The notes below the pieces were generated by a model that did not search any database, was not told the origin of the DNA, and saw only the letters and a program-made list of their open reading frames with translations. A program made the translations under genes and the position numbers. Source: an uncultured Gammaproteobacteria bacterium (GTDB lineage Bacteria > Patescibacteriota > Patescibacteriia > GWA2-47-26). From it: a stretch of DNA of 64,000 nucleotides. Where the stretch lies: positions 11,227 through 75,226 of the forward strand of contig CAZHIP010000001.1 of assembly GCA_964532925.1 (NCBI GenBank). The letters are read 5' to 3'. This document shows positions 1 through 64,000 of this stretch, one piece after another. Positions within the stretch are counted from its first letter, which is position 1, and each line of letters begins with the position of its first letter.

Positions 1-272
1 GGTGGCTTACCTACCAACTTTTCAAGAGTATACTCACCGCGCTTGATTGGCGTGTCGGTGCTTATCATACGCAGGTTCCTAGTCACATAGTGAATGCGGT
101 GTCTGACTGGGAATTAAACTTCGTTGGGTATTTGCGCATGAATCTGAGGAAGCGTTTGAATGATCCATTCATGTATGGGTGTGCGCAGGAGCTCCTCGAT
201 CAACTCTGGGGTTTGCGTCAAAAAATTCGCGCAGCATACCCAACAGGCATTCCGGGGGATTCAAGAGTATAG
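1..272 (+). CDS. 3' end of a gene that begins upstream of the window (hypothetical protein)
   Basis: Frame 3 is open from position 3 to the stop at 270-272. No recognisable motif in the roughly 90 aa visible. Confidence 0.3.
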   Translation, partial: WLTYQLFKSILTALDWRVGAYHTQVPSHIVNAVSDWELNFVGYLRMNLRKRLNDPFMYGCAQELLDQLWGLRQKIRAAYPTGIPGDSRV

Positions 273-293
273 ATTTTAATGCACCTTCTCGAT

Positions 294-329
294 AAGGCGC
301 TCACCTCGGTGTGCGCCTTTTGTCTTTTT
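294..329. terminator. Rho-independent terminator hairpin, likely bidirectional
   Basis: aaggcgc-tcacctcggtgt-gcgcctt stem-loop followed by ttgtcttttt. A second hairpin with a T-run on the opposite strand lies at about 336-370. Confidence 0.55.
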
Positions 330-589
330 AAAAACGAGAAACCCGAAGCAAGTGCTCCGGGTTGGAAAAGGTGCGGTTCATGATTGTTTACCGGCGAAGG
401 ATTTCGCTCAAGGTGCGAAGGGGTCCCCAGGTTCCCTGTTTCGACTGCTCACTTGCCGAGGCACGAAGCAAGCAGTTGCTGCAGGTTCCGCAGGAGCTCT
501 CGCTGGCGAGTGATGCTTTGTCTGGTTCAGGGCAGACCACATTGCGCAGCTTCGGTTCTGCGTTTCGAAACAAGCAGAGTATTTCTGTA

Positions 590-1396
590 TCAGGTTGCTT
601 TGGCGACATTGCTCACCTCCAGATCGTCTTTAGGAAAACCTTCTTTGAGTTCATAGTCTTTGTAGAGCTTGGGAAGCATGGCGTCAGGTCGCCACAGTTT
701 CTTGATCTCGAGGATGTCATCGGCGGTCTGATACTTGCCACCTTCAGTGGCATAGCTGGTTGCCAATTCATCGACCTGAAAGAAAGGTATCTGCGCGATG
801 CGCATACCAACCACCAGAGGAATAGAGCACTCCTCCATGTGGTTAGTGATCTCCATGGTCCATCGGTTGATGTACCCAAGATCACCCCAGCCGGCGCATT
901 TGCAGACCGTGATGCCGATGCGACCCATGGAGGAGCGCGCTCGCATCTCGGTTGAGACACACGTACGTCCGCCAATGAACTCGAGTGTGTGCGCGAGAAT
1001 CGTCTGTCCCGGATTTATCAGAATGACCTGGCAGTCATCAGGGATGCGATGGATCACGATGCCGTGCTCTTTCCATTCGTGGACAGTAAGCGCGTCGCAT
1101 GGCTGTCCCCAGCGTTGCCGTACCTGCTCTTCAATGAATGGATTGAAGATGCGATTCTTTCCATGAGGCAGTTTTTGCTCACGGTAGAAGTAGCGTCCGA
1201 GCCGCACATCGTAGCTCGTGGTCTTCAGGTCGCGCGGATTGCCATCGAGATCTTTTGATTCGTTGGCATCTGCGAGATGTTTGAAGCAGATGGGGTCGAT
1301 TACGATGTTGCCGAGCTTGATGTGCTCAAGCACAATATCGCGCGAAAGGAGCGATCGCCCTGGCGGCGGCTTTACGAAAAAATCATGTGCGTTCAT
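590..1396 (-). CDS. dcd: dCTP deaminase-like protein (Dcd/dUTPase superfamily), long form
   Basis: Translation contains SYDVRLG and RSSMGRIGI, matching Dcd signature segments. Start refined to the ATG at 1396 (MNAHDFF), which is preceded by GGAGG with a 5-nt spacer. Confidence 0.6.
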   Translation of the reverse strand: MNAHDFFVKPPPGRSLLSRDIVLEHIKLGNIVIDPICFKHLADANESKDLDGNPRDLKTTSYDVRLGRYFYREQKLPHGKNRIFNPFIEEQVRQRWGQPCDALTVHEWKEHGIVIHRIPDDCQVILINPGQTILAHTLEFIGGRTCVSTEMRARSSMGRIGITVCKCAGWGDLGYINRWTMEITNHMEECSIPLVVGMRIAQIPFFQVDELATSYATEGGKYQTADDILEIKKLWRPDAMLPKLYKDYELKEGFPKDDLEVSNVAKAT

Positions 1397-1524
1397 GTGC
1401 ACCTCCTGAGTCGGATGGTATCCCACCGTGGTAATGGCGTCAAAAAAGCCTATTTTTTAAGCATAAGTCCCTATTTACGCGTAAGCTTTATCATGCTACA
1501 CTCTACGGGCAAATACGATTTCCC

Positions 1525-3519
1525 ATGAATGTCACTGAATTAGCCCGTCGTTTACGGGTCAACACCGAAGAATTGAAGAACGTGCTTCCGGGCATGGGCT
1601 TTGACTTTGGTCGCCGTGCCATCAAAATTCCCGACCTTGTTGCCTGGAAGATCATCAACGCCTGGCCGTCCTACATTCGTGAACAGCAGAAAAAGAAAGA
1701 AGCCGAACGCGATACCGAGCGTTTGAGTGTTGCGCGTGAAGCTGCAAAAGACATTATGTTGCCGCCAGTCTTTAGTGTCAAAGAATTTGCCGCCTATTTG
1801 GGTTTGCCGGTAACGCGCGTTATTGCTGAACTCATGAAGAACGGCATTTTGGCCGCCATGAACGAGCGAATTGACTACACAACCGCGAGTATTATTGCCA
1901 ATGACCTTGGTTTTTCGGTCAAAGCGAAAGAAAAGGACACCGCCGCCAGTGTGTACGAAGAAACCGCCGACGATACGGTCAAGGAACTCATGGGCAAAGA
2001 AGTCGGGCAGGTGCTCGAAGCTCGTCCGCCGGTGGTGGTCATTATGGGTCACGTTGATCACGGGAAGACTACCCTTCTTGATGCTATTCGCCGCACGAAC
2101 GTTGTTGCCAAAGAAGCTGGTGGCATTACGCAACATATTGGCGCCTATCAAGTAGAAAAGAAAGACCGTCACATTACATTTATCGACACTCCTGGCCACG
2201 AAGCATTTACGACCATGCGTTCTCGTGGTGCGCGTATTGCCGATGTTGCAGTCTTAGTTGTTGCCGCAGACGATGGTGTGCAGCCACAAACACTCGAAGC
2301 ACTTTCAATTATTCAGGCCACCAAAGTACCCTACGCGATTGCGGTTAATAAAATGGATAAACCAGCCGCCGACCCAGAACGCGTCAAACGCGAATTGTCG
2401 GAAAAAGGTGTTATTCCTGAAGATTGGGGAGGTCCGGTACCATTTGTACAGCTTTCTGCGAAGACCGGTGATGGTATCGATGGTCTGCTCGATGTGGTCC
2501 TTATTCTTGCGGATATCAACAAAGATGCAATCATGGCTGACCCGAACGGTCGCGCCATTGGTACGGTTATTGAATCGCACGTTGATGACAAAGAAGGCGT
2601 ACTTGCAACAGTTCTTGTTCAAAACGGCACGTTGAAGCGCGGTGACACCCTCGGTGTTCGCGGTGTTCTCTATGGTCGCGTTCGTGCACTCAAAGATTGG
2701 GCACGCAAAGATGTTTTAAATGTAAAACCAGGTACTCCTGTGCAGGTGTTGGGTCTCAAATCAGCACCAGAAGTCGGTGATGTTATTTCGGTACCACTCG
2801 AAGGCGAAGAACTTTCTTCACAAAAGTTTAAACATCGTGCAACACAGGAACCGTCGGTCATGATTACCGCACCAGCTGAATCGGGTGACGAGACAACGGT
2901 TCGCAACTTCAACATGGTTCTTAAAGCCGACGTGCTTGGTTCACTCGAGGCCATTGTGGCGAGTGTCGAAAAGATTAATACGCCAGAGGTAAAAGCTCGC
3001 GTGATCGCGAAAGGTCTCGGCAATATCACCGAGACCGACATTACGCATGCAGAAACAGGCCAAGCGGTGGTGTATGGTTTTAATGTGAATGCATCACTTA
3101 TCATTAACGACCTTGCACGCACGAAAGGTGTTGATATTCGCATGTACAAAATTATTTATGAACTTCTCGACAACGTGAAGCTTGAGATGGAGAAGTTGCT
3201 CGCACCAGAACTCATCCGTACGTCTGTTGGCCGTATTAAAATCATGCGTATTTTCCGCCAAGAGAAGAATGTGGCCATTACCGGTGGTCGCGTGGAAGAC
3301 GGAAAAGCAATCAAAAAATTGCCCGTCATCGTCATGCGTAATGGTGTCTTTGTTGGCAAAGGTAAGCTTACCGAAGTACAATCAGGCAAGCAGCCGGTAG
3401 ACGAGCTCCCGGGTGGCTCCGAAGGTGGTTTCAAAATTGAAGGCAAGTTTACGATGGAAGAAGGCGACGTGGTCGAAGTTATCCGCGAAGAGGAGCGCGA
3501 ACGACACCTCGAAGATTAG
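1525..3519 (+). CDS. infB: translation initiation factor IF-2
   Basis: GTP-binding motifs [15 protein letters not shown] and DTPGHEAF, with a C-terminal IF-2 beta-barrel region; 664 aa. Confidence 0.95.
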
Positions 3520-3592
3520 TTCTCTTAGATATTAAAATCCAACGGCCAAGCATTGGTTTGGTTTTTGGCTTTTGATATTTGACTGCATTCTT

Positions 3593-3910
3593 ATGGTCCA
3601 CACGATTACTGATCAGAACTTTCAAGCAGAAGTGTTAGAGAGCGACATGGTAACGTTGGTTGATTTTTGGGCACCGTGGTGTGGTCCATGTAAAATCATG
3701 GGACCTGTCATCGACGAAATTGCCGCAGAGATGCCGAACATTAAATTCGGCAAGATGAATGTTGATGAACAGGCAGAAACACCATCGCATTATCAGGTCA
3801 TGTCGATTCCAACGATGATCGTTTTTAAAGGTGGCAAACCAATGGATCAGATGATTGGCGTACAGGACAAAAATGCCATGAAGAAAAAGCTCGAGGCATT
3901 CGCGAAATAA
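3593..3910 (+). CDS. trxA: thioredoxin
   Basis: WAPWCGPCK active site. Start moved to the ATG at 3593 to give the typical ~29-aa spacing before the CGPC site; the ORF track begins at a TTG at 3572. Confidence 0.85.
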   Translation: MVHTITDQNFQAEVLESDMVTLVDFWAPWCGPCKIMGPVIDEIAAEMPNIKFGKMNVDEQAETPSHYQVMSIPTMIVFKGGKPMDQMIGVQDKNAMKKKLEAFAK

Positions 3911-3919
3911 GCTATCGTC

Positions 3920-4849
3920 ATGGAAAAAGTCATTATTATTGGTGCGGGGCCAGCAGGATACACCGCCGCAATCTATGCAGCGCGTGCGGATTTAAAACCT
4001 TTGATGTTCGAAGGTTTACAGCCAGGCGGACAATTGACGACAACCACTGATGTTGAGAATTTCCCGGGGTTTCCAAAAGGTGTTATGGGACCCGATCTCA
4101 TGATTGCCATGAAAGAACAGGCGGTGCGGTTTGGCACGCGCGTTGAAACCAAGAATGTTGATCGCGTTGATTTCTCCGGTGATGTCAAAAAGGTCTATGT
4201 GGGCGATGAGGTACATGAGGCAACAACCGTGATTATTGCCACTGGTGCTACAGCAAAGCGTATTGGTCTCTCGGCAGAGCAAGCGCTCTATGGTCGTGGA
4301 GTATCAGCATGCGCAACCTGCGATGCGCCACTCTTTAAGGGTAAGAAAAATGTATTGGTTGTTGGTGGAGGAGATAGCGCAATGGAAGAAGCGCTGTTTC
4401 TCACCAAGTTTGTTGAGACGGTAACCATTGTGCATCGTCGCGACGCGTTCCGTGCCTCAAAGATCATGCAAGACCGCGTCCTCAAACATCCAAAAATTAA
4501 GATCTTGTGGAATAGCGCAGTCGTAGATATTTTGGGCGTTGAAGTGGGTCACGTGACGGGCGCAAAAATAAAAAACACTCAAACAGAAGAAGTGAGTGAG
4601 GTAGTTTGCGATGGTGTTTTTGCTGCGATCGGGCACGAACCGAACGTGAAGTTTTTAAACGGCGCATTACCGCTCGATGAAAAAGGGTATATTGCAACAA
4701 CGAGCCCGAACACGGTGACAACAAATATCTCTGGTGTGTTTGCGTGCGGTGATGTGATGGATTCGCGCTATCGCCAAGCTATTACCGCCGCTGGAACTGG
4801 TTGTATGGCCGCCATCGAGGCAGAGAAGTACCTCGAGGAGCATGAGTAA
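3920..4849 (+). CDS. trxB: thioredoxin-disulfide reductase
   Basis: FAD motif IIGAGPAGYTAA, redox-active CATCDA, NADPH motif GGGDSA; 309 aa; lies immediately after trxA. Confidence 0.9.
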   Translation: MEKVIIIGAGPAGYTAAIYAARADLKPLMFEGLQPGGQLTTTTDVENFPGFPKGVMGPDLMIAMKEQAVRFGTRVETKNVDRVDFSGDVKKVYVGDEVHEATTVIIATGATAKRIGLSAEQALYGRGVSACATCDAPLFKGKKNVLVVGGGDSAMEEALFLTKFVETVTIVHRRDAFRASKIMQDRVLKHPKIKILWNSAVVDILGVEVGHVTGAKIKNTQTEEVSEVVCDGVFAAIGHEPNVKFLNGALPLDEKGYIATTSPNTVTTNISGVFACGDVMDSRYRQAITAAGTGCMAAIEAEKYLEEHE

Positions 4850-4872
4850 CATGTAGTGGTATAAAATAAAGG

Positions 4873-4907
4873 AACCGGTCCGAAAGTCTTCGGGCCGGTT
4901 TTTGTTT
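4873..4907 (+). terminator. Rho-independent terminator after trxB
   Basis: aaccggtccgaaagtcttcgggccggtt hairpin followed by tttttgttt. Confidence 0.6.
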
Positions 4908-4918
4908 GGCCGTTCTTT

Positions 4919-5365
4919 TTACTTTTTAATGAGCACAAACCCGCTGATGCTAGGTTTGTATGCCGCAGTTGCAAGAGTGTGGGAGATGAGTCCCATGTGT
5001 GACGACTTGGCAGCAGAGGAGCGTCGAGATGGTGGCAAGAGTATAGGGCTGTATTTTTCGGAGATTCCGTCACGTCCAGTACGGTTTTCTAAGGTGCCCA
5101 AGGCAACGATGCCGGTGATCGGGTACGTATTGAAAAAAGAACTCATGTCGTAGCGTTGTGATCTCACGATTGCATTGAGATGGTGCTGGTGCCCGAGATC
5201 AAACCCTTGCGTGTTCGCAAAGTGCAGTACGTCTTCGCGGTGCAGTAGTTTTGTGGTGCGGTCGGTCCAACCCGTGAAGATGCCAACACAAAGCGTGTGC
5301 TTTGCTAGGTGCTGGGGATCAACAGGGATTACCTCGAAGACGGGATTCGCGCTGTGTGGATTCAT
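4919..5365 (-). CDS. hypothetical protein (148 aa)
   Basis: Start set at MNPHSANP. Its ATG overlaps the stop of the upstream HAD gene in an ATGA arrangement. A GHQHH segment is vaguely phosphoesterase-like, but the N-terminal metal-binding motifs are absent. Confidence 0.4.
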   Translation of the reverse strand: MNPHSANPVFEVIPVDPQHLAKHTLCVGIFTGWTDRTTKLLHREDVLHFANTQGFDLGHQHHLNAIVRSQRYDMSSFFNTYPITGIVALGTLENRTGRDGISEKYSPILLPPSRRSSAAKSSHMGLISHTLATAAYKPSISGFVLIKK

Positions 5366-6027
5366 GTGCGCCTCGGGAGTTTCTCGGTGAGCGTGAGACC
5401 ATGCAGCGCAAGATCTCGGACGAGTGATCGGTGGCAACGGTAGTGGATTCCGTGCAGGCCATGCGACTGAGCCGCTCGTACGTTTTCTTCGCGATCATCG
5501 ATGAAGATGCACTGAGCTGGTACTGCGCGCACATGTTGCCGTGCATACGCAATGGCAATTTCGTACATCCGTGGTTCGGGTTTGACTGATTGAATGTGCG
5601 GATGCCAGGACTGGACTTCGTGGTCGAAGAGTTCGTGAAGTGCCTCGCCGGGGTGGCGGTGGTGCATCGCAAGAAACGGATCAATGTTGGTACACGAAAT
5701 GATGGTCAGGTCGTGTTGATCTGCGATTGCGCGAATGTGATCGATCACTGTGTGTTCCGGAGCGTGGTCGCCCTCGCGTTGCCACGCTTCATGGAATGTC
5801 TGCATGGAGACGTTCACTCGAAACCGAGCACACAATTCTTGGTGTAGTGCGGATGCATTGATTGCTCCGCGACTAAACGAGACAAAGAGAGCATCGGGAT
5901 CAGTCCATAGTCGATGAATTTGTTCGGGTGACACCGAGAATACGCGAGCCAGAGCCGCGCACCAGAGCTCAAGATTCCAGCGGATAAGCACACCGCCAAC
6001 GTCGAGAACCAACACCTTGATATTCAA
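5362..6027 (-). CDS. HAD-superfamily hydrolase (family IA-like)
   Basis: Motif I VLVLDVGGVL near the N-terminus and FIDDREENV (motif IV). Start refined to the TTG at 6025-6027, preceded by AAGAGGTG. Confidence 0.6.
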   Translation of the reverse strand: MNIKVLVLDVGGVLIRWNLELWCAALARVFSVSPEQIHRLWTDPDALFVSFSRGAINASALHQELCARFRVNVSMQTFHEAWQREGDHAPEHTVIDHIRAIADQHDLTIISCTNIDPFLAMHHRHPGEALHELFDHEVQSWHPHIQSVKPEPRMYEIAIAYARQHVRAVPAQCIFIDDREENVRAAQSHGLHGIHYRCHRSLVRDLALHGLTLTEKLPRRT

Positions 6028-6195
6028 TGAACACCTCTTGGGTAAGAGAACTGGAACGAGTATACTTGACCGTCCTGTGTTCGCCAAGAGGCGGCGTAGT
6101 TGCGAAAGTGTCGCCATGCAGGTACGCTTTTATGGCACTATAATTTGAACACACCTATGCATTTTACTGATCAACTAAAATCCGTTGGAAAGAAG

Positions 6196-7404
6196 ATGAA
6201 ATTTGATAGCGCAATACTGGAGCGACTGCTGACGCCAGAGCGGGTCGTTGAGGTTTCGGTGCCGCTTACTCGCGACAACGGGAAAAAAGAAATCTATCGC
6301 GGGTATCGGGTGCAGTGGAATAGCGCGCGCGGGCCATACAAAGGTGGTTTGCGATTTCATCCAAAAGTTGATTTGAAAGAAGCAGGCATGCTCGCGATGC
6401 TTATGGCCGTAAAGTGCGCGGTAATGGATTTGCCGCTTGGTGGTGGCAAGGGTGGTGTAGCGGTTGACCCAAAAACATTGTCAAAAAAAGAGCTGGAAAG
6501 TCTCACGCGAAACTTTACGCGACTCATTGCGCCCGTGATTGGACCTGACAAAGATATTCCGGCACCCGATGTAAATACGAATGGCCAGATCATGCACTGG
6601 ATTGTTGATGAATATTCAAAAGTGGTGGGAAAGAAAACCCCCGGCGTAGTAACCGGCAAACGACTAGAAGACGGCGGTATCGAAGGTCGCGATGAAGCAA
6701 CAGGCTATGGAGGATTTGTTGCACTCGAAGCGTTTCGGATCGCAACTCCTTCTGTGTCCTTAAAACGCAAGACGATAGTCATTCAAGGTTTTGGAAATGT
6801 GGGTTCGTGGATGGCGCACTTTGCGCATGATGCAGGATATACCGTATTGGCTGTTTCTGATTCAAAGAATGGGATTGTTGATACCACTGGCGATGGGTTG
6901 AGTCCGAGCGAGCTCATTGAACTCAAAAAACAACACAAGAGTTTTGCAGAGATTGTGAAATCAAAACTCGCCAACAAAGATAAGCGGTTTGCACTCATGA
7001 GTAACGCAAAGCTGTTAGAAATTCCGTGTGATGTGCTCGTTCCCGCGGCGCTCGAAAACCAAATCACCAAGAAAAACGCTCGCAAGATCAAAGCAAAAGT
7101 TATTATTGAATTGGCCAATGGTGGCGTTGACCCGTCCGTTGATGCTCTGTTTGCGAAGCGTGGTATTCCCGTGATTCCTGATGTGTTCGCAAATGCCGGT
7201 GGCGTGACCGTGTCGTGCTATGAGTGGCAGCAAAATCTCAAAGGCACCAATCGCAAGCGTGATGAGGTTTTGGCTGAATTAAAATCAGCTATGGAGAAAA
7301 ACTTTGCCGCAATTGCCGAGCGCAAAAAGAAATCAAAAATCACCTGGCGTGAAGCGGCCTACTGGGTTGCACTCGAGAGGATTACCAAAGCGATGCAACA
7401 GTAA
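6196..7404 (+). CDS. gdhA: NAD(P)-dependent glutamate dehydrogenase
   Basis: KGGLRFHP...LPLGGGKGG Glu/Leu/Phe/Val dehydrogenase signature. Start chosen at the ATG at 6196 (MKFDSAILERL), preceded by GGAAAGAAG; in-frame alternative starts exist at 6157 and 6100. Confidence 0.85.
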   Translation: MKFDSAILERLLTPERVVEVSVPLTRDNGKKEIYRGYRVQWNSARGPYKGGLRFHPKVDLKEAGMLAMLMAVKCAVMDLPLGGGKGGVAVDPKTLSKKELESLTRNFTRLIAPVIGPDKDIPAPDVNTNGQIMHWIVDEYSKVVGKKTPGVVTGKRLEDGGIEGRDEATGYGGFVALEAFRIATPSVSLKRKTIVIQGFGNVGSWMAHFAHDAGYTVLAVSDSKNGIVDTTGDGLSPSELIELKKQHKSFAEIVKSKLANKDKRFALMSNAKLLEIPCDVLVPAALENQITKKNARKIKAKVIIELANGGVDPSVDALFAKRGIPVIPDVFANAGGVTVSCYEWQQNLKGTNRKRDEVLAELKSAMEKNFAAIAERKKKSKITWREAAYWVALERITKAMQQ

Positions 7405-7476
7405 TTGACCAGCGCAGAAGGTCTTCGGTATGCTATCTGAGTACTAATTATTTATTTCATTGATATGGAGGATCAC

Positions 7477-7770
7477 ATGAAAGAAGTGCTCGAGGTTGTG
7501 CAGTCCCTAAAGAGTGACATGCTTTTCTTAAAAGAGAACATGGTGTCTAAAGAGGATCTGAGGCAGGAAATCCATGCCAGCGAAAAGCGGATCATTTTAG
7601 GTGTTTGTGGATTTATAGAAGACAATATTACACCACAGCTTGATAGCATGAATAATCGTATGGGTGTAATGAATCAGGAAATAGGTGTCATGAGTGGTCG
7701 TATGGATACCATGAGTGGCGATATTCGTCTCATAAAAACAGCACTTGGGCGACCCATCCTACACACGTAA
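7477..7770 (+). CDS. small hypothetical protein (97 aa) in an AT-rich intergenic island
   Basis: ATG at 7477 preceded by GGAGGA with a 4-nt spacer. The C-terminal half has repeated Met-containing heptad-like segments. No recognisable domain. Confidence 0.45.
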   Translation: MKEVLEVVQSLKSDMLFLKENMVSKEDLRQEIHASEKRIILGVCGFIEDNITPQLDSMNNRMGVMNQEIGVMSGRMDTMSGDIRLIKTALGRPILHT

Positions 7771-7864
7771 TTACCAATCAGAAAACGCACGATTTTGGCC
7801 AGTTTCCGTCTAGGCCTGGAGTTTGGTAGTATTAGCATATTAGTGTGCTATATCTGTATTCATT

Positions 7865-10288
7865 ATGGTAAACAAGTACAATCCAGCGGATTTTGAGGCA
7901 AAGTGGCAGAAGCGATGGGAAGAAGCCAAGATTGGTGAGGTAAAAAACGGCCACAAAGGCGAAAAAGCCATGCTGTTGGTTATGTTCCCGTATCCATCAG
8001 GTGCTGGACTGCATGTTGGTCATGTTGAGTCATATGCAGGAACCGATATCTTAGCGCGGACGTTACGCATGCAAGGCAAACAGGTGATGCAGCCTATGGG
8101 TTGGGACGCCTTTGGGTTGCCAGCGGAGAACTATGCCATCAAGTCCGGTATTCACCCTGCCATTACCACTGCTGAAAACATTGCCACGTTTAAGCGGCAG
8201 ATCAAATCTCTGGGGCTTTCGTACGACTGGTCACGCGAGGTAAATACGACTGATCCAACATATTACAAATGGACGCAGTGGATTTTTATCCAGCTCTTTA
8301 AGCACGGTCTTGCCTACGAAGCCGAAGCGCCGATTAACTGGTGTCCGAAAGATAAGACGGGGCTCGCGAACGAAGAAGTCGTGGGAGGGAAGTGTGATCG
8401 TTGTGGCACCGAGGTCGAGAAGAAAAATATTCGCCAATGGTTGGTTCGGATTACCGACCCAAAATATATTGATCGCCTCGAAGATGATTTGGAAAAAGTT
8501 GACTGGCCGGAGAGCATTAAAAGTTTGCAGAAAAACTGGATTGGGAAGAGTGAAGGGGCAGAGCTTTCGTTTGCTATCAAAGATAGTGCAGAAAAAATTA
8601 CAGTGTTCACCACACGTCCCGACACCTTGTTCGGTGTGACCTATGTTGTGCTATCGCCAGAACACACGCTCATTGCGTCGCTCAAAGAAAAAGTGACCAA
8701 TCGCGCCGACGTCGAAGCATATATCGAACAAGTTGCGAATACGTCTGAGGTTGACCGGATGGCAGCGGCGAAGGAAAAGACCGGAGTTGCACTTGAGGGT
8801 GTGTTTGCAACGAACCCCGTGAATGGAGAACAGGTTCCGGTGTGGATTGCAGACTATGTGTTAGCTTCGTATGGCACTGGTGCAGTCATGGCAGTGCCGG
8901 CGCACGACGAACGCGATTTTGAGTTTGCAAAAAAATACAATTTACCGATAAAAGAAGTGGTTAAAGGCGGCGAGCTTCCATTTACCGGTGATGGTGCTGC
9001 AATCAATTCCGATTTTATTAACGAGTTGCCAACGTGGAAGGCGAAAGCAGATGTCGTGAGCTGGCTTACCGAACATGGCCACGGAGAAAAGCGCGTGCAA
9101 TATCATTTGCGCGACTGGTTGTTTTCTCGTCAGCGCTATTGGGGTGAACCAATTCCGATTGTGCATTGCGAGAAGTGTGGCAATGTTCCCGTTCCGGAAT
9201 CCGAACTACCGCTCATGCTTCCAGAAGTAGAAAAATATGAACCAACGGGTACGGGTGAATCGCCACTTGCCGCACTCACTGATTGGGTGAATACAAAGTG
9301 CCCAACGTGTAAGGGTGATGCCAAACGCGAGACAAATACCATGCCGCAGTGGGCAGGTTCGAACTGGTATTTCTTGCGCTACTGCGATCCAAAAAATGAC
9401 AAAGAATTGGCAAGTGCGGCGGCTATTAAAGAATGGATGCCAGCCGATGTCTACGTCGGTGGCGCCGAACACGCGGTGCTTCATTTACTCTACGCGCGCT
9501 TCATTTACAAGTTCCTCTTCGACATTGGTGCTGTGCCAAAAGAAGTGGGCGATGAGCCGTTCATGAAGCTCAAAAATCAGGGCATGATCTTGGGTACCGA
9601 CAACCAGAAGATGAGTAAGTCGCGTGGCAATGTCGTGAACCCCGATGAAATGGTTGAGCGCTTTGGCGCAGACGCGCTTCGCATGTACGAAATGTTTATG
9701 GGTCCGTTTGATGCAGAAAAACCATGGGACACGAACGGCATGGTTGGCGTGCGCCGGTTCCTCGAACGTGTGTGGGGAATTCGCATGGCTAAACTTTCAA
9801 CCGAGAAGGCAGACAAGTCTGCGGAAATTACGCGCCTCACGCACAAGACGATCAAAAAAGTTGGCGAGGATATTGCCGACTTCCGATTCAATACAGCAGT
9901 CTCGGCAATGATGATTTTGGTGAACGAAATGAATGCACTCGAAGCCGTGCCACAGACGCTGTACGAAAAATTACTCATGATACTCGCACCATTTGCACCA
10001 CACGTTGCCGAAGAGTTGTGGTCCATGCTCGGGCACACTAATCTTGTCGCCGAAGAAAAGTGGCCAACCTACGACGAAGCGCTGACGATTGATGATGAAG
10101 TCGTTATTCCGGTGCAGGTAAACGGCAAACTGCGGGATACCATTACGGTGCCGCGCGAAGCAACGAAAGAAACTATTGAAGCCAAAGCCCGGGCGTCAGA
10201 AAAAGTACAGAAGTCGCTTGCCGGCAAAGAAATAATTCGCGTAGTTACGGTGCCAGGTAAGATGTGTAATATTGTAGTGAAAGAGTAG
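7865..10288 (+). CDS. leuS: leucyl-tRNA synthetase
   Basis: HVGHVESY (HIGH-class motif), KMSKS present as QKMSKSRGNVV; 807 aa with the editing-domain region. Confidence 0.95.
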   Translation: MVNKYNPADFEAKWQKRWEEAKIGEVKNGHKGEKAMLLVMFPYPSGAGLHVGHVESYAGTDILARTLRMQGKQVMQPMGWDAFGLPAENYAIKSGIHPAITTAENIATFKRQIKSLGLSYDWSREVNTTDPTYYKWTQWIFIQLFKHGLAYEAEAPINWCPKDKTGLANEEVVGGKCDRCGTEVEKKNIRQWLVRITDPKYIDRLEDDLEKVDWPESIKSLQKNWIGKSEGAELSFAIKDSAEKITVFTTRPDTLFGVTYVVLSPEHTLIASLKEKVTNRADVEAYIEQVANTSEVDRMAAAKEKTGVALEGVFATNPVNGEQVPVWIADYVLASYGTGAVMAVPAHDERDFEFAKKYNLPIKEVVKGGELPFTGDGAAINSDFINELPTWKAKADVVSWLTEHGHGEKRVQYHLRDWLFSRQRYWGEPIPIVHCEKCGNVPVPESELPLMLPEVEKYEPTGTGESPLAALTDWVNTKCPTCKGDAKRETNTMPQWAGSNWYFLRYCDPKNDKELASAAAIKEWMPADVYVGGAEHAVLHLLYARFIYKFLFDIGAVPKEVGDEPFMKLKNQGMILGTDNQKMSKSRGNVVNPDEMVERFGADALRMYEMFMGPFDAEKPWDTNGMVGVRRFLERVWGIRMAKLSTEKADKSAEITRLTHKTIKKVGEDIADFRFNTAVSAMMILVNEMNALEAVPQTLYEKLLMILAPFAPHVAEELWSMLGHTNLVAEEKWPTYDEALTIDDEVVIPVQVNGKLRDTITVPREATKETIEAKARASEKVQKSLAGKEIIRVVTVPGKMCNIVVKE

Positions 10289-10342
10289 GCAACCCTTCGA
10301 CAGGCCTGCCTACCGGCAAAGGCAGGCTCAGGGAATAAATTA

Positions 10343-10380
10343 AAAACCGCTTGCATCAGCGTTGACGAAGGCGGTTTTTT
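10343..10380 (+). terminator. Rho-independent terminator after leuS
   Basis: aaaaccgcttgcatcagcgttgacgaaggcgg hairpin plus tttttt. An additional upstream hairpin lies at 10304-10327. Confidence 0.55.
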
Positions 10381-10418
10381 GATGTATCTTTTCTGCAGTT
10401 TCTACAAGGGGGGAAATA

Positions 10419-10763
10419 ATGAAGAATAGAGTTCTTTTCCTCTCTGTTGTCCTTGTTGGTGGCTCAGTCGGACTGTTGATCTTTGCTTTGTATTGGCGTG
10501 ATTACCTCTATGTGTACTATGGGGCCATGCCGGTCATGGTCGCGGGAGTCATGCTCCTGGTGAGGGCCCGTAAAAAGAAAGGAAAAGAGGGGGGTGGTAT
10601 GGATTTCGACAAAGAGGTAATAGAGGTCCTCATTCTCGGGGAGTTTGAGCCTCGTGATCGCACGAGCTACGAACTCGCGGTGGCAATTTTGACCCTCGCT
10701 GGTGAAGCGGTCACGCCGGAGAATATCGCGTCAGTATATGAAGGCTGGCGTGAAAGCGAATAA
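10419..10763 (+). CDS. hypothetical small membrane protein
   Basis: ATG preceded by AAGGGGGG; two predicted TM helices followed by a charged segment. Confidence 0.5.
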   Translation: MKNRVLFLSVVLVGGSVGLLIFALYWRDYLYVYYGAMPVMVAGVMLLVRARKKKGKEGGGMDFDKEVIEVLILGEFEPRDRTSYELAVAILTLAGEAVTPENIASVYEGWRESE

Positions 10764-10786
10764 CTGCTCTTCGGGTGCGCCTAATG

Positions 10787-10816
10787 AGTCCGTAACGAAC
10801 GCGTTGCGGACTTTTT
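10787..10816. terminator. bidirectional terminator between convergent genes
   Basis: agtccgtaacgaacgcgttgcggact hairpin followed by ttttt. Confidence 0.5.
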
Positions 10817-11440
10817 CTATTCTATGCTAATCGGTGTGCCAGCTTCTGCCCAATGGTAGAGTTTTTCCATATTTGAGTAGGCGACATTGATACAGCCGTG
10901 TGATCGAGGCGTGCCAAACTTGTTATGCCAGTAGGCGCCATGAATGTAGTAGTTTCCCTTGGGGTGTTTTTTGAACATGAGGTTCCATTTGGTATTCGGG
11001 AAGCTATATCCTACGCCGGTGTAGTTTACGATGGGGCGTTTGATGAGCACGCTATATTGGCCGAGTGGCGTTGGGGTGGCTCGTAACCCACTTGAGATAG
11101 GAAATTCGTCGAGTTTTTTGTCACCAAAATAGTAGGCCAACTTTTGATCTTTGAGCGTGACGGCAATACGTTTTGCAATTTTTTCTACGGAGGCGCTCAA
11201 TGGGTCGTGCCCGGCATTGACTTCAACTCCATCGGTAAATCCATCGCCATCGGTATCAGCTTTGGTTGGATCGGTGCCAAGTATTGTTTCCCAGGTATCG
11301 ATGAGGCCGTCTTTGTCGGTATCAATAGTTACGTTCACGGTAGGAGCCACGGTTACGGGAGCTGCGGCATGGCTATATTGTGGTATTACAAAAAGACTAA
11401 GTGTGAAGAATGTAAAAAACGTGAGGCGCAGTTGGTGCAT
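10817..11440 (-). CDS. secreted L,D-transpeptidase (YkuD domain) with Ca-binding DxDxDG repeats
   Basis: N-terminal signal peptide, DTDKDGLID and DTDGDGFTDG repeats, catalytic segment HGAYWHNKFGTPRSHGCINV. Confidence 0.75.
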   Translation of the reverse strand: MHQLRLTFFTFFTLSLFVIPQYSHAAAPVTVAPTVNVTIDTDKDGLIDTWETILGTDPTKADTDGDGFTDGVEVNAGHDPLSASVEKIAKRIAVTLKDQKLAYYFGDKKLDEFPISSGLRATPTPLGQYSVLIKRPIVNYTGVGYSFPNTKWNLMFKKHPKGNYYIHGAYWHNKFGTPRSHGCINVAYSNMEKLYHWAEAGTPISIE

Positions 11441-11443
11441 AGG

Positions 11444-11746
11444 TTATTTCAATGCCTCGAGGGCCTTGAGGAAATCAGCGATGAGCGTTGCGAGGTTTTC
11501 GGGAGTTTTGTTTTTGTGCCATATAGCGGCTTTTTCGCGAAAGGAGGCGCTTCGTTCAAACAAATTTCGTAGGTTTTCAGAGTATTTTTCGGTAATCCAT
11601 GGGCCAGGTACTTCGCTACCGTGCTCACCAACGGAAATTGGTTTATTGAATGCGTGAATCAAAGCGATTTGAAGATATGCCTTTAGTCGCATGGTCTCGC
11701 GCGGGTATTCCATGGGCGGTGTTTTTGGTGGCAAGGATTCTATCAT
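11444..11746 (-). CDS. hypothetical protein (100 aa)
   Basis: Ends 3 nt before the L,D-transpeptidase start, so probably co-transcribed. No recognisable motif. Confidence 0.4.
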   Translation of the reverse strand: MIESLPPKTPPMEYPRETMRLKAYLQIALIHAFNKPISVGEHGSEVPGPWITEKYSENLRNLFERSASFREKAAIWHKNKTPENLATLIADFLKALEALK

Positions 11747-11932
11747 AGTGATTTGAGCTTGTTATATGAGGATAGTATGGCATTGATTGGCAGGCTTTGC
11801 AAAAACAAAAACCAGCCCCCGAGAGGGCTGATCTTTGGTGCGCAATAATCTTTTTGAAATCACTATGCAATTATAATGATCTTAAAATGATTCCCGTCTA
11901 TTATGACCCGACGGGATGATGGGGTTAAGGTT

Positions 11933-12244
11933 TTATTTCTGGCAAAAGTCATTGATCTCCTCAAGGAGAAAATCTTCGGGGCCAGAAACGGTTCTGATGC
12001 GAGTGGGGCACAGGATGGCGAGCGTCATAGCTTTGGCGAATTCCTCTTTTTTGCCCGAATCAACTATGAATATTACCGTCTGTTTAGTTTGAGCCAGTAT
12101 TTTTAGTGCTGTTGTAGTAGTCAGTACAACAGCTAGATCAACCTCCCTTTTTCCATACATGGGTTTATTGAGAAAGATCGCCGACCCTTCGTCCTCAAGC
12201 AAGTATCTCGGCACAAGGTTTTGGGGCATGTAGATACTAATCAT
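11933..12244 (-). CDS. hypothetical protein (103 aa), second gene of a two-gene operon
   Basis: ATG at 12242-12244 (MISIYMPQ) preceded by GGAG; its start overlaps the upstream gene's stop by 8 nt. Confidence 0.45.
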   Translation of the reverse strand: MISIYMPQNLVPRYLLEDEGSAIFLNKPMYGKREVDLAVVLTTTTALKILAQTKQTVIFIVDSGKKEEFAKAMTLAILCPTRIRTVSGPEDFLLEEINDFCQK

Positions 12245-12593
12245 TCGACTCCTTTTTGTACTCGAGTGGAAGTGGTTTTTCGACTTCATTTTCCGTGTAT
12301 TTGGGCAGGCCGGTAGACTCTCCGTCTCCGTCGAGAGCGTTGGACTCGTACCGTCGGGTTTTTCCATCTTTCAGGAAATCTCGAGCAGCTTGAGCCTTTC
12401 CACCATCGATGGTGGCCTCTGGTCCTTTGCCACAGGTGCAGGGGCTGACCGTCCAGCCGCTCCAGGAAGAGTCGCTGCCTCCCCGCATGTACCATGAGTG
12501 CACATGTGCCTTTCCGTCGATACACACGGTGGCTTCGTTTCTGTCGTTGTTGCACGCAACTACTACGCCAGCAAGCACGATTTCGTCTTCCAC
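12237..12593 (-). CDS. hypothetical Cys4 protein (118 aa)
   Basis: GTG start at 12593 preceded by AAGGAG with a 5-nt spacer. Four Cys (C..C ... C.C) suggest a zinc-ribbon-like fold. No signal peptide. Confidence 0.45.
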   Translation of the reverse strand: MEDEIVLAGVVVACNNDRNEATVCIDGKAHVHSWYMRGGSDSSWSGWTVSPCTCGKGPEATIDGGKAQAARDFLKDGKTRRYESNALDGDGESTGLPKYTENEVEKPLPLEYKKESND

Positions 12594-12633
12594 GGGATCT
12601 CCTTTTTGATTGTCAATGTTCAAAACTCATACG

Positions 12634-12708
12634 AATATATAATAAAATATACTATTTGTCAATATATTTACACCAAAAATTGACATAATATATAAATATG
12701 TATATAAT
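12634..12708. promoter_or_regulatory. divergent near-consensus sigma-70 promoters in an 80% AT spacer
   Basis: Plus strand: TTGACA (12680-85), 17-nt spacer, TATAAT (12703-08). Minus strand: TTGACA (12662-57), 17 nt, TATATT (12639-34). The two -35 boxes form the inverted repeat TGTCAA-N18-TTGACA. Confidence 0.55.
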
Positions 12709-12737
12709 ATTTTATACAATACTAACGAATTTGCCTT

Positions 12738-13511
12738 ATGTTAAGCCAAACGCAATTGCAAGCATCCTTGGACCCTGCTTTGGATGAGCTTGGTCTTACT
12801 CCGTACGAGAAGAACATGTATCTCCTCTCGCTCTCATTGGGTCCGACCCCTATCTCTGCTTTTGCTAAACACCTGGGCATTTCACGTCCGAATGTATATA
12901 AAGTTATCTTAGGCCTAGAAAAACGTGGATTAGCGATATTTTCTGACCGCGCCTCGCGCACCAAGACTTTTGTTGTAGAATCACCGCATATTTTGATAAA
13001 ACGGCTTAAAGAAAAACGCGAACGCATGGAGCAACTCGATGGTAGTGTTCTGAGTATCCTTCCGGATTTACTCGCTTTGTATCAGCAAGGGGACATGGCA
13101 ACCTCTTTAAAAGTCTTTGATACCAAGAAAGCCTGGGTAGATTTGTTTTTTCAGATTTTAACCGAGACGAATGACGAATATCTTTTCTTTGGAAATGTAG
13201 AAAAGTTTTTAGCATTTGCGCCATCAGTCCAAGCGCAGTGGGTAAAAGATCGGGTTGGGCGTGGTATTAAAGGAAAACTGTTGACTTTACCAAGTGTAGT
13301 GGCAAAAGAAAAAAGTACTCATGATAAGGAAGAATTACGGGAAACACGTTTTCTATCATCCATGAAATCATTTGAAGCTTCTTTTCTTATTTTTGGTAAA
13401 AAAGTGATTATCTGGCAACCAAAAGCCCCGTTAGCCATATTGGTCGAGGACGCTTTTATTGTGCAGATGTTACGCAGTATATTTGATGTCTTGTGGGAGC
13501 AAACGAAGTAA
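12738..13511 (+). CDS. TrmB-family transcriptional regulator
   Basis: N-terminal winged-helix segment LGLTPYEKNMYLLSLSLGPTPISAFAKHLGISRPNVYKVILGLEKRGL plus a C-terminal TrmB-like domain; 257 aa. Confidence 0.6.
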   Translation: MLSQTQLQASLDPALDELGLTPYEKNMYLLSLSLGPTPISAFAKHLGISRPNVYKVILGLEKRGLAIFSDRASRTKTFVVESPHILIKRLKEKRERMEQLDGSVLSILPDLLALYQQGDMATSLKVFDTKKAWVDLFFQILTETNDEYLFFGNVEKFLAFAPSVQAQWVKDRVGRGIKGKLLTLPSVVAKEKSTHDKEELRETRFLSSMKSFEASFLIFGKKVIIWQPKAPLAILVEDAFIVQMLRSIFDVLWEQTK

Positions 13512-13514
13512 ATA

Positions 13515-13543
13515 CAAAAAACTCCCATTACTGGGAGTTTTTT
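13515..13543. terminator. bidirectional terminator (TrmB gene and tRNA-Val)
   Basis: aaaaaa-actcccattactgggagt-tttttt. Confidence 0.6.
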
Positions 13544-13617
13544 GGTGCGCAATACTGGGATCGAACCAGTGACCTCTTCGATGTCAACGAAGCGCTCTAC
13601 CACTGAGCTAATTGCGC
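13543..13617 (-). tRNA. tRNA-Val (anticodon GAC), CCA encoded
   Basis: Reverse complement folds as a cloverleaf: GCGCAAT acceptor stem, GCTC/GAGC D-stem, anticodon loop TTGACAT, T-loop TTCGATC, 3' ACCA. Confidence 0.9.
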
Positions 13618-13766
13618 TCGGTATAGGCATGCCACACGTCCGAAAGAATAACGTAATTGAGCTAGACCGTCAACCGTTTTCGGTGATTTTGAGCATGCGA
13701 GTCAAATTCATCCCCACAAGTGCCCTTTTCGCTATGCTTGATTGAGCGTACAATACGTATACAAAT

Positions 13767-15941
13767 ATGGGACGAACACCAAAAGGCGATAGACCACGAA
13801 GGAAGAAAAACCAAGAAGAAGAAGTCGATCCAGCTCGCCGTGAAATAACGGCAGTTATTTTGTTAGCGCTTGGGGCGCTTTTCGCGTTGTCCTACTTTGG
13901 ATTGGCGGGGACTGCGGGGCGGTATATCGACACAGGGCTCGTGTGGATGCTTGGTTCGGTCAGGGCACTGTTGTTTATTATGCTTGTTGCTGTTGGTTTT
14001 TCGGTTCTGGTTCGCGGACTTCGCACCACCAATGTTATTGGTATGGTAGTTTTTATGGGTGTTGCGGCGGGGTTTTCCCACTTGGTTGGCGTGCCCGAAG
14101 CAGAACGTGGTGCCATTATTGCTACGAACATGCCGGGCGGATACGCCGGGGCATACCTTGGCCTACCGCTCTATCAGTTTTTTGGCTACTACGCGAGCCT
14201 CATCGTTTTGGCCGCGTTTTTCTTTATTGCTATCTCGCTTTTGGTTCCCGCGCCGCTTTCTCGCTTGGCCTCCTCAAGCCTGTGGATTGCCCGCGCGATG
14301 GGTATTGTGGTTGGAGTAGTGAGTCGTTTTGTTAATTGGTTGCGTTCCATGTTTTCAACCCCTTCAACAGAAGAAGTACAGGCAAGCGCAGCACCTTCCT
14401 TTGCCATGCATCGCATTGAAGTAGCACCGTCGATTGGTGTGGCTGACGATGATGACGGTGAAGAAGAGGCAGAAGAAGGTGAGCCGGGGAAGTCGACGAT
14501 TGTGCGTAAGCCACGCCGCGCACCACTTCCGGATATCGAGATTCCACTCGTGCTTCTTGAGAAAAACACCACGAAGGCCGCTGCGGGAGATATTCGTACC
14601 CGAAGCGCCATTATTCAAAAAACGCTACAGAACTTTGGTATCGACGTAGAAATGGGGGAGGTTTCGGTGGGTCCAACCGTTGCACAATACACGTTGCGAC
14701 CAACCGATGGCGTCAAACTTGCCTCAATTACCGCGCTTTCAAATGATTTGGCGCTTGCACTTGCTGCCTCTGCTATTCGTATCGAAGCACCAATTCCCGG
14801 AAAGTCACTGGTGGGTATCGAGGTGCCGAACGAGCAGACTACTATGGTCAAAATGCGGGAAATCTTAGAGCACGATGTATGGACACGCCGCAGTTCCAAC
14901 CTTTCGTTCGTGCTCGGTAAAGATGTTGCTGGTAAACCATGGGTTGCAGATTTATCTCGCATGCCGCATTTGCTCGTGGCTGGTTCCACGGGTTCTGGTA
15001 AGTCGGTCTGTCTCAATACTATTATCATGAGTTTGCTCTATGCCAACGGTCCGGCCGATCTTCGACTCATCTTGGTTGACCCAAAGCGCGTGGAGTTACC
15101 AATCTATAACGACATTCCACACCTGCTTTCACCGGTAATCACCGATGTAAAGCGCACGGTTGAGGCACTCAAGTGGGCAATTAACGAGATGGATCGTCGC
15201 TACAAGCTGTTACAAGAGGCAGGTTCACGTGACATCAAAACGTACAACGAGCGTTTGCGCCCCGGAGAAGAGCGCATGCCGTACATTGTCTTTATTGTTG
15301 ATGAATTGGCTGATCTCATGGTATCGGCTGGTTCATCGGTTGAGCCATACATCATTCGCTTAGCACAAATGGCCCGCGCTATTGGCATCCATCTCATTCT
15401 CGCGACACAGCGTCCATCGGTCGACGTTATTACGGGTCTTATCAAGGCAAACTTCCCGGCACGTATTGCGTTTGCGGTCGCATCGCTTGTCGATTCCCGA
15501 ACGATTCTTGATGCCTCTGGTGCAGAGAAGCTCTTGGGTCGTGGCGATATGTTGTTTACTGCTCCAGAATTTGGCAAACCACGTCGTGTGCAAGGAACCT
15601 ATATTTCCGATACTGAGATCCGCAAAGTGTGTGAGTTCTTAAAGCAAGCCGGCGAACCAGAGTATACTGATCTATCTGCTCGTGATGGTGGAGCGCCGGG
15701 GAGCATGAATGATGCAACCGGTGACGAAGATGGAGACGCAATGCTCGGAGAAGCAAAACAGGCCATCATGCAGGCCGGCAAGGCATCTGCCTCGCTCTTG
15801 CAGCGACGACTGAAGGTTGGGTATGCGCGGGCGGCGCGTATTCTCGACATTTTGGAATCGCAAGGGTTTATTGGGCCATCTGATGGCGCGAAACCACGTG
15901 AAATCTTGCAGCAGTCAGAAGGCGGCGATATAATAGAATAA
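13767..15941 (+). CDS. ftsK: DNA translocase FtsK/SpoIIIE
   Basis: N-terminal multi-TM region, Walker A GSTGSGKSV, segments ILVDPKRVEL and ATQRPSVDVITG, C-terminal gamma (winged-helix) region. Confidence 0.9.
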   Translation: MGRTPKGDRPRRKKNQEEEVDPARREITAVILLALGALFALSYFGLAGTAGRYIDTGLVWMLGSVRALLFIMLVAVGFSVLVRGLRTTNVIGMVVFMGVAAGFSHLVGVPEAERGAIIATNMPGGYAGAYLGLPLYQFFGYYASLIVLAAFFFIAISLLVPAPLSRLASSSLWIARAMGIVVGVVSRFVNWLRSMFSTPSTEEVQASAAPSFAMHRIEVAPSIGVADDDDGEEEAEEGEPGKSTIVRKPRRAPLPDIEIPLVLLEKNTTKAAAGDIRTRSAIIQKTLQNFGIDVEMGEVSVGPTVAQYTLRPTDGVKLASITALSNDLALALAASAIRIEAPIPGKSLVGIEVPNEQTTMVKMREILEHDVWTRRSSNLSFVLGKDVAGKPWVADLSRMPHLLVAGSTGSGKSVCLNTIIMSLLYANGPADLRLILVDPKRVELPIYNDIPHLLSPVITDVKRTVEALKWAINEMDRRYKLLQEAGSRDIKTYNERLRPGEERMPYIVFIVDELADLMVSAGSSVEPYIIRLAQMARAIGIHLILATQRPSVDVITGLIKANFPARIAFAVASLVDSRTILDASGAEKLLGRGDMLFTAPEFGKPRRVQGTYISDTEIRKVCEFLKQAGEPEYTDLSARDGGAPGSMNDATGDEDGDAMLGEAKQAIMQAGKASASLLQRRLKVGYARAARILDILESQGFIGPSDGAKPREILQQSEGGDIIE

Positions 15942-16020
15942 TTATTTCAATCCAATGACACGGCAACCTTCTCATCGCTACTCGTCGCATCGTCGCCGTG
16001 GAGCTGTTGCTGTGCCGTTT

Positions 16021-16389
16021 ATGGGTTTTGAGATGCGCAAAATTATTTTTGTTGTGGTTGCCGGATTGTTGTTGCTCTATGTTGGGTTCCAGCTCTTTGG
16101 TTTTTTTACGCCACCATCGCTCACCCTAGATACCCCAACCGAAGGCATGCGCTGTGCAAAACGATCCATCGAAGTGCTTGGCCACACTACCCCTGGCGTG
16201 CATGTTTCGGTAAATGGTGGTACAGTTTCTTTGGATGATGCGGGGAAATTCAAAGCATTATTGGTGCTCGGTGAGGGGGTAAACACGATTTCGGTGCGAG
16301 CAGAGAAGCGCTATGGTCGTGCCAATACAGTTACGCGAACTATTTTGGTGGAGGATAAGGTTTCTGTGGCCCCTAGTTCGGCGCTCTAG
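16021..16389 (+). CDS. hypothetical membrane-anchored protein
   Basis: Start uncertain (ATG at 16021 or 16033). One TM helix followed by a beta-rich domain. Confidence 0.4.
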   Translation: MGFEMRKIIFVVVAGLLLLYVGFQLFGFFTPPSLTLDTPTEGMRCAKRSIEVLGHTTPGVHVSVNGGTVSLDDAGKFKALLVLGEGVNTISVRAEKRYGRANTVTRTILVEDKVSVAPSSAL

Positions 16390-16530
16390 TTGAAGGGTTC
16401 GGGTGCATGCTAAAAATTCCTGCCATTGCGCAGGTTTTGTTATTTTAAAGGGTGTGTATTCATATCAACAGGGTGTTTGTAAGTATTACTTGTTTCGTGG
16501 AGGAGGCTTTGCTACTATAAAAACTCGCTT

Positions 16531-16953
16531 ATGAAAAAAAATCTACTAGTCTCTCTAACCGTTTTTGTGATGATTCTGGTGCTCGGTGTGGGGGTAAGTC
16601 GCAATGCTAGTGCCGCAGTGGGTAGAAACACGTGTATTATTGCAACGTGTCATGCCTCGGATAAACCTGCCTGTGCCCGAGAGACCAAGCTCAAAGGTTT
16701 GGTGTGTTCTATGCAATCAGAGGCAGCGGACTTTTGCATTTCGTTTATTAAATGTGGGGCAAACAAAAAAGGTCAGTGTGTAGTGTCGAACGATAAGGCG
16801 TTTAATACGTGTAAGTCATGTGTAACCGAGTGTTTGGGTGAAGGTGCAGCGAGCGATGCACCGCTTACCCAACGAATTAGCTGTCAGCAGCGATGTGTTG
16901 CTCTTGCAAAAGCTCCTCCGGCAAAGGTTGTGTCTGTTAAAAAAACCAAGTAA
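16531..16953 (+). CDS. small secreted cysteine-rich protein (14 Cys)
   Basis: Signal peptide [28 protein letters not shown] followed by about 112 residues containing 14 Cys. Confidence 0.5.
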
Positions 16954-16964
16954 TAGATAATGGT

Positions 16965-18029
16965 ATGGCAAAGGAAGCAAAGGCTGTTGATCGAATGAAA
17001 TTGGCAGAGGCCGCCATGGGGCAAATTCAAGAACGGTTTGGTGAAGGGTCAATCATGAAGCTTGGTGAGGCCAAGAAAATGACCATCGAATCTATTCCGA
17101 CTGGCTGTCTCTCGCTTGATCTTGCACTCGGCGTTGGCGGGTTTCCTCGAGGTCGTATTATTGAGGTGTATGGCCCAGAATCATCGGGTAAAACCACGCT
17201 GGCGCAACATGTGGTGGCTTCGGTGCAGAAAATGGGAGGGGTAGCTGCATTTATCGATGCCGAGCATGCGCTCGATCCTGAATATGCTAAAAAAATCGGT
17301 GTTGATACTGACCGTTTGATTATTTCCCAGCCAGACAATGGCGAACAGGCACTCGAAATTGTCGACACACTTGTTCGCTCCAACTCCGTTGATGTAATTG
17401 TCGTTGACTCTGTTGCTGCCCTTACACCAAAAGCAGAAATCGAAGGTGAAATGGGTGATTCACACATGGGTTTACAGGCGCGCCTTATGAGCCAAGCGCT
17501 TCGTAAGCTCACCGGCATTATTTCTAAGTCTAATACCTGCCTTATTTTCATCAACCAGATTCGTTCGAAGATTGGCGTGGTCTTTGGAAACCCAGAAGTT
17601 ACGACGGGTGGCAATGCACTCAAGTTTTATGCTTCCATCCGCGTCGAAGTTCGCCGTGCCGCGCAGATTAAGTTTAATGACCAGATTATTGGCAACCGCG
17701 TGAAGGCAAAAGTGGTCAAAAACAAAGTTGCGCCACCGTTCCAGGCTACCGAGTTCGACATTATGTACAACGAGGGTATTTCGCTGGCTGGCGATTTGCT
17801 CGATACTGCGGTACTTAAGACTGTGGTCAAAAAAGCTGGCGCGAGTTACTCGTTTGGTGATATCAAACTCGGTGTTGGTCGCGAGACTGCCAAAAAGTTC
17901 TTGCGTGAAAATCCAGAAATCCTCGAAAACATTCGCACCGAAGTCTGGCGCATGGTAGAAAGCGCCGAACTCGCCGAACAAGGTCCGGTCGTCGACATGG
18001 ATGAAGAAGGAGAAGAGCCCGCGGAGTAG
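16965..18029 (+). CDS. recA: recombinase RecA
   Basis: Walker [10 protein letters not shown] and the canonical RecA core; 354 aa with an acidic C-terminus. Confidence 0.95.
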
Positions 18030-18032
18030 AAG

Positions 18033-18090
18033 AAAAATACAAAAAGAAAACGACCGCAATCATCAGTTGATTGCGGTCGTGGCTTTTCTC
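18033..18090. terminator. bidirectional terminator between recA and the convergent 97-aa gene
   Basis: cgaccgcaatcatcagttgattgcggtcg hairpin; a T-run follows on the minus strand. Confidence 0.55.
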
Positions 18091-18111
18091 GGGCGCGTTG
18101 GCCACGAGGTG

Positions 18112-18405
18112 CTAGTTGGGAAAGCGGCGGAGTCGCTTCGAGACATTCGGGTGGTTGAGCATCTTGAGAGCTTTGGTCTCGTTCTCGATTTCTCGCTTAC
18201 GACGTTCCTCGGGGTTTTCTTTGGCTCTCTTGAGAGCAGATTCGAAGAGTCGATCCTTGTTCTTTTCCCAGTGCTCGGCGACCTCGGCGCTCACGGGCTC
18301 TTCGCAATAGCGCTTGATGGTGTCGTTGGCTTCCTGGTTGTTCGGATCATTTTCAAGATCCTCTAGGGCTTTCAAGACGGCTTCTTCAGTAACGCGTTCG
18401 GACAT
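18112..18405 (-). CDS. hypothetical charged protein (97 aa)
   Basis: Complete ORF rich in E/K/R; no recognisable motif. Confidence 0.4.
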   Translation of the reverse strand: MSERVTEEAVLKALEDLENDPNNQEANDTIKRYCEEPVSAEVAEHWEKNKDRLFESALKRAKENPEERRKREIENETKALKMLNHPNVSKRLRRFPN

Positions 18406-18810
18406 GGAAGCTCCTTTTGTGGAGTTTGAGGTTATTTTGACGGTGCGAATTGAACAAAGGACTATATCTCAAAATAGGCAAAAAGTCAAGAGTTGGCAAG
18501 TAAATGGGGTGTCATTCCCGGCTTGATCGGGAATCCAGTACCCAAGCGTTTTTTCTCTTCCACCTTTGGCGCAAAGGTGGAGCCAAACTCCGTACCCGGG
18601 TCTCCAGTCGCTAGCCATTGAGGACTCGTCAAAATTCCAGCCATGACCTACTCACTCGCTCCGACTCGTTCGATCTGGCTCGCATGGCCGGTCGCGCTGC
18701 TTCGCGACCATTTCTCCTCATCTCCCAATGGCTGCTGCTTCTCGACAGGGTACGGCTAGGACCAGGACCAAAGACAGAGATTGCCACGCGAGTACGCTCG
18801 CAACGACAGA

Positions 18811-18846
18811 AACAAAAAAGCTCGGGTTGAATCCCGAGCTTTTTAA
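18811..18846. terminator. Rho-independent terminator after efp, bidirectional
   Basis: aaaaaa-gctcgggttgaatcccgagc-ttttt. Confidence 0.6.
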
Positions 18847-18855
18847 AATTCTTTT

Positions 18856-19419
18856 TTACGGATTGAATCGTTCGACGTAATCGCCGGTGTCGGTGTTGAT
18901 GATAATGCTTTCGCCTTCTTTGATGAACATTGGCACACGGACAACCAGACCGTTTTCGAGCGTTGCTTCTTTGGTCACGGAGTTTGCGGTATCACCACGG
19001 ACGCCCGGAGGGGAGTCGGTAACTTTGAGAGTGACTTTCTTGGGGAAATCAACGGTGACGGGAACACCTGCATCAGTGAGAAGTTGTAACTCAATACCTT
19101 CTTTAAGGTACTTGGTGTATTCACCCAAAACGTCGGGGCTGATGGAGAACTGTTCGTAGGAGGTATTGTCCATGAACGTATATTCCGTTGGGGTACCGTA
19201 GAGGTACTGCACCTTTTTGCGTTCGAGATCCACCATCTCAATAGCTTCACCAGATTTATAGGTGTGTTCGACAACCTTGCCCGAGCGTAAGCCCTTGAGA
19301 CGGGTGCGCACAAAAGCGGAACCCTTACCCGGGTTTACGTGCTGAAACTCGACCACGAGGTGTGGTTCGTTCTTAAAAACAATGGCAATGCCGCGTTTGA
19401 TGTCTGCTGTAGTAACCAT
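18856..19419 (-). CDS. efp: elongation factor P
   Basis: MVTTADIKRG start; NPGKGSAF loop retains the Lys equivalent to E. coli K34; KOW and OB domains present. Confidence 0.9.
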   Translation of the reverse strand: MVTTADIKRGIAIVFKNEPHLVVEFQHVNPGKGSAFVRTRLKGLRSGKVVEHTYKSGEAIEMVDLERKKVQYLYGTPTEYTFMDNTSYEQFSISPDVLGEYTKYLKEGIELQLLTDAGVPVTVDFPKKVTLKVTDSPPGVRGDTANSVTKEATLENGLVVRVPMFIKEGESIIINTDTGDYVERFNP

Positions 19420-19439
19420 ATTTGTGAGGGCAGTGTAGC

Positions 19440-20510
19440 TTATGTATTGATTTCGGGCAAGACAGGCGCTTCTTTTGTTGGCCACAGCTCAGTTCCCGGG
19501 AAGGCGATTACTTCGTCGATGGTTTTTGAGTCGGTGAGGAGCATAACAAGGCGGTCAATGCCAAATGCGATGCCGGTTGATTGAGGCATGTTGCCAACTG
19601 CGTCGAGGAAGTCTTCATCCAAAGGAATAATGTCTTTGCCAAGCGAGCGGCGAAGCGCGTCTTCTTCGATAAATCGTTCTCGTTGCTCTTTGGCATCAGT
19701 GAGCTCGCTAAACCCATTCGCGAGTTCCAAGCCGCCAATATAAAGCTCCACGCGTTCGGCCCATTGTGGCTCATCAGCTTTTCTACGAGCAAGTGCCGCC
19801 ATCTGTGCGGGGTATTCGTAGAGCAATGTCGGGCGGTCTTTTCCAAGATTTGGTTCGATCTCCGTCAAAAAGATTTTGAAAAATAAATCGTCGTAGGTGT
19901 CTGTCGGGTTTACGGTATAGCCGCGCTTTTCGCAGAGGTCTTTCAAAAATGCATGGTCGGTAATGTGGCCTACTTCGTCTGCGGGAATTTTTGCATACTT
20001 CACCCACGCTTCACGCATCGTGATTCGTTCCCACGGTCGCGCCATGTCGATGGGTTTGCCTTGGTAGAAAATAGTGGTGCTGCCGCTGATCTTTGATGCA
20101 ATAGATGCAACCAATTTTTCGCAATCGTCCATGAGTGCATGGTAGCCAGACAATGTGCGATACCATTCGATCATGGTAAATTCTGCATTATGGCTACCGC
20201 CGCGTGGCTCGGATCCACGGAATGTTTTGGTAATCGTGAAGATGTTACCAAACCCCGCTGCGAGCAATTTTTTCATCGCATATTCGGGTGACGTGATGAG
20301 GTATGCGGGGTAGAGTTTGTCTGCCTCATCGGTAAACAAGGTAGTCAGTGGATCAAGATGTGGTTCTTGGCCGGCTGCCGGGACGACGATGGGTGTTTCG
20401 ACTTCAAGGAATCCGTTGTGCGTAAAGAACGAACGGATCAAAGCAAGAACCTCCGCGCGAATGCGGAGGTTTTCTTGTAGGCGTTCGCTTTTGAGGCGTG
20501 TCCAGGACAT
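19440..20510 (-). CDS. epmA: EF-P-lysine lysyltransferase (EpmA/PoxA/GenX-type class II LysRS paralogue)
   Basis: Class II aaRS catalytic core beginning directly at motif 1 (LEVETPIV) with no OB anticodon-binding domain; 356 aa. Start abuts the rpsR stop and lies immediately upstream of efp. Confidence 0.8.
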   Translation of the reverse strand: MSWTRLKSERLQENLRIRAEVLALIRSFFTHNGFLEVETPIVVPAAGQEPHLDPLTTLFTDEADKLYPAYLITSPEYAMKKLLAAGFGNIFTITKTFRGSEPRGGSHNAEFTMIEWYRTLSGYHALMDDCEKLVASIASKISGSTTIFYQGKPIDMARPWERITMREAWVKYAKIPADEVGHITDHAFLKDLCEKRGYTVNPTDTYDDLFFKIFLTEIEPNLGKDRPTLLYEYPAQMAALARRKADEPQWAERVELYIGGLELANGFSELTDAKEQRERFIEEDALRRSLGKDIIPLDEDFLDAVGNMPQSTGIAFGIDRLVMLLTDSKTIDEVIAFPGTELWPTKEAPVLPEINT

Positions 20511-20511
20511 G

Positions 20512-20748
20512 TTATTCCGGGATGTACGGCATCAAAGCCATGGTGCGGGCGCGTTTGATGGCGCGGGCGACTTGGCGTTGGTGCGTGGCACAAAGACCCG
20601 AGCGGCGGCGCGGTGCAATCTTCATGTAGGAAGAAATGAATCGTGAGAGTGTGCCAGTATCTTTCCAGTCCACTGCGGAGTCTTTCGTGACGCAGAAGTA
20701 GCACTGTTTTACTTCAACTTTTTTTGCTTGTGTTTGAGACTGTTGCAT
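20512..20748 (-). CDS. rpsR: 30S ribosomal protein S18
   Basis: CYFC...DYKD-like S18 core segment; 78 aa. Confidence 0.9.
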   Translation of the reverse strand: MQQSQTQAKKVEVKQCYFCVTKDSAVDWKDTGTLSRFISSYMKIAPRRRSGLCATHQRQVARAIKRARTMALMPYIPE

Positions 20749-20773
20749 ATACGTTTAATGGGAGTGTGTAGTT

Positions 20774-21235
20774 TTAAAATGGAATGGCCTCGATCTTGAT
20801 GCCCTCGTCACCGTTCTCGTCTGCAGGTGGAACATGTTGAGACTCAAAGCTTGGTGGCGTGCTCGATGAGCCAGCGGGGCGAGGTGTGCCAGCGGCTCCT
20901 GCACCAGGTGCGCGGTCCAAGATCTGGAGGTTTTCTGCAATGATCTCCGTGCGGCTACGCTTCACGGCGTCTTGCCCTTCCCATTCGCGAGTTTGGAGAC
21001 GGCCTTCAACAAAGACTTTGCGGCCTTTGGCAAGATATTGGCCAGCGATTTCTGCTAAACGACCCCAGGCAACAACACTGTGATATTCAACTTGCTCTTG
21101 CTTCACCCCTTTTTGGTCGTTCCAGACGCGGTTGGTTGCAACACCAAACGAGCAGACATTTTGACCAGAGGTGGTCGTGCGCAATTCCGGGTCGCGAGTT
21201 AGGTTTCCGAGGATGAGTACCTTGTTGAGGCTCAT
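20774..21235 (-). CDS. ssb: single-stranded DNA-binding protein
   Basis: OB-fold N-terminal region, Gly/Pro-rich linker and acidic C-terminal tail ending IPF. Confidence 0.9.
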   Translation of the reverse strand: MSLNKVLILGNLTRDPELRTTTSGQNVCSFGVATNRVWNDQKGVKQEQVEYHSVVAWGRLAEIAGQYLAKGRKVFVEGRLQTREWEGQDAVKRSRTEIIAENLQILDRAPGAGAAGTPRPAGSSSTPPSFESQHVPPADENGDEGIKIEAIPF

Positions 21236-21241
21236 ACGTGG

Positions 21242-21796
21242 TTAGTTCGACTTACCCAAGATCTCTCCCAGGCGCTTGTCGAGGTCTTCTAGAGTTGCCT
21301 TGTCTTCAACTTTTTCTTCTGCAGGGGCAGCTGCTTCGGCTGACTTTTCTTCGGTCATCAGATCTTCGCGCTTGGTCCATCCCTTTGCTGTCTTTTCTGT
21401 GGACATGGCGCCAACTGGTGCAGCGGCGGCTTTTGCACCTTCCTGCGCGCTCAACGCATCAATGTGCGGACGCAGCATTTCTGGCATGAGGGAGAGATCG
21501 CGAGTGATTGCCTTCACGTTCCCTGGAATTACGGAGAAGCGGATGAAGAAGTACACGCCCTGTTGTGTTTTGCGGATTGGATATGCAAAGCGAGCACGCA
21601 TCGGAGCGGCTTCGGACTTTATTGCTGCATCATGAGCAGCAAAAATCTTTTTAACACGTTCGAGAAAATCGGCAATTTCGGTATCGGAGAGGTTTGTGGA
21701 GATGGCGGTCAGCTCGTAGGGGCGAACATCGGCGTGTTTATCATGGAATTGAACCAACTCGGCGAGGGCTTCTTGGTGTACAGATGCTTTTTTCAT
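21242..21796 (-). CDS. rpsF: 30S ribosomal protein S6 with a long Ala/Glu/Lys-rich C-terminal extension
   Basis: S6-like N-terminal fold (YELTAI...) in the classic rpsF-ssb-rpsR order; 184 aa. Confidence 0.7.
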   Translation of the reverse strand: MKKASVHQEALAELVQFHDKHADVRPYELTAISTNLSDTEIADFLERVKKIFAAHDAAIKSEAAPMRARFAYPIRKTQQGVYFFIRFSVIPGNVKAITRDLSLMPEMLRPHIDALSAQEGAKAAAAPVGAMSTEKTAKGWTKREDLMTEEKSAEAAAPAEEKVEDKATLEDLDKRLGEILGKSN

Positions 21797-21962
21797 GGTT
21801 GTATGGTACCCGTGTGTACTCGTCTTAGGGCGAGGACAACCTTACGTAGGTAAGGCATGGACGGGGTAACTTAATGGGCTGATTCTAGCCTTAAAAGGCC
21901 ACGGCTGTCAACCCTTTTGACCGATACGGGTTTTTGTGATATACATAGTCGTCTGACCCTTT

Positions 21963-23174
21963 ATGAAAACGTACCCTTATTTCTTCGTCTTAGGCCGTAA
22001 TCCAGCGCTTTCTTTAGCGGAAATTTTGGCTGCCTTCCCGGGAAGCCATGTTGCTCAATTGGGCAAAGAGGTCGTCATTATTGAGGCACTTGAGCCAATT
22101 ACCATAGAAATGGCTCGAAAACTCGGTGGTACAGTCAAATACGGCACGATTATTGGTACTGCAGCCGGTGCCGAGGAGATTTTGGAAGGCTGCGAGAAAA
22201 TCGTGTCTGAGCTCAAAGAAGAGCGCAAGATCTTTGGATTGAGCATTTATCCGGTTTTTGGCGCTGATATGCGCGTAAAAGCCTATGAAAAGCTCGGGTT
22301 TACCCTCAAACGCCGCATTAAAGATGCTGGTGGATCTGGCCGCTTGGTTACAGCAAAAACCCCTACATTGTCGGCAGTAGTTGTCGAAAAGAACCACTTA
22401 CTCACCCGTGGTGCAGAAATCGTCCTTATTCCAACACTCAACAACGTCCATGTGGGTAAAACTCTGGCCGTCCAAGAGTTCGAGGCCCAGTCACACCGCG
22501 ACTTCGGCCGCCCTGAACGCCGTATGGATGTTGGTATGGTGCCGGTCCAGCTTGCCAAGATCATGATCAACCTCGCGCACCCAAAAGTGAGCGACAATAT
22601 CCTTGACCCATTCTGTGGACTCGGCACTATTTTGTCCGAAGCCGTTGCCATGGGGTTTCATAACATAATTGGCACTGACAAAGAAGAAGCAATGGTCGAC
22701 GCGACCGAGAAAAATTTGGCGTGGCTCACTTCACAAAAGGGGATCCAAGCAGATTTGGTAGACTTGCAACTCTTTGCGTCGCCAGTAGAACACATTTCCG
22801 AACGTCTTGGTCGCAACACCGTGAATGCGGTGATCACCGAGCCATACTTGGGGCCAATCAAAGCCAGCGAACAAGGAGATTACCCAGTCGAAGACCTCAC
22901 CCAGCTCTACATTCGTGCGTTTGAACAGCTGTCGATTCTTGTTCACTCTGGTGGTCGCGTAGTCTTTATCTTCCCGGCGGTCAAAACTGGACACGCGCTC
23001 GTTAAGACATCAGAAGGCGCACTGCCAGAAATCAAAAAGATGGGTTTCAAGGCTGTGCCACTCTTACCAGAAGCATTGTTTCCAAAATTCAATTTGAAAA
23101 ACTCCTACTCCATTGTCTACTCTCGTCCAGAACAAAAAGTTATCCGCGAAATTCTGGTGTTCGAAAAGCGATAA
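21963..23174 (+). CDS. THUMP-like domain plus class I SAM-dependent RNA methyltransferase (m2G/m6A amino-MTase family)
   Basis: Motif I DPFCGLGTILSEAV and an NPPY-like TEPY segment after an N-terminal domain of about 180 aa. Confidence 0.5.
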   Translation: MKTYPYFFVLGRNPALSLAEILAAFPGSHVAQLGKEVVIIEALEPITIEMARKLGGTVKYGTIIGTAAGAEEILEGCEKIVSELKEERKIFGLSIYPVFGADMRVKAYEKLGFTLKRRIKDAGGSGRLVTAKTPTLSAVVVEKNHLLTRGAEIVLIPTLNNVHVGKTLAVQEFEAQSHRDFGRPERRMDVGMVPVQLAKIMINLAHPKVSDNILDPFCGLGTILSEAVAMGFHNIIGTDKEEAMVDATEKNLAWLTSQKGIQADLVDLQLFASPVEHISERLGRNTVNAVITEPYLGPIKASEQGDYPVEDLTQLYIRAFEQLSILVHSGGRVVFIFPAVKTGHALVKTSEGALPEIKKMGFKAVPLLPEALFPKFNLKNSYSIVYSRPEQKVIREILVFEKR

Positions 23175-23220
23175 GAGCCGGTGTCATCCCCGACTTGATC
23201 GAAAATTCATCTCCACTCAG

Positions 23221-23248
23221 AAAAACCCCGCTACTCAGCGGGGTTTTT
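23221..23248 (+). terminator. Rho-independent terminator
   Basis: aaaaaccccgctactcagcggggttttt. Confidence 0.6.
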
Positions 23249-23282
23249 GATGTATTGCACCGTCGGGTCCACACCAAAAATA

Positions 23283-23310
23283 AAAACGCTCCCGGGCGGG
23301 AGTTCTTTTG
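23283..23310. terminator. terminator downstream of tRNA-Ile (minus strand), bidirectional
   Basis: gctcccgggcgggag hairpin with T-runs on both strands. Confidence 0.5.
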
Positions 23311-23392
23311 TGTCAGCCAGGATTGTCCGTGATGTAACGGATACCCACCTCTGGTAAAAATGTATCAAGAAAATGGTGGTTAGTTAATCAAA

Positions 23393-23464
23393 TGCGCCTG
23401 CTTGGATTCGAACCAAGAACCAGTCGTGTATAAGACGACTGCTCTGCCGTTGAGCTACAGGCGC
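23393..23464 (-). tRNA. tRNA-Ile (anticodon UAU, predicted AUA decoder); no encoded CCA
   Basis: Reverse complement GCGCCTG-TA-GCTC-AACGGCA-GAGC-A-GTCGT-CTTATAC-ACGAC-TGGTT-CTTGG-TTCGAAT-CCAAG-CAGGCGC-A is a canonical 72-nt cloverleaf with anticodon loop CTTATAC. Confidence 0.8.
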
Positions 23465-23554
23465 GTAATTTCACTGCCTGTATACTACCGCCCCAACTCA
23501 GAAACTTCAATATTATTGCGTTTTAAGGCAAAAAATAGTACGCTTGAAGCTTAT

Positions 23555-25117
23555 ATGAGCACAAAACTACCGCTATTTCTCACAAACCTTGAAGAGCGCC
23601 TCCGTGCGCCAGAGTTTGTATTTATCGCCACTCTTTTGGAGGCGTTTCCAGTCGCCCAGGTTTATTTGGTTGGGGGAGCTGTCCGTGATGCAGCACTTGC
23701 TCGTGAGAGCAAAGACTATGACTTTGTGGTGACTGGTGTTCCGGCCGAAGAGCTCCAGCGCTTTTTGGCTTCTATTGGAATTGTGAACTTTGTCGGTCGC
23801 GTTTTTGGTGTGTTGAAGTTTGTTCCAGATGCGGCATACGACCAAGTGAAGGTGCAAGGCCTCGAACCATTTGATATTGCTTTGCCGCGCACCGAAGTCC
23901 CTGCGGGTACTGGCGGCTACCGCGACGTCGAAGTGCAGTCAGATCACACTATGCGGATTGAAGACGATCTGGGTCGCCGTGACTTTACGGTGAACGCCAT
24001 GGCAGTGAAACTTCTTACGGCAGGTGGGCGTGTGGTGGTCGAAGAGCTGGTTGACCCATTTGGTGGACTCAACGACCTCGAGAAGAAGCTTATTCGTGCA
24101 GTCGGAGAGGCCGAGACGCGTTTCCAAGAAGACTACACCCGCATGCTCCGCGCACTTCGGCTGGCGGTGCAGCTTGGTTTCAAAATTGAACCCGTAACAC
24201 ACGGCGCGATCGAAAAACTCATCGGTCATATCGACGACATGCGCGACGGCGTGCACTTGGTGCCGCGTGAAACCATTGCGAAAGAACTCATCCGTGCGTA
24301 TGTAGCCAAACCACTAGCGGCATTCGATCTCGCCGAAGAGCTCGGCATTCATCGCGTGCTGTTTCCTGAATTCGCGGCGATGAAAACTTGTCCGCAGCCA
24401 CATGAATGGCATGCTGAAGGTGATGTGTTCACGCACACACGACTCGCGATGACTCACCTGGGCTCAAAAGAGTTCGCAGAATTTTTTGGTGATGCAGAAT
24501 GGGACGCGCTTTTGGTTTTTGCGGTACTTTTGCATGACATTGGTAAGCCACCAACACTCAAAACGCCAGAGAAAGACGGAACTGACCGTGTCCGCTTCGA
24601 TGGCCACGACGAAGTTGGTGCAAAAATGGTTGGCGTGATTGCTGATCGTCTTAAGTTGTCCTCCATGCCCGAAGGTTCGCGCTATCACATCAACCGCGAT
24701 CACCTCGTGTGGCTCGTGCGCAACCACCTCATCTCCATGAACCCTGCTGACGAAATGCGTTCAACTACGATTGAAAAATATTTTTACAATCCATTAGTCC
24801 CTGGCGAGCATTTACTGCGCCTCACGTTCTGCGACGGCTCGGCATCTTTGCCGGCAAATGGGGGAGCATCTGATTTGAACAATCTTCGTACCCTGGTCGA
24901 CCGCATGAAAAAGGTTGGCATCATGGCCGAGGCCAAGAAGCGTCTGCCAAAACCACTCATCGACGGCATTGTGGTTATGGAAACACTCAATCTGCCACCC
25001 TCGAAGACCATCGGCGACATCCTGAAAGTCCTTCGCGAGGAGCAACTTCTGGGAAACCTGAAGACTCCAGAGGAAGCCATCGAATACTTGCAGAAGGAAT
25101 ACAAAAAAGAGCCCTAG
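23555..25117 (+). CDS. cca: CCA-adding tRNA nucleotidyltransferase with C-terminal HD domain
   Basis: GGAVRD, DLGRRDFTVNAMAV (class II nucleotidyltransferase head) and the HD motif LLHDIGKP. Start moved to the ATG at 23555 so the CDS clears the tRNA. Confidence 0.8.
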   Translation: MSTKLPLFLTNLEERLRAPEFVFIATLLEAFPVAQVYLVGGAVRDAALARESKDYDFVVTGVPAEELQRFLASIGIVNFVGRVFGVLKFVPDAAYDQVKVQGLEPFDIALPRTEVPAGTGGYRDVEVQSDHTMRIEDDLGRRDFTVNAMAVKLLTAGGRVVVEELVDPFGGLNDLEKKLIRAVGEAETRFQEDYTRMLRALRLAVQLGFKIEPVTHGAIEKLIGHIDDMRDGVHLVPRETIAKELIRAYVAKPLAAFDLAEELGIHRVLFPEFAAMKTCPQPHEWHAEGDVFTHTRLAMTHLGSKEFAEFFGDAEWDALLVFAVLLHDIGKPPTLKTPEKDGTDRVRFDGHDEVGAKMVGVIADRLKLSSMPEGSRYHINRDHLVWLVRNHLISMNPADEMRSTTIEKYFYNPLVPGEHLLRLTFCDGSASLPANGGASDLNNLRTLVDRMKKVGIMAEAKKRLPKPLIDGIVVMETLNLPPSKTIGDILKVLREEQLLGNLKTPEEAIEYLQKEYKKEP

Positions 25118-25131
25118 ACTGGGCTCTTTTG
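25105..25131 (+). terminator. Rho-independent terminator after cca
   Basis: agagccctagactgggctct followed by tttt. Confidence 0.55.
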
Positions 25132-25240
25132 ATTATGAAAGAGGCATCATTAATTGACCATAAGAGAAAACAATGGTACCAATAAGCGTTGTTCTTTTTA
25201 TCGGGCTTCAGATAACAACCAACAGCCAAGGAGAATTCTG

Positions 25241-25843
25241 ATGGTACAGGAGATTCGAATTGAGATGCGCATGAGGAACAACATCCTCTATCGCGCGATT
25301 TTCGATAAATGGCCATCGGTTCAGGTTTTCTGTAGGAAATATGAGCTTGATGCGGGAGTAGTTGGTAAACTCTTGAATTTGAAGTGTTCGCCGCTTAACA
25401 AACACGGTGAGTTCCGGTCGATTTGTAAGCGGCTAGCAGCAATCTTCTTCATGGAGTGTCAGGAGCTCTTTCCGTTGCATCTTTATACTGGGCAGAATCC
25501 GCAGGTAGCCATTGAGGTTTCGTTCGCGGAGCTGCCTCGCGGTACCGCAACGTTACTTCAGATTCCTGCGCCCATGACGGTAGAGGATGAGCTTGATCGT
25601 GCGGAATGTGCGCAGGCTATCGAAGATATACTCAAGACGTTGACGCTACGACAACGGCAAGTCTTACATTTGCGTTTTGGTCTTGAGGATGGCCAAGAGC
25701 GGACACTGAAAGAGGTCGGCGATGTTTTGCGGCTGACTCCGGAGCGTGTTCGTCAGATTGAAGCAAGTGGATTGCGTCGCTTGCGTCATCCCGTCCGCCG
25801 GGACATCCTTCGGGAGTTCGCTGGCCTGAAGGAGGACGAGTAG
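25241..25843 (+). CDS. protein with only a sigma-70 region 4 domain (RpoD C-terminus-like HTH), 200 aa
   Basis: C-terminal LTLRQRQVLHLRFGLEDGQERTLKEVGDVLRLTPERVRQIEASGLRRLRHP closely parallels primary-sigma region 4.2. There is no region 2. ATG at 25241 preceded by AAGGAGA. Confidence 0.55.
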   Translation: MVQEIRIEMRMRNNILYRAIFDKWPSVQVFCRKYELDAGVVGKLLNLKCSPLNKHGEFRSICKRLAAIFFMECQELFPLHLYTGQNPQVAIEVSFAELPRGTATLLQIPAPMTVEDELDRAECAQAIEDILKTLTLRQRQVLHLRFGLEDGQERTLKEVGDVLRLTPERVRQIEASGLRRLRHPVRRDILREFAGLKEDE

Positions 25844-25856
25844 TTTATTGGCCCCT

Positions 25857-25905
25857 TGGCCCAAGGTGCGCGCTCCGTTGCCGCATCTTGGGCCTTTTCT
25901 TTTTA
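25857..25905 (+). terminator. Rho-independent terminator
   Basis: gcccaaggtg...catcttgggc stem followed by cttttcttttt. Confidence 0.5.
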
Positions 25906-25914
25906 AAATTAGCC

Positions 25915-25943
25915 TTGACACAAGGCCGATTTCTGGGTATATT
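25915..25943 (+). promoter_or_regulatory. sigma-70-type promoter upstream of rluD
   Basis: TTGACA, 17-nt spacer, TATATT. Confidence 0.5.
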
Positions 25944-26029
25944 TGAGCGTACTTTGCAAGGATTTCGCTTCCAGGCCTGGATGTACCGGGCCTTTTCATT
26001 TATTCAAATTCACGGTTTAATACACTACT

Positions 26030-26926
26030 ATGATTCTCAACATTACCCCCGAGGAAGCCGGAGAGCGCTTGGACAAGTTTGTCCTTAAGCATTTCCCCGC
26101 ATTTTCACGTTCTCACATTCAGGCGGCCATCAAAAAAGGCGACATTAAAGTTAGCGGTAAAAAAGTAGCACCAAAACACCCGGTTGCGATCGGGGAGACC
26201 ATCAATGTCGAGATGGAAGCACCCACCAAACTCGTTGCCGAACCAAACAAGCTGATCGAAGTGCCGATTATCTTTAAGTGTGTGGATTATCTCGTCGTAA
26301 ATAAACCGTCTGGTATGGTGGTGCACCAAGGTGACGGACATGGCAGTGCAGATACACTCGTAAATGGGCTTTTGGCTCGCTACAAAGAAATCCGCGAGGT
26401 TGGCCCTGACCCCATTCGCCCAGGTATTGTGCATCGCTTGGACCGCGGCGTTTCTGGCGTTATGGTTGTTGCTCGCACACCAGAAATGTATGACTCATTG
26501 GTGAAGCAGTTTTCTGAACACACGGTGTACAAAGAATATGCAGCCGTGGTTGTTCGCACACCAAGTGCGCCAAACGGTATTATTACCGCTCCAGTTGGCC
26601 GCGCAGAAAACGGTGCTGCGACCATCGACGAAGATGGCAAAGAGGCAATTACTGAATACGAAGTTTTGAAATCATGGAATAGCTGTTCACTATTAAAGAT
26701 TGTGACGAAGACCGGCCGCATGCACCAAATCCGCGTGCACATGAACCACATTGGTCACCCGATTATGGGAGAAGAGTGGTATGGCAACCAAGCGCCAAAG
26801 GCAGGCAGCAAAGTAAATGCAAAAGAAAGCCGCCTCATGCTCCACGCCCGCAAACTCGGATTTACGAACTTGAAGGGCGATCACGTTGAATACGAAGCAG
26901 AGTTGCCAGAAGAGTTTGATCGATAA
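26030..26926 (+). CDS. rluD: RluA-family 23S rRNA pseudouridine synthase (RluD-like)
   Basis: N-terminal S4 domain; catalytic HRLDRGVSGVMVVAR; 298 aa. Confidence 0.85.
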   Translation: MILNITPEEAGERLDKFVLKHFPAFSRSHIQAAIKKGDIKVSGKKVAPKHPVAIGETINVEMEAPTKLVAEPNKLIEVPIIFKCVDYLVVNKPSGMVVHQGDGHGSADTLVNGLLARYKEIREVGPDPIRPGIVHRLDRGVSGVMVVARTPEMYDSLVKQFSEHTVYKEYAAVVVRTPSAPNGIITAPVGRAENGAATIDEDGKEAITEYEVLKSWNSCSLLKIVTKTGRMHQIRVHMNHIGHPIMGEEWYGNQAPKAGSKVNAKESRLMLHARKLGFTNLKGDHVEYEAELPEEFDR

Positions 26927-26935
26927 CCAATAGCC

Positions 26936-27511
26936 ATGCACCCCATTATCACCATTTCTGGTTCACCTGGTTCGGGGAAGTCTACCGTCGCAAAGCTGGT
27001 CGAAGAAAAGCTCGGCTTTGTTCGGTTGAATGCAGGAGACCTCTTCCGCGCCATGGCAAAGGAGAAGGGTGTGACGGTGGAAGAGTTGGTGCGACAGGCG
27101 GTTGAAAAACCTTCGATCCATGCGGACTTTGATGTCTTCCTCATGAACAAGATCAAAGAGATGGCTACCGAGAAGCCTTTGATCTTTGAAGCCAGATTAG
27201 GTGGATTTCTTACCAAGAAGAACAGTATTCCCGCATTTCGAGTCTGGGTAGACGCGGGAATTGGCATCCGAGCCATGCGGGTTTCTGAGCGAGAGCGTAT
27301 CCTAGAAGACGAAGCAAAGCGGATACTAAAAGCCAGGGAAGCCGATGAGCAGGCAGGCTTTGAGAAGAGTGCTGGGGCAGACTTGCACGATGAGAGCATC
27401 TATGATATGGTTGTGCGCACTGATAGGCTCCGCCCAATTGAGGTCCGGAACCGCATAATTAAAGGTTTTCAAAGCTATGTACGAAGAAATCAAGCCGGGA
27501 ATGACCGTTAA
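26936..27511 (+). CDS. cmk: (d)CMP kinase-like nucleoside monophosphate kinase
   Basis: P-loop ITISGSPGSGKSTVAK with a cytidylate-kinase-like layout; 191 aa. Confidence 0.6.
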   Translation: MHPIITISGSPGSGKSTVAKLVEEKLGFVRLNAGDLFRAMAKEKGVTVEELVRQAVEKPSIHADFDVFLMNKIKEMATEKPLIFEARLGGFLTKKNSIPAFRVWVDAGIGIRAMRVSERERILEDEAKRILKAREADEQAGFEKSAGADLHDESIYDMVVRTDRLRPIEVRNRIIKGFQSYVRRNQAGNDR

Positions 27512-27812
27512 GGTCCACGAACGGCTCAAAGAAAAAGGAGCAAAAGGTGAAGAAAAGGAACGCATTCAAATTTTTGAAGGCATTATTTTGACATGCCGCA
27601 ATCGTGGTGTTGCTGGTGGAACCTTTACGGTTCGCAAGATCGGCGCCAATGATATCGGTGTCGAAAAGATCTACCCATTTGCCTCTCCGTCGATCGCCAA
27701 GGTTGAGATCGTGAAGCAAGCAAAGGTTCGTCGCGCAAAGTTGTACTTCCTCCGCGACTACGCCAAGCGCCTCAAAGATATCAAAAAGCCAGTCGTTGCC
27801 AAAAAGGCATAA
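27477..27812 (+). CDS. rplS: 50S ribosomal protein L19
   Basis: RIQIFEGIIL...TFTVRKIG...VEKIYPFASP...KVRRAKLYFLR matches the L19 core; overlaps the cmk 3' end in a different frame. Confidence 0.85.
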   Translation: MYEEIKPGMTVKVHERLKEKGAKGEEKERIQIFEGIILTCRNRGVAGGTFTVRKIGANDIGVEKIYPFASPSIAKVEIVKQAKVRRAKLYFLRDYAKRLKDIKKPVVAKKA

Positions 27813-27828
27813 CATCGAAAAAACAAAA

Positions 27829-27858
27829 ACACCTCGGGAAACCGGGGTGTTTTTTTAT
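27829..27858 (+). terminator. Rho-independent terminator after rplS
   Basis: acacctcgggaaaccggggtgt followed by ttttttt. Confidence 0.6.
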
Positions 27859-27869
27859 TCAGTGCTATA

Positions 27870-28517
27870 ATGAAAGTACTTAACCATTTTTTTATGAACA
27901 AGGAGAATCTGCAGTGGGCGGTGATTGGGGTCTTGGTCGTGGCGGTTGCGGCTGGCGGTACACTCGTCAAAACGCAGAATGAGGAAATCGGTCTTAAACT
28001 ACAGGAGTTAACGCAAGCGATAGATACCACGAATAGGAAACTTGAAAATGCAATAGTTCGATACGATGGTAAGTTAATATTAGAAGAACCAGCGATCTCA
28101 GCGCCAAATCGTTTTAATTTTAACGTGCATAAAGTAGGGGATGTTATTGCGGGATTGAAGATTATTTCCATTGAACCCGTCCCAGGTATCCAGTCTCCCT
28201 TTGGTTCTGAAAATTATCGTGTGGTTTTTTCGGGGCAAAAAACGTTTGATGTGTCATATTCATATGCAGACAGTGCGTTTGCTGGTCCAAGAGTGATTAT
28301 TTCACCCCTGAATCCAGATGATCTCCCAATGGAGGCCGGTGAGATCGGCGATGTTTTCTATCAGGTGCGTAATCTAGATGTATTCCGTAAGCTTGTGAAT
28401 AAAGAATATGGCGATGGTAAGGCTACAGTGGTTATGACTAATTTTGAGTTAAATCACGCTCCTGCGGAAGTTATGCCTCAGGCCGACCTGGTCCAGGTAA
28501 TTTCAAAATCGAAATAA
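27870..28517 (+). CDS. hypothetical membrane-anchored protein
   Basis: Single N-terminal TM helix then a soluble domain with no recognisable motif; the start may be the ATG at 27894. Confidence 0.4.
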   Translation: MKVLNHFFMNKENLQWAVIGVLVVAVAAGGTLVKTQNEEIGLKLQELTQAIDTTNRKLENAIVRYDGKLILEEPAISAPNRFNFNVHKVGDVIAGLKIISIEPVPGIQSPFGSENYRVVFSGQKTFDVSYSYADSAFAGPRVIISPLNPDDLPMEAGEIGDVFYQVRNLDVFRKLVNKEYGDGKATVVMTNFELNHAPAEVMPQADLVQVISKSK

Positions 28518-28524
28518 CCGTCTA

Positions 28525-28566
28525 ATAAAAAAAGACCCCCGATACGTATCGGGGGTCTTTTTTTAT
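28525..28566. terminator. bidirectional terminator between convergent genes
   Basis: aaaaaaa-gacccccgatacgtatcgggggtc-ttttttt. Confidence 0.65.
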
Positions 28567-28570
28567 ACTT

Positions 28571-31432
28571 TTACAACAGCTTCTTCAAATATTGTCCGGT
28601 GATGGATTGTTTTACTTTGGCAACATCTTTTGGTGTGCCAGCCGCAACAATCTCACCGCCCTTACCACCACCTTCAGGACCAAGATCAATGATCCAGTCG
28701 GCAGTACGGGCAACGTCGAGGTTGTGTTCAATCACGAGCACGGTGTTTCCTTTGTCGACGAGCTGATGGAGAACTTTTAAGAGATGGTGAGTGTCTTCAA
28801 AGTGAAGGCCGGTAGTTGGCTCATCAAGAATGTAGATGGTTTTACCGGTAGCGCGACGACCAAGTTCGGTGGCGAGCTTCACGCGCTGAGCTTCACCGCC
28901 AGAGAGGTGTGGCGCAGGTTGGCCAAGCTTCATGTAGCCAAGACCAACTTCTTCGAGCACGTGGAGTTTTTCGGAAAGCAGTGGTACGTCTTTGAAAAAC
29001 ACCGAGGCGTCAGAAACGGACATATCAAGAATCTGCGCAATGTTCATGCCATGATAATGGATCTCGAGGATCTCTCGGCGATAGCGCGTACCTGAACACT
29101 CGGAACATTCAACGTAGGTCTCGGGCAAGAACTGCATGGGGATGCGAACATAGCCTTCGCCAGCGCAGTTTTCGCAACGACCACCTTTGACGTTGAAGCT
29201 AAACGCGCCAGCGTCAAAACCGCGCAATCGTGCTTCGGGGATTTCGGTAAACAAGTCACGGATGACGGTGAAGATACCTGTGTAGGTTGCGGGGTTTGAG
29301 CGTGGTGTGCGGCCAATCGGAGACTGGTCAACGGTGATGACTTTGTCGACGTGATCCATGCCTTTGATTTCTTTGTGTTCGGCGGGGAGCTCTTTTGATC
29401 CGTAGAGTTTGTGGGAAAGTGCGTTGGCCAAGATGTCGAGAATCAAACTCGACTTACCCGAACCAGACACGCCGGTGACACAGACAAACTGACCAAGCGG
29501 GATTTTTGCCGTGACGTTCTTTAGGTTAAACGCTTTGGCGCCAATGATTTCGATATATTTGCCGGTGCCTTTGCGCATCGACTTTGGTGCTTCAATCTTT
29601 TTTTTGCCAGAGAGATATTGTGCCGTCAAACCTTTGCCTTTTCTGATGACCTCGGATGGTGTACCGGCTGCAATCACTTCGCCGCCGCCTTTGCCAGCAA
29701 GGGGACCCATGTCGATAAGGTAGTCAGCCTCGCGCATCACGCGGGCATCGTGCTCAACGGTGATGACCGTGTTGCCATTGTCGCGGAGTCGGCCAAGAAG
29801 TGTGATGAGTTTTTCGGTATCGCGTTCGTGGAGTCCGACAGTTGGTTCATCAAGCACGTAGATGACGCCAGACAGTGGGGTGCCAAGCTGCATGGCGAGT
29901 CGCACCCGCTCACCTTCACCACCGGAAAGCGTTGGGGATGAACGAGCGAGGGAGAGGTAGTCGAGACCAACGTCGATGAGGTAGCTCAAGCGGTTGAGAA
30001 TTTCTTGGGTCACGGCTTTGGCCACGGCTTTGGCAGTGGCTGAGAGATTTGAGCTCGTGGCTGTCATGTGCTTGGTAAACACAGCAACCTCGGGCAGGGT
30101 TAGTTCGGCAACATCGGCAATGGTTTTTCCCGCAATCGTCACCGAGAGTGCGCGCGGGTTTAATCGTTTGCCAATGCATTCGGGGCATTGCACTTTGCGC
30201 ATGGCATTTTCGATTTCTTTCCTAATGAAGTCAGAATCCGTTTCGCGATGACGGCGGACGAGATCGGGGATGACGCCGGCAAAGGTGACAGCGTGCATGC
30301 CGACTTTGTACGTTTCATCACCCGTGCCAAAGAGGATTTTGTCCTGGGCTTTTTTGGAGATTTTATCGAATGGGGTCGTCGTGGTGAACCCGTATTTTTT
30401 GCCAACTGCTTCGAGGAGTTGTAAATGCGTTGACTGGTTGGTGTTGATGCGGACCCATGGGCGAATAGCGCCTTCGGCGAGCGTGAGTCGGACGTTCGGA
30501 ATCAAGAGTTCAGCGTCGATCAACATACGGTCGCCCAAGCCATCGCACGACGAACACGCACCGCGGGGAGAGTTGAATGAAAAGTCGTTCGGTTCGAATC
30601 GACCAACGCGCTTGTGGCACTTGGGGCAAAAGAGATCTTTTGAGAGTGGTTGTTCCGTGGTGCCATGCAATGCAAAAATCGTACCATCACCCAGTTCGAG
30701 TGCCGTGAGTATTACGTCGCGTACGCGCAGCATGTCTGTTTTGATATCGTCGGGTGCAATCGTGCCCATGTCGATATCGAGGGTGGTAATAGGGAAGTGG
30801 TCGGGGTTTGCTTCGATTTCGGCAAGGGTTACCCGAGTCCCATTGACGCGCAGTTTTATAAACCCTGCTTTTTTGAGACGTTCCTTAAAGTCCACTTCTG
30901 CTTCTTTGCCCGGGTAGATGATGGGCGCAAAAATGGTGACTGGTTCTTTTTTGGCAAGAGAAAAAATGATCTCAATAATTTCTTCGGGTGCGCGGCGGAT
31001 GAGCTCTGTGCCACAGCTTTCGCAATGGGCAATACCAGCGCGCGCAAAGAGAAGGCGGAGGTAATCGGTGATTTCGGTCACGGTGCCGACGGTTGAGCGC
31101 GGGTTTTCGAATACCTGTTTTTGCTCAATCGCAATGGTTGGAGTGAGCCCGCGAATCTCGTCGACATCTGGTTTGTCGTGGAGCTCGAACATGTGTTTGG
31201 CGCCACCAGAAAGCGATTCAAAAAAACGCCGCTGACCTTCGGCAAAAATAGTGTCGAATGCAAGCGACGATTTTCCTGATCCCGATAGCCCGGTGATAAC
31301 CGTGAGCTTGTATTTGGGGATCGTGATGTCGATGTTTTTGAGGTTGTGGGCACGCGCACCCTTAATGACAAGATTATCGTTGTCGATCTTCTGTTTTGGG
31401 GCGCGTTTTGAGGCAGTTCGTTTGGTAGTCAT
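28571..31432 (-). CDS. uvrA: excinuclease ABC subunit A
   Basis: Two ABC ATPase modules ([10 protein letters not shown] and [10 protein letters not shown] Walker A sites) and zinc-finger Cys clusters; 953 aa. Confidence 0.95.
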
Positions 31433-31461
31433 CTACTGGATGGCTAAGAATCAACGAACCG

Positions 31462-31490
31462 AGTATACACGGGAAACAAGAAAGGTTCAA
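31462..31490 (-). promoter_or_regulatory. putative uvrA promoter
   Basis: Minus strand TTGAAC, 17 nt, TATACT, lying in the 75-nt gap upstream of uvrA. Confidence 0.4.
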
Positions 31491-31506
31491 GGGTTTGGCC
31501 TAATTT

Positions 31507-33069
31507 CTATTTGCAACGTTTTTTGTTGCATGCAGTAGTGCATTGGCGGTCTGCATTACAAGGGGTGCTGCCACAACTCATACTGCGACCATCCAGGCGC
31601 ATACCCTCATTGCTATCATTGCACGCACTCGAGCAGTCAGAGTCTTTATCACACAGACCGCCTCTTGGAATTTTTGTTGCCTCTAAATCAGGTCTACAGT
31701 AATTTGATGAAAGGACTCGTGTGATGCATGAGTTTCCGGAACAGCACTCGATACTATTATTATCACTGCCACAGGCTACACCGGCTGCTGCACAGTTAGT
31801 TTCGGCTCCATTTGGGGTTGACGTAGTGATGCATTTGTTGTCGATGCATTGCTGGCTGGTGGGATTAGGGCAAGGTAGGCTTGCACTGCAAGTAGTAGGT
31901 TTCCATGTGCATTTGCGATCGCCATATGTACACATTCCATCTGCGCCGGAATACGCCATACAATCAGTTGGGTTCGGGTCGTTGCTCAGCGCTTGGCAAC
32001 GAGCGGCATCACCAGGTCCGCGATCGTATCGGTGAACGCGGTCGTCTCCGGTGCATTGGCAACATACATTTACTTTTGTTGCATCAGCGAGACAGGCTGC
32101 GCGCTGCTGTTCTTTTTTTGCAGCGTCCGCGGGGGTTGCTGATGCTGTCTGTGCCCATGTGCAAGGATCAAGCACTGCATGATTTAAATACCCCGCAGCA
32201 CCACATCGAGAGGCACACGATGTTCCGCTGGGTCGTGGAACTTCGATGTAATATCTTTGGCCATTATATTGGTAACCACTCTCGAGGGCGAGGGGATCTG
32301 CGGCGGGTTGTGCCGCTTCACGGCTTCGATCGGAGTATGGATCACGTGCCGCCAATGCTGCACATGGGTTTTTGCACGAACAACATCCAGCACCATTTTC
32401 CACTTGGTAGGCAATTATTTTGTCAGCTCCTCCACATTGCAGTGCGCAGGCGGCTCGATCCGCCGGACCATTCGCTGTAGCAGTGAGTTCCGATAAACCA
32501 ATAGTGCATCGTTCACTTTTGGCGGGCATTTCTTCCTGTCGAATCAGCTTGATCGGTGCCATCTGTAGGCTTAGGAGCGCGGGGTTGATGGTATAAAGGA
32601 TGGTGTATGAACCAAGTGCAAGCACGAGCCCGATGAGCGCATTCATTATCTTTTCTCGGGAGTGTTTAATCTTCCCGCTATCTCCAGCGGCAGTAAGCCA
32701 TTCAAAGCCAGCAATCACAATCATGATGCCCGCGAGTATTCCTGCTGACCCGATGAGGAATTTATAAATGATAACAATATAGTTTTGCAGGCCGGTGATT
32801 TCGGTAAGTCCAGCGAGGGGGGTGTTGAGTTTTACGGGAGGTGGGGAGGAAATGCAATTATATGTATAGGGAACAAAAGATTTGCATTCTTGGCTCGCAA
32901 CGGCAAAGCTATTTTTGTACTTTCCGGTGGCACACTCGTCTTGTTTGAAGCATTGTTGGGGAGGAGTTTGGGGGGTGGCTGGTTGTGATTGGGCGAATAC
33001 TTGAGGGGTTGCGCTATTAAAAAGAATGACGACGAGTGCCAGAATGAGAGCGGATTTTCTAAAGCGCAT
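31507..33069 (-). CDS. secreted or membrane-anchored cysteine-rich protein (~40 Cys) with a VirB2/TrbC-like two-helix module
   Basis: Signal peptide. Residues ~85-165 ([36 protein letters not shown]...[17 protein letters not shown]) form a two-TM pilin-like pattern, followed by ~345 aa with CC, CxC and CxxxC clusters. Translationally coupled to the upstream dsbA-like gene. Confidence 0.55.
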
Positions 33070-33071
33070 AT

Positions 33072-33869
33072 TTATTTACTGTTCGTAAGCAGTTTCTCGA
33101 ACAAGTCCGATGGAATCGCTCCTTCAACTTTGTTGCCGTTGATAAAAAATGTTGGGGTGCCCGCAACACCAGCTTCGGTGCCAACAGTAGTGTCGGTAGC
33201 AACTTCTTTTTTTGTGGTGGGATCAATAAGGCAGAGTTGGAACGCATTTACATTGAGCCCGATTTGGTTGGCATACGCCTGGAGGTCGGTAGCGGAGAGC
33301 TTGTCTTGGCTACCAAAGACTTTGTCATGCATCTGCCAGAAACGGTTTTGCTTGTTTGCACACGAAAGCGCAAGTGCGGCGCGTGTTGCATTCGGGTGAA
33401 TGTCGTTTAGGGGAAAGTCTTTAAAGACAAAATGGAACTTGTCGGGATACGCGAGCATGGCTTTTCGAAGGGTTTGGGAGAACGCGGCAGAGTAGGGGCA
33501 CTGTGCATCAGCAAATTCAATTATCTGAATAGGTGCGGTTGGCTCACCAAAGGTAGGGTCACCATCAGTATCGGCGATTTTGGCGATGAGTTCTGTTGAT
33601 ATCGCGGTGGTGCGTGGTAGACTTGATGAGCGAGTAAAGCCACTCGTGGTGGTGACGCCGGTGATGGTATCGCCACGACGAATTTTAACCGTATAAAAGC
33701 CCACAAGGACAATAAACGCCACCACACAAGAGGCCATGAATCCGACTAAAACACCGAGGAAAACACGCGCAGTTCGGCTCATAAAAATCTCGGGTTTGGC
33801 TTGACAAATAAGTGCTTGTAGTATATCATAATTTACTACATTGGTGTGCGCTTCGCTTGGAGCTTTCAT
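33072..33869 (-). CDS. membrane-anchored DsbA-family thioredoxin-fold oxidoreductase (CPYS active-site variant)
   Basis: N-terminal TM helix, active site AQCPYSAAF, and a cis-Pro motif GTPTFFING. Start ambiguous (ATG at 33869 or 33782). Confidence 0.6.
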   Translation of the reverse strand: MKAPSEAHTNVVNYDILQALICQAKPEIFMSRTARVFLGVLVGFMASCVVAFIVLVGFYTVKIRRGDTITGVTTTSGFTRSSSLPRTTAISTELIAKIADTDGDPTFGEPTAPIQIIEFADAQCPYSAAFSQTLRKAMLAYPDKFHFVFKDFPLNDIHPNATRAALALSCANKQNRFWQMHDKVFGSQDKLSATDLQAYANQIGLNVNAFQLCLIDPTTKKEVATDTTVGTEAGVAGTPTFFINGNKVEGAIPSDLFEKLLTNSK

Positions 33870-34050
33870 TTGAGACGAACTCTCGCTTCCCTCTATATGT
33901 CAGAGGCGTTTCTCAAAAATAGAATAAGTCAGTTTGAACGCCGGGCAAAGAAGCGGAGTCCTTCGATGCGCATGAGCGGAAAGGGTACCAAGCGGTTATT
34001 GGCACATATAATGAAGAAAAGTAAATAATACGATTTGGTTATCTGATACT

Positions 34051-34269
34051 ATGAAACAAGCACTCTCGATCATTCAAGTAGTCTCAGCCATTGTTCTCGT
34101 CATCAGCGTGCTCATGCAGCAACGCGGTTCTGGCCTTGGTGGTGTATTTGGAGGTGATGGTGGTGTGTATCGCACCAAGCGCGGTATCGAAAAGGGTCTC
34201 CTCTATATTTCAATCATTGCATCCATCTTGTTCTTGGGTTCACTGGCAGCAACTTTCATTCTTGGTTAA
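34051..34269 (+). CDS. secG: preprotein translocase subunit SecG
   Basis: 72 aa with two TM helices and a Gly-rich loop (LMQQRGSGLGGVFGGDGG). Confidence 0.7.
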   Translation: MKQALSIIQVVSAIVLVISVLMQQRGSGLGGVFGGDGGVYRTKRGIEKGLLYISIIASILFLGSLAATFILG

Positions 34270-34287
34270 TTTTGACCGTTACCTCAC

Positions 34288-36015
34288 ATGGAGCCATCAT
34301 GGTTCTTTGGCCGGATTCGTCAAAAGTTGACGATAGCGGTAAAAAAACAAGGAGTACAGCTTGATAAAAAGCTGGTCTTTAAGAAAAACGAGCGCACGCT
34401 ACCAACTGTGGCACAGTGGCGCCGCTTGCCCCAGCTTCTTTCGCAAAAAGAACGGCGGATTCTTGGTGTCTTGGTGCTTGTCTTTGCTGTTTCTGGCGCT
34501 GTTGCCTTCTTTGGTTTTACGGGCGGAAGATTTGCGCTCGCGCCTGCCGAGGGTGGTCGCTGGATTGAAGGAGCAGTGGGTGCCCCGCGACTCGTAAACC
34601 CGATGTTAGCAACCCGCGATGTTGATCGCGATATCACGAAGCTCGTGTATTCAGGGCTCATGCGCGAAACTACTGATGGTATATATGTACCAGATGTAGC
34701 CGAACGTGTCGTCGTTAGCCCTGATTCCACGCGGTATACTGTTACGGTGCGGCAAAATGTTTTATTTCATGATGGCGAACCATTAACGGTAAAGGATGTT
34801 CTTTTCACCTATCATGCAATCCAAGATGCGGCATGGCATTCGCCCTATTGGAAGAGTCTGAAAGATGCGCAGATTACCGCGAGCGACGATACCACCATCG
34901 TATTTGCTTTGGGTAAGTCGTTTCCGGCATTCGAATCGTTGCTGGGGATTGGTATTTTGCCAGAACATTTATGGAAAAATGTTTTGCCAGAGCAAGCTCC
35001 GTATGCAGTTTGGAATGTAAAACCAGTAGGGACTGGTCCGTTCCAGTTTGAGTCGATTGAACGTCAGCAATCTGGCGAAATCACTGCCATGGATTTAAAT
35101 CGAAACGAAGCTTTTTATGAGCGTCGTCCTTATTTGGACCATGTCACGGTGCGTTTTTACGGTGACTTGCCTAGTGCGATCGCAGCGCTATCGGATGGTC
35201 GTGTACAGGGAGTATTTGTTCCTGCACGCCACACCGACACGGAATTCCCCGAAAAGCGATTCCGTTCTACTGCATTTGAGACGCCACAAGTAGTAACCCT
35301 GTACTTCAATGCAAAAGAAACGGGGCTTACGAGTGTTGTACGCGAGGCATTATCGCGCGCAATTGATCGCAAGGGGATTGTCGAGAAACTGAAAGGCGGC
35401 GCCACGGAAAGTTTTTCACCCGTACCGACAGTGCTTGATGGTCCAGCTGGTCCTCTCTATGTGTATGACAAAGAAGAGGCAAAGGCTGCAATTCTTAAAC
35501 TCAAGGCTCCGGTAACGTTTACCTTGCTTGCCCCAGCGGATCCGTTTTATCACGACATTACCGAAGCATTAAAACAGTCATATACTGAGATCGGTGTTAC
35601 GCTCAACGTGAGCGAGCTCGACAGCCAAGACTTTGTCCAGGCGGTCCGTGGTCGTTCATATGACTTGTTGTTGTGGAGTAATCTTATGCCGTATGGTATT
35701 GATTTGTACCCATATTGGCATTCGAGTCAGATTGAGGATCCTGGATTGAATTTTGCGGGATACCGCAATCGTAAGGTAGACACGTTGCTCGAAAAGTTGC
35801 GTGGTTCACTGGATGGAGCCGAACGGGTAACTGCCTATGCTGACATTAGCAAAATGTTGCGCGATGAATTGCCTGCAATTTTCTTAGTCAGTCCCAAACC
35901 ACAGTATATTACCGTGCGTCGTTTGCATGCGGATATGGCAAAAATTGCCCAATTCCCCTCGAGTCGCTTTGACTCTGTACGAGACTGGTACGTAAAACAA
36001 CGCATTGCTTGGTAA
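34288..36015 (+). CDS. ABC transporter substrate-binding protein, family 5 (oligopeptide/nickel-type), membrane-anchored
   Basis: N-terminal TM helix; size and segments such as LFHDGEPLTVKDVLFTYH fit family-5 SBPs. Confidence 0.55.
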   Translation: MEPSWFFGRIRQKLTIAVKKQGVQLDKKLVFKKNERTLPTVAQWRRLPQLLSQKERRILGVLVLVFAVSGAVAFFGFTGGRFALAPAEGGRWIEGAVGAPRLVNPMLATRDVDRDITKLVYSGLMRETTDGIYVPDVAERVVVSPDSTRYTVTVRQNVLFHDGEPLTVKDVLFTYHAIQDAAWHSPYWKSLKDAQITASDDTTIVFALGKSFPAFESLLGIGILPEHLWKNVLPEQAPYAVWNVKPVGTGPFQFESIERQQSGEITAMDLNRNEAFYERRPYLDHVTVRFYGDLPSAIAALSDGRVQGVFVPARHTDTEFPEKRFRSTAFETPQVVTLYFNAKETGLTSVVREALSRAIDRKGIVEKLKGGATESFSPVPTVLDGPAGPLYVYDKEEAKAAILKLKAPVTFTLLAPADPFYHDITEALKQSYTEIGVTLNVSELDSQDFVQAVRGRSYDLLLWSNLMPYGIDLYPYWHSSQIEDPGLNFAGYRNRKVDTLLEKLRGSLDGAERVTAYADISKMLRDELPAIFLVSPKPQYITVRRLHADMAKIAQFPSSRFDSVRDWYVKQRIAW

Positions 36016-36044
36016 GACGGTGGACTGCCTACTTTCGTGGGTAT

Positions 36045-36130
36045 GCCCGGATGGCGAAATGGCAGACGCACTAGCTTCAGGAGCTAGCGGGAGCAATCCC
36101 ATGGGAGTTCAAGTCTCCCTCCGGGCACCA
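36045..36130 (+). tRNA. tRNA-Leu (anticodon CAG), CCA encoded
   Basis: GCCCGGA acceptor stem, anticodon loop TTCAGGA, long variable arm, T-loop TTCAAGT, 3' ACCA. Confidence 0.9.
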
Positions 36131-36277
36131 TAGAATATGTAAAAAAGAGACGCTGTTTATTGTTGGTTGCCTGTTATATCTATCTGTAATTGATAATGCG
36201 CAACCAATAGCGAATAGCCTCGACATGCCAATAGGTAGTCTGTAGCTTTTTAATTACTCGCTTAATTCAACTATCGT

Positions 36278-38200
36278 ATGACTGAAGAATCAGCACGAAA
36301 TCGACCGTCTCGCCCGCCTGTCCGCGAGGCAAATCGCGAAGGCTCGCCTACAAGCCCGGCAGGTACCACTGCTCGACCAGCAGGTCAGCCACCTCGTCGT
36401 CGCAATTTCCGCGATCGACCAACCTCGACACCGCGCTCTCCTATGCGTTCGCCGAGTGGTCACGTAGGACAACTTAACTCAACTCAGGTAGCAGATCCGT
36501 CAGCAGTCGTATCTTCGGCATATGACTCGAGCGGTAAGCCAAAGCTTCGCGTGTATGCGCTGGGCGGTCTCGAAGAAGTTGGCCGTAACTGTACCGTGTT
36601 CGAATGCGGTGATGACATTGTCATTGTCGATATGGGTATTCAGTTCCCCGAGGAGGATATGCATGGAGTAGATTTTGTTATTCCGAACATCGTCTCACTT
36701 ATCCCCAAGAAAAAAAATATTCGAGGTATCTTGGTGACACACGGTCACTTTGACCACATCGGTGCTATTCCGTATGTGCTCGACCGCTTGGGTAATCCGC
36801 CGATTTTTACGGCACCACTGACCGCTGGCTATATTCGTAAGCGACAAGAGGAGTTCCCGAATTCCCCCAAAGCAAATATTGTTATCGTGAAGCCAAAGAT
36901 GAAAATTGCTCTGGGTAAACATTTTGTATTCGAACCATTCCACCTTACGCACAGCATTATTGACGCGTTTGGTATTGCATTGCAGACACCGTACGGAACC
37001 ATATTGTGCACAGGCGATTTCAAGTTTGACTACACGCCAGTCAATGACACGCCAGCCGATCTCATTCACATTGCATCATACGGTGCTCGCAATCCGCTCA
37101 TGCTGTTGTCTGACTCAACTGACGCGACGTATCCGGGACTGCAAATTTCGGAACACGATGTCATTGACGAACTCCGCAAGGTGTTTGTCCAAGCTCCTGG
37201 ACGCATTATCTTTGGAACCTTTGCCTCGCTCTTAACGCGTATTCAAATCATCATCAGTTTGGCGGAAGAATATGGGCGCAAAGTTCTTATTCAGGGTCGT
37301 TCCATGCATACGAGTCTTGAAATTGCGCACGAGCTGGGTTACATGAAGTACAAAAAAGATACCATCATCGAAGAATCCGACTTTGCACGCATCCCCGAGA
37401 ACAAAGTAATTGTTATCTGTACGGGCGCTCAAGGCCAAAAAAACGCGCAATTGATGCGCATGGCCAACAAAGAGCACCGATTGATTTCTATTAAACCAGG
37501 CGACTCACTGGTCTTTTCCTCCTCGGTGATTCCAGGAAACGAACGCACAATTCAATCATTGAAAGATGTCCTTATTCGTCATGGTGCAAAGATGTACCAT
37601 ACGGATACCATGGATGTTCACGCTGGTGGTCACGGGAAGGCAGAAGACCTTAAGCTCATGATGCGCCTTACGCACCCACGGTACTTTATGCCGATTCACG
37701 GCAATCGATATATGTTGCAGGCTCACGCAGATCTTGCGGCGGATGTTGGTATTCCCAAAGAAAATATTTTTGTCGCAGACAATGGGCAAATTATTGAATT
37801 TGATGATAAAGGTGGGCACCTGACCGAAGAGCGCGTGAATACCGACTATGTCATGGTTGATGGTCTCGGTGTCGGTGACGTGTCCGAAATCGTGCTTCGT
37901 GATCGCCAAATGTTGGCAGAAGACGGTATGTTCGTCGTCATCATGACTATTGATAAAAAGACGGGTCAGATGATTGGCTCGCCAGACATCATCTCTCGTG
38001 GCTTTATCTACTTGAAAGAATCCAAAGAGCTGATTGAGCGCGCACGTGCACGGGTCAAAAAGATTATGAAAGAGGGAGACCGCACGACGCCTGCGTTCGA
38101 AGACTATATTAAGAATAAAGTCAGAAACGACGTCGGCCAGTTCCTCTTCCATGAGACTCGCCGCCGCCCAATGGTATTGCCGGTGTTGATTGAAGTGTAA
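36278..38200 (+). CDS. rnj: ribonuclease J with a ~90-aa Arg/Pro-rich N-terminal extension
   Basis: Metallo-beta-lactamase motif HGHFDHIGA, a beta-CASP region and a C-terminal domain; 640 aa. Confidence 0.85.
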   Translation: MTEESARNRPSRPPVREANREGSPTSPAGTTARPAGQPPRRRNFRDRPTSTPRSPMRSPSGHVGQLNSTQVADPSAVVSSAYDSSGKPKLRVYALGGLEEVGRNCTVFECGDDIVIVDMGIQFPEEDMHGVDFVIPNIVSLIPKKKNIRGILVTHGHFDHIGAIPYVLDRLGNPPIFTAPLTAGYIRKRQEEFPNSPKANIVIVKPKMKIALGKHFVFEPFHLTHSIIDAFGIALQTPYGTILCTGDFKFDYTPVNDTPADLIHIASYGARNPLMLLSDSTDATYPGLQISEHDVIDELRKVFVQAPGRIIFGTFASLLTRIQIIISLAEEYGRKVLIQGRSMHTSLEIAHELGYMKYKKDTIIEESDFARIPENKVIVICTGAQGQKNAQLMRMANKEHRLISIKPGDSLVFSSSVIPGNERTIQSLKDVLIRHGAKMYHTDTMDVHAGGHGKAEDLKLMMRLTHPRYFMPIHGNRYMLQAHADLAADVGIPKENIFVADNGQIIEFDDKGGHLTEERVNTDYVMVDGLGVGDVSEIVLRDRQMLAEDGMFVVIMTIDKKTGQMIGSPDIISRGFIYLKESKELIERARARVKKIMKEGDRTTPAFEDYIKNKVRNDVGQFLFHETRRRPMVLPVLIEV

Positions 38201-38205
38201 AAAGA

Positions 38206-38245
38206 TACAAAAAACAGACCGCTCACGCGGTCTGTTTTTATTTCA
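38206..38245. terminator. bidirectional terminator between rnj and the convergent methyltransferase gene
   Basis: aaacagaccgctcacgcggtctgttt with T-runs on both strands. Confidence 0.6.
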
Positions 38246-39182
38246 AGTAAAACGTCGCACTGTCGCCGTCGGCAGAAGCATTTAAATCACGCGCTTGTTT
38301 TTCAAAGTCGGCGATTTCTTTTTTGGTGAACATTGAGTTGGTGGGATTTTGGCCGTATGAATTTTCTGCCATAAGAGGGATTCCTTTTTGGTATTGGATC
38401 GAGCCCCAGAACTGGAAGGCAGAGGAATCAAAGTGGCCAGATGCAAGCTGTAGCCCTGATTGTTCCGCTAATTTTTTAAAGCCATCAACCGTTGGAATCC
38501 AAAGATGTCGCGGTGCATCAAGCTGGACCCAATCGGCACCAAAGGTTTTAAATGCGCGTGTTCCCGTAATAGGGAGGCGGACAATAATGGTTCCGTTTGT
38601 GCTGAGCAATTTTTGTGCTCGGGTTAAAACGGTTGTTGGATTGGGAACGTGCTCGAGTGAATGATCAAAAATAATGACATCAAACTCACCACTGGTTGCA
38701 AAGATATCTTGCTTCAACAGGTTCACCACGCCAACGGTTTTACTTGTCGTTATAAAAGGATCAATGCCTGTGAGATTTTCCAAGCCGTCACTAGCCAAGC
38801 TAACGAGCAAGTGTCCGGCACCGCAACCCACATCTAAAACGCGCGCAGTCTCATCGATGTGGGCCGGATGGAGCCATGTGTAATAGTTGGGGAGTGGAAG
38901 GCCGAGTGACGGCGCATGTCCAAATAAGTAGAGTTCGGCAAGGAATCGCTTGATGAATTTTTTAATACCAGTCAGCGCACGTGGCGTTTCAAACGAGTAG
39001 TAGTCACGTGGGTAAAACGACCCCAAATTTTCGGGGATTGTTTCGAGTGTCAGGCTGCCACAGGCTCCACATTCGCCATAGGTACATGACCCACCAAGTC
39101 CATACATTTGTTCTTGGGCTACAATAGTTTGGCTGGTTGTAGTATTCCCGCAGGCTTTGCAGGCAGAGGTGATTCCTTGCAT
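38238..39182 (-). CDS. class I SAM-dependent methyltransferase with an N-terminal CxxC...CxxC zinc ribbon
   Basis: LDVGCGAGHLL motif I; N-terminal SACKAC...CTYGECGAC. Start at 39182 is uncertain (alternative ATG at 39107); the ORF track's 39395 start would overlap trpS. Confidence 0.5.
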   Translation of the reverse strand: MQGITSACKACGNTTTSQTIVAQEQMYGLGGSCTYGECGACGSLTLETIPENLGSFYPRDYYSFETPRALTGIKKFIKRFLAELYLFGHAPSLGLPLPNYYTWLHPAHIDETARVLDVGCGAGHLLVSLASDGLENLTGIDPFITTSKTVGVVNLLKQDIFATSGEFDVIIFDHSLEHVPNPTTVLTRAQKLLSTNGTIIVRLPITGTRAFKTFGADWVQLDAPRHLWIPTVDGFKKLAEQSGLQLASGHFDSSAFQFWGSIQYQKGIPLMAENSYGQNPTNSMFTKKEIADFEKQARDLNASADGDSATFYLK

Positions 39183-39203
39183 AGTATTGGCAGGTATCCT
39201 ATC

Positions 39204-40196
39204 ATGAAAGACATTAATGTAAACACTTTTATGCGTGCATTTTCTGGTATTCAGCCATCGGGGGATCTTCATTTGGGCAACTATTTTGGTGCGATCAAGC
39301 AATGGGTTGATCAGCAAAACGAGTTTGAGGCACTCTATTGTATTGTCGATCTTCATGCGATTACTGTTCCACAAAAGCCAGAGGAGTTGCGGCATCGTAT
39401 CCGCGAGGTTGCGGCGACGTATTTGGCGGCCGGCATTGACCCAAAGAAGAACATTATTTTCATCCAGTCACATGTACCTGAGCACGCGGAACTCGGGTGG
39501 TTATTGAACACTGTTATTCGCATGTCAGAGCTCGAGCGTATGACGCAATACAAGGACAAGGCGCTTACCAAGGGGGAGAATGTTTCAGTTGGGTTGTTTG
39601 ATTACCCCGTACTCATGGCGGCGGATATTTTGCTCTACGATACTGATGTAGTGCCGGTGGGGCATGATCAGCTCCAGCATGTTGAGCTCGCCTCTGACAT
39701 TGCCAAGCGTTTTAATAAGACCTACGGCCAGACGTTTAAGATTCCGAAGGGAATTATGCAGAAGGTTGGCGCACGCATCATGTCGCTCGATGACCCAGAA
39801 GCCAAGATGTCCAAATCGCAGAAAAACACGATTACCCTCATGGATGATGCGGCCACAATTCGGAAAAAGATTTCGCGTGCGGTGACTGACTCGCAGGGGA
39901 CTATCTCGTATGACAAAAAGCGTCCTGGTATTTCGAACCTCATCGATATTTACCATCATGCAAGCGGCATGGCAATTAGCGACATTGTAGAAAAGTACGA
40001 GGGTCAGGGTTATAAAGAATTTAAGTCCGACTTAGGGGATTGCTTGGTAGAAATGCTCGAGCCTTTGCAAGAAAAAGTTCGTGAATATATGGCAGGCGAC
40101 GAACTCGATCGCATTCTTGCTGATGGTGCCAAACGGGCCACTGAGCTTGCCGAAGCAAAACTGAAAATCGCGAAAGAGAAAATGGGTTTGATGTAA
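39204..40196 (+). CDS. trpS: tryptophanyl-tRNA synthetase
   Basis: FSGIQPSGDLHLGNYFGA (HIGH region) and KMSKS; an alternative start lies at 39231. Confidence 0.9.
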   Translation: MKDINVNTFMRAFSGIQPSGDLHLGNYFGAIKQWVDQQNEFEALYCIVDLHAITVPQKPEELRHRIREVAATYLAAGIDPKKNIIFIQSHVPEHAELGWLLNTVIRMSELERMTQYKDKALTKGENVSVGLFDYPVLMAADILLYDTDVVPVGHDQLQHVELASDIAKRFNKTYGQTFKIPKGIMQKVGARIMSLDDPEAKMSKSQKNTITLMDDAATIRKKISRAVTDSQGTISYDKKRPGISNLIDIYHHASGMAISDIVEKYEGQGYKEFKSDLGDCLVEMLEPLQEKVREYMAGDELDRILADGAKRATELAEAKLKIAKEKMGLM

Positions 40197-40207
40197 ATAT
40201 CTCAATC

Positions 40208-40789
40208 ATGCCGAAATCTTTAAAAAGTTCAAAAAGATTTAAGGCGTTATTCGTCATTGCTGGCTTTATTGTAGGGGTAGTTTTATTGAGAAGCATTTTT
40301 TATGTTCTTATTGATTATCCAGTAGCAAGGTTCATCGGCGTGTTACTGTTGTTTATATTTCTCATTTTACTTACGCCATTGATTTACATAGTGAAAAATT
40401 ATGTAAAATATTCAAAAAAGCCATCAATGGAACAGTCAAAACATGGAAAAAATCCATGGAAAGGTGTCTATATTTCTATTGGATTAGCTCTCGTTATTGG
40501 AGCTATCATTGTTTCCCTAAATGGATTCAGTGATGTCTGGCGGGCGATCCATAATCAATTTAATGTTATTACCGGTACGGTGACTTACTCTGAACGAGGG
40601 GGTCGTAGGGTTGGACGGATCATACAAACAGTAAGGATAAATGGAGATAATGGCTCTGAAGCTAGAGTTACTTATTATCTTTTCCCTCCTTTGCATGCAT
40701 GGGGAGAGCCCTTAAAAGGAAAGCGAGTTAGAGCAATTTACTTACCTCATACTCGGTATGGTGTTAGTTTTGAGATTTTGAATAACTAA
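40208..40789 (+). CDS. hypothetical multi-TM membrane protein in an AT-rich stretch
   Basis: Three predicted TM helices; no recognisable domain; local GC is clearly below that of the flanks. Confidence 0.4.
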   Translation: MPKSLKSSKRFKALFVIAGFIVGVVLLRSIFYVLIDYPVARFIGVLLLFIFLILLTPLIYIVKNYVKYSKKPSMEQSKHGKNPWKGVYISIGLALVIGAIIVSLNGFSDVWRAIHNQFNVITGTVTYSERGGRRVGRIIQTVRINGDNGSEARVTYYLFPPLHAWGEPLKGKRVRAIYLPHTRYGVSFEILNN

Positions 40790-40811
40790 AGCATTTACGG
40801 GAGATAGACCC

Positions 40812-40840
40812 TTTACAAAAAGCCTTTTTTCTGCTAGTAT
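40812..40840 (+). promoter_or_regulatory. promoter of rnpB
   Basis: TTTACA, 17-nt spacer, TAGTAT, ending 8 nt before the predicted RNase P RNA 5' end. Confidence 0.5.
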
Positions 40841-40848
40841 ATTGTTGT

Positions 40849-41250
40849 CCAGATGACCGGGCGACCGCTGTAGAGCAATCTATAGAGGAAAGTCCGAACA
40901 CCAATTTTGGCGCAAGCCAGAGGAAAACGGTACCATCTAACGGATGGGCAGTCTGACATGGATAACTCTCACGAGGAAACCGTGCTGACGGATTAGTACC
41001 ACAGAGACAATACTAGCTCGAGCGCAAGCTTGGGTGAACGGTGAAAAGTGAGGCGGTGTTACGTTGCGACTCTAAAGGTTTATGCGTGTTGCTACGCCTC
41101 TCGCTCTGCAGTAATGCAGAAACGTGGAAAACCCTACCTGGTGCAAGTCTTTATGACGCATGAGGCTGTACGCGAGTGCAGTCCCAGAGAGATGGTCGTC
41201 CATTTGCTTCGGCAGAGGACAGAATTCGGCTTACAGGTCACCTGGACACC
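40849..41250 (+). ncRNA. rnpB: RNase P RNA (bacterial type A)
   Basis: Conserved P4 strands AGGAAAGTCCG (5') and ACAGAATTCGGCTTA (3'); a GGTACC..TAACGG..GGG region in the P8/P9 position; P1 pairing CCAGATGACC/GGTCACCTGG; followed by a terminator. Confidence 0.8.
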
Positions 41251-41288
41251 AAAAAATCCTATCCGCGCGGTAGGATTTTTTGTTTTTT
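41251..41288 (+). terminator. Rho-independent terminator after rnpB
   Basis: aaaaaatcctatccgcgcggtaggatttttt followed by gtttttt. Confidence 0.65.
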
Positions 41289-41334
41289 AATATTGCGACA
41301 CCGGTAGTTTTACGGTAGAGTAGATGTAACAAAT

Positions 41335-42717
41335 ATGAAACGCATCGAACTGTTTTTTATGATGTTGCGGGTGCCGGTTGACTATGCGTCAATCCTATTG
41401 GCGGGGATCGCGGCTTATTTTTTGCGATTCCAAACACTCGCGGGGATTCGTCCGGTTATCTTTAATTTGCCTTTTACAGAATTTTTACACCTGATCACAG
41501 CGGTAGGCCTTGGATGGGTTGTGTTGTTTGCTTTCTCGGGGCTGTATAGTCCACAGAGTGGTCGGGGGTTAGGTAGTGAGCTTCGAAAGATTATCTTGGC
41601 CTCATCAACGGGAGCCGCGATCATGCTTGCGGTGCTCTTTTTCTCGCGTGAATTGTTTTCATCACGCTTTATCTTCTTGGTAGCGTGGGCATTTGCGATT
41701 ATATTCCCCATGATTGGGCGGATGTGGATTCGTTTTATAGAATCCTCGATGTATCGAGCCGGTGTTGTCCGCAAACGAGTGGTCATTATTGGTGACACGA
41801 GCGCTGCCACCGCACTTGCGGCAGATTTTCGTACTCATCGAGGTCGCGGCATTGTTGTGTTGTTGACGCTCGACAATTGGAATGCTGAATCGCGGGCAAA
41901 AGTAGAAAAACTCAAACAGCTTGATGATATTTATTGCATGGTGAACTTGTCGAAGCGTGAATCAGAGAGCTTGCTAACCTTTGCAACTGAACACCAGATT
42001 ACTATCATCTATTCAGCAGATCTTTTTTCTACGCAGTCGGCAAACTTGGCATTTTTTACCGCTGCGGGAGTTCCCCTTATTGCTGCACGTCGCACTAAAC
42101 TGGATGGTTGGGGGAGTGTCTACAAACGCTTGTTCGATATCGTCGCTTCGTTCATGTTGATTATTGTTGCGTCTCCCATCATGTTGCTCGTTGCGATTAT
42201 AATAAAACTTGATTCACGTGGTCCGGTATTTTTCCGACATCCACGTGTCGGTAGAGACGGTGTATTGTTTGGCTATCTCAAGTTTCGTTCCATGAAACCA
42301 AACATGCACGAGATGCGGTACAAAGAGTTGGCACATTTGGATATTCGTAAAGGGCCACTCGTGAAGTTTCGCGATCAAGATGATCCGCGCATTACCCGTG
42401 TTGGTCGTGTGCTCCGGAAGACCTCGCTCGATGAACTGCCAGAACTATTTTTGGTACTTTTTGGGTACATGTCATTGGTTGGTCCACGGCCACACCATCA
42501 CGAAGAAGTTGCGATGTATGAACCCAATCAAAAACGGGTGCTCCAGATCAAACCAGGCATGACCGGATTGCCACAAGTCTCGGGCCGAGCCAATCTTTCC
42601 TTTGACGAGGAAGTACAACTCGATAGCTACTACATTGAACATTGGTCCCCATGGCTGGATTTGAGTATTTTGCTCCGCACTATTGGGGTTGTGTTCAAAA
42701 AGACTGGTGCGTATTAA
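41335..42717 (+). CDS. polyprenyl-phosphate sugar phosphotransferase (WbaP/bacterial sugar transferase family)
   Basis: Multi-TM N-terminus and the C-terminal domain KRLFDIVASFMLIIVASPIMLLVAIIIKLDSRGPVFFRHPRVG...MSLVGPRP. Confidence 0.8.
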   Translation: MKRIELFFMMLRVPVDYASILLAGIAAYFLRFQTLAGIRPVIFNLPFTEFLHLITAVGLGWVVLFAFSGLYSPQSGRGLGSELRKIILASSTGAAIMLAVLFFSRELFSSRFIFLVAWAFAIIFPMIGRMWIRFIESSMYRAGVVRKRVVIIGDTSAATALAADFRTHRGRGIVVLLTLDNWNAESRAKVEKLKQLDDIYCMVNLSKRESESLLTFATEHQITIIYSADLFSTQSANLAFFTAAGVPLIAARRTKLDGWGSVYKRLFDIVASFMLIIVASPIMLLVAIIIKLDSRGPVFFRHPRVGRDGVLFGYLKFRSMKPNMHEMRYKELAHLDIRKGPLVKFRDQDDPRITRVGRVLRKTSLDELPELFLVLFGYMSLVGPRPHHHEEVAMYEPNQKRVLQIKPGMTGLPQVSGRANLSFDEEVQLDSYYIEHWSPWLDLSILLRTIGVVFKKTGAY

Positions 42718-42778
42718 GACGCAGGGAAGTGTTTACGGCAGAGGCAAAACGTGGTAAACATACACCACGTTTTTTTGT

Positions 42779-43903
42779 ATGAAAATCGCCCTGGTTCATG
42801 ACTATTTAACCCAAGATGGCGGTGCCGAACGGGTATTGAAGGTCTTTCAAGAGATCTGGCCCGAGGCGCCTATTTTTGTGCTTTTCCACGACAAGTCTCG
42901 CGCACCAAGCGTGTTTAGTGGTCGCAACATTCATACATCCTTTTTACAAAAAGTTCCGGGGGCTATTCGTAAGTACCAGTGGTTTTTGCCGTTTATGCCT
43001 GCCGCCACAGAACATCATAATTTGAGTGAATTCGATGTGGTACTTTCATCGTCGTCTGCCTTTGCCAAAGGAGTGATCACACGCCCCAATACACTGCATA
43101 TTTGCTACTGCCATACGCCGACGCGGTACTTGTGGTCAGATACGCATGAATACGTCGCCGGTTTGCCATACAATCGACTCGTAAAGTGGTTTGTGCCGTT
43201 TCTTCTTACACAGCTTCGTTTGTGGGATCGGTTAACGAGCGAGCGCGTGGATCATTTTATTGCAAATTCAAAAACAGTGGCACATCGTATCCGCAAATAT
43301 TACGGTCGTGAATCTCTGGTTATGTATCCACCGGTCGAGGCGCGCTCGTTCCAGATATCTGATACTATCGGCGATTATTATTTGGCTGGTGGGCGCTTGG
43401 TTCCGTACAAGCGGTTCGATTTGGTAGTGCAGGCATTTAATAAGTTGGGATATCCGCTTAAGATTTTTGGACAAGGCCCAGAAGAAGCAAGGTTGCGTGC
43501 CATGGCTAAGCCGAATATCCAATTTGTGGGCAAAGTGAACGACCAGGATCGGGGAGAGCTGTACCGATATGCGGCCGCGTTTATCCATCCGCAAGTCGAA
43601 GATTTTGGTATTACTGCGCTTGAATCTATGGCATCGGGGCGGCCCGTTGTTGCGTATCGAGCTGGTGGTGCCACTGAAACGGTGATAGATAAGGTAACAG
43701 GTACATTTTTTGACGATCAGTCGTGGCAGGCGCTTGCACATACCTTGGTAAACTTTGACCACAAAGCCTTTGATCCCGAGCAGATCCGTAAGCATGCCAT
43801 GCAGTTTGACGAGGAGCATTTCAAAAAGCAGATCAAGCAGTTTGTCGAAACAGAATATGCTAAGTTTGCGTTTGAGCACGACGCGCGAAACCGGTTGTTG
43901 TAA
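42779..43903 (+). CDS. GT4-family glycosyltransferase
   Basis: MKIALVHDYLTQDGGAERV N-terminus with a C-terminal E-x7-E-type GT-B core. Confidence 0.75.
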   Translation: MKIALVHDYLTQDGGAERVLKVFQEIWPEAPIFVLFHDKSRAPSVFSGRNIHTSFLQKVPGAIRKYQWFLPFMPAATEHHNLSEFDVVLSSSSAFAKGVITRPNTLHICYCHTPTRYLWSDTHEYVAGLPYNRLVKWFVPFLLTQLRLWDRLTSERVDHFIANSKTVAHRIRKYYGRESLVMYPPVEARSFQISDTIGDYYLAGGRLVPYKRFDLVVQAFNKLGYPLKIFGQGPEEARLRAMAKPNIQFVGKVNDQDRGELYRYAAAFIHPQVEDFGITALESMASGRPVVAYRAGGATETVIDKVTGTFFDDQSWQALAHTLVNFDHKAFDPEQIRKHAMQFDEEHFKKQIKQFVETEYAKFAFEHDARNRLL

Positions 43904-43909
43904 TCTCGT

Positions 43910-45046
43910 ATGCGCATTGTTATCGATGGTCGTCCGCTCATGTGGCACTTGGGGGGTGGTGTACCTGTTTTTACCAAAGAAATTATACATGCACTTGCGA
44001 GGCAAGGTGATCATGAGCTCATGCTTTGGCAAAATGCTTGGAGCAAGCTTTCTTTCGGACCTTTGCCAGTCTCGGTAACAATGAAGCAGACGCATATACC
44101 AAACAAAATACTGAATCCGCTGTTGCGCATTGCTCAGTGGCCAAAGATAGATGCGCTGACGGACGAAGCAGATGTCTTTTTTCTTCCAAACTTGAACTTT
44201 ATTTCTAAGCCAAAACACGGCAAAGTCGTTGTGACCGTGCACGATCTTTCCTTTATTCGCGCACCGCATTTTTTTAACCTGAAGCAACGGCTGTGGCACA
44301 AGGCACTGAACGTCGGGAAGCTTTTTGAAACCGTTGATCATATTGTCGCGGTATCACAACACACGAAGGATGATCTCCTGGAGCTTTTTCCTAAGATTCA
44401 TACCGACAAGGTCAGCGTGATCGGTATTGGTATTGATGTGCCAACAGTGTCTGGTGGTGAAATTACGAAGGCACAAGAAACATATATTCTTACAAAACCC
44501 TACATCTTGCATGTCGGGACACTCGAGCCGCGCAAAAACATCGTGAATCTCATGCGCGCATTTGAGACTGTGGCTAATTCGTACGAATTAGACCACTATG
44601 ATTTAGTCTTGGTTGGTGCCAAAGGCTGGGGATGGAAGGATGTCGAGCGTGAACACCAAAAGAGTTCAGTGAAAAATCGCATTAAAATTCTCGGCAGTAT
44701 TCCGGATGCAGATAAGCACGCACTCATGGCTGGCGCAAAACTGTTCGTCTATCCGTCGTGGTACGAGGGTTTTGGCATCCCGCCACTCGAAGCCGCTGCC
44801 CACGGCGTGCCAGTGATTGCCAGTTCAGTGACTGCAATGCCAGAAACATTGGGAGATAGCGCACTGCTTGTTAACCCGTGGGACGTTGCAGGGCTTGGTC
44901 AGGCAATGGTTGCGATGATGAGCGATGATGTATTGCGCGCTCGATATGCTGCGAAAGGCAAAGAACGCGCCGCGCATTATCGCTGGGAAGATGTCGCACA
45001 TCGATTGGTAAAAGTATTTGAAAATAGGTACAGTACCTTCTTATGA
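43910..45046 (+). CDS. GT4-family glycosyltransferase
   Basis: GT-B fold with FVYPSWYEGFGIPPLEA (EX7E motif). Confidence 0.75.
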   Translation: MRIVIDGRPLMWHLGGGVPVFTKEIIHALARQGDHELMLWQNAWSKLSFGPLPVSVTMKQTHIPNKILNPLLRIAQWPKIDALTDEADVFFLPNLNFISKPKHGKVVVTVHDLSFIRAPHFFNLKQRLWHKALNVGKLFETVDHIVAVSQHTKDDLLELFPKIHTDKVSVIGIGIDVPTVSGGEITKAQETYILTKPYILHVGTLEPRKNIVNLMRAFETVANSYELDHYDLVLVGAKGWGWKDVEREHQKSSVKNRIKILGSIPDADKHALMAGAKLFVYPSWYEGFGIPPLEAAAHGVPVIASSVTAMPETLGDSALLVNPWDVAGLGQAMVAMMSDDVLRARYAAKGKERAAHYRWEDVAHRLVKVFENRYSTFL

Positions 45047-46203
45047 AAATCGCCATAGACGCCAGACTGTATGGTCTCAAGAACAGAGGTCTTGGGCGTT
45101 TTTTAATTGAGCATTTGAAGGGCCTGGAGTCAGTCGATGAACAAAACTCGTATTCAGTGTTTTTGAAAGAAGAAAATAAGGACGAGTATCAGCCTGCCAA
45201 AAAGAACTTTGTAAAAAAGATCTGGAATACGCCGTGGTATTCATTGAAAGAGCAGACTGATACCAAGGTCTTAAAAGAAGAGCAGGCCGACCTCTATTAC
45301 TTCCCGCACTGGAATGTGCCGATGCTCCTCGGGAAGCCGTATGTGGTGACGATCCATGACATGATTTTGTTTGATTTCCCTGATCGTCGCGCAAGTACGC
45401 AGAGTTGGTTGCGGTACAAACTGAAATACGTCGCCTTTCGCATGCTCATGGGAGCGGTACTTCGTCGTGCCAAGGCGGTCGTGGCTGTTTCCGGCTCAAC
45501 ACGCGACGCGATTTTGAAGCATTTTCCGAACACGAAGCATATTCAGGTCATCTACGAAGGTGCTCCTGAGCTTGCTCCATCGGAAGTGGTTAACCTGGGG
45601 AAGCATGGAATTCAAAAACCATATATACTATATGTAGGTGCGGCGTATCCGCATAAGAATTTGCCGTTCCTCCTGCGTTCGTTCCAAGAAGCGCGAAAAA
45701 CGATTGATTGTCAGCTCGTACTCGTCGGCCGAAAAGACTTTTTTTATGAGCGATTGGCATCCGATGCTGCGCGCTCAGGAATTGATAAAGATGTAGTCTT
45801 TTTTGGCGGCGCAACCGATGGTGAACTTGCGTATCTCTACGAGCATGCACACATGGCAGTCAGTCCGTCGCTGGTTGAAGGGTTTGGGTTTGGTGGACTT
45901 GAGGCAATGACAAAGGGTATTCCTGTTGTTGCTTCTCGGATCTCATGTTTTCGAGAGATTTTCGGAGATGCTCCGCAGTACTTTGATCCAACAAATGAAC
46001 ATGATTGTGCGCGTGCACTTATTTTGGTTTCTCGAGACGAGTCCGCGCGTACCAGCATGATTCAGGTAGGAAACACTATCCCGGTGCGATATAATTGGAA
46101 GAAGAGTGCAGAAGAATATACACATCTTTTTGAACGTTTGGTAAATAACAAGAGCGATGGAGGGTCAACACCACAACAAACGAGCGGTTCGCATCACGCG
46201 TAA
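45043..46203 (+). CDS. GT4-family glycosyltransferase
   Basis: MKIAIDARLYGLKNRGLGRF N-terminus; AVSPSLVEGFGFGGLEAM (EX7E); overlaps the previous gene by 4 nt. Confidence 0.75.
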   Translation: MKIAIDARLYGLKNRGLGRFLIEHLKGLESVDEQNSYSVFLKEENKDEYQPAKKNFVKKIWNTPWYSLKEQTDTKVLKEEQADLYYFPHWNVPMLLGKPYVVTIHDMILFDFPDRRASTQSWLRYKLKYVAFRMLMGAVLRRAKAVVAVSGSTRDAILKHFPNTKHIQVIYEGAPELAPSEVVNLGKHGIQKPYILYVGAAYPHKNLPFLLRSFQEARKTIDCQLVLVGRKDFFYERLASDAARSGIDKDVVFFGGATDGELAYLYEHAHMAVSPSLVEGFGFGGLEAMTKGIPVVASRISCFREIFGDAPQYFDPTNEHDCARALILVSRDESARTSMIQVGNTIPVRYNWKKSAEEYTHLFERLVNNKSDGGSTPQQTSGSHHA

Positions 46204-46282
46204 GGGAGTACAACCCTCACCGCACGTTATTCATTTGGGTAGATCAAAAGAGCGTGTTCGTGTGCAAAAGATAGAGAAACCA

Positions 46283-48400
46283 ATGGCACCACCGCGGTCG
46301 CTGGCCATCGAATTTGCCATTGATTCATTCCGCAATGAAATGGCGGATCGCGCTCGCAATGCGTTTCAGCAATTCAATCGCACGGCAAGTCGTGTTCGTT
46401 CTTTTGGTTCCCGTTCGTTGCGCAAAAAAAGAGAATTACTTTCGACCACAGAAGCATTGGTAGATGCTATGGTTCCAGTGCTTGAGCATGTAAAAGAGGT
46501 GGCAGAAGAGAAATTGTCCTTGCGAAAACGTGTTGCGACCTGGCTTGCGAGTCGGGTGACCACCGCGCATATTTATGTACCACCACGCTCACTTTCGATT
46601 GCCTTTTTCGTGGCAATGCTTGTATTGCTTACCTTGCCATTTGGAGTGATTCACGTATATCGCGATGTAAAGGTGCGCCAAGCTGAATTTAGGGAGAGAA
46701 AGATTGTTATGGTTGCGCTTTCCGACCAGGTAAGTACCTCATTGCGTACCGGTGACCTGGAGGGAGCGTTGCGTGCGCTGCATGCGCTCGAAGAGTCGGT
46801 GCAGGCAGCAGCAGATGCGATTGATGCAAGCGGTGTATTCAAATATGCGCCACCATTGCACCAAACACAGAACGCGTTGAAATCCGCTGTTGCGGCGCTT
46901 GGTCAAGGAAGAGTTGCTTTGGCAGGCGTACAGCGTTTTCCGTGGAATAAAGATGTGTTTATTGCAATAACCAAAACTCTTGATGCTGCAGAGAGGACTG
47001 CGTGGTACGTGGATCGCACTCGCATGGGCATTGATACAGGCCCAGCAAAGAGCTATATTCGTCTCGCAAAAGATAACCTCATGCTTGCGCAAGCATTTTT
47101 GGGGCAGCAAGACAGTCGGTATCTTGTCGTATTTCAGAACGAGAATGAGATTCGGCCGACCGGTGGTTTTATGGGCAGTTTTGCCGTGCTGACTCTCAAA
47201 GACGGTGTGTGGTCAATCGAAATGCCGTCGCAAGGATCATATGCACTTCAGGGGTGGCTCACTACTGCAGTCCGTGCGCCGCGACCATTATCACTCATCA
47301 ATCCGCGGTTTGAGTTTCAAGATGTAAATTGGTTTCCAGATTTCCCTACAACAGCAAAAAAGATTATGTCGTTTTACGAAGATGGGGGAGGGTCGAGTGT
47401 CGATGGGGTCATTGCGGTCAACAGTTCATTTTTAAATGATGTGTTGGCGTTGGCGGGGCCGCTCGATGTGAAAGAGATTAGCCCTGTAGCACTCAAGAAC
47501 GGTACCGTGGTTGAGGCGCTCGAAAAAGCCATTGCACGAGATCGTGCTACCACTGCGCCAAAAGCAGTAATGGGAGGTCTTCTTGATGCGCTTGCCACGC
47601 GATTTCAGTCAGGTGCGGTTGCGCCAATTGCTGCTGCTCGTCTTGCTGCCATTGGTCTTAGTGAAAAAAAGATCCAGCTATATTTCCGTGATGATTCCAA
47701 TCAGTCGGCTGCAGCACGATTGGGTTTTGATGGAGGTATTCCTCGTAGCGGAGATAAGGATTTTTTCATGCTTGTTTCGGCAAATGTTGCTGGAGGTAAG
47801 ACAGATGGTTCCATTCACGATGTCGTGGGCTATAAAGTATCGGTGAACGAGAATGGAGAAATGGTGGCTCATGTGACCTTGACGCGTACCCACGAAGGTT
47901 TGCGTGGAGATGCGTTGCGAGGCGGCAGAAATGTGAGCTATGTTCGGCTGTATGCCCCCTTAGGCAGTGAGTTTTTAGGGGCCAGTGGTTTCAGCAAAGC
48001 TCCTTCATGGCGATTTGAAAACCCTGAATCAACGCTCATTCCCGACGAAGATGTTCGTGCGTCAGAACTTACCGAAAAGATAGACACCAATAGTGGTACA
48101 ATTATTGCAACAGAATCGGGGAAGCAAGTCTTTGGAAACTGGTTCATACTCGACCCTGGAGAAGTAAAAACCGTACAACTTAGGTATCTGTTGCCAAGCC
48201 GTATTACCAAAGACATGCAGAATAAGTATGCGCTTATGGTTGCCAAGCAATCAGGCCGTACCACGGACTTTCATTTTACGATGAATGCACCAGGGTTTAC
48301 TATTGTCGCTCTAGACTCCCAGGAAACAAGTCGTGAGGGATATGCAATGAAACGCGCATTGACGACCGATAGTATTACTCGATTGGTGCTTACACCATAA
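46283..48400 (+). CDS. DUF4012-like membrane-anchored envelope protein
   Basis: Single TM helix then a large extracytoplasmic domain containing VFQNENEIRPTGGFMGSFAV, which I recall as DUF4012-like. Start set at the ATG at 46283, after the upstream stop. Confidence 0.45.
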   Translation: MAPPRSLAIEFAIDSFRNEMADRARNAFQQFNRTASRVRSFGSRSLRKKRELLSTTEALVDAMVPVLEHVKEVAEEKLSLRKRVATWLASRVTTAHIYVPPRSLSIAFFVAMLVLLTLPFGVIHVYRDVKVRQAEFRERKIVMVALSDQVSTSLRTGDLEGALRALHALEESVQAAADAIDASGVFKYAPPLHQTQNALKSAVAALGQGRVALAGVQRFPWNKDVFIAITKTLDAAERTAWYVDRTRMGIDTGPAKSYIRLAKDNLMLAQAFLGQQDSRYLVVFQNENEIRPTGGFMGSFAVLTLKDGVWSIEMPSQGSYALQGWLTTAVRAPRPLSLINPRFEFQDVNWFPDFPTTAKKIMSFYEDGGGSSVDGVIAVNSSFLNDVLALAGPLDVKEISPVALKNGTVVEALEKAIARDRATTAPKAVMGGLLDALATRFQSGAVAPIAAARLAAIGLSEKKIQLYFRDDSNQSAAARLGFDGGIPRSGDKDFFMLVSANVAGGKTDGSIHDVVGYKVSVNENGEMVAHVTLTRTHEGLRGDALRGGRNVSYVRLYAPLGSEFLGASGFSKAPSWRFENPESTLIPDEDVRASELTEKIDTNSGTIIATESGKQVFGNWFILDPGEVKTVQLRYLLPSRITKDMQNKYALMVAKQSGRTTDFHFTMNAPGFTIVALDSQETSREGYAMKRALTTDSITRLVLTP

Positions 48401-48410
48401 GTACGAAGAC

Positions 48411-50189
48411 ATGACCGACCAAAAACCACCCAATACAACATTGCGTTCAATTTACGAAGAAGATGGTACGCTCCCAGATATGAGCAAGCTTGATCCAAAA
48501 GGGGACCCGCGTTGGGCAAAATCATTTGGGTATTTTGTGGGTATTTTAGTGTTAGGTACTGCGGTAGCCTGGCTTGGTTTTCGTTTGTTTATACCCTCAA
48601 ACCCTGGAGATGTTGTCTTGGTCAAAATTGATGCACCTGAACATGTAACTGCAGGAGCAAAAATGAAGATCGTGCTTCATTATGAAAACAATGATCGTAG
48701 TCCGCTCGCCCTCGCGGTACTGAAGGCTCGTCTTCCCAAAGAATTTGTTCCTGAAAGTGCTTTGCCACGTTCCGACGATGACACTCTGACCAGCTGGACA
48801 CTCGGTACACTGGATCGTGGGGCCAAAGGGGATATCGAAATCCAAGGCCGTGCATTGGGTGCCATTGGAACGAACGCTCAAATCCAAAGTACTCTCACCT
48901 ATAAGCCAGCATCGTTCAACGCAGAGTTTACGTCACTCGCAAATCGTAGTTTTGTGATCGATACTGCGCCGATCGAGATCACGTTTGATGGTCCGAGTGA
49001 GGCGAGTGCTGGGCAATCAGTGGTGTTTACCGTGCGCTACAAAAATACGAGTGATGCGGCCCTTGCAAATACGCAGATTGTCTTTATCCCCGGCGCATCA
49101 TTTTCTGTAACAAAAACCAGCAAAAAACCGTTACATGATACGACATGGGCATTGCCAGCACTCGAACCAGGTGCGGTTGGTGAAATGAGTATTACTGGTG
49201 CGGTGACATCATCTGCCGAGGTAGCCACAGTGTTGCCGTTTCAAGTTATTACGCAAGTGAAACGAGAAGATATTGTGTTGGCAAAAGCTGCATACGAACT
49301 TACAGTAACTCAAGGGGATCTCGCGCTATCTATCGAACGCGACGACACAGATCCTGTGCGCATGGGCGATACTATTTCTGGTCGCATTATCGTAGCAAAT
49401 AACTCAAGTGTGCCCATCGGCGATATCAATATTCAGCTTACAAGCCCAAACTCAATTGATTGGGGTATGGCAACATCTGCGGTGAAAATATCTTCAAGCA
49501 AAGGTGGTGTGGCCTGGAGTGGGTCGGGTGTTGAAAAGTTAAAGCTTTTGCCTGCTACTGAACGTTTTTCTATTCCATTTACCATAAAAGCACCCGCAAC
49601 CACGGACCTTTCCGAAGTGGTTTTTTCTGCAAGCGCTAAGGCGTTGAAGCGCAACAATACAGCGGCAATACTCATTGCAAAGAGCGCTGATTTTTCTATT
49701 GCGATAAGTTCACATATTTCAGCCGACGGTGTTGCAATGTATTATGATATGTCGGGCTTACCCGTGGGTGCTGGACCATTACCACCCCGAGTAGGCGAAG
49801 AAACAAAATATCGCGTTCAATGGAAAATTAAAAATGGATCACGTGATTTGGCGGACGTAACCCTTTCTGCTCTTCTGGGGGAAAATGTCGTGTTTGGTAC
49901 AAAGCAGGGGGTGGGGGCAGGTGCAATTATATTTGATGCCGATACTCGTACGGTGCGTTGGGCAATGAGTCGTCTACCCTCGAATGTCTCGGAAGTCATA
50001 GCTCAATTTGATGTAGTGCTAACTCCGGTGACGAATGACCAAGGTAAGACGGTTGAGCTTTTGGCTAAAGGAGTACTAACAGCAACCGATCCACTTATTA
50101 CTGATCCGGTCAACATAGAGATTCCTCATCTGACAACTGATCTTGTGCGTGACCAAAAAGCAGTTGGGCGAGGTGTTGTCTTACCTTAA
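48411..50189 (+). CDS. membrane-anchored surface protein with repeated DUF11-like beta-sandwich domains
   Basis: N-terminal TM anchor then at least four repeat units, each with a T/S-rich beta pattern (e.g. ...TVRYKNTSDAALANTQIVF...). Confidence 0.5.
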   Translation: MTDQKPPNTTLRSIYEEDGTLPDMSKLDPKGDPRWAKSFGYFVGILVLGTAVAWLGFRLFIPSNPGDVVLVKIDAPEHVTAGAKMKIVLHYENNDRSPLALAVLKARLPKEFVPESALPRSDDDTLTSWTLGTLDRGAKGDIEIQGRALGAIGTNAQIQSTLTYKPASFNAEFTSLANRSFVIDTAPIEITFDGPSEASAGQSVVFTVRYKNTSDAALANTQIVFIPGASFSVTKTSKKPLHDTTWALPALEPGAVGEMSITGAVTSSAEVATVLPFQVITQVKREDIVLAKAAYELTVTQGDLALSIERDDTDPVRMGDTISGRIIVANNSSVPIGDINIQLTSPNSIDWGMATSAVKISSSKGGVAWSGSGVEKLKLLPATERFSIPFTIKAPATTDLSEVVFSASAKALKRNNTAAILIAKSADFSIAISSHISADGVAMYYDMSGLPVGAGPLPPRVGEETKYRVQWKIKNGSRDLADVTLSALLGENVVFGTKQGVGAGAIIFDADTRTVRWAMSRLPSNVSEVIAQFDVVLTPVTNDQGKTVELLAKGVLTATDPLITDPVNIEIPHLTTDLVRDQKAVGRGVVLP

Positions 50190-50250
50190 CTATCTATATA
50201 ATGTTTTTGCTGTTTCAGCAGGAGCGTCTGCTGAAACTTCCTATATCCAT

Positions 50251-52617
50251 ATGGCAGATTTTTTGAGCGCACTCTCTTCTTCGCGGTCTAGGCGGACGAT
50301 AAAACCTAAGCGTGTAATCCCGGCTTCTCATGAAGGTAGTGATGAGGAGATGCGTTTGTCTGACGCGACGAATCCCGCAAGTGCGCCGCCACGATTAAGC
50401 CGTGCGTTGTTTGTGGTGCTCATCACACTGATTGTGGGTGTAGTGACAATTCCGCTTGCCTATATGCCTAAGGCACTCGCAATTTCTGAATGGCTCCGTC
50501 AGACCATTCTTTTTGGTGTTGCATTAGTTGGGTTGGTGGCCACCTTAGTCCACATTGTTCGTCGGAAGTCACTCAGTCTTCCGCGCCAATGGTTCACATT
50601 CGCACTCGTTGGGGGCGTTTCGCTCTCAGCAATAGTGAGCGCGCTGATGAGCAAGACTCGCTATTTGTCATTGTATGGATATGATGGGGTTGAAGGGTAT
50701 GCGGCAACTACCTATGTTGCTGCAGCGATTGTGATGATATTGGTTGCTATTATTGGTCATGAGCGACGCAAGCTCTACTATGCCTGGCTTACCGGTGGAG
50801 CAGTGGTAATGGGTCTTTCGGTGCTTTCTTTGTATCATGTGAATGTCTTTCCTGGGGTTGGTATTTCGAGCTGGACACCTTTTGGTGGCACATTGGCACT
50901 GGTCGTTATGGCAGCTCTTACGATTGTCGGGTCATATGGTGTTCTCACGGAGTATCGACCATCGCGTGCACTGTATGCCATAGCAGCCCTTGCTGCCCTC
51001 TGTAGTTTTATCGTTCTTATTTCGGTGAATAATCGGTATGGGTTTTTAGTGCTTGCTGGTGGATCTCTTGTCTTTTTGATTGGTGCAGCATTTCGAAAAG
51101 AAGAGATTTTGTCGAGATCAATGATGGCGCCGTGTATCGGCCTGTTTCTTTCGATTGTCTATTTATTTATGGCAATCCCGAGCATTGTGTCTACGCCGCT
51201 CGAGGTGAATATATCTCTCAAAGAAAGCGTGCGAGTTGCAGGTGCAGCACTGCATGCAAATCCAGTCTTTGGGTCAGGGCCAGGAACGTACGCCAATCAG
51301 TTTTTACGTTTGCGTGGTGCGGAGGTCACTCGCCAAGGCTTTGGTAATATTGATTTTCACAGTGGCGCAGGGATGGTCCTTACTCTGTTGGTTACTGTTG
51401 GTATTTTTGGGGGTCTCCTTTGGACAGCGCTGGTGCTCTGGTCATTATGGATGAGCGGTAAAGGTATTGTTCGGGATCGCCGAACAGGGTCCTATCTAGC
51501 GATTCAGTCTGTTTTGTTTACGGTACTTGTTGCTACGTTGTTTTTACCTGTCAGCCCCACTATCTTGTTTACCGCCGTACTGTTTCTCGGCTTGAGCCTT
51601 GCAGAAGGCACGTATCGCGAGATTTCCATGGCTCGCTCTGAGCGTGGAATAGCACTTCGTAATGGTGCTGTTGCACTTGTGTTACTTATGCTTGTTATTG
51701 GAACGGTCGTGGTAGTGCGAAGAACAGGCGGAGTATATTTTGCGCTCCGTGGTGCTCGTGCATTTGCACAAAATGCCCCCACTGCTATTGAGGCCATGAC
51801 AAAGGCTATCGTATTTGATAACGGTCATGATGGTTACTGGCGAATGCTTTCTGATGCACGGCGGACACAATTGAACACGGCAAGCGCTCAGCTAGGCAGC
51901 GGTGATGTTACGCCAGAAGCAAAGACAGCGCTGCAATATATGAGAGCTCAAATGCTCGATGCTGCAACTCGCGCGACAATGTTGGCACCAGGTTCGGCGC
52001 TGAACTGGGCGACGCTTGGCCAGGCAAAACTGGTTTCTGGGGCGTCTAATCAAGATGCACTCACCGACGCGCACAGTGCGTTTGGGCGTGCACAAGAATT
52101 AAACCCTACAGATCCAGGCGTGGTCACAGCGCTCGGTGTTACCGAGCGGCTTCAGGCATTCGTGAGTGCAAAAGGTGAGAAGCCTGATAATACCAAAGCA
52201 GTTGTGTTACTCGAGCAGGCAATTGCATTACAACCTGCGTATGTACAGGCGCACTTAGAATTGGCCCGTTTGTATGCTTCGTCTCTTGAGGAGGAGAAGG
52301 CGTTCGTTGCATATGGTAATGCTCGCTTGGCGGCGCCATATGATCCGCGGGTTGCCTATGAGGTTGCTATGTATTTGCGCGAAGGTAAGAAAACCGTAGA
52401 AGCAATTGCCGAACTTGAGCGTGCGGTGAAGCTTGCACCAAATTTTGTGGATGCTCACCTGGTACTGTCTGATCTCTATGTCTTTACAGGTGATTATGCG
52501 AACGCCATTCTTCATACAGAAGCCTTATTGAAACTCTACCCAGACAGCAAAGAACTTCAGGCTCGGCTTGAATCGTTGAAAGAAAAAGCCGCCGCACCAC
52601 CAAAGAAAAAGAAATAA
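50251..52617 (+). CDS. O-antigen ligase/polymerase-like multi-TM protein with C-terminal TPR repeats
   Basis: About 10-12 TM helices over the first ~470 aa, then TPR-like repeats (AHLELARLYASSLEEEKA, AYEVAMYLREGKK..., AHLVLSDLYVFTGDYANA). Confidence 0.55.
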   Translation: MADFLSALSSSRSRRTIKPKRVIPASHEGSDEEMRLSDATNPASAPPRLSRALFVVLITLIVGVVTIPLAYMPKALAISEWLRQTILFGVALVGLVATLVHIVRRKSLSLPRQWFTFALVGGVSLSAIVSALMSKTRYLSLYGYDGVEGYAATTYVAAAIVMILVAIIGHERRKLYYAWLTGGAVVMGLSVLSLYHVNVFPGVGISSWTPFGGTLALVVMAALTIVGSYGVLTEYRPSRALYAIAALAALCSFIVLISVNNRYGFLVLAGGSLVFLIGAAFRKEEILSRSMMAPCIGLFLSIVYLFMAIPSIVSTPLEVNISLKESVRVAGAALHANPVFGSGPGTYANQFLRLRGAEVTRQGFGNIDFHSGAGMVLTLLVTVGIFGGLLWTALVLWSLWMSGKGIVRDRRTGSYLAIQSVLFTVLVATLFLPVSPTILFTAVLFLGLSLAEGTYREISMARSERGIALRNGAVALVLLMLVIGTVVVVRRTGGVYFALRGARAFAQNAPTAIEAMTKAIVFDNGHDGYWRMLSDARRTQLNTASAQLGSGDVTPEAKTALQYMRAQMLDAATRATMLAPGSALNWATLGQAKLVSGASNQDALTDAHSAFGRAQELNPTDPGVVTALGVTERLQAFVSAKGEKPDNTKAVVLLEQAIALQPAYVQAHLELARLYASSLEEEKAFVAYGNARLAAPYDPRVAYEVAMYLREGKKTVEAIAELERAVKLAPNFVDAHLVLSDLYVFTGDYANAILHTEALLKLYPDSKELQARLESLKEKAAAPPKKKK

Positions 52618-52624
52618 TAGCAGA

Positions 52625-52656
52625 TAAAAACCAGGCTACAATAGCCTGGTTTTTTG
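52625..52656 (+). terminator. Rho-independent terminator closing the glycan locus
   Basis: aaaaa-ccaggctacaatagcctgg-tttttt. Confidence 0.7.
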
Positions 52657-52682
52657 ATATCCATATCTCAGCGCCACGCTCC

Positions 52683-52754
52683 TGCTCCCGGGCCGATTTG
52701 AACGGCCATCACTGCCTTCGGAGGGCAATACTCTATCCGTTGAGCTACGGGAGC
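52683..52754 (-). tRNA. tRNA-Gly (anticodon UCC); no encoded CCA
   Basis: Reverse complement GCTCCCG-TA-GCTC-AACGGATA-GAGT-A-TTGCC-CTCCGAA-GGCAG-TGAT-GGCCG-TTCAAAT-CGGCC-CGGGAGC-A is a canonical cloverleaf. Confidence 0.9.
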
Positions 52755-52771
52755 AAAGGTATAGTGCCTAG

Positions 52772-53884
52772 TTACATTCGCCGCAAGGAACGCGCGACTC
52801 GGTAGAGCTTATACCACATGTTCTTGAGCGGCAAATCAAAGGCCCCAGGATACTCGACAACGTGTCCACCAAAACCCATTTTGAAACGTGTTACGCCTGG
52901 CCATTTTTGTGCATCAATGCCCCAGAAGTCGTAATAGCGGTAGCCTTCTTTGCGCGCAAAGCGCATTACTTCCCAATGCAGCATAAATGGCGCCATGAGT
53001 TGTCGAGCGTCATGGTCTGACGCGCCATGCAAGTAGGTTACTGTATCGCCAAAAAATCCTAACAGCGCGCCAGCGACCGGCTTGTCATCATCGTAGGCCA
53101 TGGCAAGTTGTACGGAGAACTTTGCGTGAGTAAGATGCTCACTATGCAAGCATGTACCCATCTTTCGGTAATACTCGGCGTCGTGCATGCGGAAACCGTT
53201 CCGGCGAGCGGTATCACTCAACATGCCAATAAATTGTTCCATGGGCTTGCCGGTCGCGGGCTCTATCACCACGCGTACTTCTTTTTTGGTCGCCAGGCGA
53301 ATATTGTAGCGTGTTTTGTCGTGCATTGCCGCAAAGAGTTTTTCGTCTGAATCAGTGAGATCAACAACCAATGTTTTTTTGGGTTGGACGGGGTCGACGG
53401 GAATACTCTTGCCAATAAGATACTTACCGCCACTGGTCTTGAGGCTTGTTGCTTCGAGTGGCTGGATGGCGCCGTAGCCACTGACACCTCGATGTAGTGG
53501 AGCAGTATTTGCAAGTGGTTCGTGGCGCCAAAATATGTCGGATGAGCGAGTACTCGTCGTCTCTAAGTGCAGTCGGATTTCCTTGAATAGATCCAAGAAT
53601 TCTGCAGCGTTCATTTCGTCCTTCATGATGGGGCCGCGTGGGCTATACCAATAGTATTTACCAAGCGGAAGCGGTAGGTGAGTGAGGCCAATGATGGCAT
53701 GGAGCGGTCCAGATTCAAGGGTTTCATGTGGAGAGAGGATGGCAAGATATGTTGCGGTGCGGCCAAGCGTATGTTGAAACTGGAGCCATTCCCAAGATTG
53801 CTGAAAAAGTCCTGTTTGGGTTGCAAGCGAGAGAAGAAAATTATTCCATGCTTGAGCGTCTTTCCATTCTGTAATGCGCAGCAT
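52772..53884 (-). CDS. FemABX-family aminoacyl-tRNA-dependent peptidyltransferase (peptidoglycan cross-bridge)
   Basis: KTRYNIRLA and TRFKMGFGG segments typical of the FemABX fold; 370 aa. Confidence 0.7.
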   Translation of the reverse strand: MLRITEWKDAQAWNNFLLSLATQTGLFQQSWEWLQFQHTLGRTATYLAILSPHETLESGPLHAIIGLTHLPLPLGKYYWYSPRGPIMKDEMNAAEFLDLFKEIRLHLETTSTRSSDIFWRHEPLANTAPLHRGVSGYGAIQPLEATSLKTSGGKYLIGKSIPVDPVQPKKTLVVDLTDSDEKLFAAMHDKTRYNIRLATKKEVRVVIEPATGKPMEQFIGMLSDTARRNGFRMHDAEYYRKMGTCLHSEHLTHAKFSVQLAMAYDDDKPVAGALLGFFGDTVTYLHGASDHDARQLMAPFMLHWEVMRFARKEGYRYYDFWGIDAQKWPGVTRFKMGFGGHVVEYPGAFDLPLKNMWYKLYRVARSLRRM

Positions 53885-53885
53885 A

Positions 53886-54479
53886 TTAGAGGACTTTCAG
53901 TGCCGCTTTAATCTTTTCTTCCACGGTGGCGCCACTCACCATAGCGAGGGCATCGCGAGCCTCGACGGCAGAGTACCCCAAGCGACGAAGTGCTTCGACG
54001 GCATCAGTGTCGATGGTGGTGATGCCTTGTTCGGAGAGGACACCTTTAAGGTCGAGGATGATTTTTTGTGCGGTCTTTTTGCCAACACCAGAAGCAGAGG
54101 TAAGGATACCGACATCGCCTTTGGCTATAGCATCACGCACGCGGTCTGACCCCAGAGAGAGGACGGTGAGACCCATTTTTGGCCCAACACCAGAAACGGA
54201 AATCAGCTTTTCAAATAAGACGAGGTCAGCCTGTTCAGTGAATCCGAAAAGGTCTCGGGCATCCTCTCGGATGTGGTCGTGCGTGTAAAGGATTATAGGC
54301 GCACCGATGGTGAGTGATTCGAGTGTAGCACTAGAAATAGAGACTTTGTAGCCAATGTCGTGAACAAGGACAATGGCGTGGTCTTTGCCTTTGTTTAGTA
54401 TGGACCCGGATAAGTAAGAGATCATATCATTATGGCCAGTATAGCACGCCCTGAAAACAAATAAACCCGCCTTTTTCAA
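53886..54479 (-). CDS. ruvA: Holliday junction DNA helicase RuvA
   Basis: N-terminal OB domain; HhH pairs (LISVSGVGPKMGLTVLS, LTSASGVGKKTAQKIIL); C-terminal RuvB-binding domain. Confidence 0.85.
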   Translation of the reverse strand: MKKAGLFVFRACYTGHNDMISYLSGSILNKGKDHAIVLVHDIGYKVSISSATLESLTIGAPIILYTHDHIREDARDLFGFTEQADLVLFEKLISVSGVGPKMGLTVLSLGSDRVRDAIAKGDVGILTSASGVGKKTAQKIILDLKGVLSEQGITTIDTDAVEALRRLGYSAVEARDALAMVSGATVEEKIKAALKVL

Positions 54480-54488
54480 GCGGGTTTA
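54450..54488 (-). terminator. Rho-independent terminator after ileS
   Basis: Minus strand aaacccgcttgaaaaaggcgggttt followed by atttgtttt. Confidence 0.6.
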
Positions 54489-54500
54489 TGGAGTTGATTG

Positions 54501-57500
54501 TTAGCATTTGATGCCGATCCAGACTGGTGCGCTATCGACTTCAACGGTTGCCCCAAAGTCGGCAGGGGTTTCGGCATCAACAATTGTAATGTTTGTAGCC
54601 AATGTGCCTTTTGTGAGCTCTGCATTGAAGTGTTGTATGGCATGTACCACCATCTCATTTTCGCTCTGGATGAGAATACCAACGCGATCTTGTGGCGTAA
54701 GGCCTGCTTTTTTGCGCGTGTCGTTGATCTGGCGCGAGAGTTCGCGGACCAGCCCAAGCTCGGTGAGTTCTGGGGTGAGAACGATGTCCAAACCAACCGT
54801 GGCTTCGCTAACAGCCTTGTTGGGCCATGATTCTGGGATAGATTTCAGAAGTTCAACTTTTTGCACATTTACTTCATCGGCGACAATTTCCAAAAGTTCT
54901 TCTGAGAGTTTGGTGCCGGTAACTGCCAAAGAGGCGAGTGGTTGGCGGACCTTCATTTTGTTTTCGGCGCGCAACGAGTGTGCGGCTTCGACAATGGCAC
55001 GGACAGTGTCCATCTCGTGAACAATTGTAGTGTTCGCGTGTTTTTTGTTTGCAGTTGGCCACTCACTCAAGTGAACCGATTCTTGTTCGCCACCAACTTC
55101 TTGGTACATATGTTCTGCGAGGAATGGAGTGAACGGTGCCAAGAGTTCGGCAAGTGTTATAAGTGCGTAGCGAGTGGTGGCAAGTGCAGCATCTTTATCA
55201 GCACCTTCATCTTTGAAGCGGTCGCGTGAGCGACGCAAGTACCAGGTTGAGAGGTCGTTAATGAATGGTGCAAATAATATTGCGGCCTGACGTACTTCGT
55301 ATTTTTCAAGTGCTGTCGTGGCTTCGGCTACCAGCTCGTTCAGTTTTGCAAGAATCCAGACATCAAGCGGATGCTTCGTGCTCGGTTGTTTGTCTGTATT
55401 TTTTGTTGCGTACATTTGGTAGAACGAGAGCACGTTGCCGAGTGTCATGAGCACACGGTTCATGTCACCAACGCCGCGGTCGGAGAATCGAGATTCTTCG
55501 GCCTCAACGGATGGAGAGGTGAGGAGATAGAGGCGCAGCGCATCAGCGCCGTATTTGTTTATGATCTCTTCGGGTTCTGGATAGTTTTTGAGGCGCTTGG
55601 ACATTTTGCGACCATCTTCGGCGAGTAAGATGCCGTTGACAATACAGTTTTTGAACGATGATTTTCCAAAGAGGGCAACACTAAGCACGAGCATGGTGTA
55701 AAACCAGCCACGCGTCTGATCAATACCTTCCGCAATGAATTCGCCGGGGAAAGAATGTTCAAAACCAGCCTTGTCTTCAAATGGGTAGTGCTTTGAAGCA
55801 TACGGCATGGCACCCGATTCAAACCAGCAGTCGAGTACTTCCTCGATGCGAGTCATTGTTCCGCCGCAACTCTTCTCGCACGGCCACGTCACCGCATCAA
55901 TTACGGGGCGATGTAGGTTGATTTCGCCAGCCTCGTTTACGAGTGTACCAAGAAACGGAATCTCAATAGGTGTCGCAAACTCTGGATACGTAAGGTCCTG
56001 TACACCATGTGCCGTTTTTGCGCTCATTGCCCACAAAACCATGAGGAGTGGGTCGCCATGCGAAACAATCAAGATCGTTTCGTTTTCGTGACCAGCATCA
56101 ATTGCCTTGATTGTTGTCATCATGCGCACCACCAGTTCTGACCAGGTTTCATTTTCGCCAATCTTTTTTTGGAAGCGTTCTTCTTGGACGGAGAATTGTG
56201 ATTGGTGCGCGCTAACTGGTTTGCCGTCAAAGCCAGGTAAGTTGAATTCGTGTAATCCAGTGTTTGTTTCTACAGGTAAGCCTAATGTTTCAGCAACAAT
56301 GGTGGCAGTTTCTTGCGTGCGGAAAAATGGTGAAGCAATGATCTTGGTGACGCCTTTGGTTTTTAATTCCTCACCAGCTTTTTTTGCACGAGCCTGACCA
56401 TTTTTTGTCAGCGGATATTGAGCGCTTGTTTCAAGTGATGCACTAATAACATCTTGAGTGTTTGATTCGCTTTCACCGTGACGCATGAAGATAAACGTAT
56501 TGCGCTTGGTGGCCTTTTTGAGGAGTGTCTCGACGGATGGAACACACTCGACGTGTTTGCATTCGTTACACTGCCAGACGGGTAGCGGTGTACCCCAGTA
56601 GCGGTTACGGGAAATTGCCCAATCGCGTGCTTCGCTAATCCAGTTACCAAAACGACCGCCACCAACATGTTCGGGCACCCAGTTGATCTTTTTATTTGCC
56701 GTTACGAGGTCATCGCGCATTTCGGAGACGCGGACAAACCATGTGTCGATGGCCTTATAGAGAAGCGGGCTATCACAGCGCCAGCAGTGTGGATAGGAGT
56801 GAGTTGTTGTGGTTTTATGGAGGAGCTTTTCGCCCAGAGCCTCCATGATAAGTGGGTTGGTCTTTTTGAAAAACATGCCTTCGTATGGCGCGACAAGCTT
56901 CGTGAAGTGGCCGTTGCCATCAAGCGGATCAACCATTGGAATATGATTGGCAGAAGCGAGTTTGAAGTCATCTTCGCCAAACGCTGGAGCAATGTGGACA
57001 ATGCCCGTACCATCTGTCGTCGTGACGAAATCTGCAACGTGCACTTTGAATGCACCTTCGCTTGCTTTGTCAGCAAAGAAACCAAAGAGTGGCTCGTAGG
57101 TGATGCCAGCTAGAGTAGAGCCTTTTCGTTCTGTAAGAGCTTCGTATTCGCCAGGGAACGATGAAAGGCGATCTTTTGCTACGATGAGTTGTTCACAATT
57201 TACCACAATAGTGGTGTAAGTGATGTCAGCCCCAACCGCCAATGCCATGTTCGCAGGCAATGTCCATGGAGTGGTGGTCCAGGCTACGAGGTATGTTGGT
57301 TTCGAGAATTTTTTGTCGGTGATTTTAAATTTTACAAACACGGCCGGGTCTTGCACGTCGCGGTATGCACCTGGTTGGTTTACTTCAAAGTTTGAAAGCG
57401 GGGTTGCGCAGCGTGGGCAGTAGGGAAGCACTTTGTTGCCTTTGTAGATTTTTTTGTCTTCGTGAAGGCGTGAGAAAACCCACCAGATGGACTCCATAAA

Positions 57501-57941
57501 TGAAGCGTCCATGGTGCGGTACGGTGTACGCATATCGACCCAGCGGCCGGTGCGCTCAATAGTCTTTTCCCAATCATTTGTGTAGCGGAGCACGATAGAA
57601 CGGCATGCTTCATTAAACTTGGCCATGCCAAGCTTTTCTTCGATATCGCGTTTGCCGGAGATCTTCAAGTCTTTTTCGGTTTCGTATTCCACCGGCAATC
57701 CGTGACAATCCCAGCCCCACTGACGAGGCACGCTATAGCCCTTCATGCTCTTAAAACGCGGAATGACATCTTTTATGGTGCCAGCCAAAATATGGCCATA
57801 ATGTGGTAATCCGGTGGCAAACGGCGGGCCATCGTAAAAGACAAACTCACCGTTCGGTGACTTCTTGGTTAAGGTCTTTTCGAAGATGCCTTTTTCCTTC
57901 CAATTCGTGAGTATTTCTTGTTCGCGTTCTGGTATTGACAT
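54501..57941 (-). CDS. ileS: isoleucyl-tRNA synthetase (type 2) carrying an inserted histidine-phosphatase (PGAM-like) domain
   Basis: HIGH-class PFATGLPHYGHIL, WAISRNRYWGTPLPVW, KMSKR. Residues ~480-667 (FIFMRHGESESN ... RTQETA ... SHGD) form a histidine-phosphatase-like domain between WQCNEC and CEKSCGG, before LHRPVIDA/WFESG. Total 1146 aa. Confidence 0.9.
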   Translation of the reverse strand: MSIPEREQEILTNWKEKGIFEKTLTKKSPNGEFVFYDGPPFATGLPHYGHILAGTIKDVIPRFKSMKGYSVPRQWGWDCHGLPVEYETEKDLKISGKRDIEEKLGMAKFNEACRSIVLRYTNDWEKTIERTGRWVDMRTPYRTMDASFMESIWWVFSRLHEDKKIYKGNKVLPYCPRCATPLSNFEVNQPGAYRDVQDPAVFVKFKITDKKFSKPTYLVAWTTTPWTLPANMALAVGADITYTTIVVNCEQLIVAKDRLSSFPGEYEALTERKGSTLAGITYEPLFGFFADKASEGAFKVHVADFVTTTDGTGIVHIAPAFGEDDFKLASANHIPMVDPLDGNGHFTKLVAPYEGMFFKKTNPLIMEALGEKLLHKTTTTHSYPHCWRCDSPLLYKAIDTWFVRVSEMRDDLVTANKKINWVPEHVGGGRFGNWISEARDWAISRNRYWGTPLPVWQCNECKHVECVPSVETLLKKATKRNTFIFMRHGESESNTQDVISASLETSAQYPLTKNGQARAKKAGEELKTKGVTKIIASPFFRTQETATIVAETLGLPVETNTGLHEFNLPGFDGKPVSAHQSQFSVQEERFQKKIGENETWSELVVRMMTTIKAIDAGHENETILIVSHGDPLLMVLWAMSAKTAHGVQDLTYPEFATPIEIPFLGTLVNEAGEINLHRPVIDAVTWPCEKSCGGTMTRIEEVLDCWFESGAMPYASKHYPFEDKAGFEHSFPGEFIAEGIDQTRGWFYTMLVLSVALFGKSSFKNCIVNGILLAEDGRKMSKRLKNYPEPEEIINKYGADALRLYLLTSPSVEAEESRFSDRGVGDMNRVLMTLGNVLSFYQMYATKNTDKQPSTKHPLDVWILAKLNELVAEATTALEKYEVRQAAILFAPFINDLSTWYLRRSRDRFKDEGADKDAALATTRYALITLAELLAPFTPFLAEHMYQEVGGEQESVHLSEWPTANKKHANTTIVHEMDTVRAIVEAAHSLRAENKMKVRQPLASLAVTGTKLSEELLEIVADEVNVQKVELLKSIPESWPNKAVSEATVGLDIVLTPELTELGLVRELSRQINDTRKKAGLTPQDRVGILIQSENEMVVHAIQHFNAELTKGTLATNITIVDAETPADFGATVEVDSAPVWIGIKC

Positions 57942-58006
57942 AATGCTACAAGATTACGAGGAAAATGAGCGTACGTCAAACGCGAGTAATGGTATACTAT
58001 GTACCT

Positions 58007-58489
58007 ATGCCAACTACAAAGCGTACAAACAGCAAGTCAGTACGGCCAAAGATTTTTATTGGCGCCGATCATGCGGGGTTCAAACTCAAAGAAGCAGTAA
58101 AAAAATGGCTTTCGAAGTCAGGGTATACGGTGGTTGATTGCGGTGCGCCAACGCTTAATCCGGCAGACGATTACCCGGATTATGCCGCCAGGGTCGGCAA
58201 GAAGGTGGTGGCTACAAAAAATGCATTGGGAATTCTTGTCTGTGGATCTTCAGAAGGTGTGTGTGTGGCTGCCAATAAAGTAACAGGTATCCGTGCGGTG
58301 AATGTGTATGATGTGGATCCAGCGAAGAAAGCACGTGAACACCTCGACGCCAATGTGCTCTGTCTTTCTGGGTGGTACTTGTGGCAAAACCAGGCGCTCC
58401 AGATTACGAAGACTTGGCTCACAACCCCGTTTTCAGGAGAGGTTCGACACGTGCGGCGGATTGCTAAGATTGCAAAGCTCGAAAAATAA
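58007..58489 (+). CDS. rpiB: ribose-5-phosphate isomerase B
   Basis: KIFIGADHAGFKLKE RpiB/LacAB signature. ATG at 58007; the ORF track's upstream extension lacks support. Confidence 0.85.
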   Translation: MPTTKRTNSKSVRPKIFIGADHAGFKLKEAVKKWLSKSGYTVVDCGAPTLNPADDYPDYAARVGKKVVATKNALGILVCGSSEGVCVAANKVTGIRAVNVYDVDPAKKAREHLDANVLCLSGWYLWQNQALQITKTWLTTPFSGEVRHVRRIAKIAKLEK

Positions 58490-58490
58490 T

Positions 58491-59126
58491 ATGAAACCAG
58501 AAATTATTCCAGCGATATTAGCACACACGCCCAAGGAACTTAAAGAGCAGTGGGGGGTGTTTTCAAAAATAAAACCCGTATTCATACAAGTAGACGTGTG
58601 TGATGGCAAGTTTGCGGGCAAGAAAACCGTGAGCGTTGATGACATAAAGAAATTAAAACTGCCAAAGTTTGAAGTGGATCTTATGGTTGCAAAGCCAGCC
58701 GAGGTTGCGCTGGAGTGGATTTTGGCAGGGGCGGCACGAATTATTTTTCATATTGAATCTGTAGAAGATGCACATGTTGTGATCGACCTCTGTCGGCTTT
58801 ATAATAAAGAAGTCGGCATTGCACTAAAACCCGAAACACCCTGGAGTACGGTAGTTCCTTTTTTATCCTCCATCGATCGTGTGCAGTTTAAAGGTGTTGA
58901 ACCAGGTGCGAGTGGGCAAAAATTAAAAGATACAGTAGTCAAAAAGATTGCCGCGTTCCACGCAAAGCACCCAAAGGTAACGATTGCAGTAGATGGTGGT
59001 GTGCGGAGAGAGACCATCGAACAACTTACAGAGGCTGGTGCAAAGAGTTTTGCGGTATCGTCAGTGCTTCTTGATGCCGTGGATGCAAAAAAAGAAATAA
59101 GTGCGTTACAAAAATTAGTCAGTTGA
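58491..59126 (+). CDS. rpe: ribulose-phosphate 3-epimerase
   Basis: MKPEIIPAIL, VDVCDGKF, HIESV, GIALKPETP and VDGG segments of the Rpe TIM barrel. ATG at 58491, immediately after the rpiB stop. Confidence 0.8.
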   Translation: MKPEIIPAILAHTPKELKEQWGVFSKIKPVFIQVDVCDGKFAGKKTVSVDDIKKLKLPKFEVDLMVAKPAEVALEWILAGAARIIFHIESVEDAHVVIDLCRLYNKEVGIALKPETPWSTVVPFLSSIDRVQFKGVEPGASGQKLKDTVVKKIAAFHAKHPKVTIAVDGGVRRETIEQLTEAGAKSFAVSSVLLDAVDAKKEISALQKLVS

Positions 59127-59147
59127 TAAATTAGTAATTATCTTTAT

Positions 59148-59687
59148 ATGTTGAGCAAGTTTTATTCGGTCCTTATTGGAATCGTTATTGCCCTTACGAT
59201 GTTAGGTCTTGTCGTGGCTGGTGTAACCAAGGTGCGTATGAGTCGTCAGGCAGTGACGCCCGAAGTAGTGACTGATGTTGCTCCTGCCGCGACGTTACCG
59301 GTTGCAGAAGCTCCCGTCGTAGAAGCACCGGTAGTCGCAAATCCAGGCGATGCCGACACAGGTATTGCTATCAAAGGTTCAGTCGGTACAGAGGCGAAAG
59401 TAGAAGAACCAAAAGTACGCGACATTACGATTCTCGCAAAAAATTTCAAATTTGAGCCATCGCAAGTGAAAGTGAAAAAAGGTGAAAAAGTTACTATTAC
59501 GGTGAAGTCAGCTGAGGGCGTGCATAATTTATTTATCGGCGGCTACGATGTTCGCTCCGATGTGAAGGGGATGAGCGAGAGCGCTACGGTTTCATTTGTT
59601 GCTGACAAGACTGGCACCTTTGACATGTGGTGCGAGGTTGGTTCGCACAAAGCGTTAGGCATGACAGGGAAGTTGATTGTTGAATAA
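59148..59687 (+). CDS. membrane-anchored cupredoxin-domain (type 1 copper) protein
   Basis: TM anchor, Ala/Pro/Val-rich linker, then a cupredoxin-like C-terminus GVHNLFIGG...MWCEVGSHKALGMTG with His/Cys/His/Met ligands. Confidence 0.6.
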   Translation: MLSKFYSVLIGIVIALTMLGLVVAGVTKVRMSRQAVTPEVVTDVAPAATLPVAEAPVVEAPVVANPGDADTGIAIKGSVGTEAKVEEPKVRDITILAKNFKFEPSQVKVKKGEKVTITVKSAEGVHNLFIGGYDVRSDVKGMSESATVSFVADKTGTFDMWCEVGSHKALGMTGKLIVE

Positions 59688-59722
59688 TAAGAAAACCTTT
59701 CGACACGCTCAGGGATTATTGC

Positions 59723-60583
59723 ATGAGTCATATTCACGATACAAAAATTGCAGAGATTGAATTGATTGCGAATGAGATTCGCGAGTTGATTATTGAATCT
59801 CTGGTGGCAGCTGGTTCCGGTCATTCTGCAGGACCACTCGGTATGGCAGATATTTTTGCTGCACTGTATTTTCATGTGCTTCACCATGATCCTGAAAACC
59901 CAACATGGCCAGAACGGGATCGACTGATTTTGTCGAATGGGCATATTTGTCCAGTTCGGTATGCTGCCATGGCGCGAGCGGGCTATTTCCCGATTTGGGA
60001 GTTAAAAAGTTTGCGGAAATTCGGTTCACGATTACAAGGTCATCCAGAACGCGGGAGGCTGCCGGGGCTTGAAACGACATCTGGGCCGCTTGGTTCTGGT
60101 CTTGGGCAAGCTGCGGGTATGGCGTATGCGGCGCGGATGGATTCACAAACATGGCGAACGTATTGCGTTATGTCTGATGCAGAACAAGCATGTGGGGTTA
60201 CGTATGAAGCCATGCTGTTTGCGGGGCGTAATCGACTTTCAAATCTCGTTGGTATTATTGATCGCAACAACATTCAAATCGACGGTTTTACTGAAGATAT
60301 TATGCCGCTCGAGTCGTTGCGCGCCAAATATGAAGCTTGTAATTGGCACGTTATTGAAATCGGGGGACACAACATCGAGCAATTTATTGATGCCGTGGAA
60401 GAAGCAAAAGCCGTCTACGAAAAACCAACATGCATCATCGCCCACACCATACCTGGTCGCGGTGTTTCATTTATGGAACAAAAGTTTGAGTGGCATGGTA
60501 TTCCACCAAAACCAGAGCAGGCGAAGATTGCGCTCGCAGAGCTCAGGACTCTGGGGGGCAAAATTAAAAGTGAACACGAATAG
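59723..60583 (+). CDS. transketolase, N-terminal (TPP-binding) subunit
   Basis: GHSAGPLGMADIF...ERDRLILSNGH thiamine-diphosphate-binding region; split-transketolase arrangement. Confidence 0.85.
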   Translation: MSHIHDTKIAEIELIANEIRELIIESLVAAGSGHSAGPLGMADIFAALYFHVLHHDPENPTWPERDRLILSNGHICPVRYAAMARAGYFPIWELKSLRKFGSRLQGHPERGRLPGLETTSGPLGSGLGQAAGMAYAARMDSQTWRTYCVMSDAEQACGVTYEAMLFAGRNRLSNLVGIIDRNNIQIDGFTEDIMPLESLRAKYEACNWHVIEIGGHNIEQFIDAVEEAKAVYEKPTCIIAHTIPGRGVSFMEQKFEWHGIPPKPEQAKIALAELRTLGGKIKSEHE

Positions 60584-60589
60584 GCTTGT

Positions 60590-61585
60590 ATGGACATCAA
60601 TCAGAACATGCGGCTCAATCCGCACATATTTAACGCAGAACATTTAGAAGAGCGCCCAACCCGCGATGGGTATGGTCAGGGCTTGGTTGCTGCGGGTCAT
60701 GCAAACCAAAATCTTGTGGTGTTGTGCGCTGATCTTACGGAGTCAACGCGATCGCTGGCGTTTAAAAAAGAATTTCCTGAGCGATTTGTTCAGATGGGTG
60801 TGTCGGAGCAGTCACTCGTGGTGGTTGCCGCAGGAATGGCGCTTTCGGGGAAGGTTCCATGGGTTGCTTCCTATGCAGCGTTTTGTCCGGGTCGTGCGTG
60901 GGAGCAGATTCGTACGAGTGTTGCGTTGCAAAATGTGAATGTAAAAATTGCCGGAGCGCATGCGGGTGTATCGGTTGGCCCTGATGGCGCGACACATCAA
61001 GCACTGGAAGACATAGCCACCATGCGGGTTATGCCGAACATGGTAGTGGTCGCACCTGCTGATACGATCGAAACGCGGAAAGCGATTATTGCGGCATCCG
61101 CATACCCAGGGCCAGTGTATGTTCGGTTTACACGCGAAAAATCTCCTATTTTTACTACCGAAGAAACGCCCTTTACTATCGGGAAAGCAAATATCTTAAC
61201 AGAAGGTCGAGACGTAGCAATCGTTGCATGTGGTCCGCTCGTGCATAATGCACTTTTGGCAGCGTATGCACTCTCAAAAGAAGGAATACAGTGTCGCGTT
61301 ATCAATAATCACACCATAAAACCAATGGATGAGGCAGCTATTATTGCCGCAGCGCGAGATTGTGGTGCGATCGTTACGGTAGAAGAACATCAAGTCCACG
61401 GTGGTATGGGTTCGCGCGTCGCAGAGATTGTTACTCAGGTTGCGCCATGTCCTATGGAGTTTGTTGGTGTCCGCGATCGCTACGGTGAATCGGGTGAACC
61501 AACGGAATTGATTGAAGCTTTGGGCATGGGAGTGGGGGCAATTCAACATGCGGTGAAAACCGTCTTCGCACGGAAGCGCTCTTAG
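60590..61585 (+). CDS. transketolase, C-terminal (pyrimidine-binding) subunit
   Basis: Transketolase middle and C-terminal domains; directly follows the N-terminal subunit gene. Confidence 0.85.
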   Translation: MDINQNMRLNPHIFNAEHLEERPTRDGYGQGLVAAGHANQNLVVLCADLTESTRSLAFKKEFPERFVQMGVSEQSLVVVAAGMALSGKVPWVASYAAFCPGRAWEQIRTSVALQNVNVKIAGAHAGVSVGPDGATHQALEDIATMRVMPNMVVVAPADTIETRKAIIAASAYPGPVYVRFTREKSPIFTTEETPFTIGKANILTEGRDVAIVACGPLVHNALLAAYALSKEGIQCRVINNHTIKPMDEAAIIAAARDCGAIVTVEEHQVHGGMGSRVAEIVTQVAPCPMEFVGVRDRYGESGEPTELIEALGMGVGAIQHAVKTVFARKRS

Positions 61586-61586
61586 T

Positions 61587-62561
61587 ATGCTCGATGTTAT
61601 TGCAATTGGAGATGTTACCCTCGATACCTTTGTTGGTATCAAAGATGCAACAGTCACGTGTAGTATCCATAAAGAAGACTGTAAGCTTTGCTTGAGTTAC
61701 GCCGACAAGATTCCGGTGACGAGTTTTGAACAAAAAAGTGCCGGTAATGCCGGTAATGTTGCTGTTTCTTGGGCGCGGTTAGGTCTCCGTTCGGCGATTT
61801 ATACTCACATTGGTGATGACGAACCTGGTCTAAAGATTAAGCGTTCGTTGGCTCGCGAAGGAGTGATGATGAAGTATGTGCATGTAGACAGCGGAAAACC
61901 AAGCAACAACTCAATCGTCCTAAACTTTCAAGGAGAGCGAACTATTTTGGTGTACCATCATCCACGAGATTATGCTATTCCAAAACTCGAAGTCACGCGC
62001 TGGATGTACTACACGTCAGCAGCACCGGAGCACCATAAACTGCAAGAAGAAGTCGTTCGAACCATTCGTGGTCTTCATGGCAAAATGAAGTTAGCTTTTA
62101 ATCCTGGCACACATCAGCTGAAGTTAGGTTTAAAAAAACTTTCACCAGTCTTAGCACTTACTTCGGTTTTGTGTATCAATAAAGAAGAGGGAGAACGCTT
62201 GGTGGGCAAAAAACTCGATAGTATTGCTCTGATGCACGTGCTCAAGAAATCCGGACCAGAGATTGTGGTGGTAACAGATGGCCCGAATGGTGCATATGCT
62301 TATAATGGTGTGCAGTCGTATGGTATGCCAACCATGCCAGTCAAAGTAGTAGAGCGCACAGGTGCAGGAGATGCGTTTGCGGCAGGTTATTTGGCGGCCG
62401 CCATGCGCGGGGAGCCGATGAAAGAAGCATTACGGTGGGGTACTGCAAATTCTGCGGGGGTCATACAAAAAGTGGGACCTCAAGCTGGACTCTTGGATAT
62501 TCATGATATGGAGATGATGTTGGCACGATTTAAAAAAGTAGTACCTAAGAAGCTTGGATAA
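61587..62561 (+). CDS. PfkB-family carbohydrate/nucleoside kinase
   Basis: C-terminal TGAGDAFAAGYL (ribokinase-family anion hole / ATP motif) and an N-terminal GG-type substrate lid. Confidence 0.75.
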   Translation: MLDVIAIGDVTLDTFVGIKDATVTCSIHKEDCKLCLSYADKIPVTSFEQKSAGNAGNVAVSWARLGLRSAIYTHIGDDEPGLKIKRSLAREGVMMKYVHVDSGKPSNNSIVLNFQGERTILVYHHPRDYAIPKLEVTRWMYYTSAAPEHHKLQEEVVRTIRGLHGKMKLAFNPGTHQLKLGLKKLSPVLALTSVLCINKEEGERLVGKKLDSIALMHVLKKSGPEIVVVTDGPNGAYAYNGVQSYGMPTMPVKVVERTGAGDAFAAGYLAAAMRGEPMKEALRWGTANSAGVIQKVGPQAGLLDIHDMEMMLARFKKVVPKKLG

Positions 62562-62564
62562 TGT

Positions 62565-63401
62565 ATGGCTTTGTTTATTTTGCCGTTTGATCATCGCGCT
62601 GGCCTGGAGCGTGAACTATTTGGAATCACCGATCAGAAACTTACTGCTCGCGAACGATCAACCATGGTGCTTGTGAAAGAAATTATTTTTAATGGCTTCA
62701 AGAAGGCCATGCCGCAGCTCAATGGTGAGGGCATGGTTTTGGTTGATGAAGAGTTTGGTAGCACGGTTCTTGATCGCGCACAAAAAGCAAAAATTCAATT
62801 CGCGTTGACGACCGAGAAAAGTGGTTCACCGGTGTTTGAGTTTATCCATGGGAAAAATTTTGGTAAGGCTATTCTCAAGCGTTCTCCGCGATATGCAAAG
62901 GCCCTTGTTCGATATATCGTCGGAGAAGAAGAGGTAAATGCTGCGCAGCGAGCACGGCTTCGAGAACTGTCTGACTGGTGCCGGTTGCACGGTATTGGAT
63001 TACTGCTTGAGCCACTTTTGGGCAAGGAACAACCATCGGCAAAACTCATGGTAACCATGATGAAGGAAATCATTGATGCGGGAATTCGACCGTCTTTGTG
63101 GAAGGTTGAGGGTCTAAAGAAATCCTCGGACTGGAAGAAGGTTCGCACGATTGCTGGTGCCCCGATTGTTGTGTTGGGTCGTGCATCGTCTGCGACCGCT
63201 GTTCGCGCATGGCTACAGGCAGCCGCAGAAAGCGGGCAGGTGGAAGGTTTTGCGGTGGGGCGAACCATTTTTATGGATCCACTCAAACAGTTTGTTGCAG
63301 GCAAAATAACGAAAACTGCTGCAAGTGAAGCGATTGCGAAATCATTTCTTAGTTTTGTGTCATCATGGAATCGAGCGGCGACAACGGTATATAAAAAATA
63401 A
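62565..63401 (+). CDS. DUF2090-like putative aldolase (IolC C-terminal-domain-like)
   Basis: MALFILPFDHRAGLE N-terminus and a TIM-barrel-like alternation of segments. Adjacent to the PfkB kinase, as in fused kinase/aldolase proteins. Assignment from memory of the family. Confidence 0.35.
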   Translation: MALFILPFDHRAGLERELFGITDQKLTARERSTMVLVKEIIFNGFKKAMPQLNGEGMVLVDEEFGSTVLDRAQKAKIQFALTTEKSGSPVFEFIHGKNFGKAILKRSPRYAKALVRYIVGEEEVNAAQRARLRELSDWCRLHGIGLLLEPLLGKEQPSAKLMVTMMKEIIDAGIRPSLWKVEGLKKSSDWKKVRTIAGAPIVVLGRASSATAVRAWLQAAAESGQVEGFAVGRTIFMDPLKQFVAGKITKTAASEAIAKSFLSFVSSWNRAATTVYKK

Positions 63402-63405
63402 TGCT

Positions 63406-64000
63406 ATGCCTCGTATTTTTGTAACTCGTATCATTCCCGATGAGGGGATCAATCTCTTAGAGAGCAAGGGGTTTGAGGTTGATGTGTATCCACATGACGA
63501 AATTATTTCACGTCGAGAATTGCTCGCGCGCGTACGTGGAGTTGATGCGATCCTTTCGATTTTGACAGATAAAATAGATGAAGGCGTTTTGAAGGCAGCG
63601 GGATCGCAATTAAAAATCGTGGCCAATTATGCGGTGGGTTTTGATAACATTGATTTGGCTGCTGCGGCGAAATGTAACATCTTTGTTACGAATGCGCCGG
63701 GTCCAGAAATTGCCGAAGCAGTTGCTGAACACACCATAGCACTGATGCTCGGTCTCTCGCGTCGCATTGCTGAGTCCGATAGGTTTACTCGCCAGGGTAA
63801 ATACACTGGTTGGGGGCCACAAATGATGCTTGGGAGCGCGCTCAAAGGGAAGACGCTGGGTATTGTTGGGCTTGGGCGTATCGGCTATGTGGCGGCGGAA
63901 CATGCGGTTATGGGGTTTGGTATGAACGTTGTGTATTTTGATCATAAGACGCACGAAGATTTTGAAAAGCAATACGGAGCAAAAAACATGCCGCTCAAAA
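63406..64000 (+). CDS. D-isomer-specific 2-hydroxyacid dehydrogenase (glycerate/glyoxylate reductase-like), 5' partial
   Basis: MPRIFVTRIIPDEG...; NAD-binding GIVGLGRIG; runs off the end of the window. Confidence 0.75.
   Translation, partial: MPRIFVTRIIPDEGINLLESKGFEVDVYPHDEIISRRELLARVRGVDAILSILTDKIDEGVLKAAGSQLKIVANYAVGFDNIDLAAAAKCNIFVTNAPGPEIAEAVAEHTIALMLGLSRRIAESDRFTRQGKYTGWGPQMMLGSALKGKTLGIVGLGRIGYVAAEHAVMGFGMNVVYFDHKTHEDFEKQYGAKNMPLK

Follow-up and report, generated by a model that had tools for sequence, protein, structure and literature searches.

Organisation of the locus

The window is a 64-kb stretch of DNA from an ultra-small Patescibacteria/CPR bacterium, and positions 41335 to 52617 of it carry a seven-gene cell-surface sugar-assembly locus. 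An ORF check and domain scans found all seven genes co-directional on the + strand, each open reading frame lying where the earlier note had placed it. The order is a priming sugar-phosphate transferase (PGT), three GT4 glycosyltransferases (GT4a, GT4b and GT4c), a DUF4012 protein, a DUF11-like Ig-repeat protein and a multi-helix membrane protein with TPR repeats (TM/TPR). The locus is bounded by the RNase P RNA (40849-41249) and by a tRNA-Arg gene on the minus strand (52682-52755).

The junctions between successive genes are spacers of 61 nt (PGT/GT4a) and 6 nt (GT4a/GT4b), overlaps of 4 nt (GT4b/GT4c) and 47 nt (GT4c/DUF4012), and further spacers of 10 nt (DUF4012/DUF11) and 61 nt (DUF11/TM/TPR). 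The overlapping stops and starts reported earlier are thus present at two junctions only. Between PGT and GT4a, RNA folding gave a hairpin that ends in a U7 tail and resembles a terminator or attenuator (42746-42777, + strand, -14.4 kcal/mol, z -3.76). An 11-bp hairpin without a U-tract lies inside the spacer ahead of the TM/TPR gene (50212-50237, + strand; the segment 50186-50255 folds with -17.9 kcal/mol, z -2.71), and no terminator was found between the DUF11-like and TM/TPR genes. The locus is closed at 52626-52655 by a bidirectional intrinsic terminator (A5, GC-rich hairpin, T6) which faces the convergent tRNA-Arg and FemAB genes. Its hairpin (-17.8 kcal/mol, z -5.95) was equalled in 0 of 200 shuffles, and it is indeed the strong terminator that had been proposed.

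The priming transferase and the GT4 enzymes

The first gene (41335-42717, + strand) encodes a WbaP/WcaJ-type polyprenyl-phosphate hexose-1-phosphate transferase, ie a priming enzyme, of 460 aa. Four TM helices lie at its N-terminus, and the protein further comprises a CoA_binding_3-like domain and the Bac_transf catalytic domain with a re-entrant helix. The domain scan matched Bac_transf (PF02397, E 7.7e-63) and CoA_binding_3 (PF13727), and residues 81-460 matched the solved WbaP structures at E 6.6e-57. With a score of 377 bits against TIGR03025 (cutoff 296), the identification as a polyprenyl-phosphate sugar phosphotransferase was confirmed.

The three following genes, all on the + strand, encode GT4a (374 aa, 42779-43903, Glycos_transf_1 E 2.7e-26), GT4b (378 aa, 43910-45046, Glycos_transf_1 E 1.6e-28, Glyco_transf_4 E 1.7e-12) and GT4c (386 aa, 45043-46203, Glycos_transf_1 E 5.4e-25). 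Glycos_transf_1 and Glyco_transf_4 were both matched in each of the three proteins, in agreement with their earlier assignment to GT4. GT4a gave the strongest cross-species matches among the genes of the conserved cassette described below, with full-length copies at phmmer E values of ~1e-110 to 1e-164; its best solved relative is a WbaZ-1 mannosyltransferase fragment (E 3e-17). A protein identical to GT4b is encoded on contig L001.

The DUF4012 protein and its Ig-repeat partner

The DUF4012 protein (747 aa, 46157-48400, + strand; PF13196 E 9.7e-28, the match spanning aa 318-457) has one TM helix (aa 147-165) and contains the motif NENEIRPTGGFMGSF, and is therefore the single-pass protein expected. 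The cytoplasmic tail ahead of the TM helix bears a conserved motif, SPHV..L, whose S21 and L27 occur in at least 90% of 36 homologs; this conservation supports the upstream start that creates the 47-nt overlap. The external part comprises a bundle of helices (aa ~166-315), then the alpha/beta core (aa ~318-530) and, at the C-terminus, beta-sandwich domains (aa ~535-747); the AF2 model has a pLDDT of 79.6. Forty-eight columns are invariant and rich in D/E/R/K/H, among them E331, R333, D389, D395, D416, K469, D535, K548, D550, H579 and R597. About a dozen invariant charged or His residues cluster in the alpha/beta core and the first beta-sandwich. DUF4012 is a CPR-enriched family (PMC6744442); no published function was found in the literature that mentions it, and the description of the three large membrane proteins as poorly characterised still applies.

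Two fold-search methods listed structures of LCP wall-polymer transferases (LytR-CpsA-Psr; Cps2A, TagT/U/V) as weak matches to DUF4012. Both kinds of protein are single-pass with an extracellular alpha/beta domain, both have genes adjacent to that of the priming transferase in a polysaccharide cluster, and one segment can be aligned (VDGVIAVNssfLndVLalaGPL vs VDYFISINMEGFKDLVDAVGGI). However, no sequence or profile comparison between them was significant, the Arg/Asp residues of LCP proteins could not be placed on DUF4012, and DUF4012 is much larger, with its added helical bundle and beta-sandwich domains.

The gene 3' of DUF4012 (48411-50189, + strand) encodes a membrane-anchored protein of 592 aa with a single N-terminal TM helix (aa 39-57). 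The DUF11/CLIPPER match (PF01345, E 4.5e-10) refers to the whole protein. Four DUF11/CLIPPER-like Ig repeats (R1 to R4; aa 68-184, 187-299, 303-438 and 442-591) were identified, with hhalign probabilities of 99.7% for R1-R2, 96.7% for R1-R3, 95.9% for R2-R3 and 73.5% for R1-R4, which upholds the earlier count of at least four. Such repeats are typically the stalks of surface proteins (PMC12617251).

That stalk-forming habit is what would be expected if DUF4012 and its partner were structural proteins rather than enzymes, eg a co-polymerase, a scaffold for export or an anchor of an envelope or S-layer-like type, with the LCP resemblance a coincidence. The non-significant LCP profiles, the dominance of the DUF4012 model by the external helical bundle and beta-sandwich domains, and the annotation of DUF4012 as an 'auxiliary protein' in Bifidobacterium longum (PMC5412050) point the same way. 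We nevertheless regard a purely structural role as improbable, as the 48 invariant columns with their charged/His clustering fit an active site or a site for ligand binding better than a scaffold. The reading we prefer is that DUF4012, together with its obligate Ig-repeat partner, may take the glycan off its lipid carrier in the last step and pass it on to the wall or to a surface protein; the invariant, pocket-like set of charged residues and the LCP-like alpha/beta core suggest this role.

The TM/TPR protein

The mechanical reading frame of the last gene begins at a TTG (50143), and the ATG start used in the gene call of the near-identical contig L001 gives a protein of 788 aa. It has ~12-13 hydrophobic helices followed by TPR repeats: a membrane domain (aa 1-~507; 50251-51771, + strand) and a C-terminal TPR domain (aa ~509-781) with a Lys-rich tail (51775-52617, + strand). 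The TPR domain is probably extracytoplasmic (N-in, 13 TM). The membrane domain has a WaaL-like (GT-C_B) fold, and its best membrane fold match is the O-antigen ligase WaaL (CAZy GT121; PDB 7TPG/7TPJ). At motif level, profile alignment with WaaL (pairwise E 0.0019) pairs GSGPGTF with GVGVGQF and T-x-G-x-x-G with T-T-G-I-P-G; a long external loop bears E318-V-x-P-S and G341-S-G-P-G-T-F/Y.

There are several differences from WaaL. In the TM/TPR family a gap stands opposite Arg-265 of WaaL, and a hydrophobic, non-conserved position (I/V/A/S) opposite His-313; the residues conserved instead are K83, N/D260, E/D318, K/R355 and N360. The protein has a thirteenth TM helix and an external TPR domain of ~270 aa, and its monoderm-like lineage is without lipid A-core. 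No Wzy_C match was obtained for it or its homologs even at E<=10, whereas a genuine lactococcal Wzy was detected, and the family had no Pfam or PDB sequence match. A catalytic role of the TM/TPR protein is consequently only putative. Of its earlier description, the helices and TPR repeats stand, and the Wzy/O-antigen-ligase label is supported by no domain scan.

Conservation of gene order

A new finding is that genes one to six form a cassette whose order is conserved in 79 species loci of Patescibacteria, those analysed out of 80 genome loci. The DUF11-like gene is directly 3' of DUF4012 in 65/77 species loci (median gap 6 nt), a GT4 gene is directly 5' of DUF4012 in 56/67 related loci, and PGT is within 10 kb in 38/50. 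Housekeeping genes flank the locus in synteny, upstream RNase J and TrpRS, and downstream a set including FemAB, RuvA and a class I aaRS (IleRS-like). The same neighbours and the conserved order mark this as a core pathway of the envelope rather than a variable island of the O-antigen type. Six related genomes have PGT (with GT4a and/or GT4b) inverted relative to DUF4012-DUF11, and a TM/TPR gene next to the cassette was seen in just 1/79 other species loci. The single unit envisaged in the earlier note is therefore correct as to the common strand of the seven genes, but is weakened by these two observations and by the terminator-like hairpin 3' of PGT.

With adjacency so rare, the link of TM/TPR to the cassette could be positional only. 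The gene might belong with MurJ/peptidoglycan or another lipid-linked pathway and have landed between the DUF11-like gene and FemAB, leaving a unit of six genes with DUF4012 and the Ig-repeat protein as the complete extracytoplasmic machinery. Among four distant homologs examined, three (P0006, P0008 and P0014) lie 5-15 nt directly 5' of MurJ-LepA with no cassette nearby, and the fourth (P0005) has neither MurJ-LepA nor a cassette nearby. With 14,608 representatives at E<=1e-3, the family also far exceeds the cassette arrangement in size and spread, and the hairpin-bearing spacer precedes the gene. Against this, the order GT4-DUF4012-CLIPPER-TM/TPR-FemAB is kept in a 57%-identical relative, the gene has the same position in an Uhrbacteria genome (L010), and it is co-directional with no terminator ahead of it. 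Moreover, MurJ follows DUF4012 itself in Paceibacteria-type loci, and replaces the DUF11-like gene in 7 of the 77 species loci (LepA being next in the locus scanned), so that MurJ, a recurrent neighbour of both families in sister lineages, links the two gene sets. We regard a function of TM/TPR outside the cassette as rather unlikely. MurJ is also the lipid II flippase, and its adjacency may reflect mere conservation of gene order in a streamlined genome.

Proposed pathway and comparison with known systems

We put at about even the chance that the locus is a CPR version of a lipid-carrier-dependent envelope-glycan pathway, with a phylum-conserved six-gene cassette and a lineage-specific seventh gene. 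The cytoplasmic steps rest on homology to well-understood families. PGT primes polyprenyl phosphate with the sugar-1-phosphate of a UDP-sugar, and the three soluble GT4 (GT-B) enzymes add one sugar each, giving a polyprenyl-PP-linked oligosaccharide of ~four residues. Such assembly at the cytoplasmic face follows directly from what is established for Bac_transf and GT4 enzymes, and the earlier note had likewise put forward a lipid-linked oligosaccharide. Outward movement of the intermediate would need a MOP-family flippase. TM/TPR may then act as a remote WaaL/Wzy relative handling the polyprenyl-PP-glycan, either polymerising repeat units or passing them on to an acceptor bound by its TPR domain; the DUF4012 step described above would come next. 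The conservation of sequences, gene order and neighbours from one species to the next points to a conserved, 'common' envelope glycan as the most likely product, and not to an antigen that varies between strains. No flippase gene was found in the 64-kb window, and no chain-length regulator or sugar-nucleotide synthesis genes in the locus or the window; these absences, and the hairpin parting PGT from the other genes, are points against the pathway.

Among known systems, the locus can be compared with the Wzx/Wzy-dependent pathways for O-antigen and capsule (eg Salmonella WbaP-initiated O-antigen; Streptococcus pneumoniae cps). Both combine a large WbaP-type PGT with a co-directional block of several GT-B glycosyltransferases, and both include a multi-TM protein whose fold is that of WaaL/Wzy (GT-C_B). 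Wzx, Wzz/PCP and sugar-nucleotide genes are absent here, the multi-TM protein is outside Pfam Wzy_C and lacks the conserved Arg/His set, and the cluster, instead of being hypervariable, belongs to the conserved core and keeps its synteny between species. The DUF4012 and Ig-repeat pair is in turn absent from the classical systems.

Protein O-glycosylation with PglB/PglC-type priming (Neisseria and Pseudomonas pilins) provides a plausible working analogy, combining Bac_transf priming and few glycosyltransferases with transfer of a short glycan by a Wzy_C-superfamily enzyme. The O-OTases PglL and TfpO belong to the same Wzy_C/WaaL superfamily as WaaL, the best membrane match of TM/TPR. If TM/TPR were such an oligosaccharyltransferase, in line with the S-layer-like glycosylation suggested in the earlier note, a short glycan would be moved en bloc onto surface proteins, with the adjacent Ig-repeat protein or type IV pilins as candidate acceptors recruited by the external TPR domain and DUF4012 as an accessory. 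The ~four sugars encoded without Wzz fit a short glycan, TPR domains are protein-binding modules, and the adjoining gene encodes a conserved surface protein. Pilin glycosylation has been predicted in Patescibacteria, where it remains unexplored (PMC11623550). On the other hand, the TM/TPR gene is missing near the cassette in 78/79 other loci while the DUF11-like gene is kept, TM/TPR has neither Wzy_C membership nor conserved equivalents of the catalytic His/Arg, known O-OTases do not include a TPR domain, and no sequon or acceptor evidence was obtained. We judge O-glycosylation unlikely.

The eps cluster of B. longum 105-A has the order cpsD-DUF4012-wzz (PMC5412050). The shared feature is a DUF4012 gene in a polysaccharide cluster, there directly beside the priming transferase for galactose-phosphate. 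The B. longum cluster varies between strains and also encodes a flippase, a polymerase and Wzz (PMC5412050). The DUF11-like partner and the TM/TPR protein, both lacking in that cluster (PMC5412050), are present in the locus described here.

Locus anatomy and enzyme families

Seven open reading frames, all co-directional on the + strand, lie within positions 41335-52617 of the window. The first six encode a polyprenyl-phosphate sugar-phosphate transferase (PGT), three glycosyltransferases (GT4a, GT4b and GT4c), a DUF4012 protein and a DUF11-like protein, and are referred to here as the cassette; the seventh encodes a membrane protein with a C-terminal TPR domain (TM/TPR). The open reading frames, their families apart from the Wzy-like label of the seventh, the pattern of transmembrane (TM) segments and the closing terminator, all described in an earlier note made by reading the DNA alone, agreed with the results of the scans.

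The PGT (41335-42717, +) matches Bac_transf over the whole profile (PF02397, 1-179 of 179; 211.7 bits, cutoff 27, E 7.7e-63), and also CoA_binding_3 (PF13727, E 1.6e-9) and the EPS_sugtrans subfamily model TIGR03025 (377.4 bits, cutoff 295.55). There are four N-terminal hydrophobic segments and a fifth at residues 272-290. Residues 81-460 match the solved WbaP (E 6.6e-57), placing the protein among the WbaP/WcaJ-type enzymes; scores for the equivalog models of WcaJ (325.9, cutoff 410.75) and WbaP (310, cutoff 403) fell short. GT4a (42779-43903, +), GT4b (43910-45046, +) and GT4c (45043-46203, +) each carry Glycos_transf_1 (PF00534, 88-100 bits, cutoff 26.4) and Glyco_transf_4 (PF13439, 33-48 bits, cutoff 28.5), as expected of GT4 enzymes of GT-B type, and have no predicted TM segment. 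The assignment of a sugar phosphotransferase and three GT4 enzymes in the earlier note was thus upheld by the Pfam and NCBIfam scans and by the WbaP match. Of the cassette genes, GT4a is by a wide margin the one best matched across species, its full-length copies giving E values between about 1e-110 and 1e-164.

The DUF4012 gene (46157-48400, +) overlaps that of GT4c by 47 nt. Its upstream start is considered real because the N-terminus carries an SPHV..L motif that 90% or more of 36 homologs share. The DUF11-like gene (48411-50189, +) follows, and then the gene for the 788-residue TM/TPR protein (50251-52617, +), whose start is the one called on a near-identical contig from a metagenome. Directly upstream of the cassette is a gene for a bacterial RNase P RNA (40849-41249, +, 159 bits), with its own hairpin terminator according to RNA folding. 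RNA folding also places a terminator-like hairpin with seven U in the gap between PGT and GT4a (-14.4 kcal/mol, z -3.76), and the 61-nt spacer 5' of the TM/TPR gene holds an 11-bp hairpin without a U-tract. The locus is closed by a strong terminator hairpin at 52626-52655 (-17.8 kcal/mol; none of 200 shuffles folded as well), and a convergent tRNA-Arg(CCG) gene at 52682-52755 forms the downstream boundary. Upstream of the RNase P RNA gene is an open reading frame for a 193-residue protein with three TM segments (40208-40789, +). It was rejected as a cassette member, having no family match in Pfam or NCBIfam and no homolog in 80 related loci.

Conservation of the cassette

When species-representative genomes were searched with an alignment of DUF4012 proteins, 591 relatives were obtained, and 79 of the best 80 loci were then analysed by phmmer and hmmsearch with the window proteins as queries. 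The homologs carry names such as Patescibacteria, Uhrbacteria, Magasanikbacteria and Parcubacteria; these names, together with synteny, are the basis for assigning the window to the Patescibacteria. Near-identical contigs are present in two public metagenome runs, as found by look-up of GT4b; an exact look-up of the 747-residue DUF4012 product returned no match.

A DUF11-like gene lies immediately 3' of the DUF4012 gene on the same strand in 65 of 77 loci, with a median gap of 6 nt, and a GT4 gene lies immediately 5' in 56 of 67. A PGT gene is found within 10 kb in 38 of 50 loci. Housekeeping genes flank the cassette, and their order matches that of the window: RNase J and TrpRS lie upstream, and the genes downstream, on the other strand, include FemAB, RuvA and an IleRS-like class I aminoacyl-tRNA synthetase. 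Given the conserved gene order and the housekeeping flanks, the cassette is a vertically inherited core, unlike the hypervariable O-antigen and capsule islands which it resembles. Since the PGT, with GT4a and/or GT4b, is inverted relative to the DUF4012-DUF11 pair in six loci, the data suggest that the cassette consists of two modules. Further gene clusters from the related loci (c20, c21, c38, c78, c355, c6, c7, c16, c15 and others) were considered as extra members and rejected as housekeeping genes; these clusters include RecJ, RNase H, a P-type ATPase, MiaA, ThrRS, RNase III and NusB.

Two local variations were observed. Eight loci (L012, L014, L054, L062, L066, L074, L081 and L087) have a gene between GT4a and GT4b for a protein of about 205 residues with no more than three predicted TM segments and no Pfam match, which is missing from the window; six of these eight are among the seven loci with a MurJ-type gene after DUF4012. 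In a 57%-identical relative (L008, positions 208-744) a fragment of a reverse transcriptase (RVT_1) stands directly 5' of the GT4 gene preceding DUF4012, so that the cassette of this relative may be broken in its upstream half.

The DUF4012 and DUF11-like proteins

The DUF4012 protein matches PF13196 over positions 2-141 of 144 (97.9 bits, cutoff 28, E 9.7e-28), and the same domain was found in all of 376 homologs. It has one TM segment, at residues 147-165. The structural model (pLDDT 79.6) consists of a disordered cytoplasmic tail, the TM helix, an external helical bundle, an alpha/beta core containing the Pfam region, and C-terminal beta-sandwich domains. Across 36 homologs 48 columns are invariant, many of them charged, including E331, R333, D389, D395, D416, K469, D535, K548, D550, H579 and R597; from sequence conservation these residues look like an active or ligand-binding site. 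The partner has one N-terminal TM segment and scores as DUF11/CLIPPER over the whole protein (PF01345, 40.3 bits, cutoff 24.6, E 4.5e-10), with no single stretch passing by itself. Four internal tandem Ig-like repeats were recognised, with profile-profile probabilities of 99.7%, 96.7%, 95.9% and 73.5%. The Lys-Asp-Asn triad that forms intramolecular isopeptide bonds is missing from many DUF11 domains (PMC12617251).

A purely structural role for the two proteins is a less probable rival explanation: the Ig-like repeats of one and the beta-sandwich domains of the other speak for it, and the invariant DUF4012 residues, many of them charged, speak against it. A role of the DUF4012 protein as a sequence homolog of the LCP transferases was rejected. 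Pfam gave no LCP match (PF03816), a profile search of the PDB (E<=10) listed no LCP chain, and hhalign against LCP, in which the LCP gene of pNZ4000 and its homologs were combined with four PDB LCP sequences, remained non-significant with a probability below 1%. A single segment aligned (VDGVIAVN...GPL in DUF4012, VDYFISIN...GGI in LCP). The LCP-likeness is therefore treated as a weak lead at the level of the fold, not as a finding. In the literature searched, DUF4012 appears only as a family enriched in CPR (PMC6744442) and as a neighbour of the priming-transferase gene in an EPS cluster of Bifidobacterium (PMC5412050).

The TM/TPR protein

The TM/TPR protein has about 13 hydrophobic helices followed by multiple TPR motifs above gathering scores. 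Its N-terminus is basic and was taken to be cytoplasmic, which with 13 TM helices would place the TPR domain on the outside. The earlier description of this protein as Wzy-like failed when tested with Wzy_C (PF04932), since neither the protein itself nor any of 14 homologs and 10 TM-only sequences matched it at E<=10, and the same profile detected a genuine lactococcal Wzy (pNZ4000) at E 2e-10. The membrane domain had no NCBIfam match and no hit in the PDB profile search, and hhalign against full-length E. coli WaaL gave a probability of 0.05%. Membership of the Wzy_C/O-antigen ligase family was accordingly rejected at the sequence level.

A kinship to WaaL was retained at the level of fold and motif. 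The protein shows the features of a GT-C_B fold, namely about 12 TM helices and a long external loop preceding TM10. An 87-sequence family profile (residues 205-455), compared with a WaaL fragment from Cupriavidus and E. coli, gave a pairwise E of 0.0019, and the corresponding motifs of the TM/TPR family and WaaL are GSGPGT(F/Y) and GVGVGQF, and T-x-G-x-x-G and T-T-G-I-P-G. [quoted passage not shown] This Arg/Arg/His set was not found in the TM/TPR family: R265 falls in a gap of the hhalign alignment, H313 aligns to position 373, which is I, V, A or S in 87 family members, and R191 aligns, with low confidence, to a variable position. The family conserves K83 (R/K in 100%), N/D260, E/D318 (90%), K/R/H355 (98%) and N360 (92%), among others, and the subclade of the window protein departs from it at several conserved positions (T360, G365 and F265). 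With 14,608 representatives at E<=1e-3, mostly of about 800 residues, the family is very large.

Flippase, MurJ and the place of the TM/TPR gene

No second protein with 10 or more TM segments was found in the 64-kb window. The multi-TM candidates checked were FtsK and a pilin-like protein, neither of which was accepted as a flippase; for this reason a Wzx/MOP or MurJ-type flippase and a Wzz/PCP protein are regarded as absent nearby, and the window does not encode a complete Wzx/Wzy-dependent system. A PglL-like system for protein O-glycosylation is a rival explanation for the set of genes that is present.

A MurJ-family gene occurs in sister lineages, to which this adjacency is confined. It replaces the DUF11-like gene after DUF4012 in 7 of 77 loci, all of Paceibacteria type (L014, L037, L042, L054, L062, L074 and L087), with LepA next in the locus scanned. 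Four more distant TM/TPR homologs were examined. Three of them (in L004, L005 and L092) precede MurJ-LepA at a distance of 5-15 nt, and near the remaining one, P0005, there is no MurJ and no cassette. MurJ, found after both DUF4012 and TM/TPR homologs, is thus a recurrent neighbour linking the two gene sets. Among the 79 loci the TM/TPR gene is near the cassette in one, a Uhrbacteria genome (L010), and it is otherwise beside it only in the window and the 57%-identical relative. These distributions bear on the alternative that TM/TPR functionally belongs with MurJ and not with the cassette: the position of three distant homologs next to MurJ-LepA and the rarity of the gene beside the cassette favour it, and the shared arrangement in the 57%-identical relative and in L010 speaks against it.

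Proposed pathway

By homology, the PGT primes polyprenyl phosphate, and on the cytoplasmic face the three GT4 enzymes lengthen the chain. The intermediate would presumably be flipped by a protein of MOP/MurJ type whose gene lies elsewhere, the WaaL-fold TM/TPR protein may handle the polyprenyl-PP-glycan outside the cell as a polymerase or ligase, and the DUF4012 protein with its Ig-repeat partner could carry out the final extracytoplasmic transfer or anchoring of the glycan. The logic of such a pathway, lipid-carrier-dependent glycan assembly, is already known. In the literature searched, three features were undescribed: the conserved architecture of a cassette that pairs DUF4012 with an Ig-repeat protein, a cluster of this kind lacking the usual Wzx and Wzz, and a WaaL-fold family lacking the WaaL catalytic residues.

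An extended reading, which we think rather improbable as a whole, is that the cassette encodes a pathway for a 'common envelope glycan' throughout the Patescibacteria, in which two unrecognised enzyme families would perform the last steps. DUF4012 would then be an LCP-like transferase, strongly diverged, that passes the glycan from its polyprenyl-PP carrier to a surface protein or to peptidoglycan together with an obligate Ig-repeat partner. TM/TPR would found a new GT-C_B family of very large size (>14,000 representatives) on a WaaL scaffold, with Lys83, Glu318, Lys/Arg355 and Asn360 in place of the Arg/Arg/His set, and would act with a MurJ-family flippase. If these roles are true, two large families of 'unknown function' would acquire one, and a family with other catalytic residues would be added to the known membrane glycosyltransferases that use lipid-PP-sugars.

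In the CPR/Patescibacteria, a very large radiation of episymbionts most of which are uncultured, the composition and assembly of the envelope are largely uncharted, and glycosylation in Saccharibacteria has explicitly been called unexplored (PMC11623550). Because its order and genomic position are kept across many species, the cassette points to an envelope polymer that these species share and that is probably important. It also provides a concrete list of genes for experiments, ie the PGT, three GT4 enzymes, DUF4012 and its Ig-repeat partner, with the WaaL-fold/TPR protein and MurJ as linked genes.

Other features of the window

The IleRS-like class I aminoacyl-tRNA synthetase (54501-57941, -; 1146 residues; tRNA-synt_1, Anticodon_1 and DUF5915) has a histidine-phosphatase insert at residues 484-646 (His_Phos_1, E 5.9e-30) which splits the catalytic domain. 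The insert is also present in the 57%-identical relative and in three of nine near-full-length orthologs (>900 residues) from other Patescibacteria loci; proteins with it are about 1150-1170 residues long, compared to about 950-975 without. The tRNA-Ile at 23393-23464 (-) has the anticodon UAU. As AUA is read in most bacteria by a lysidine-modified CAU tRNA, this may indicate loss of TilS-type decoding. A TrpRS/TyrRS-type open reading frame (39108-40196, +, with a TTG start at 39108) shares nearly 300 nt with a methyltransferase frame that looks convergent (38238-39395, -); the overlap is an artefact of listing open reading frames, since the gene calls on the near-identical contig L001 are shorter for both (330 and 314 residues). 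Finally, a 520-residue protein (31507-33069, -) that carries a pilin domain of type IV secretion systems (PF18895, E 3.5e-6) adjoins a DsbA-like thioredoxin protein (33072-33869).

What the first reader, a model, noticed from the sequence alone, without database searches (positions are those of the whole stretch)
55940..56510. Isoleucyl-tRNA synthetase with an intact histidine-phosphatase (PGAM-like) domain inserted in its catalytic core
The ileS translation is 1146 aa. Between the conserved WAISRNRYWGTPLPVW / CNEC zinc-knuckle half and the downstream CEKSCGG ... LHRPVIDA ... WFESG block, bacterial IleRS normally has only a short linker. Here about 190 residues are inserted that carry the full histidine-phosphatase branch-1 signature: FIFMRHGESESN (catalytic RHG), RTQETA (second Arg plus Glu) and SHGD (distal His). 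The insertion is in-frame, has no internal stops, and its codon usage matches the host gene. It looks like a functional fused phosphatase domain, not an intein, intron or pseudogene. A catalytically complete phosphatase embedded in an aaRS Rossmann fold is not a described IleRS architecture to my knowledge. It could act on a nucleotide/alarmone or on phosphorylated tRNA, or be regulatory.
Basis: partly seen in the sequence, partly recalled or inferred. Interest (0 to 1): 0.85.

Follow-up and report, generated by a model that had tools for sequence, protein, structure and literature searches.

The report
Phosphatase domain nested inside isoleucyl-tRNA synthetase
The isoleucyl-tRNA synthetase of this candidate-phyla-radiation bacterium really does carry an intact histidine-phosphatase enzyme inside one of its surface loops, and the same undescribed arrangement is conserved across many related uncultured species, though what the phosphatase acts on is unknown.

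Summary
ORF 54501..57941 (-) encodes a 1146-aa type-2 IleRS (TIGR00392, 906 bits). A Pfam His_Phos_1 domain (aa 484-646, E 6e-30) lies between the two halves of tRNA-synt_1.

The insert (aa ~474-675) sits inside the CP3 connective-peptide zinc knuckle (C458/C461 ... C688/C692), not in the active site. The proton-donor Glu is E565, not the Glu of RTQETA.

It is not an artefact and not unique:
- The identical protein was assembled from two separate sequencing runs.
- At least 188 clusters (50% identity) span both junctions.
- A scan of species genomes found 547 relatives, and every named record is Patescibacteria/Parcubacteria.

R487, H488, R541, E565 and H628 are invariant in 116 of 116 insert-bearing homologues. 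Insert and core distances co-vary (r = 0.75).

Other findings point to a modular passenger:
- Some nested relatives in syntenic loci lack the insert cleanly.
- Other lineages carry 2 to at least 4 copies or use a second insertion site.
- Some IleRS also carry nested NUDIX, GNAT or P-loop domains.

The nearest folds are small phosphatases (Rv2419c, PhoE, phosphoserine phosphatases). The nearest sequences are free-standing ~190-aa Patescibacteria phosphatases.

Best reading: a bifunctional IleRS carrying an active, autonomous phosphomonoesterase of unknown substrate. I found no paper describing it. Verdict: a new variant of a known kind, interest 0.64.

The parts
54501..57941 (-). ileS coding sequence, 1146 aa plus stop: type-2 (eukaryote-like) isoleucyl-tRNA synthetase with a nested phosphatase domain
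   Evidence: ORF list. TIGR00392 scores 905.7 bits, above the cut-off of 621.4. The best solved relatives are type-2/cytoplasmic IleRS. The AF2 model has pLDDT 92.9 and pTM 0.86.
56523..57941 (-). N-terminal part, aa 1-473: first half of the Rossmann fold (HYGH at 57792-57803), CP core with zinc site 1 (C175, C178, C386, C389), CP1 editing domain (WTTTPWT at aa 221-227), CP2, and the first strands and helix of CP3
   Evidence: Pfam tRNA-synt_1 stretch 10-481. Motif positions. Invariant columns H47, C175, C178, T222-T224, W226, H316, D325, C386, C389.
56559..56570 (-). First half of the CP3 zinc knuckle, C458-N-E-C461
   Evidence: The Cys residues are conserved in 106-108 of 120 homologues. The T. 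thermophilus CP3 carries a zinc motif at the equivalent place (PMC7191050).
55917..56522 (-). The nested insert with its linkers, aa 474-675. It is absent from insert-less relatives, whose sequence joins ...GSxEEL directly to DLH(R/K)...
   Evidence: Junction alignment. Insert lengths are 200-230 aa in 116 homologues and 22 aa in 4. The insert-only AF2 model has pLDDT 94.1.
56004..56492 (-). Pfam His_Phos_1 (PF00300) match, aa 484-646
   Evidence: E 5.9e-30, 104.8 bits. Foldseek TM 0.75-0.79 to Rv2419c, PhoE and phosphoserine phosphatases.
56475..56483 (-). R487-H488-G489: phosphate-binding Arg and the nucleophilic His
   Evidence: Aligns to RHG of PhoE. R and H are invariant in 116 of 116.
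56319..56321 (-). R541, the second phosphate-binding Arg (SPFFRTQETA)
   Evidence: Aligns to the Arg of SGRALETA in PhoE. Invariant in 116 of 116.
56247..56249 (-). E565, the proton-donor Glu (GLHEFNLPGFDG)
   Evidence: Aligns to the Glu of RLREIHLGDWEG in PhoE. Invariant in 116 of 116. It is E or D in nearly all of the 162 further domain copies examined.
56058..56060 (-). H628, the second (distal) catalytic His (IVSHGDP)
   Evidence: Aligns to the His of VTHG in PhoE. Invariant in 116 of 116.
55866..55880 (-). Second half of the CP3 zinc knuckle, C688-EKS-C692
   Evidence: The Cys residues are conserved in 108 of 120.
54501..55916 (-). C-terminal part, aa 676-1146: rest of CP3, second half of the Rossmann fold (WFESG; KMSKR at 55593-55607), anticodon-binding domain and the type-2 C-terminal domains
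   Evidence: Pfam tRNA-synt_1 second stretch, Anticodon_1 860-1002 and DUF5915 983-1126. K779 and K782 are invariant.

Best explanation
The gene encodes a bifunctional protein. One part is a complete, working type-2 IleRS with the synthetic site, CP1 editing site and both zinc knuckles intact. Its CP3 connective-peptide zinc knuckle hosts a separately folding, catalytically competent branch-1 histidine phosphatase of about 190 aa.

The module descends from a family of free-standing ~190-aa Patescibacteria phosphatases that share the motif N-x-Y-F-x-x-RHGE ... SHGDPLW. In the lineages sampled, insert and core have diverged together, which fits one old capture followed by vertical inheritance. 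Selection has kept its phosphoryl-transfer residues (R487, H488, N494, R541, E565, H628).

I infer that it works as an autonomous phosphomonoesterase on a small phosphorylated metabolite, in the manner of PhoE, Rv2419c or phosphoserine phosphatase: phospho-His488 intermediate, with E565 as the acid/base. On this reading IleRS serves mainly as an essential, constitutively expressed carrier, and the phosphatase is not required for aminoacylation.

What is shown: the architecture, its age and spread, conservation of the catalytic residues, the fold, and its modular gain, loss and duplication. What is inferred: actual catalysis, the substrate class, and independence from the IleRS reaction.
For: Architecture and fold:
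- Pfam and NCBIfam matches.
- AF2 full model, pLDDT 92.9 and pTM 0.86, with the insert blocks at 91-98.
- Insert-only model, pLDDT 94.1.
- Foldseek top hits are small phosphatases (Rv2419c glucosyl-3-phosphoglycerate phosphatase, PhoE, Hydrogenobacter and Entamoeba phosphoserine phosphatases), TM 0.75-0.79.
- The IleRS body superposes on IleRS2, yeast and T. thermophilus IleRS with target-normalised TM 0.82-0.90.

Reality and spread:
- The identical protein occurs in two independent assemblies.
- More than 100 clusters at 90% identity carry PF00300 inside IleRS.
- 188 clusters at 50% identity match the junction-spanning query at E <= 1e-30. All 150 listed contain the domain.
- 547 stretches in GTDB species genomes encode a relative of the insert. 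In the best 80 loci the RHG motif sits in ORFs that are mostly longer than 1000 aa.

Selection:
- The five catalytic residues are invariant in 116 of 116 homologues, while the insert averages only 43% pairwise identity.
- The pattern RHNREH occurs in 133 of 163 aligned domain sequences (162 copies plus the window's own).

Vertical history: core and insert distances correlate, r = 0.75, Mantel p about 0.001.

Origin: the nearest non-fused sequences are ~190-aa Patescibacteria phosphatases that share the subfamily motifs.

Modularity and dispensability for IleRS:
- Insert-less IleRS (P0020 and others) sit in a syntenic locus and nest among insert-bearing sequences in a neighbour-joining tree.
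- Some lineages have 2 to at least 4 copies, or a copy at a second site.
- Other small housekeeping-type enzyme domains (NUDIX, GNAT, P-loop) are nested in the same IleRS scaffold in other lineages.
- aaRSs are known to be preferred hosts for domain insertion (PMC13114784).

Charge: the insert is mildly acidic (window -5; mean -2.6). It is therefore not an obvious RNA-binding surface.
Against: - No activity or substrate has been measured.
- The same domain family has entered IleRS at two different loops. It is retained, with catalytic residues, in every copy of multi-copy proteins whose copies are only 24-36% identical. This looks like selection for physical linkage to IleRS, not passive hitch-hiking.
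- The C-terminal linker is well conserved (F-x-P-x-PHN-x-x-YELD). The whole-protein pTM is high. Both suggest a fixed orientation on the synthetase.
- One free-standing relative lies 0.7 kb from a LeuRS that carries a nested NUDIX domain.
- I could not obtain model coordinates. The distance and orientation of the phosphatase pocket relative to the tRNA path and the synthetic site are therefore unknown.
- The inference of secondary loss rests on a rough, midpoint-rooted neighbour-joining tree.
Confidence: 0.5

Rival explanations
1. A cis-acting, IleRS-coupled activity. The phosphatase works on a substrate or product of the synthetase itself. One option is removing 3'-phosphate or 2',3'-cyclic-phosphate or 2'-phosphate groups from damaged tRNA ends so that they can be charged. 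Another is hydrolysing a nucleotide made at the synthetic site (AMP, or products derived from Ap4A).
For: - Recurrent, independent placement of the same domain family in two IleRS loops, with multi-copy variants that all keep the catalytic residues.
- Conserved linkers and a high whole-protein pTM.
- The co-nested domains in other lineages belong to families that include RNA- or nucleotide-acting members: NUDIX, a P-loop kinase-like domain with a weak match to Pnkp1 (E 0.057), and GNAT.
- A free-standing relative lies next to a NUDIX-bearing LeuRS.
- PhoE-type enzymes accept nucleotides such as AMP. This rests on my own knowledge of Rigden et al. 2001, which I did not check here.
Against: - To my knowledge no branch-1 histidine phosphatase is known to act on polynucleotide ends.
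- The insert is acidic on average.
- It is cleanly absent in nested, syntenic relatives.
- CP3 is described as lying on the opposite side from CP2 and merely connecting to the second Rossmann half. No tRNA contact is reported for it in the papers read.
- The matches of the NUDIX and P-loop domains are generic or non-significant.
Confidence: 0.2
2. The nested domain is the lineage's phosphoglycerate mutase (a short, archaeal-type dPGM) or another missing central-metabolism enzyme. It would fill a gap in lower glycolysis in Parcubacteria.
For: - Among the His_Phos families in NCBIfam, the best match is archaeal dPGM NF038349 (96.4 bits, E 2e-27).
- Jaffe et al. 2020 report PGM absent from several shallow Parcubacteria clades, possibly because it is too divergent to detect (PMC7304191).
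- The gene sits head-to-head with a pentose-phosphate cluster (RpiB, Rpe, split transketolase).
Against: - The score is far below the family cut-off (96.4 against 225).
- The structural neighbours are led by phosphatases, not by the 230-250-aa mutases.
- Copy numbers of 2 to at least 4, and clean loss in relatives, are odd for a single glycolytic step.
- The presence or absence of other PGM genes in these genomes was not tested.
Confidence: 0.12
3. A regulatory module. The domain senses a phosphorylated metabolite, or acts as a phosphoprotein or phosphohistidine phosphatase (like SixA or PGAM5), and tunes IleRS activity or reports translation status.
For: - The position inside a connective peptide next to the second Rossmann half could transmit conformational change. 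This is inference only.
- The superfamily includes protein phosphatases.
- There is a weak SixA match (27.8 bits).
Against: - The SixA score is below its cut-off (27.8 against 74.5).
- Complete retention of the acid/base and both Arg residues is more typical of true small-molecule enzymes.
- Tandem amplification, and dispensability in relatives, do not fit an integrated allosteric switch.
Confidence: 0.08
4. An artefact: an assembly chimera or a frameshift that joins separate genes, or an intein or other mobile insertion.
For: The GC3 of the insert is lower than that of the rest of the gene (0.426 against 0.525).
Against: - The reading frame is continuous.
- The protein is identical in two independent run assemblies.
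- Homologues with the same junctions come from many samples and assemblers.
- No intein or endonuclease family is hit.
- Both IleRS flanks are conserved and in frame.
Confidence: 0.01

Closest known systems
Type-2 (eukaryote-like, mupirocin-resistant type) IleRS, e.g. Priestia megaterium IleRS2 (8C8V), T. thermophilus IleRS (1ILE), yeast IleRS (8WND)
   Same: Full set of domains: Rossmann fold with HxGH and KMSKx, CP core and CP1 editing domain, CP2, CP3, anticodon-binding domain and type-2 C-terminal domains. Zinc-knuckle cysteines occur in the CP core and CP3 as in T. thermophilus. Target-normalised TM is 0.82-0.90.
   Different: About 200 extra residues that form a complete enzyme domain are nested inside the CP3 zinc knuckle. 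No solved or described IleRS has this.
Small branch-1 histidine phosphatases: PhoE/YhfR of Geobacillus stearothermophilus (1H2E), mycobacterial glucosyl-3-phosphoglycerate phosphatase Rv2419c (4PZ9, 6S2Q), Hydrogenobacter and Entamoeba phosphoserine phosphatases (4IJ5, 6M1X)
   Same: Size of about 190-210 aa, the alpha/beta fold, and all catalytic residues (RHG, N, R, E, H). TM is 0.75-0.79.
   Different: Only 18-23% identity. None of their NCBIfam equivalog cut-offs is reached, so the substrate cannot be transferred. Those enzymes are free-standing and this one is nested in another enzyme.
Free-standing ~190-aa histidine phosphatases of Patescibacteria (P0001-P0015)
   Same: They are the closest sequences outside IleRS (about 30-37% identity). 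They share subfamily motifs such as N-x-Y-F-x-x-RHGE and SHGDPLW-x-LE and come from the same phylum.
   Different: They are separate genes with no conserved informative neighbourhood. They lack the linkers (KK-rich N-linker; PHN..YELD C-linker) that tie the domain into CP3.
NF040702 'ileS_w_GNAT': IleRS with an N-acetyltransferase domain (an NCBIfam exception model)
   Same: It is a precedent that curators have recognised bacterial IleRS carrying an extra enzyme domain. GNAT domains also co-occur with the phosphatase in some Patescibacteria IleRS (P0225, P0248).
   Different: The window protein has no GNAT domain and scores 334.6 against a cut-off of 1999. The extra domain here is a phosphatase.
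Rv2228c-type bifunctional RNase H / CobC-like acid phosphatase (NF005567)
   Same: A branch-1 histidine phosphatase fused to an enzyme of nucleic-acid metabolism. There is a weak match of 67.8 bits.
   Different: That protein is an end-to-end fusion, not a nested insertion, and has a different partner. The score is far below its cut-off of 326.

Membership tests
Histidine phosphatase superfamily, branch 1 (Pfam PF00300) | The profile match exceeds the curated gathering score | tested here: met
   104.8 bits against 21.7, E 5.9e-30, aa 484-646.
Histidine phosphatase superfamily, branch 1 (Pfam PF00300) | Catalytic set: RHG nucleophile His, two phosphate-binding Arg, proton-donor Glu/Asp and a second His | tested here: met
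   R487, H488, R541, E565 and H628 align with PhoE. They are invariant in 116 of 116 homologues.
Histidine phosphatase superfamily, branch 1 (Pfam PF00300) | The alpha/beta fold of the superfamily | tested here: met
   Insert-only AF2 model, pLDDT 94.1. Foldseek probability 1.00 and TM 0.75-0.79 to solved members.
Histidine phosphatase superfamily, branch 1 (Pfam PF00300) | Phosphatase or mutase activity through a phospho-histidine intermediate | not testable with these tools
   This needs enzyme assays with wild type and H488A.
Isoleucine--tRNA ligase (NCBIfam TIGR00392 ileS), type 2 | The equivalog score exceeds the curated cut-off | tested here: met
   905.7 against 621.4, in two stretches that flank the insert.
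Isoleucine--tRNA ligase (NCBIfam TIGR00392 ileS), type 2 | Class I signature motifs HxGH and KMSKS, and the CP1 editing motifs | tested here: met
   HYGH 47, KMSKR 779, WTTTPWT 221-227 and GTGIVH 311-316. They are invariant across homologues.
Isoleucine--tRNA ligase (NCBIfam TIGR00392 ileS), type 2 | Type-2 C-terminal organisation and closest similarity to IleRS2/eukaryotic enzymes, not to type 1 | tested here: met
   DUF5915 at aa 983-1126. PDB ranking puts cytoplasmic, IleRS2 and T. thermophilus enzymes at 710-757 bits and type 1 at about 350 bits or less. The Foldseek order agrees.
Cofactor-dependent phosphoglycerate mutase (NF038349 archaeal dPGM; GpmB NF002901; PRK01295) | The equivalog score exceeds the curated cut-off | tested here: not met
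   96.4 against 225, 53.2 against 261 and 27.1 against 316.
Specific small histidine phosphatases (CobC TIGR03162, PspA NF045917, SixA TIGR00249, MSMEG_4193 TIGR03848) | The equivalog or subfamily score exceeds the curated cut-off | tested here: not met
   56.2 against 162.9, 44.7 against 350, 27.8 against 74.5 and 49.7 against 203.85.
IleRS with GNAT domain (NF040702) | Score above the cut-off and presence of an acetyltransferase domain | tested here: not met
   334.6 against 1999. There is no GNAT Pfam hit in the window protein.
Intein or mobile insertion | Hint/intein splicing domain or homing endonuclease, with Cys/Ser/Thr at the junctions | tested here: not met
   No such Pfam family at E <= 0.01. 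The inserted segment is fully accounted for by a His_Phos fold.

The most novel reading that the evidence does not exclude
The phosphatase is mechanistically coupled to the synthetase. It would be a third catalytic site on IleRS, beside synthesis and editing. It could heal phosphorylated tRNA 3' ends before charging, or process an adenylate-derived nucleotide. In that case Patescibacteria class Ia synthetases with nested His_Phos, NUDIX, GNAT or P-loop domains would be a previously unrecognised family of multi-enzyme tRNA or nucleotide quality-control machines.
Probability: 0.17. Interest if true: 0.9.

Novelty: new variant of a known kind. Interest (0 to 1): 0.64.

Why it matters
Extra domains on aminoacyl-tRNA synthetases are regarded mainly as a eukaryotic theme tied to non-translational functions. 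Bacterial enzymes are thought to be architecturally conservative.

Here a complete second enzyme is nested in an essential synthetase across a very large group of uncultured, genome-reduced bacteria. The arrangement shows repeated duplication, a second insertion site, and companion NUDIX, GNAT and P-loop insertions.

If the phosphatase acts independently, this shows how minimal genomes use an essential gene as a carrier for accessory enzymes. It would also matter for metabolic reconstructions of the candidate phyla radiation, where such embedded enzymes are easily missed or miscounted. NCBI currently labels these proteins only as 'class I tRNA ligase family protein'.

If the phosphatase acts on tRNA or on adenylate-derived nucleotides, it would be a new catalytic activity coupled to tRNA charging. 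Either way, the protein is directly testable by expression.

Tried and rejected
- Homologue search with the insert alone. It returned only free-standing phosphatases and missed even the identical protein. I treat this as a limitation of the word index, not as evidence of rarity. The full-length search and the exhaustive junction-spanning search corrected it.
- AFDB50 fold search of the full model. The library was unavailable.
- Genome scan with the diverse alignment A2. I repeated it with the closer alignment A3.
- First tree script. It timed out, so I re-implemented it. The tree is only neighbour-joining with midpoint rooting, so 'secondary loss' is tentative.
- Neighbourhoods of free-standing relatives P0007 and P0005. 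No informative or conserved context. P0014 gave a single suggestive case next to a NUDIX-bearing LeuRS.
- A second His_Phos gene in the 64-kb window. None was found with a family HMM over all ORFs of at least 80 aa. This says nothing about the rest of the genome.
- Typing the companion domains. The P-loop domain has no significant solved relative (best E 0.02-0.06). The NUDIX domain is of the generic MutT/ADP-ribose pyrophosphatase type. Neither gives a functional pointer.
- Geometry of the phosphatase pocket relative to the tRNA path. This was not possible, because the tools return no model coordinates and the papers read do not describe tRNA contacts of CP3.
- Intein, pseudogene, frameshift and assembly chimera. 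All rejected.
- dPGM, CobC, PspA and SixA membership. All rejected on the curated cut-offs.
- Literature. Six searches and targeted reading found no description of a phosphatase in IleRS.
Full report
**1. What is in the sequence**

The minus-strand ORF 54501..57941 is uninterrupted and encodes 1146 aa. The finding's coordinates 55940-56510 correspond to aa 478-668.

Pfam splits tRNA-synt_1 (E 1e-140) into two stretches. Between them it places His_Phos_1 at aa 484-646 (E 5.9e-30, 104.8 bits, cut-off 21.7). NCBIfam calls the whole protein ileS (TIGR00392, 905.7 bits against 621.4), also in two stretches.

The best solved relatives are eukaryotic cytoplasmic IleRS, Priestia megaterium IleRS2 and Thermus thermophilus IleRS at 710-757 bits. 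Type-1 enzymes score about 350 bits or less. In the alignment to human IleRS, query 473 pairs with residue 488 and query 675 with residue 498. About 200 residues are therefore extra.

**2. Where the insert sits**

The flanking cysteines C458/C461 and C688/C692 are conserved in about 108 of 120 homologues. In my recollection they correspond to the second zinc site of T. thermophilus IleRS.

In the domain scheme used for Candida albicans IleRS, this region is the CP3 subdomain (residues 473-534). [quoted passage not shown] So the phosphatase is nested inside a connective-peptide zinc knuckle on the surface of the Rossmann domain, not in the active site. Insert-less relatives join ...GSxEEL directly to DLH(R/K)..., which fixes the boundaries at about aa 474 and 675.

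**3. Is it real?**

The identical 1146-aa protein is encoded on contigs assembled independently from two sequencing runs, with the same neighbours. No intein or endonuclease family is hit.

Synonymous codon usage of the insert is within about 1 sd of other blocks of the gene. Its GC3 is lower, 0.426 against 0.525.

An AlphaFold2 model of the whole protein is very confident (pLDDT 92.9, pTM 0.86, insert blocks 91-98). It superposes on IleRS2, yeast and T. thermophilus IleRS with target-normalised TM 0.82-0.90.

**4. It is a clade-wide architecture**

- A full-length homologue search returned more than 100 clusters of 1140-1235-aa IleRS that carry PF00300, at 45-48% identity. Where named, they come from Patescibacteria: Paceibacterota, and Niyogi-, Lloyd-, Yonath- and Zambryskibacteria.
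- An exhaustive HMMER search with a 297-aa junction-spanning query found 188 representatives of 50%-identity clusters at E <= 1e-30. All 150 listed contain the domain.
The 80 best loci carry Patescibacteria/Parcubacteria-type names or generic labels such as 'bacterium' and 'uncultured bacterium'. Many automated bins are labelled 'uncultured Candidatus Saccharibacteria'. The named groups are Yonath-, Nomura-, Lloyd-, Taylor-, Vogel-, Kaiser-, Adler- and Campbellbacteria and Minisyncoccia.
- In those loci the RHG motif lies in ORFs that are mostly longer than 1000 aa. The shortest, 314 aa, is in a 2.5-kb contig.

NCBI names these proteins only 'class I tRNA ligase family protein'.

**5. Selection on the phosphatase**

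Alignment to PhoE identifies the catalytic set as R487, H488, N494, R541, E565 and H628. The proton donor is therefore E565, not the Glu of RTQETA.

R487, H488, R541, E565 and H628 are invariant in all 116 insert-bearing homologues, and N494 is kept in 111. Yet the insert averages only 43% pairwise identity, against 65% for the catalytic core and 47% for the anticodon/C-terminal region.

Among 163 aligned domain sequences (162 copies from the 50%-cluster representatives plus the window's own), 133 have the full pattern. Most exceptions are at the Asn or are Glu-to-Asp changes.

Core and insert distances are correlated (r = 0.75, Mantel p about 0.001). This indicates that the two have diverged together.

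**6. What kind of phosphatase**

The insert-only model (pLDDT 94.1) matches best the short phosphatase-type members of the superfamily. These are mycobacterial glucosyl-3-phosphoglycerate phosphatase Rv2419c, PhoE, and the Hydrogenobacter and Entamoeba phosphoserine phosphatases (TM 0.75-0.79, 18-23% identity). They rank ahead of the 230-250-aa mutases.

No specific NCBIfam family reaches its cut-off: archaeal dPGM 96 against 225, CobC 56 against 163, PspA 45 against 350, SixA 28 against 75. The substrate therefore cannot be assigned by homology.

The nearest non-fused sequences are ~190-aa Patescibacteria phosphatases. They share subfamily motifs (N-x-Y-F-x-x-RHGE; SHGDPLW-x-LE). This suggests that the domain was captured within the phylum.

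**7. Modularity**

- Four IleRS (P0020, P0072, P0088, P0127) lack the insert cleanly. The P0020 locus is syntenic with the window: RpiB-Rpe-transketolase on one side, RuvA-FemAB on the other. In a rough neighbour-joining tree of the core, these four group with insert-bearing P0019 as sister to the window protein and P0017, inside the insert-bearing majority. Secondary loss is therefore the simplest reading, but it is tentative.
- Twelve representatives carry two or more copies. Some copies are tandem at the CP3 site. P0195 has two, and P0209 has at least four and appears to be cut short.
- In P0153, P0181 and P0258 a second copy sits at a different site. That site corresponds to window aa ~845-851, a loop at the start of the anticodon-binding domain.
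- P0215 has a copy only at that second site and none in CP3.
- Copies within one protein are only 24-36% identical, yet they nearly all keep the catalytic residues.
- Other lineages add further nested enzyme domains to the same IleRS. P0182 has a NUDIX domain inside CP1. P0225 and P0248 have GNAT domains. P0283 has a P-loop kinase-like domain after WFESG.
- One free-standing relative lies 0.7 kb from a LeuRS with a nested NUDIX domain.

**8. Interpretation**

The IleRS part has every feature of a working enzyme, with the synthetic and editing motifs invariant. The phosphatase is very probably active.

Several observations favour an autonomous small-molecule phosphomonoesterase that uses an essential, constitutively expressed gene as a carrier (confidence about 0.5):
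- It can be lost, duplicated and placed at another loop.
- Unrelated housekeeping-type domains use the same scaffold.
- aaRSs are generally good hosts for insertions (PMC13114784).
- The insert is acidic, not basic.

Other observations keep a synthetase-coupled role alive (about 0.2):
- The same family has been recruited to IleRS repeatedly.
- Every copy is retained with its catalytic residues.
- The linkers are conserved.
- The whole-protein pTM is confident.

A missing-PGM role is a lead from the archaeal-dPGM similarity and from the reported patchiness of PGM in Parcubacteria (PMC7304191). It fails the family cut-off and fits the copy-number variation poorly (about 0.12). A purely regulatory role is less likely (about 0.08). 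An artefact is excluded.

**9. Novelty**

Six literature searches and targeted reading found no description of a phosphatase in IleRS (21, 51, 52, 53, 72). One paper read was a 2026 preprint that annotated the domain architectures of 96,219 IleRS sequences.

NCBIfam does recognise a GNAT-bearing IleRS (NF040702). Extra enzyme domains on bacterial IleRS are therefore not unheard of.

I rate this a new variant of a known kind: a synthetase with an accreted domain. It is notable for its phylogenetic breadth and for the nested, catalytically intact partner.

Noticed in passing
window 23393-23464 (-): A tRNA-Ile gene with anticodon TAT (UAU) and no encoded CCA. From my own knowledge, bacteria usually read AUA with a lysidine-modified CAU tRNA. 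A UAU tRNA-Ile alongside a eukaryote-like type-2 IleRS is therefore worth a look. Seen; sequence read.
   Followed up: partly
L087 2659-6807 (P0182); L086 6001-10686 (P0225); P0248; P0283: Other Patescibacteria IleRS carry further nested enzyme domains besides the phosphatase. P0182 has a NUDIX domain inside the CP1/editing region. P0225 and P0248 have GNAT domains. P0283 has a P-loop kinase-like (AAA_18/AAA_33) domain inserted after the WFESG motif. The NUDIX domain is of the generic MutT/ADP-ribose pyrophosphatase type. The P-loop domain has no significant solved relative.
   Followed up: partly
P0215, P0181, P0153, P0258 (site equivalent to window aa ~845-851, roughly 55390-55410); P0195, P0209: The same phosphatase family also occurs at a second insertion site, at the start of the anticodon-binding domain. 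It occurs there alone (P0215) or together with the CP3 copy. At the CP3 site it can be tandem, with two to at least four copies. Copies within one protein are only 24-36% identical.
   Followed up: partly
L089 7630-8220 and 8898-11756: A free-standing histidine phosphatase of the same subfamily (P0014) lies about 0.7 kb upstream of a 952-aa LeuRS. That LeuRS has a NUDIX domain nested at aa 385-510.
   Followed up: partly
window 57965-61585 (+) and 52772-54479 (-); L003: ileS is flanked head-to-head by a pentose-phosphate cluster: RpiB, ribulose-phosphate 3-epimerase, a cupredoxin-like protein, and a transketolase split into two genes. Downstream lie RuvA and a FemAB-family protein. The order is conserved in the locus of the insert-less relative P0020.
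   Followed up: partly
window 55917-56522: The insert has lower third-position GC (0.426) than any same-size block in the rest of the gene (0.45-0.58, mean 0.524). Its synonymous codon preferences are otherwise similar.
   Followed up: yes
P0225 cluster: Members of the GNAT-plus-phosphatase IleRS cluster are recorded on contigs of up to 2.1 Mb. As far as I know, that is larger than typical genomes of the candidate phyla radiation. The organism was not identified.
   Followed up: no
database annotation of P0029, P0030, P0034, P0271, P0229 and others: NCBI's pipeline names these insert-bearing IleRS only 'class I tRNA ligase family protein', not isoleucine--tRNA ligase. Insert-less relatives are named correctly. 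This may distort automated counts of aaRS or of phosphatase/PGM genes in these genomes.
   Followed up: no
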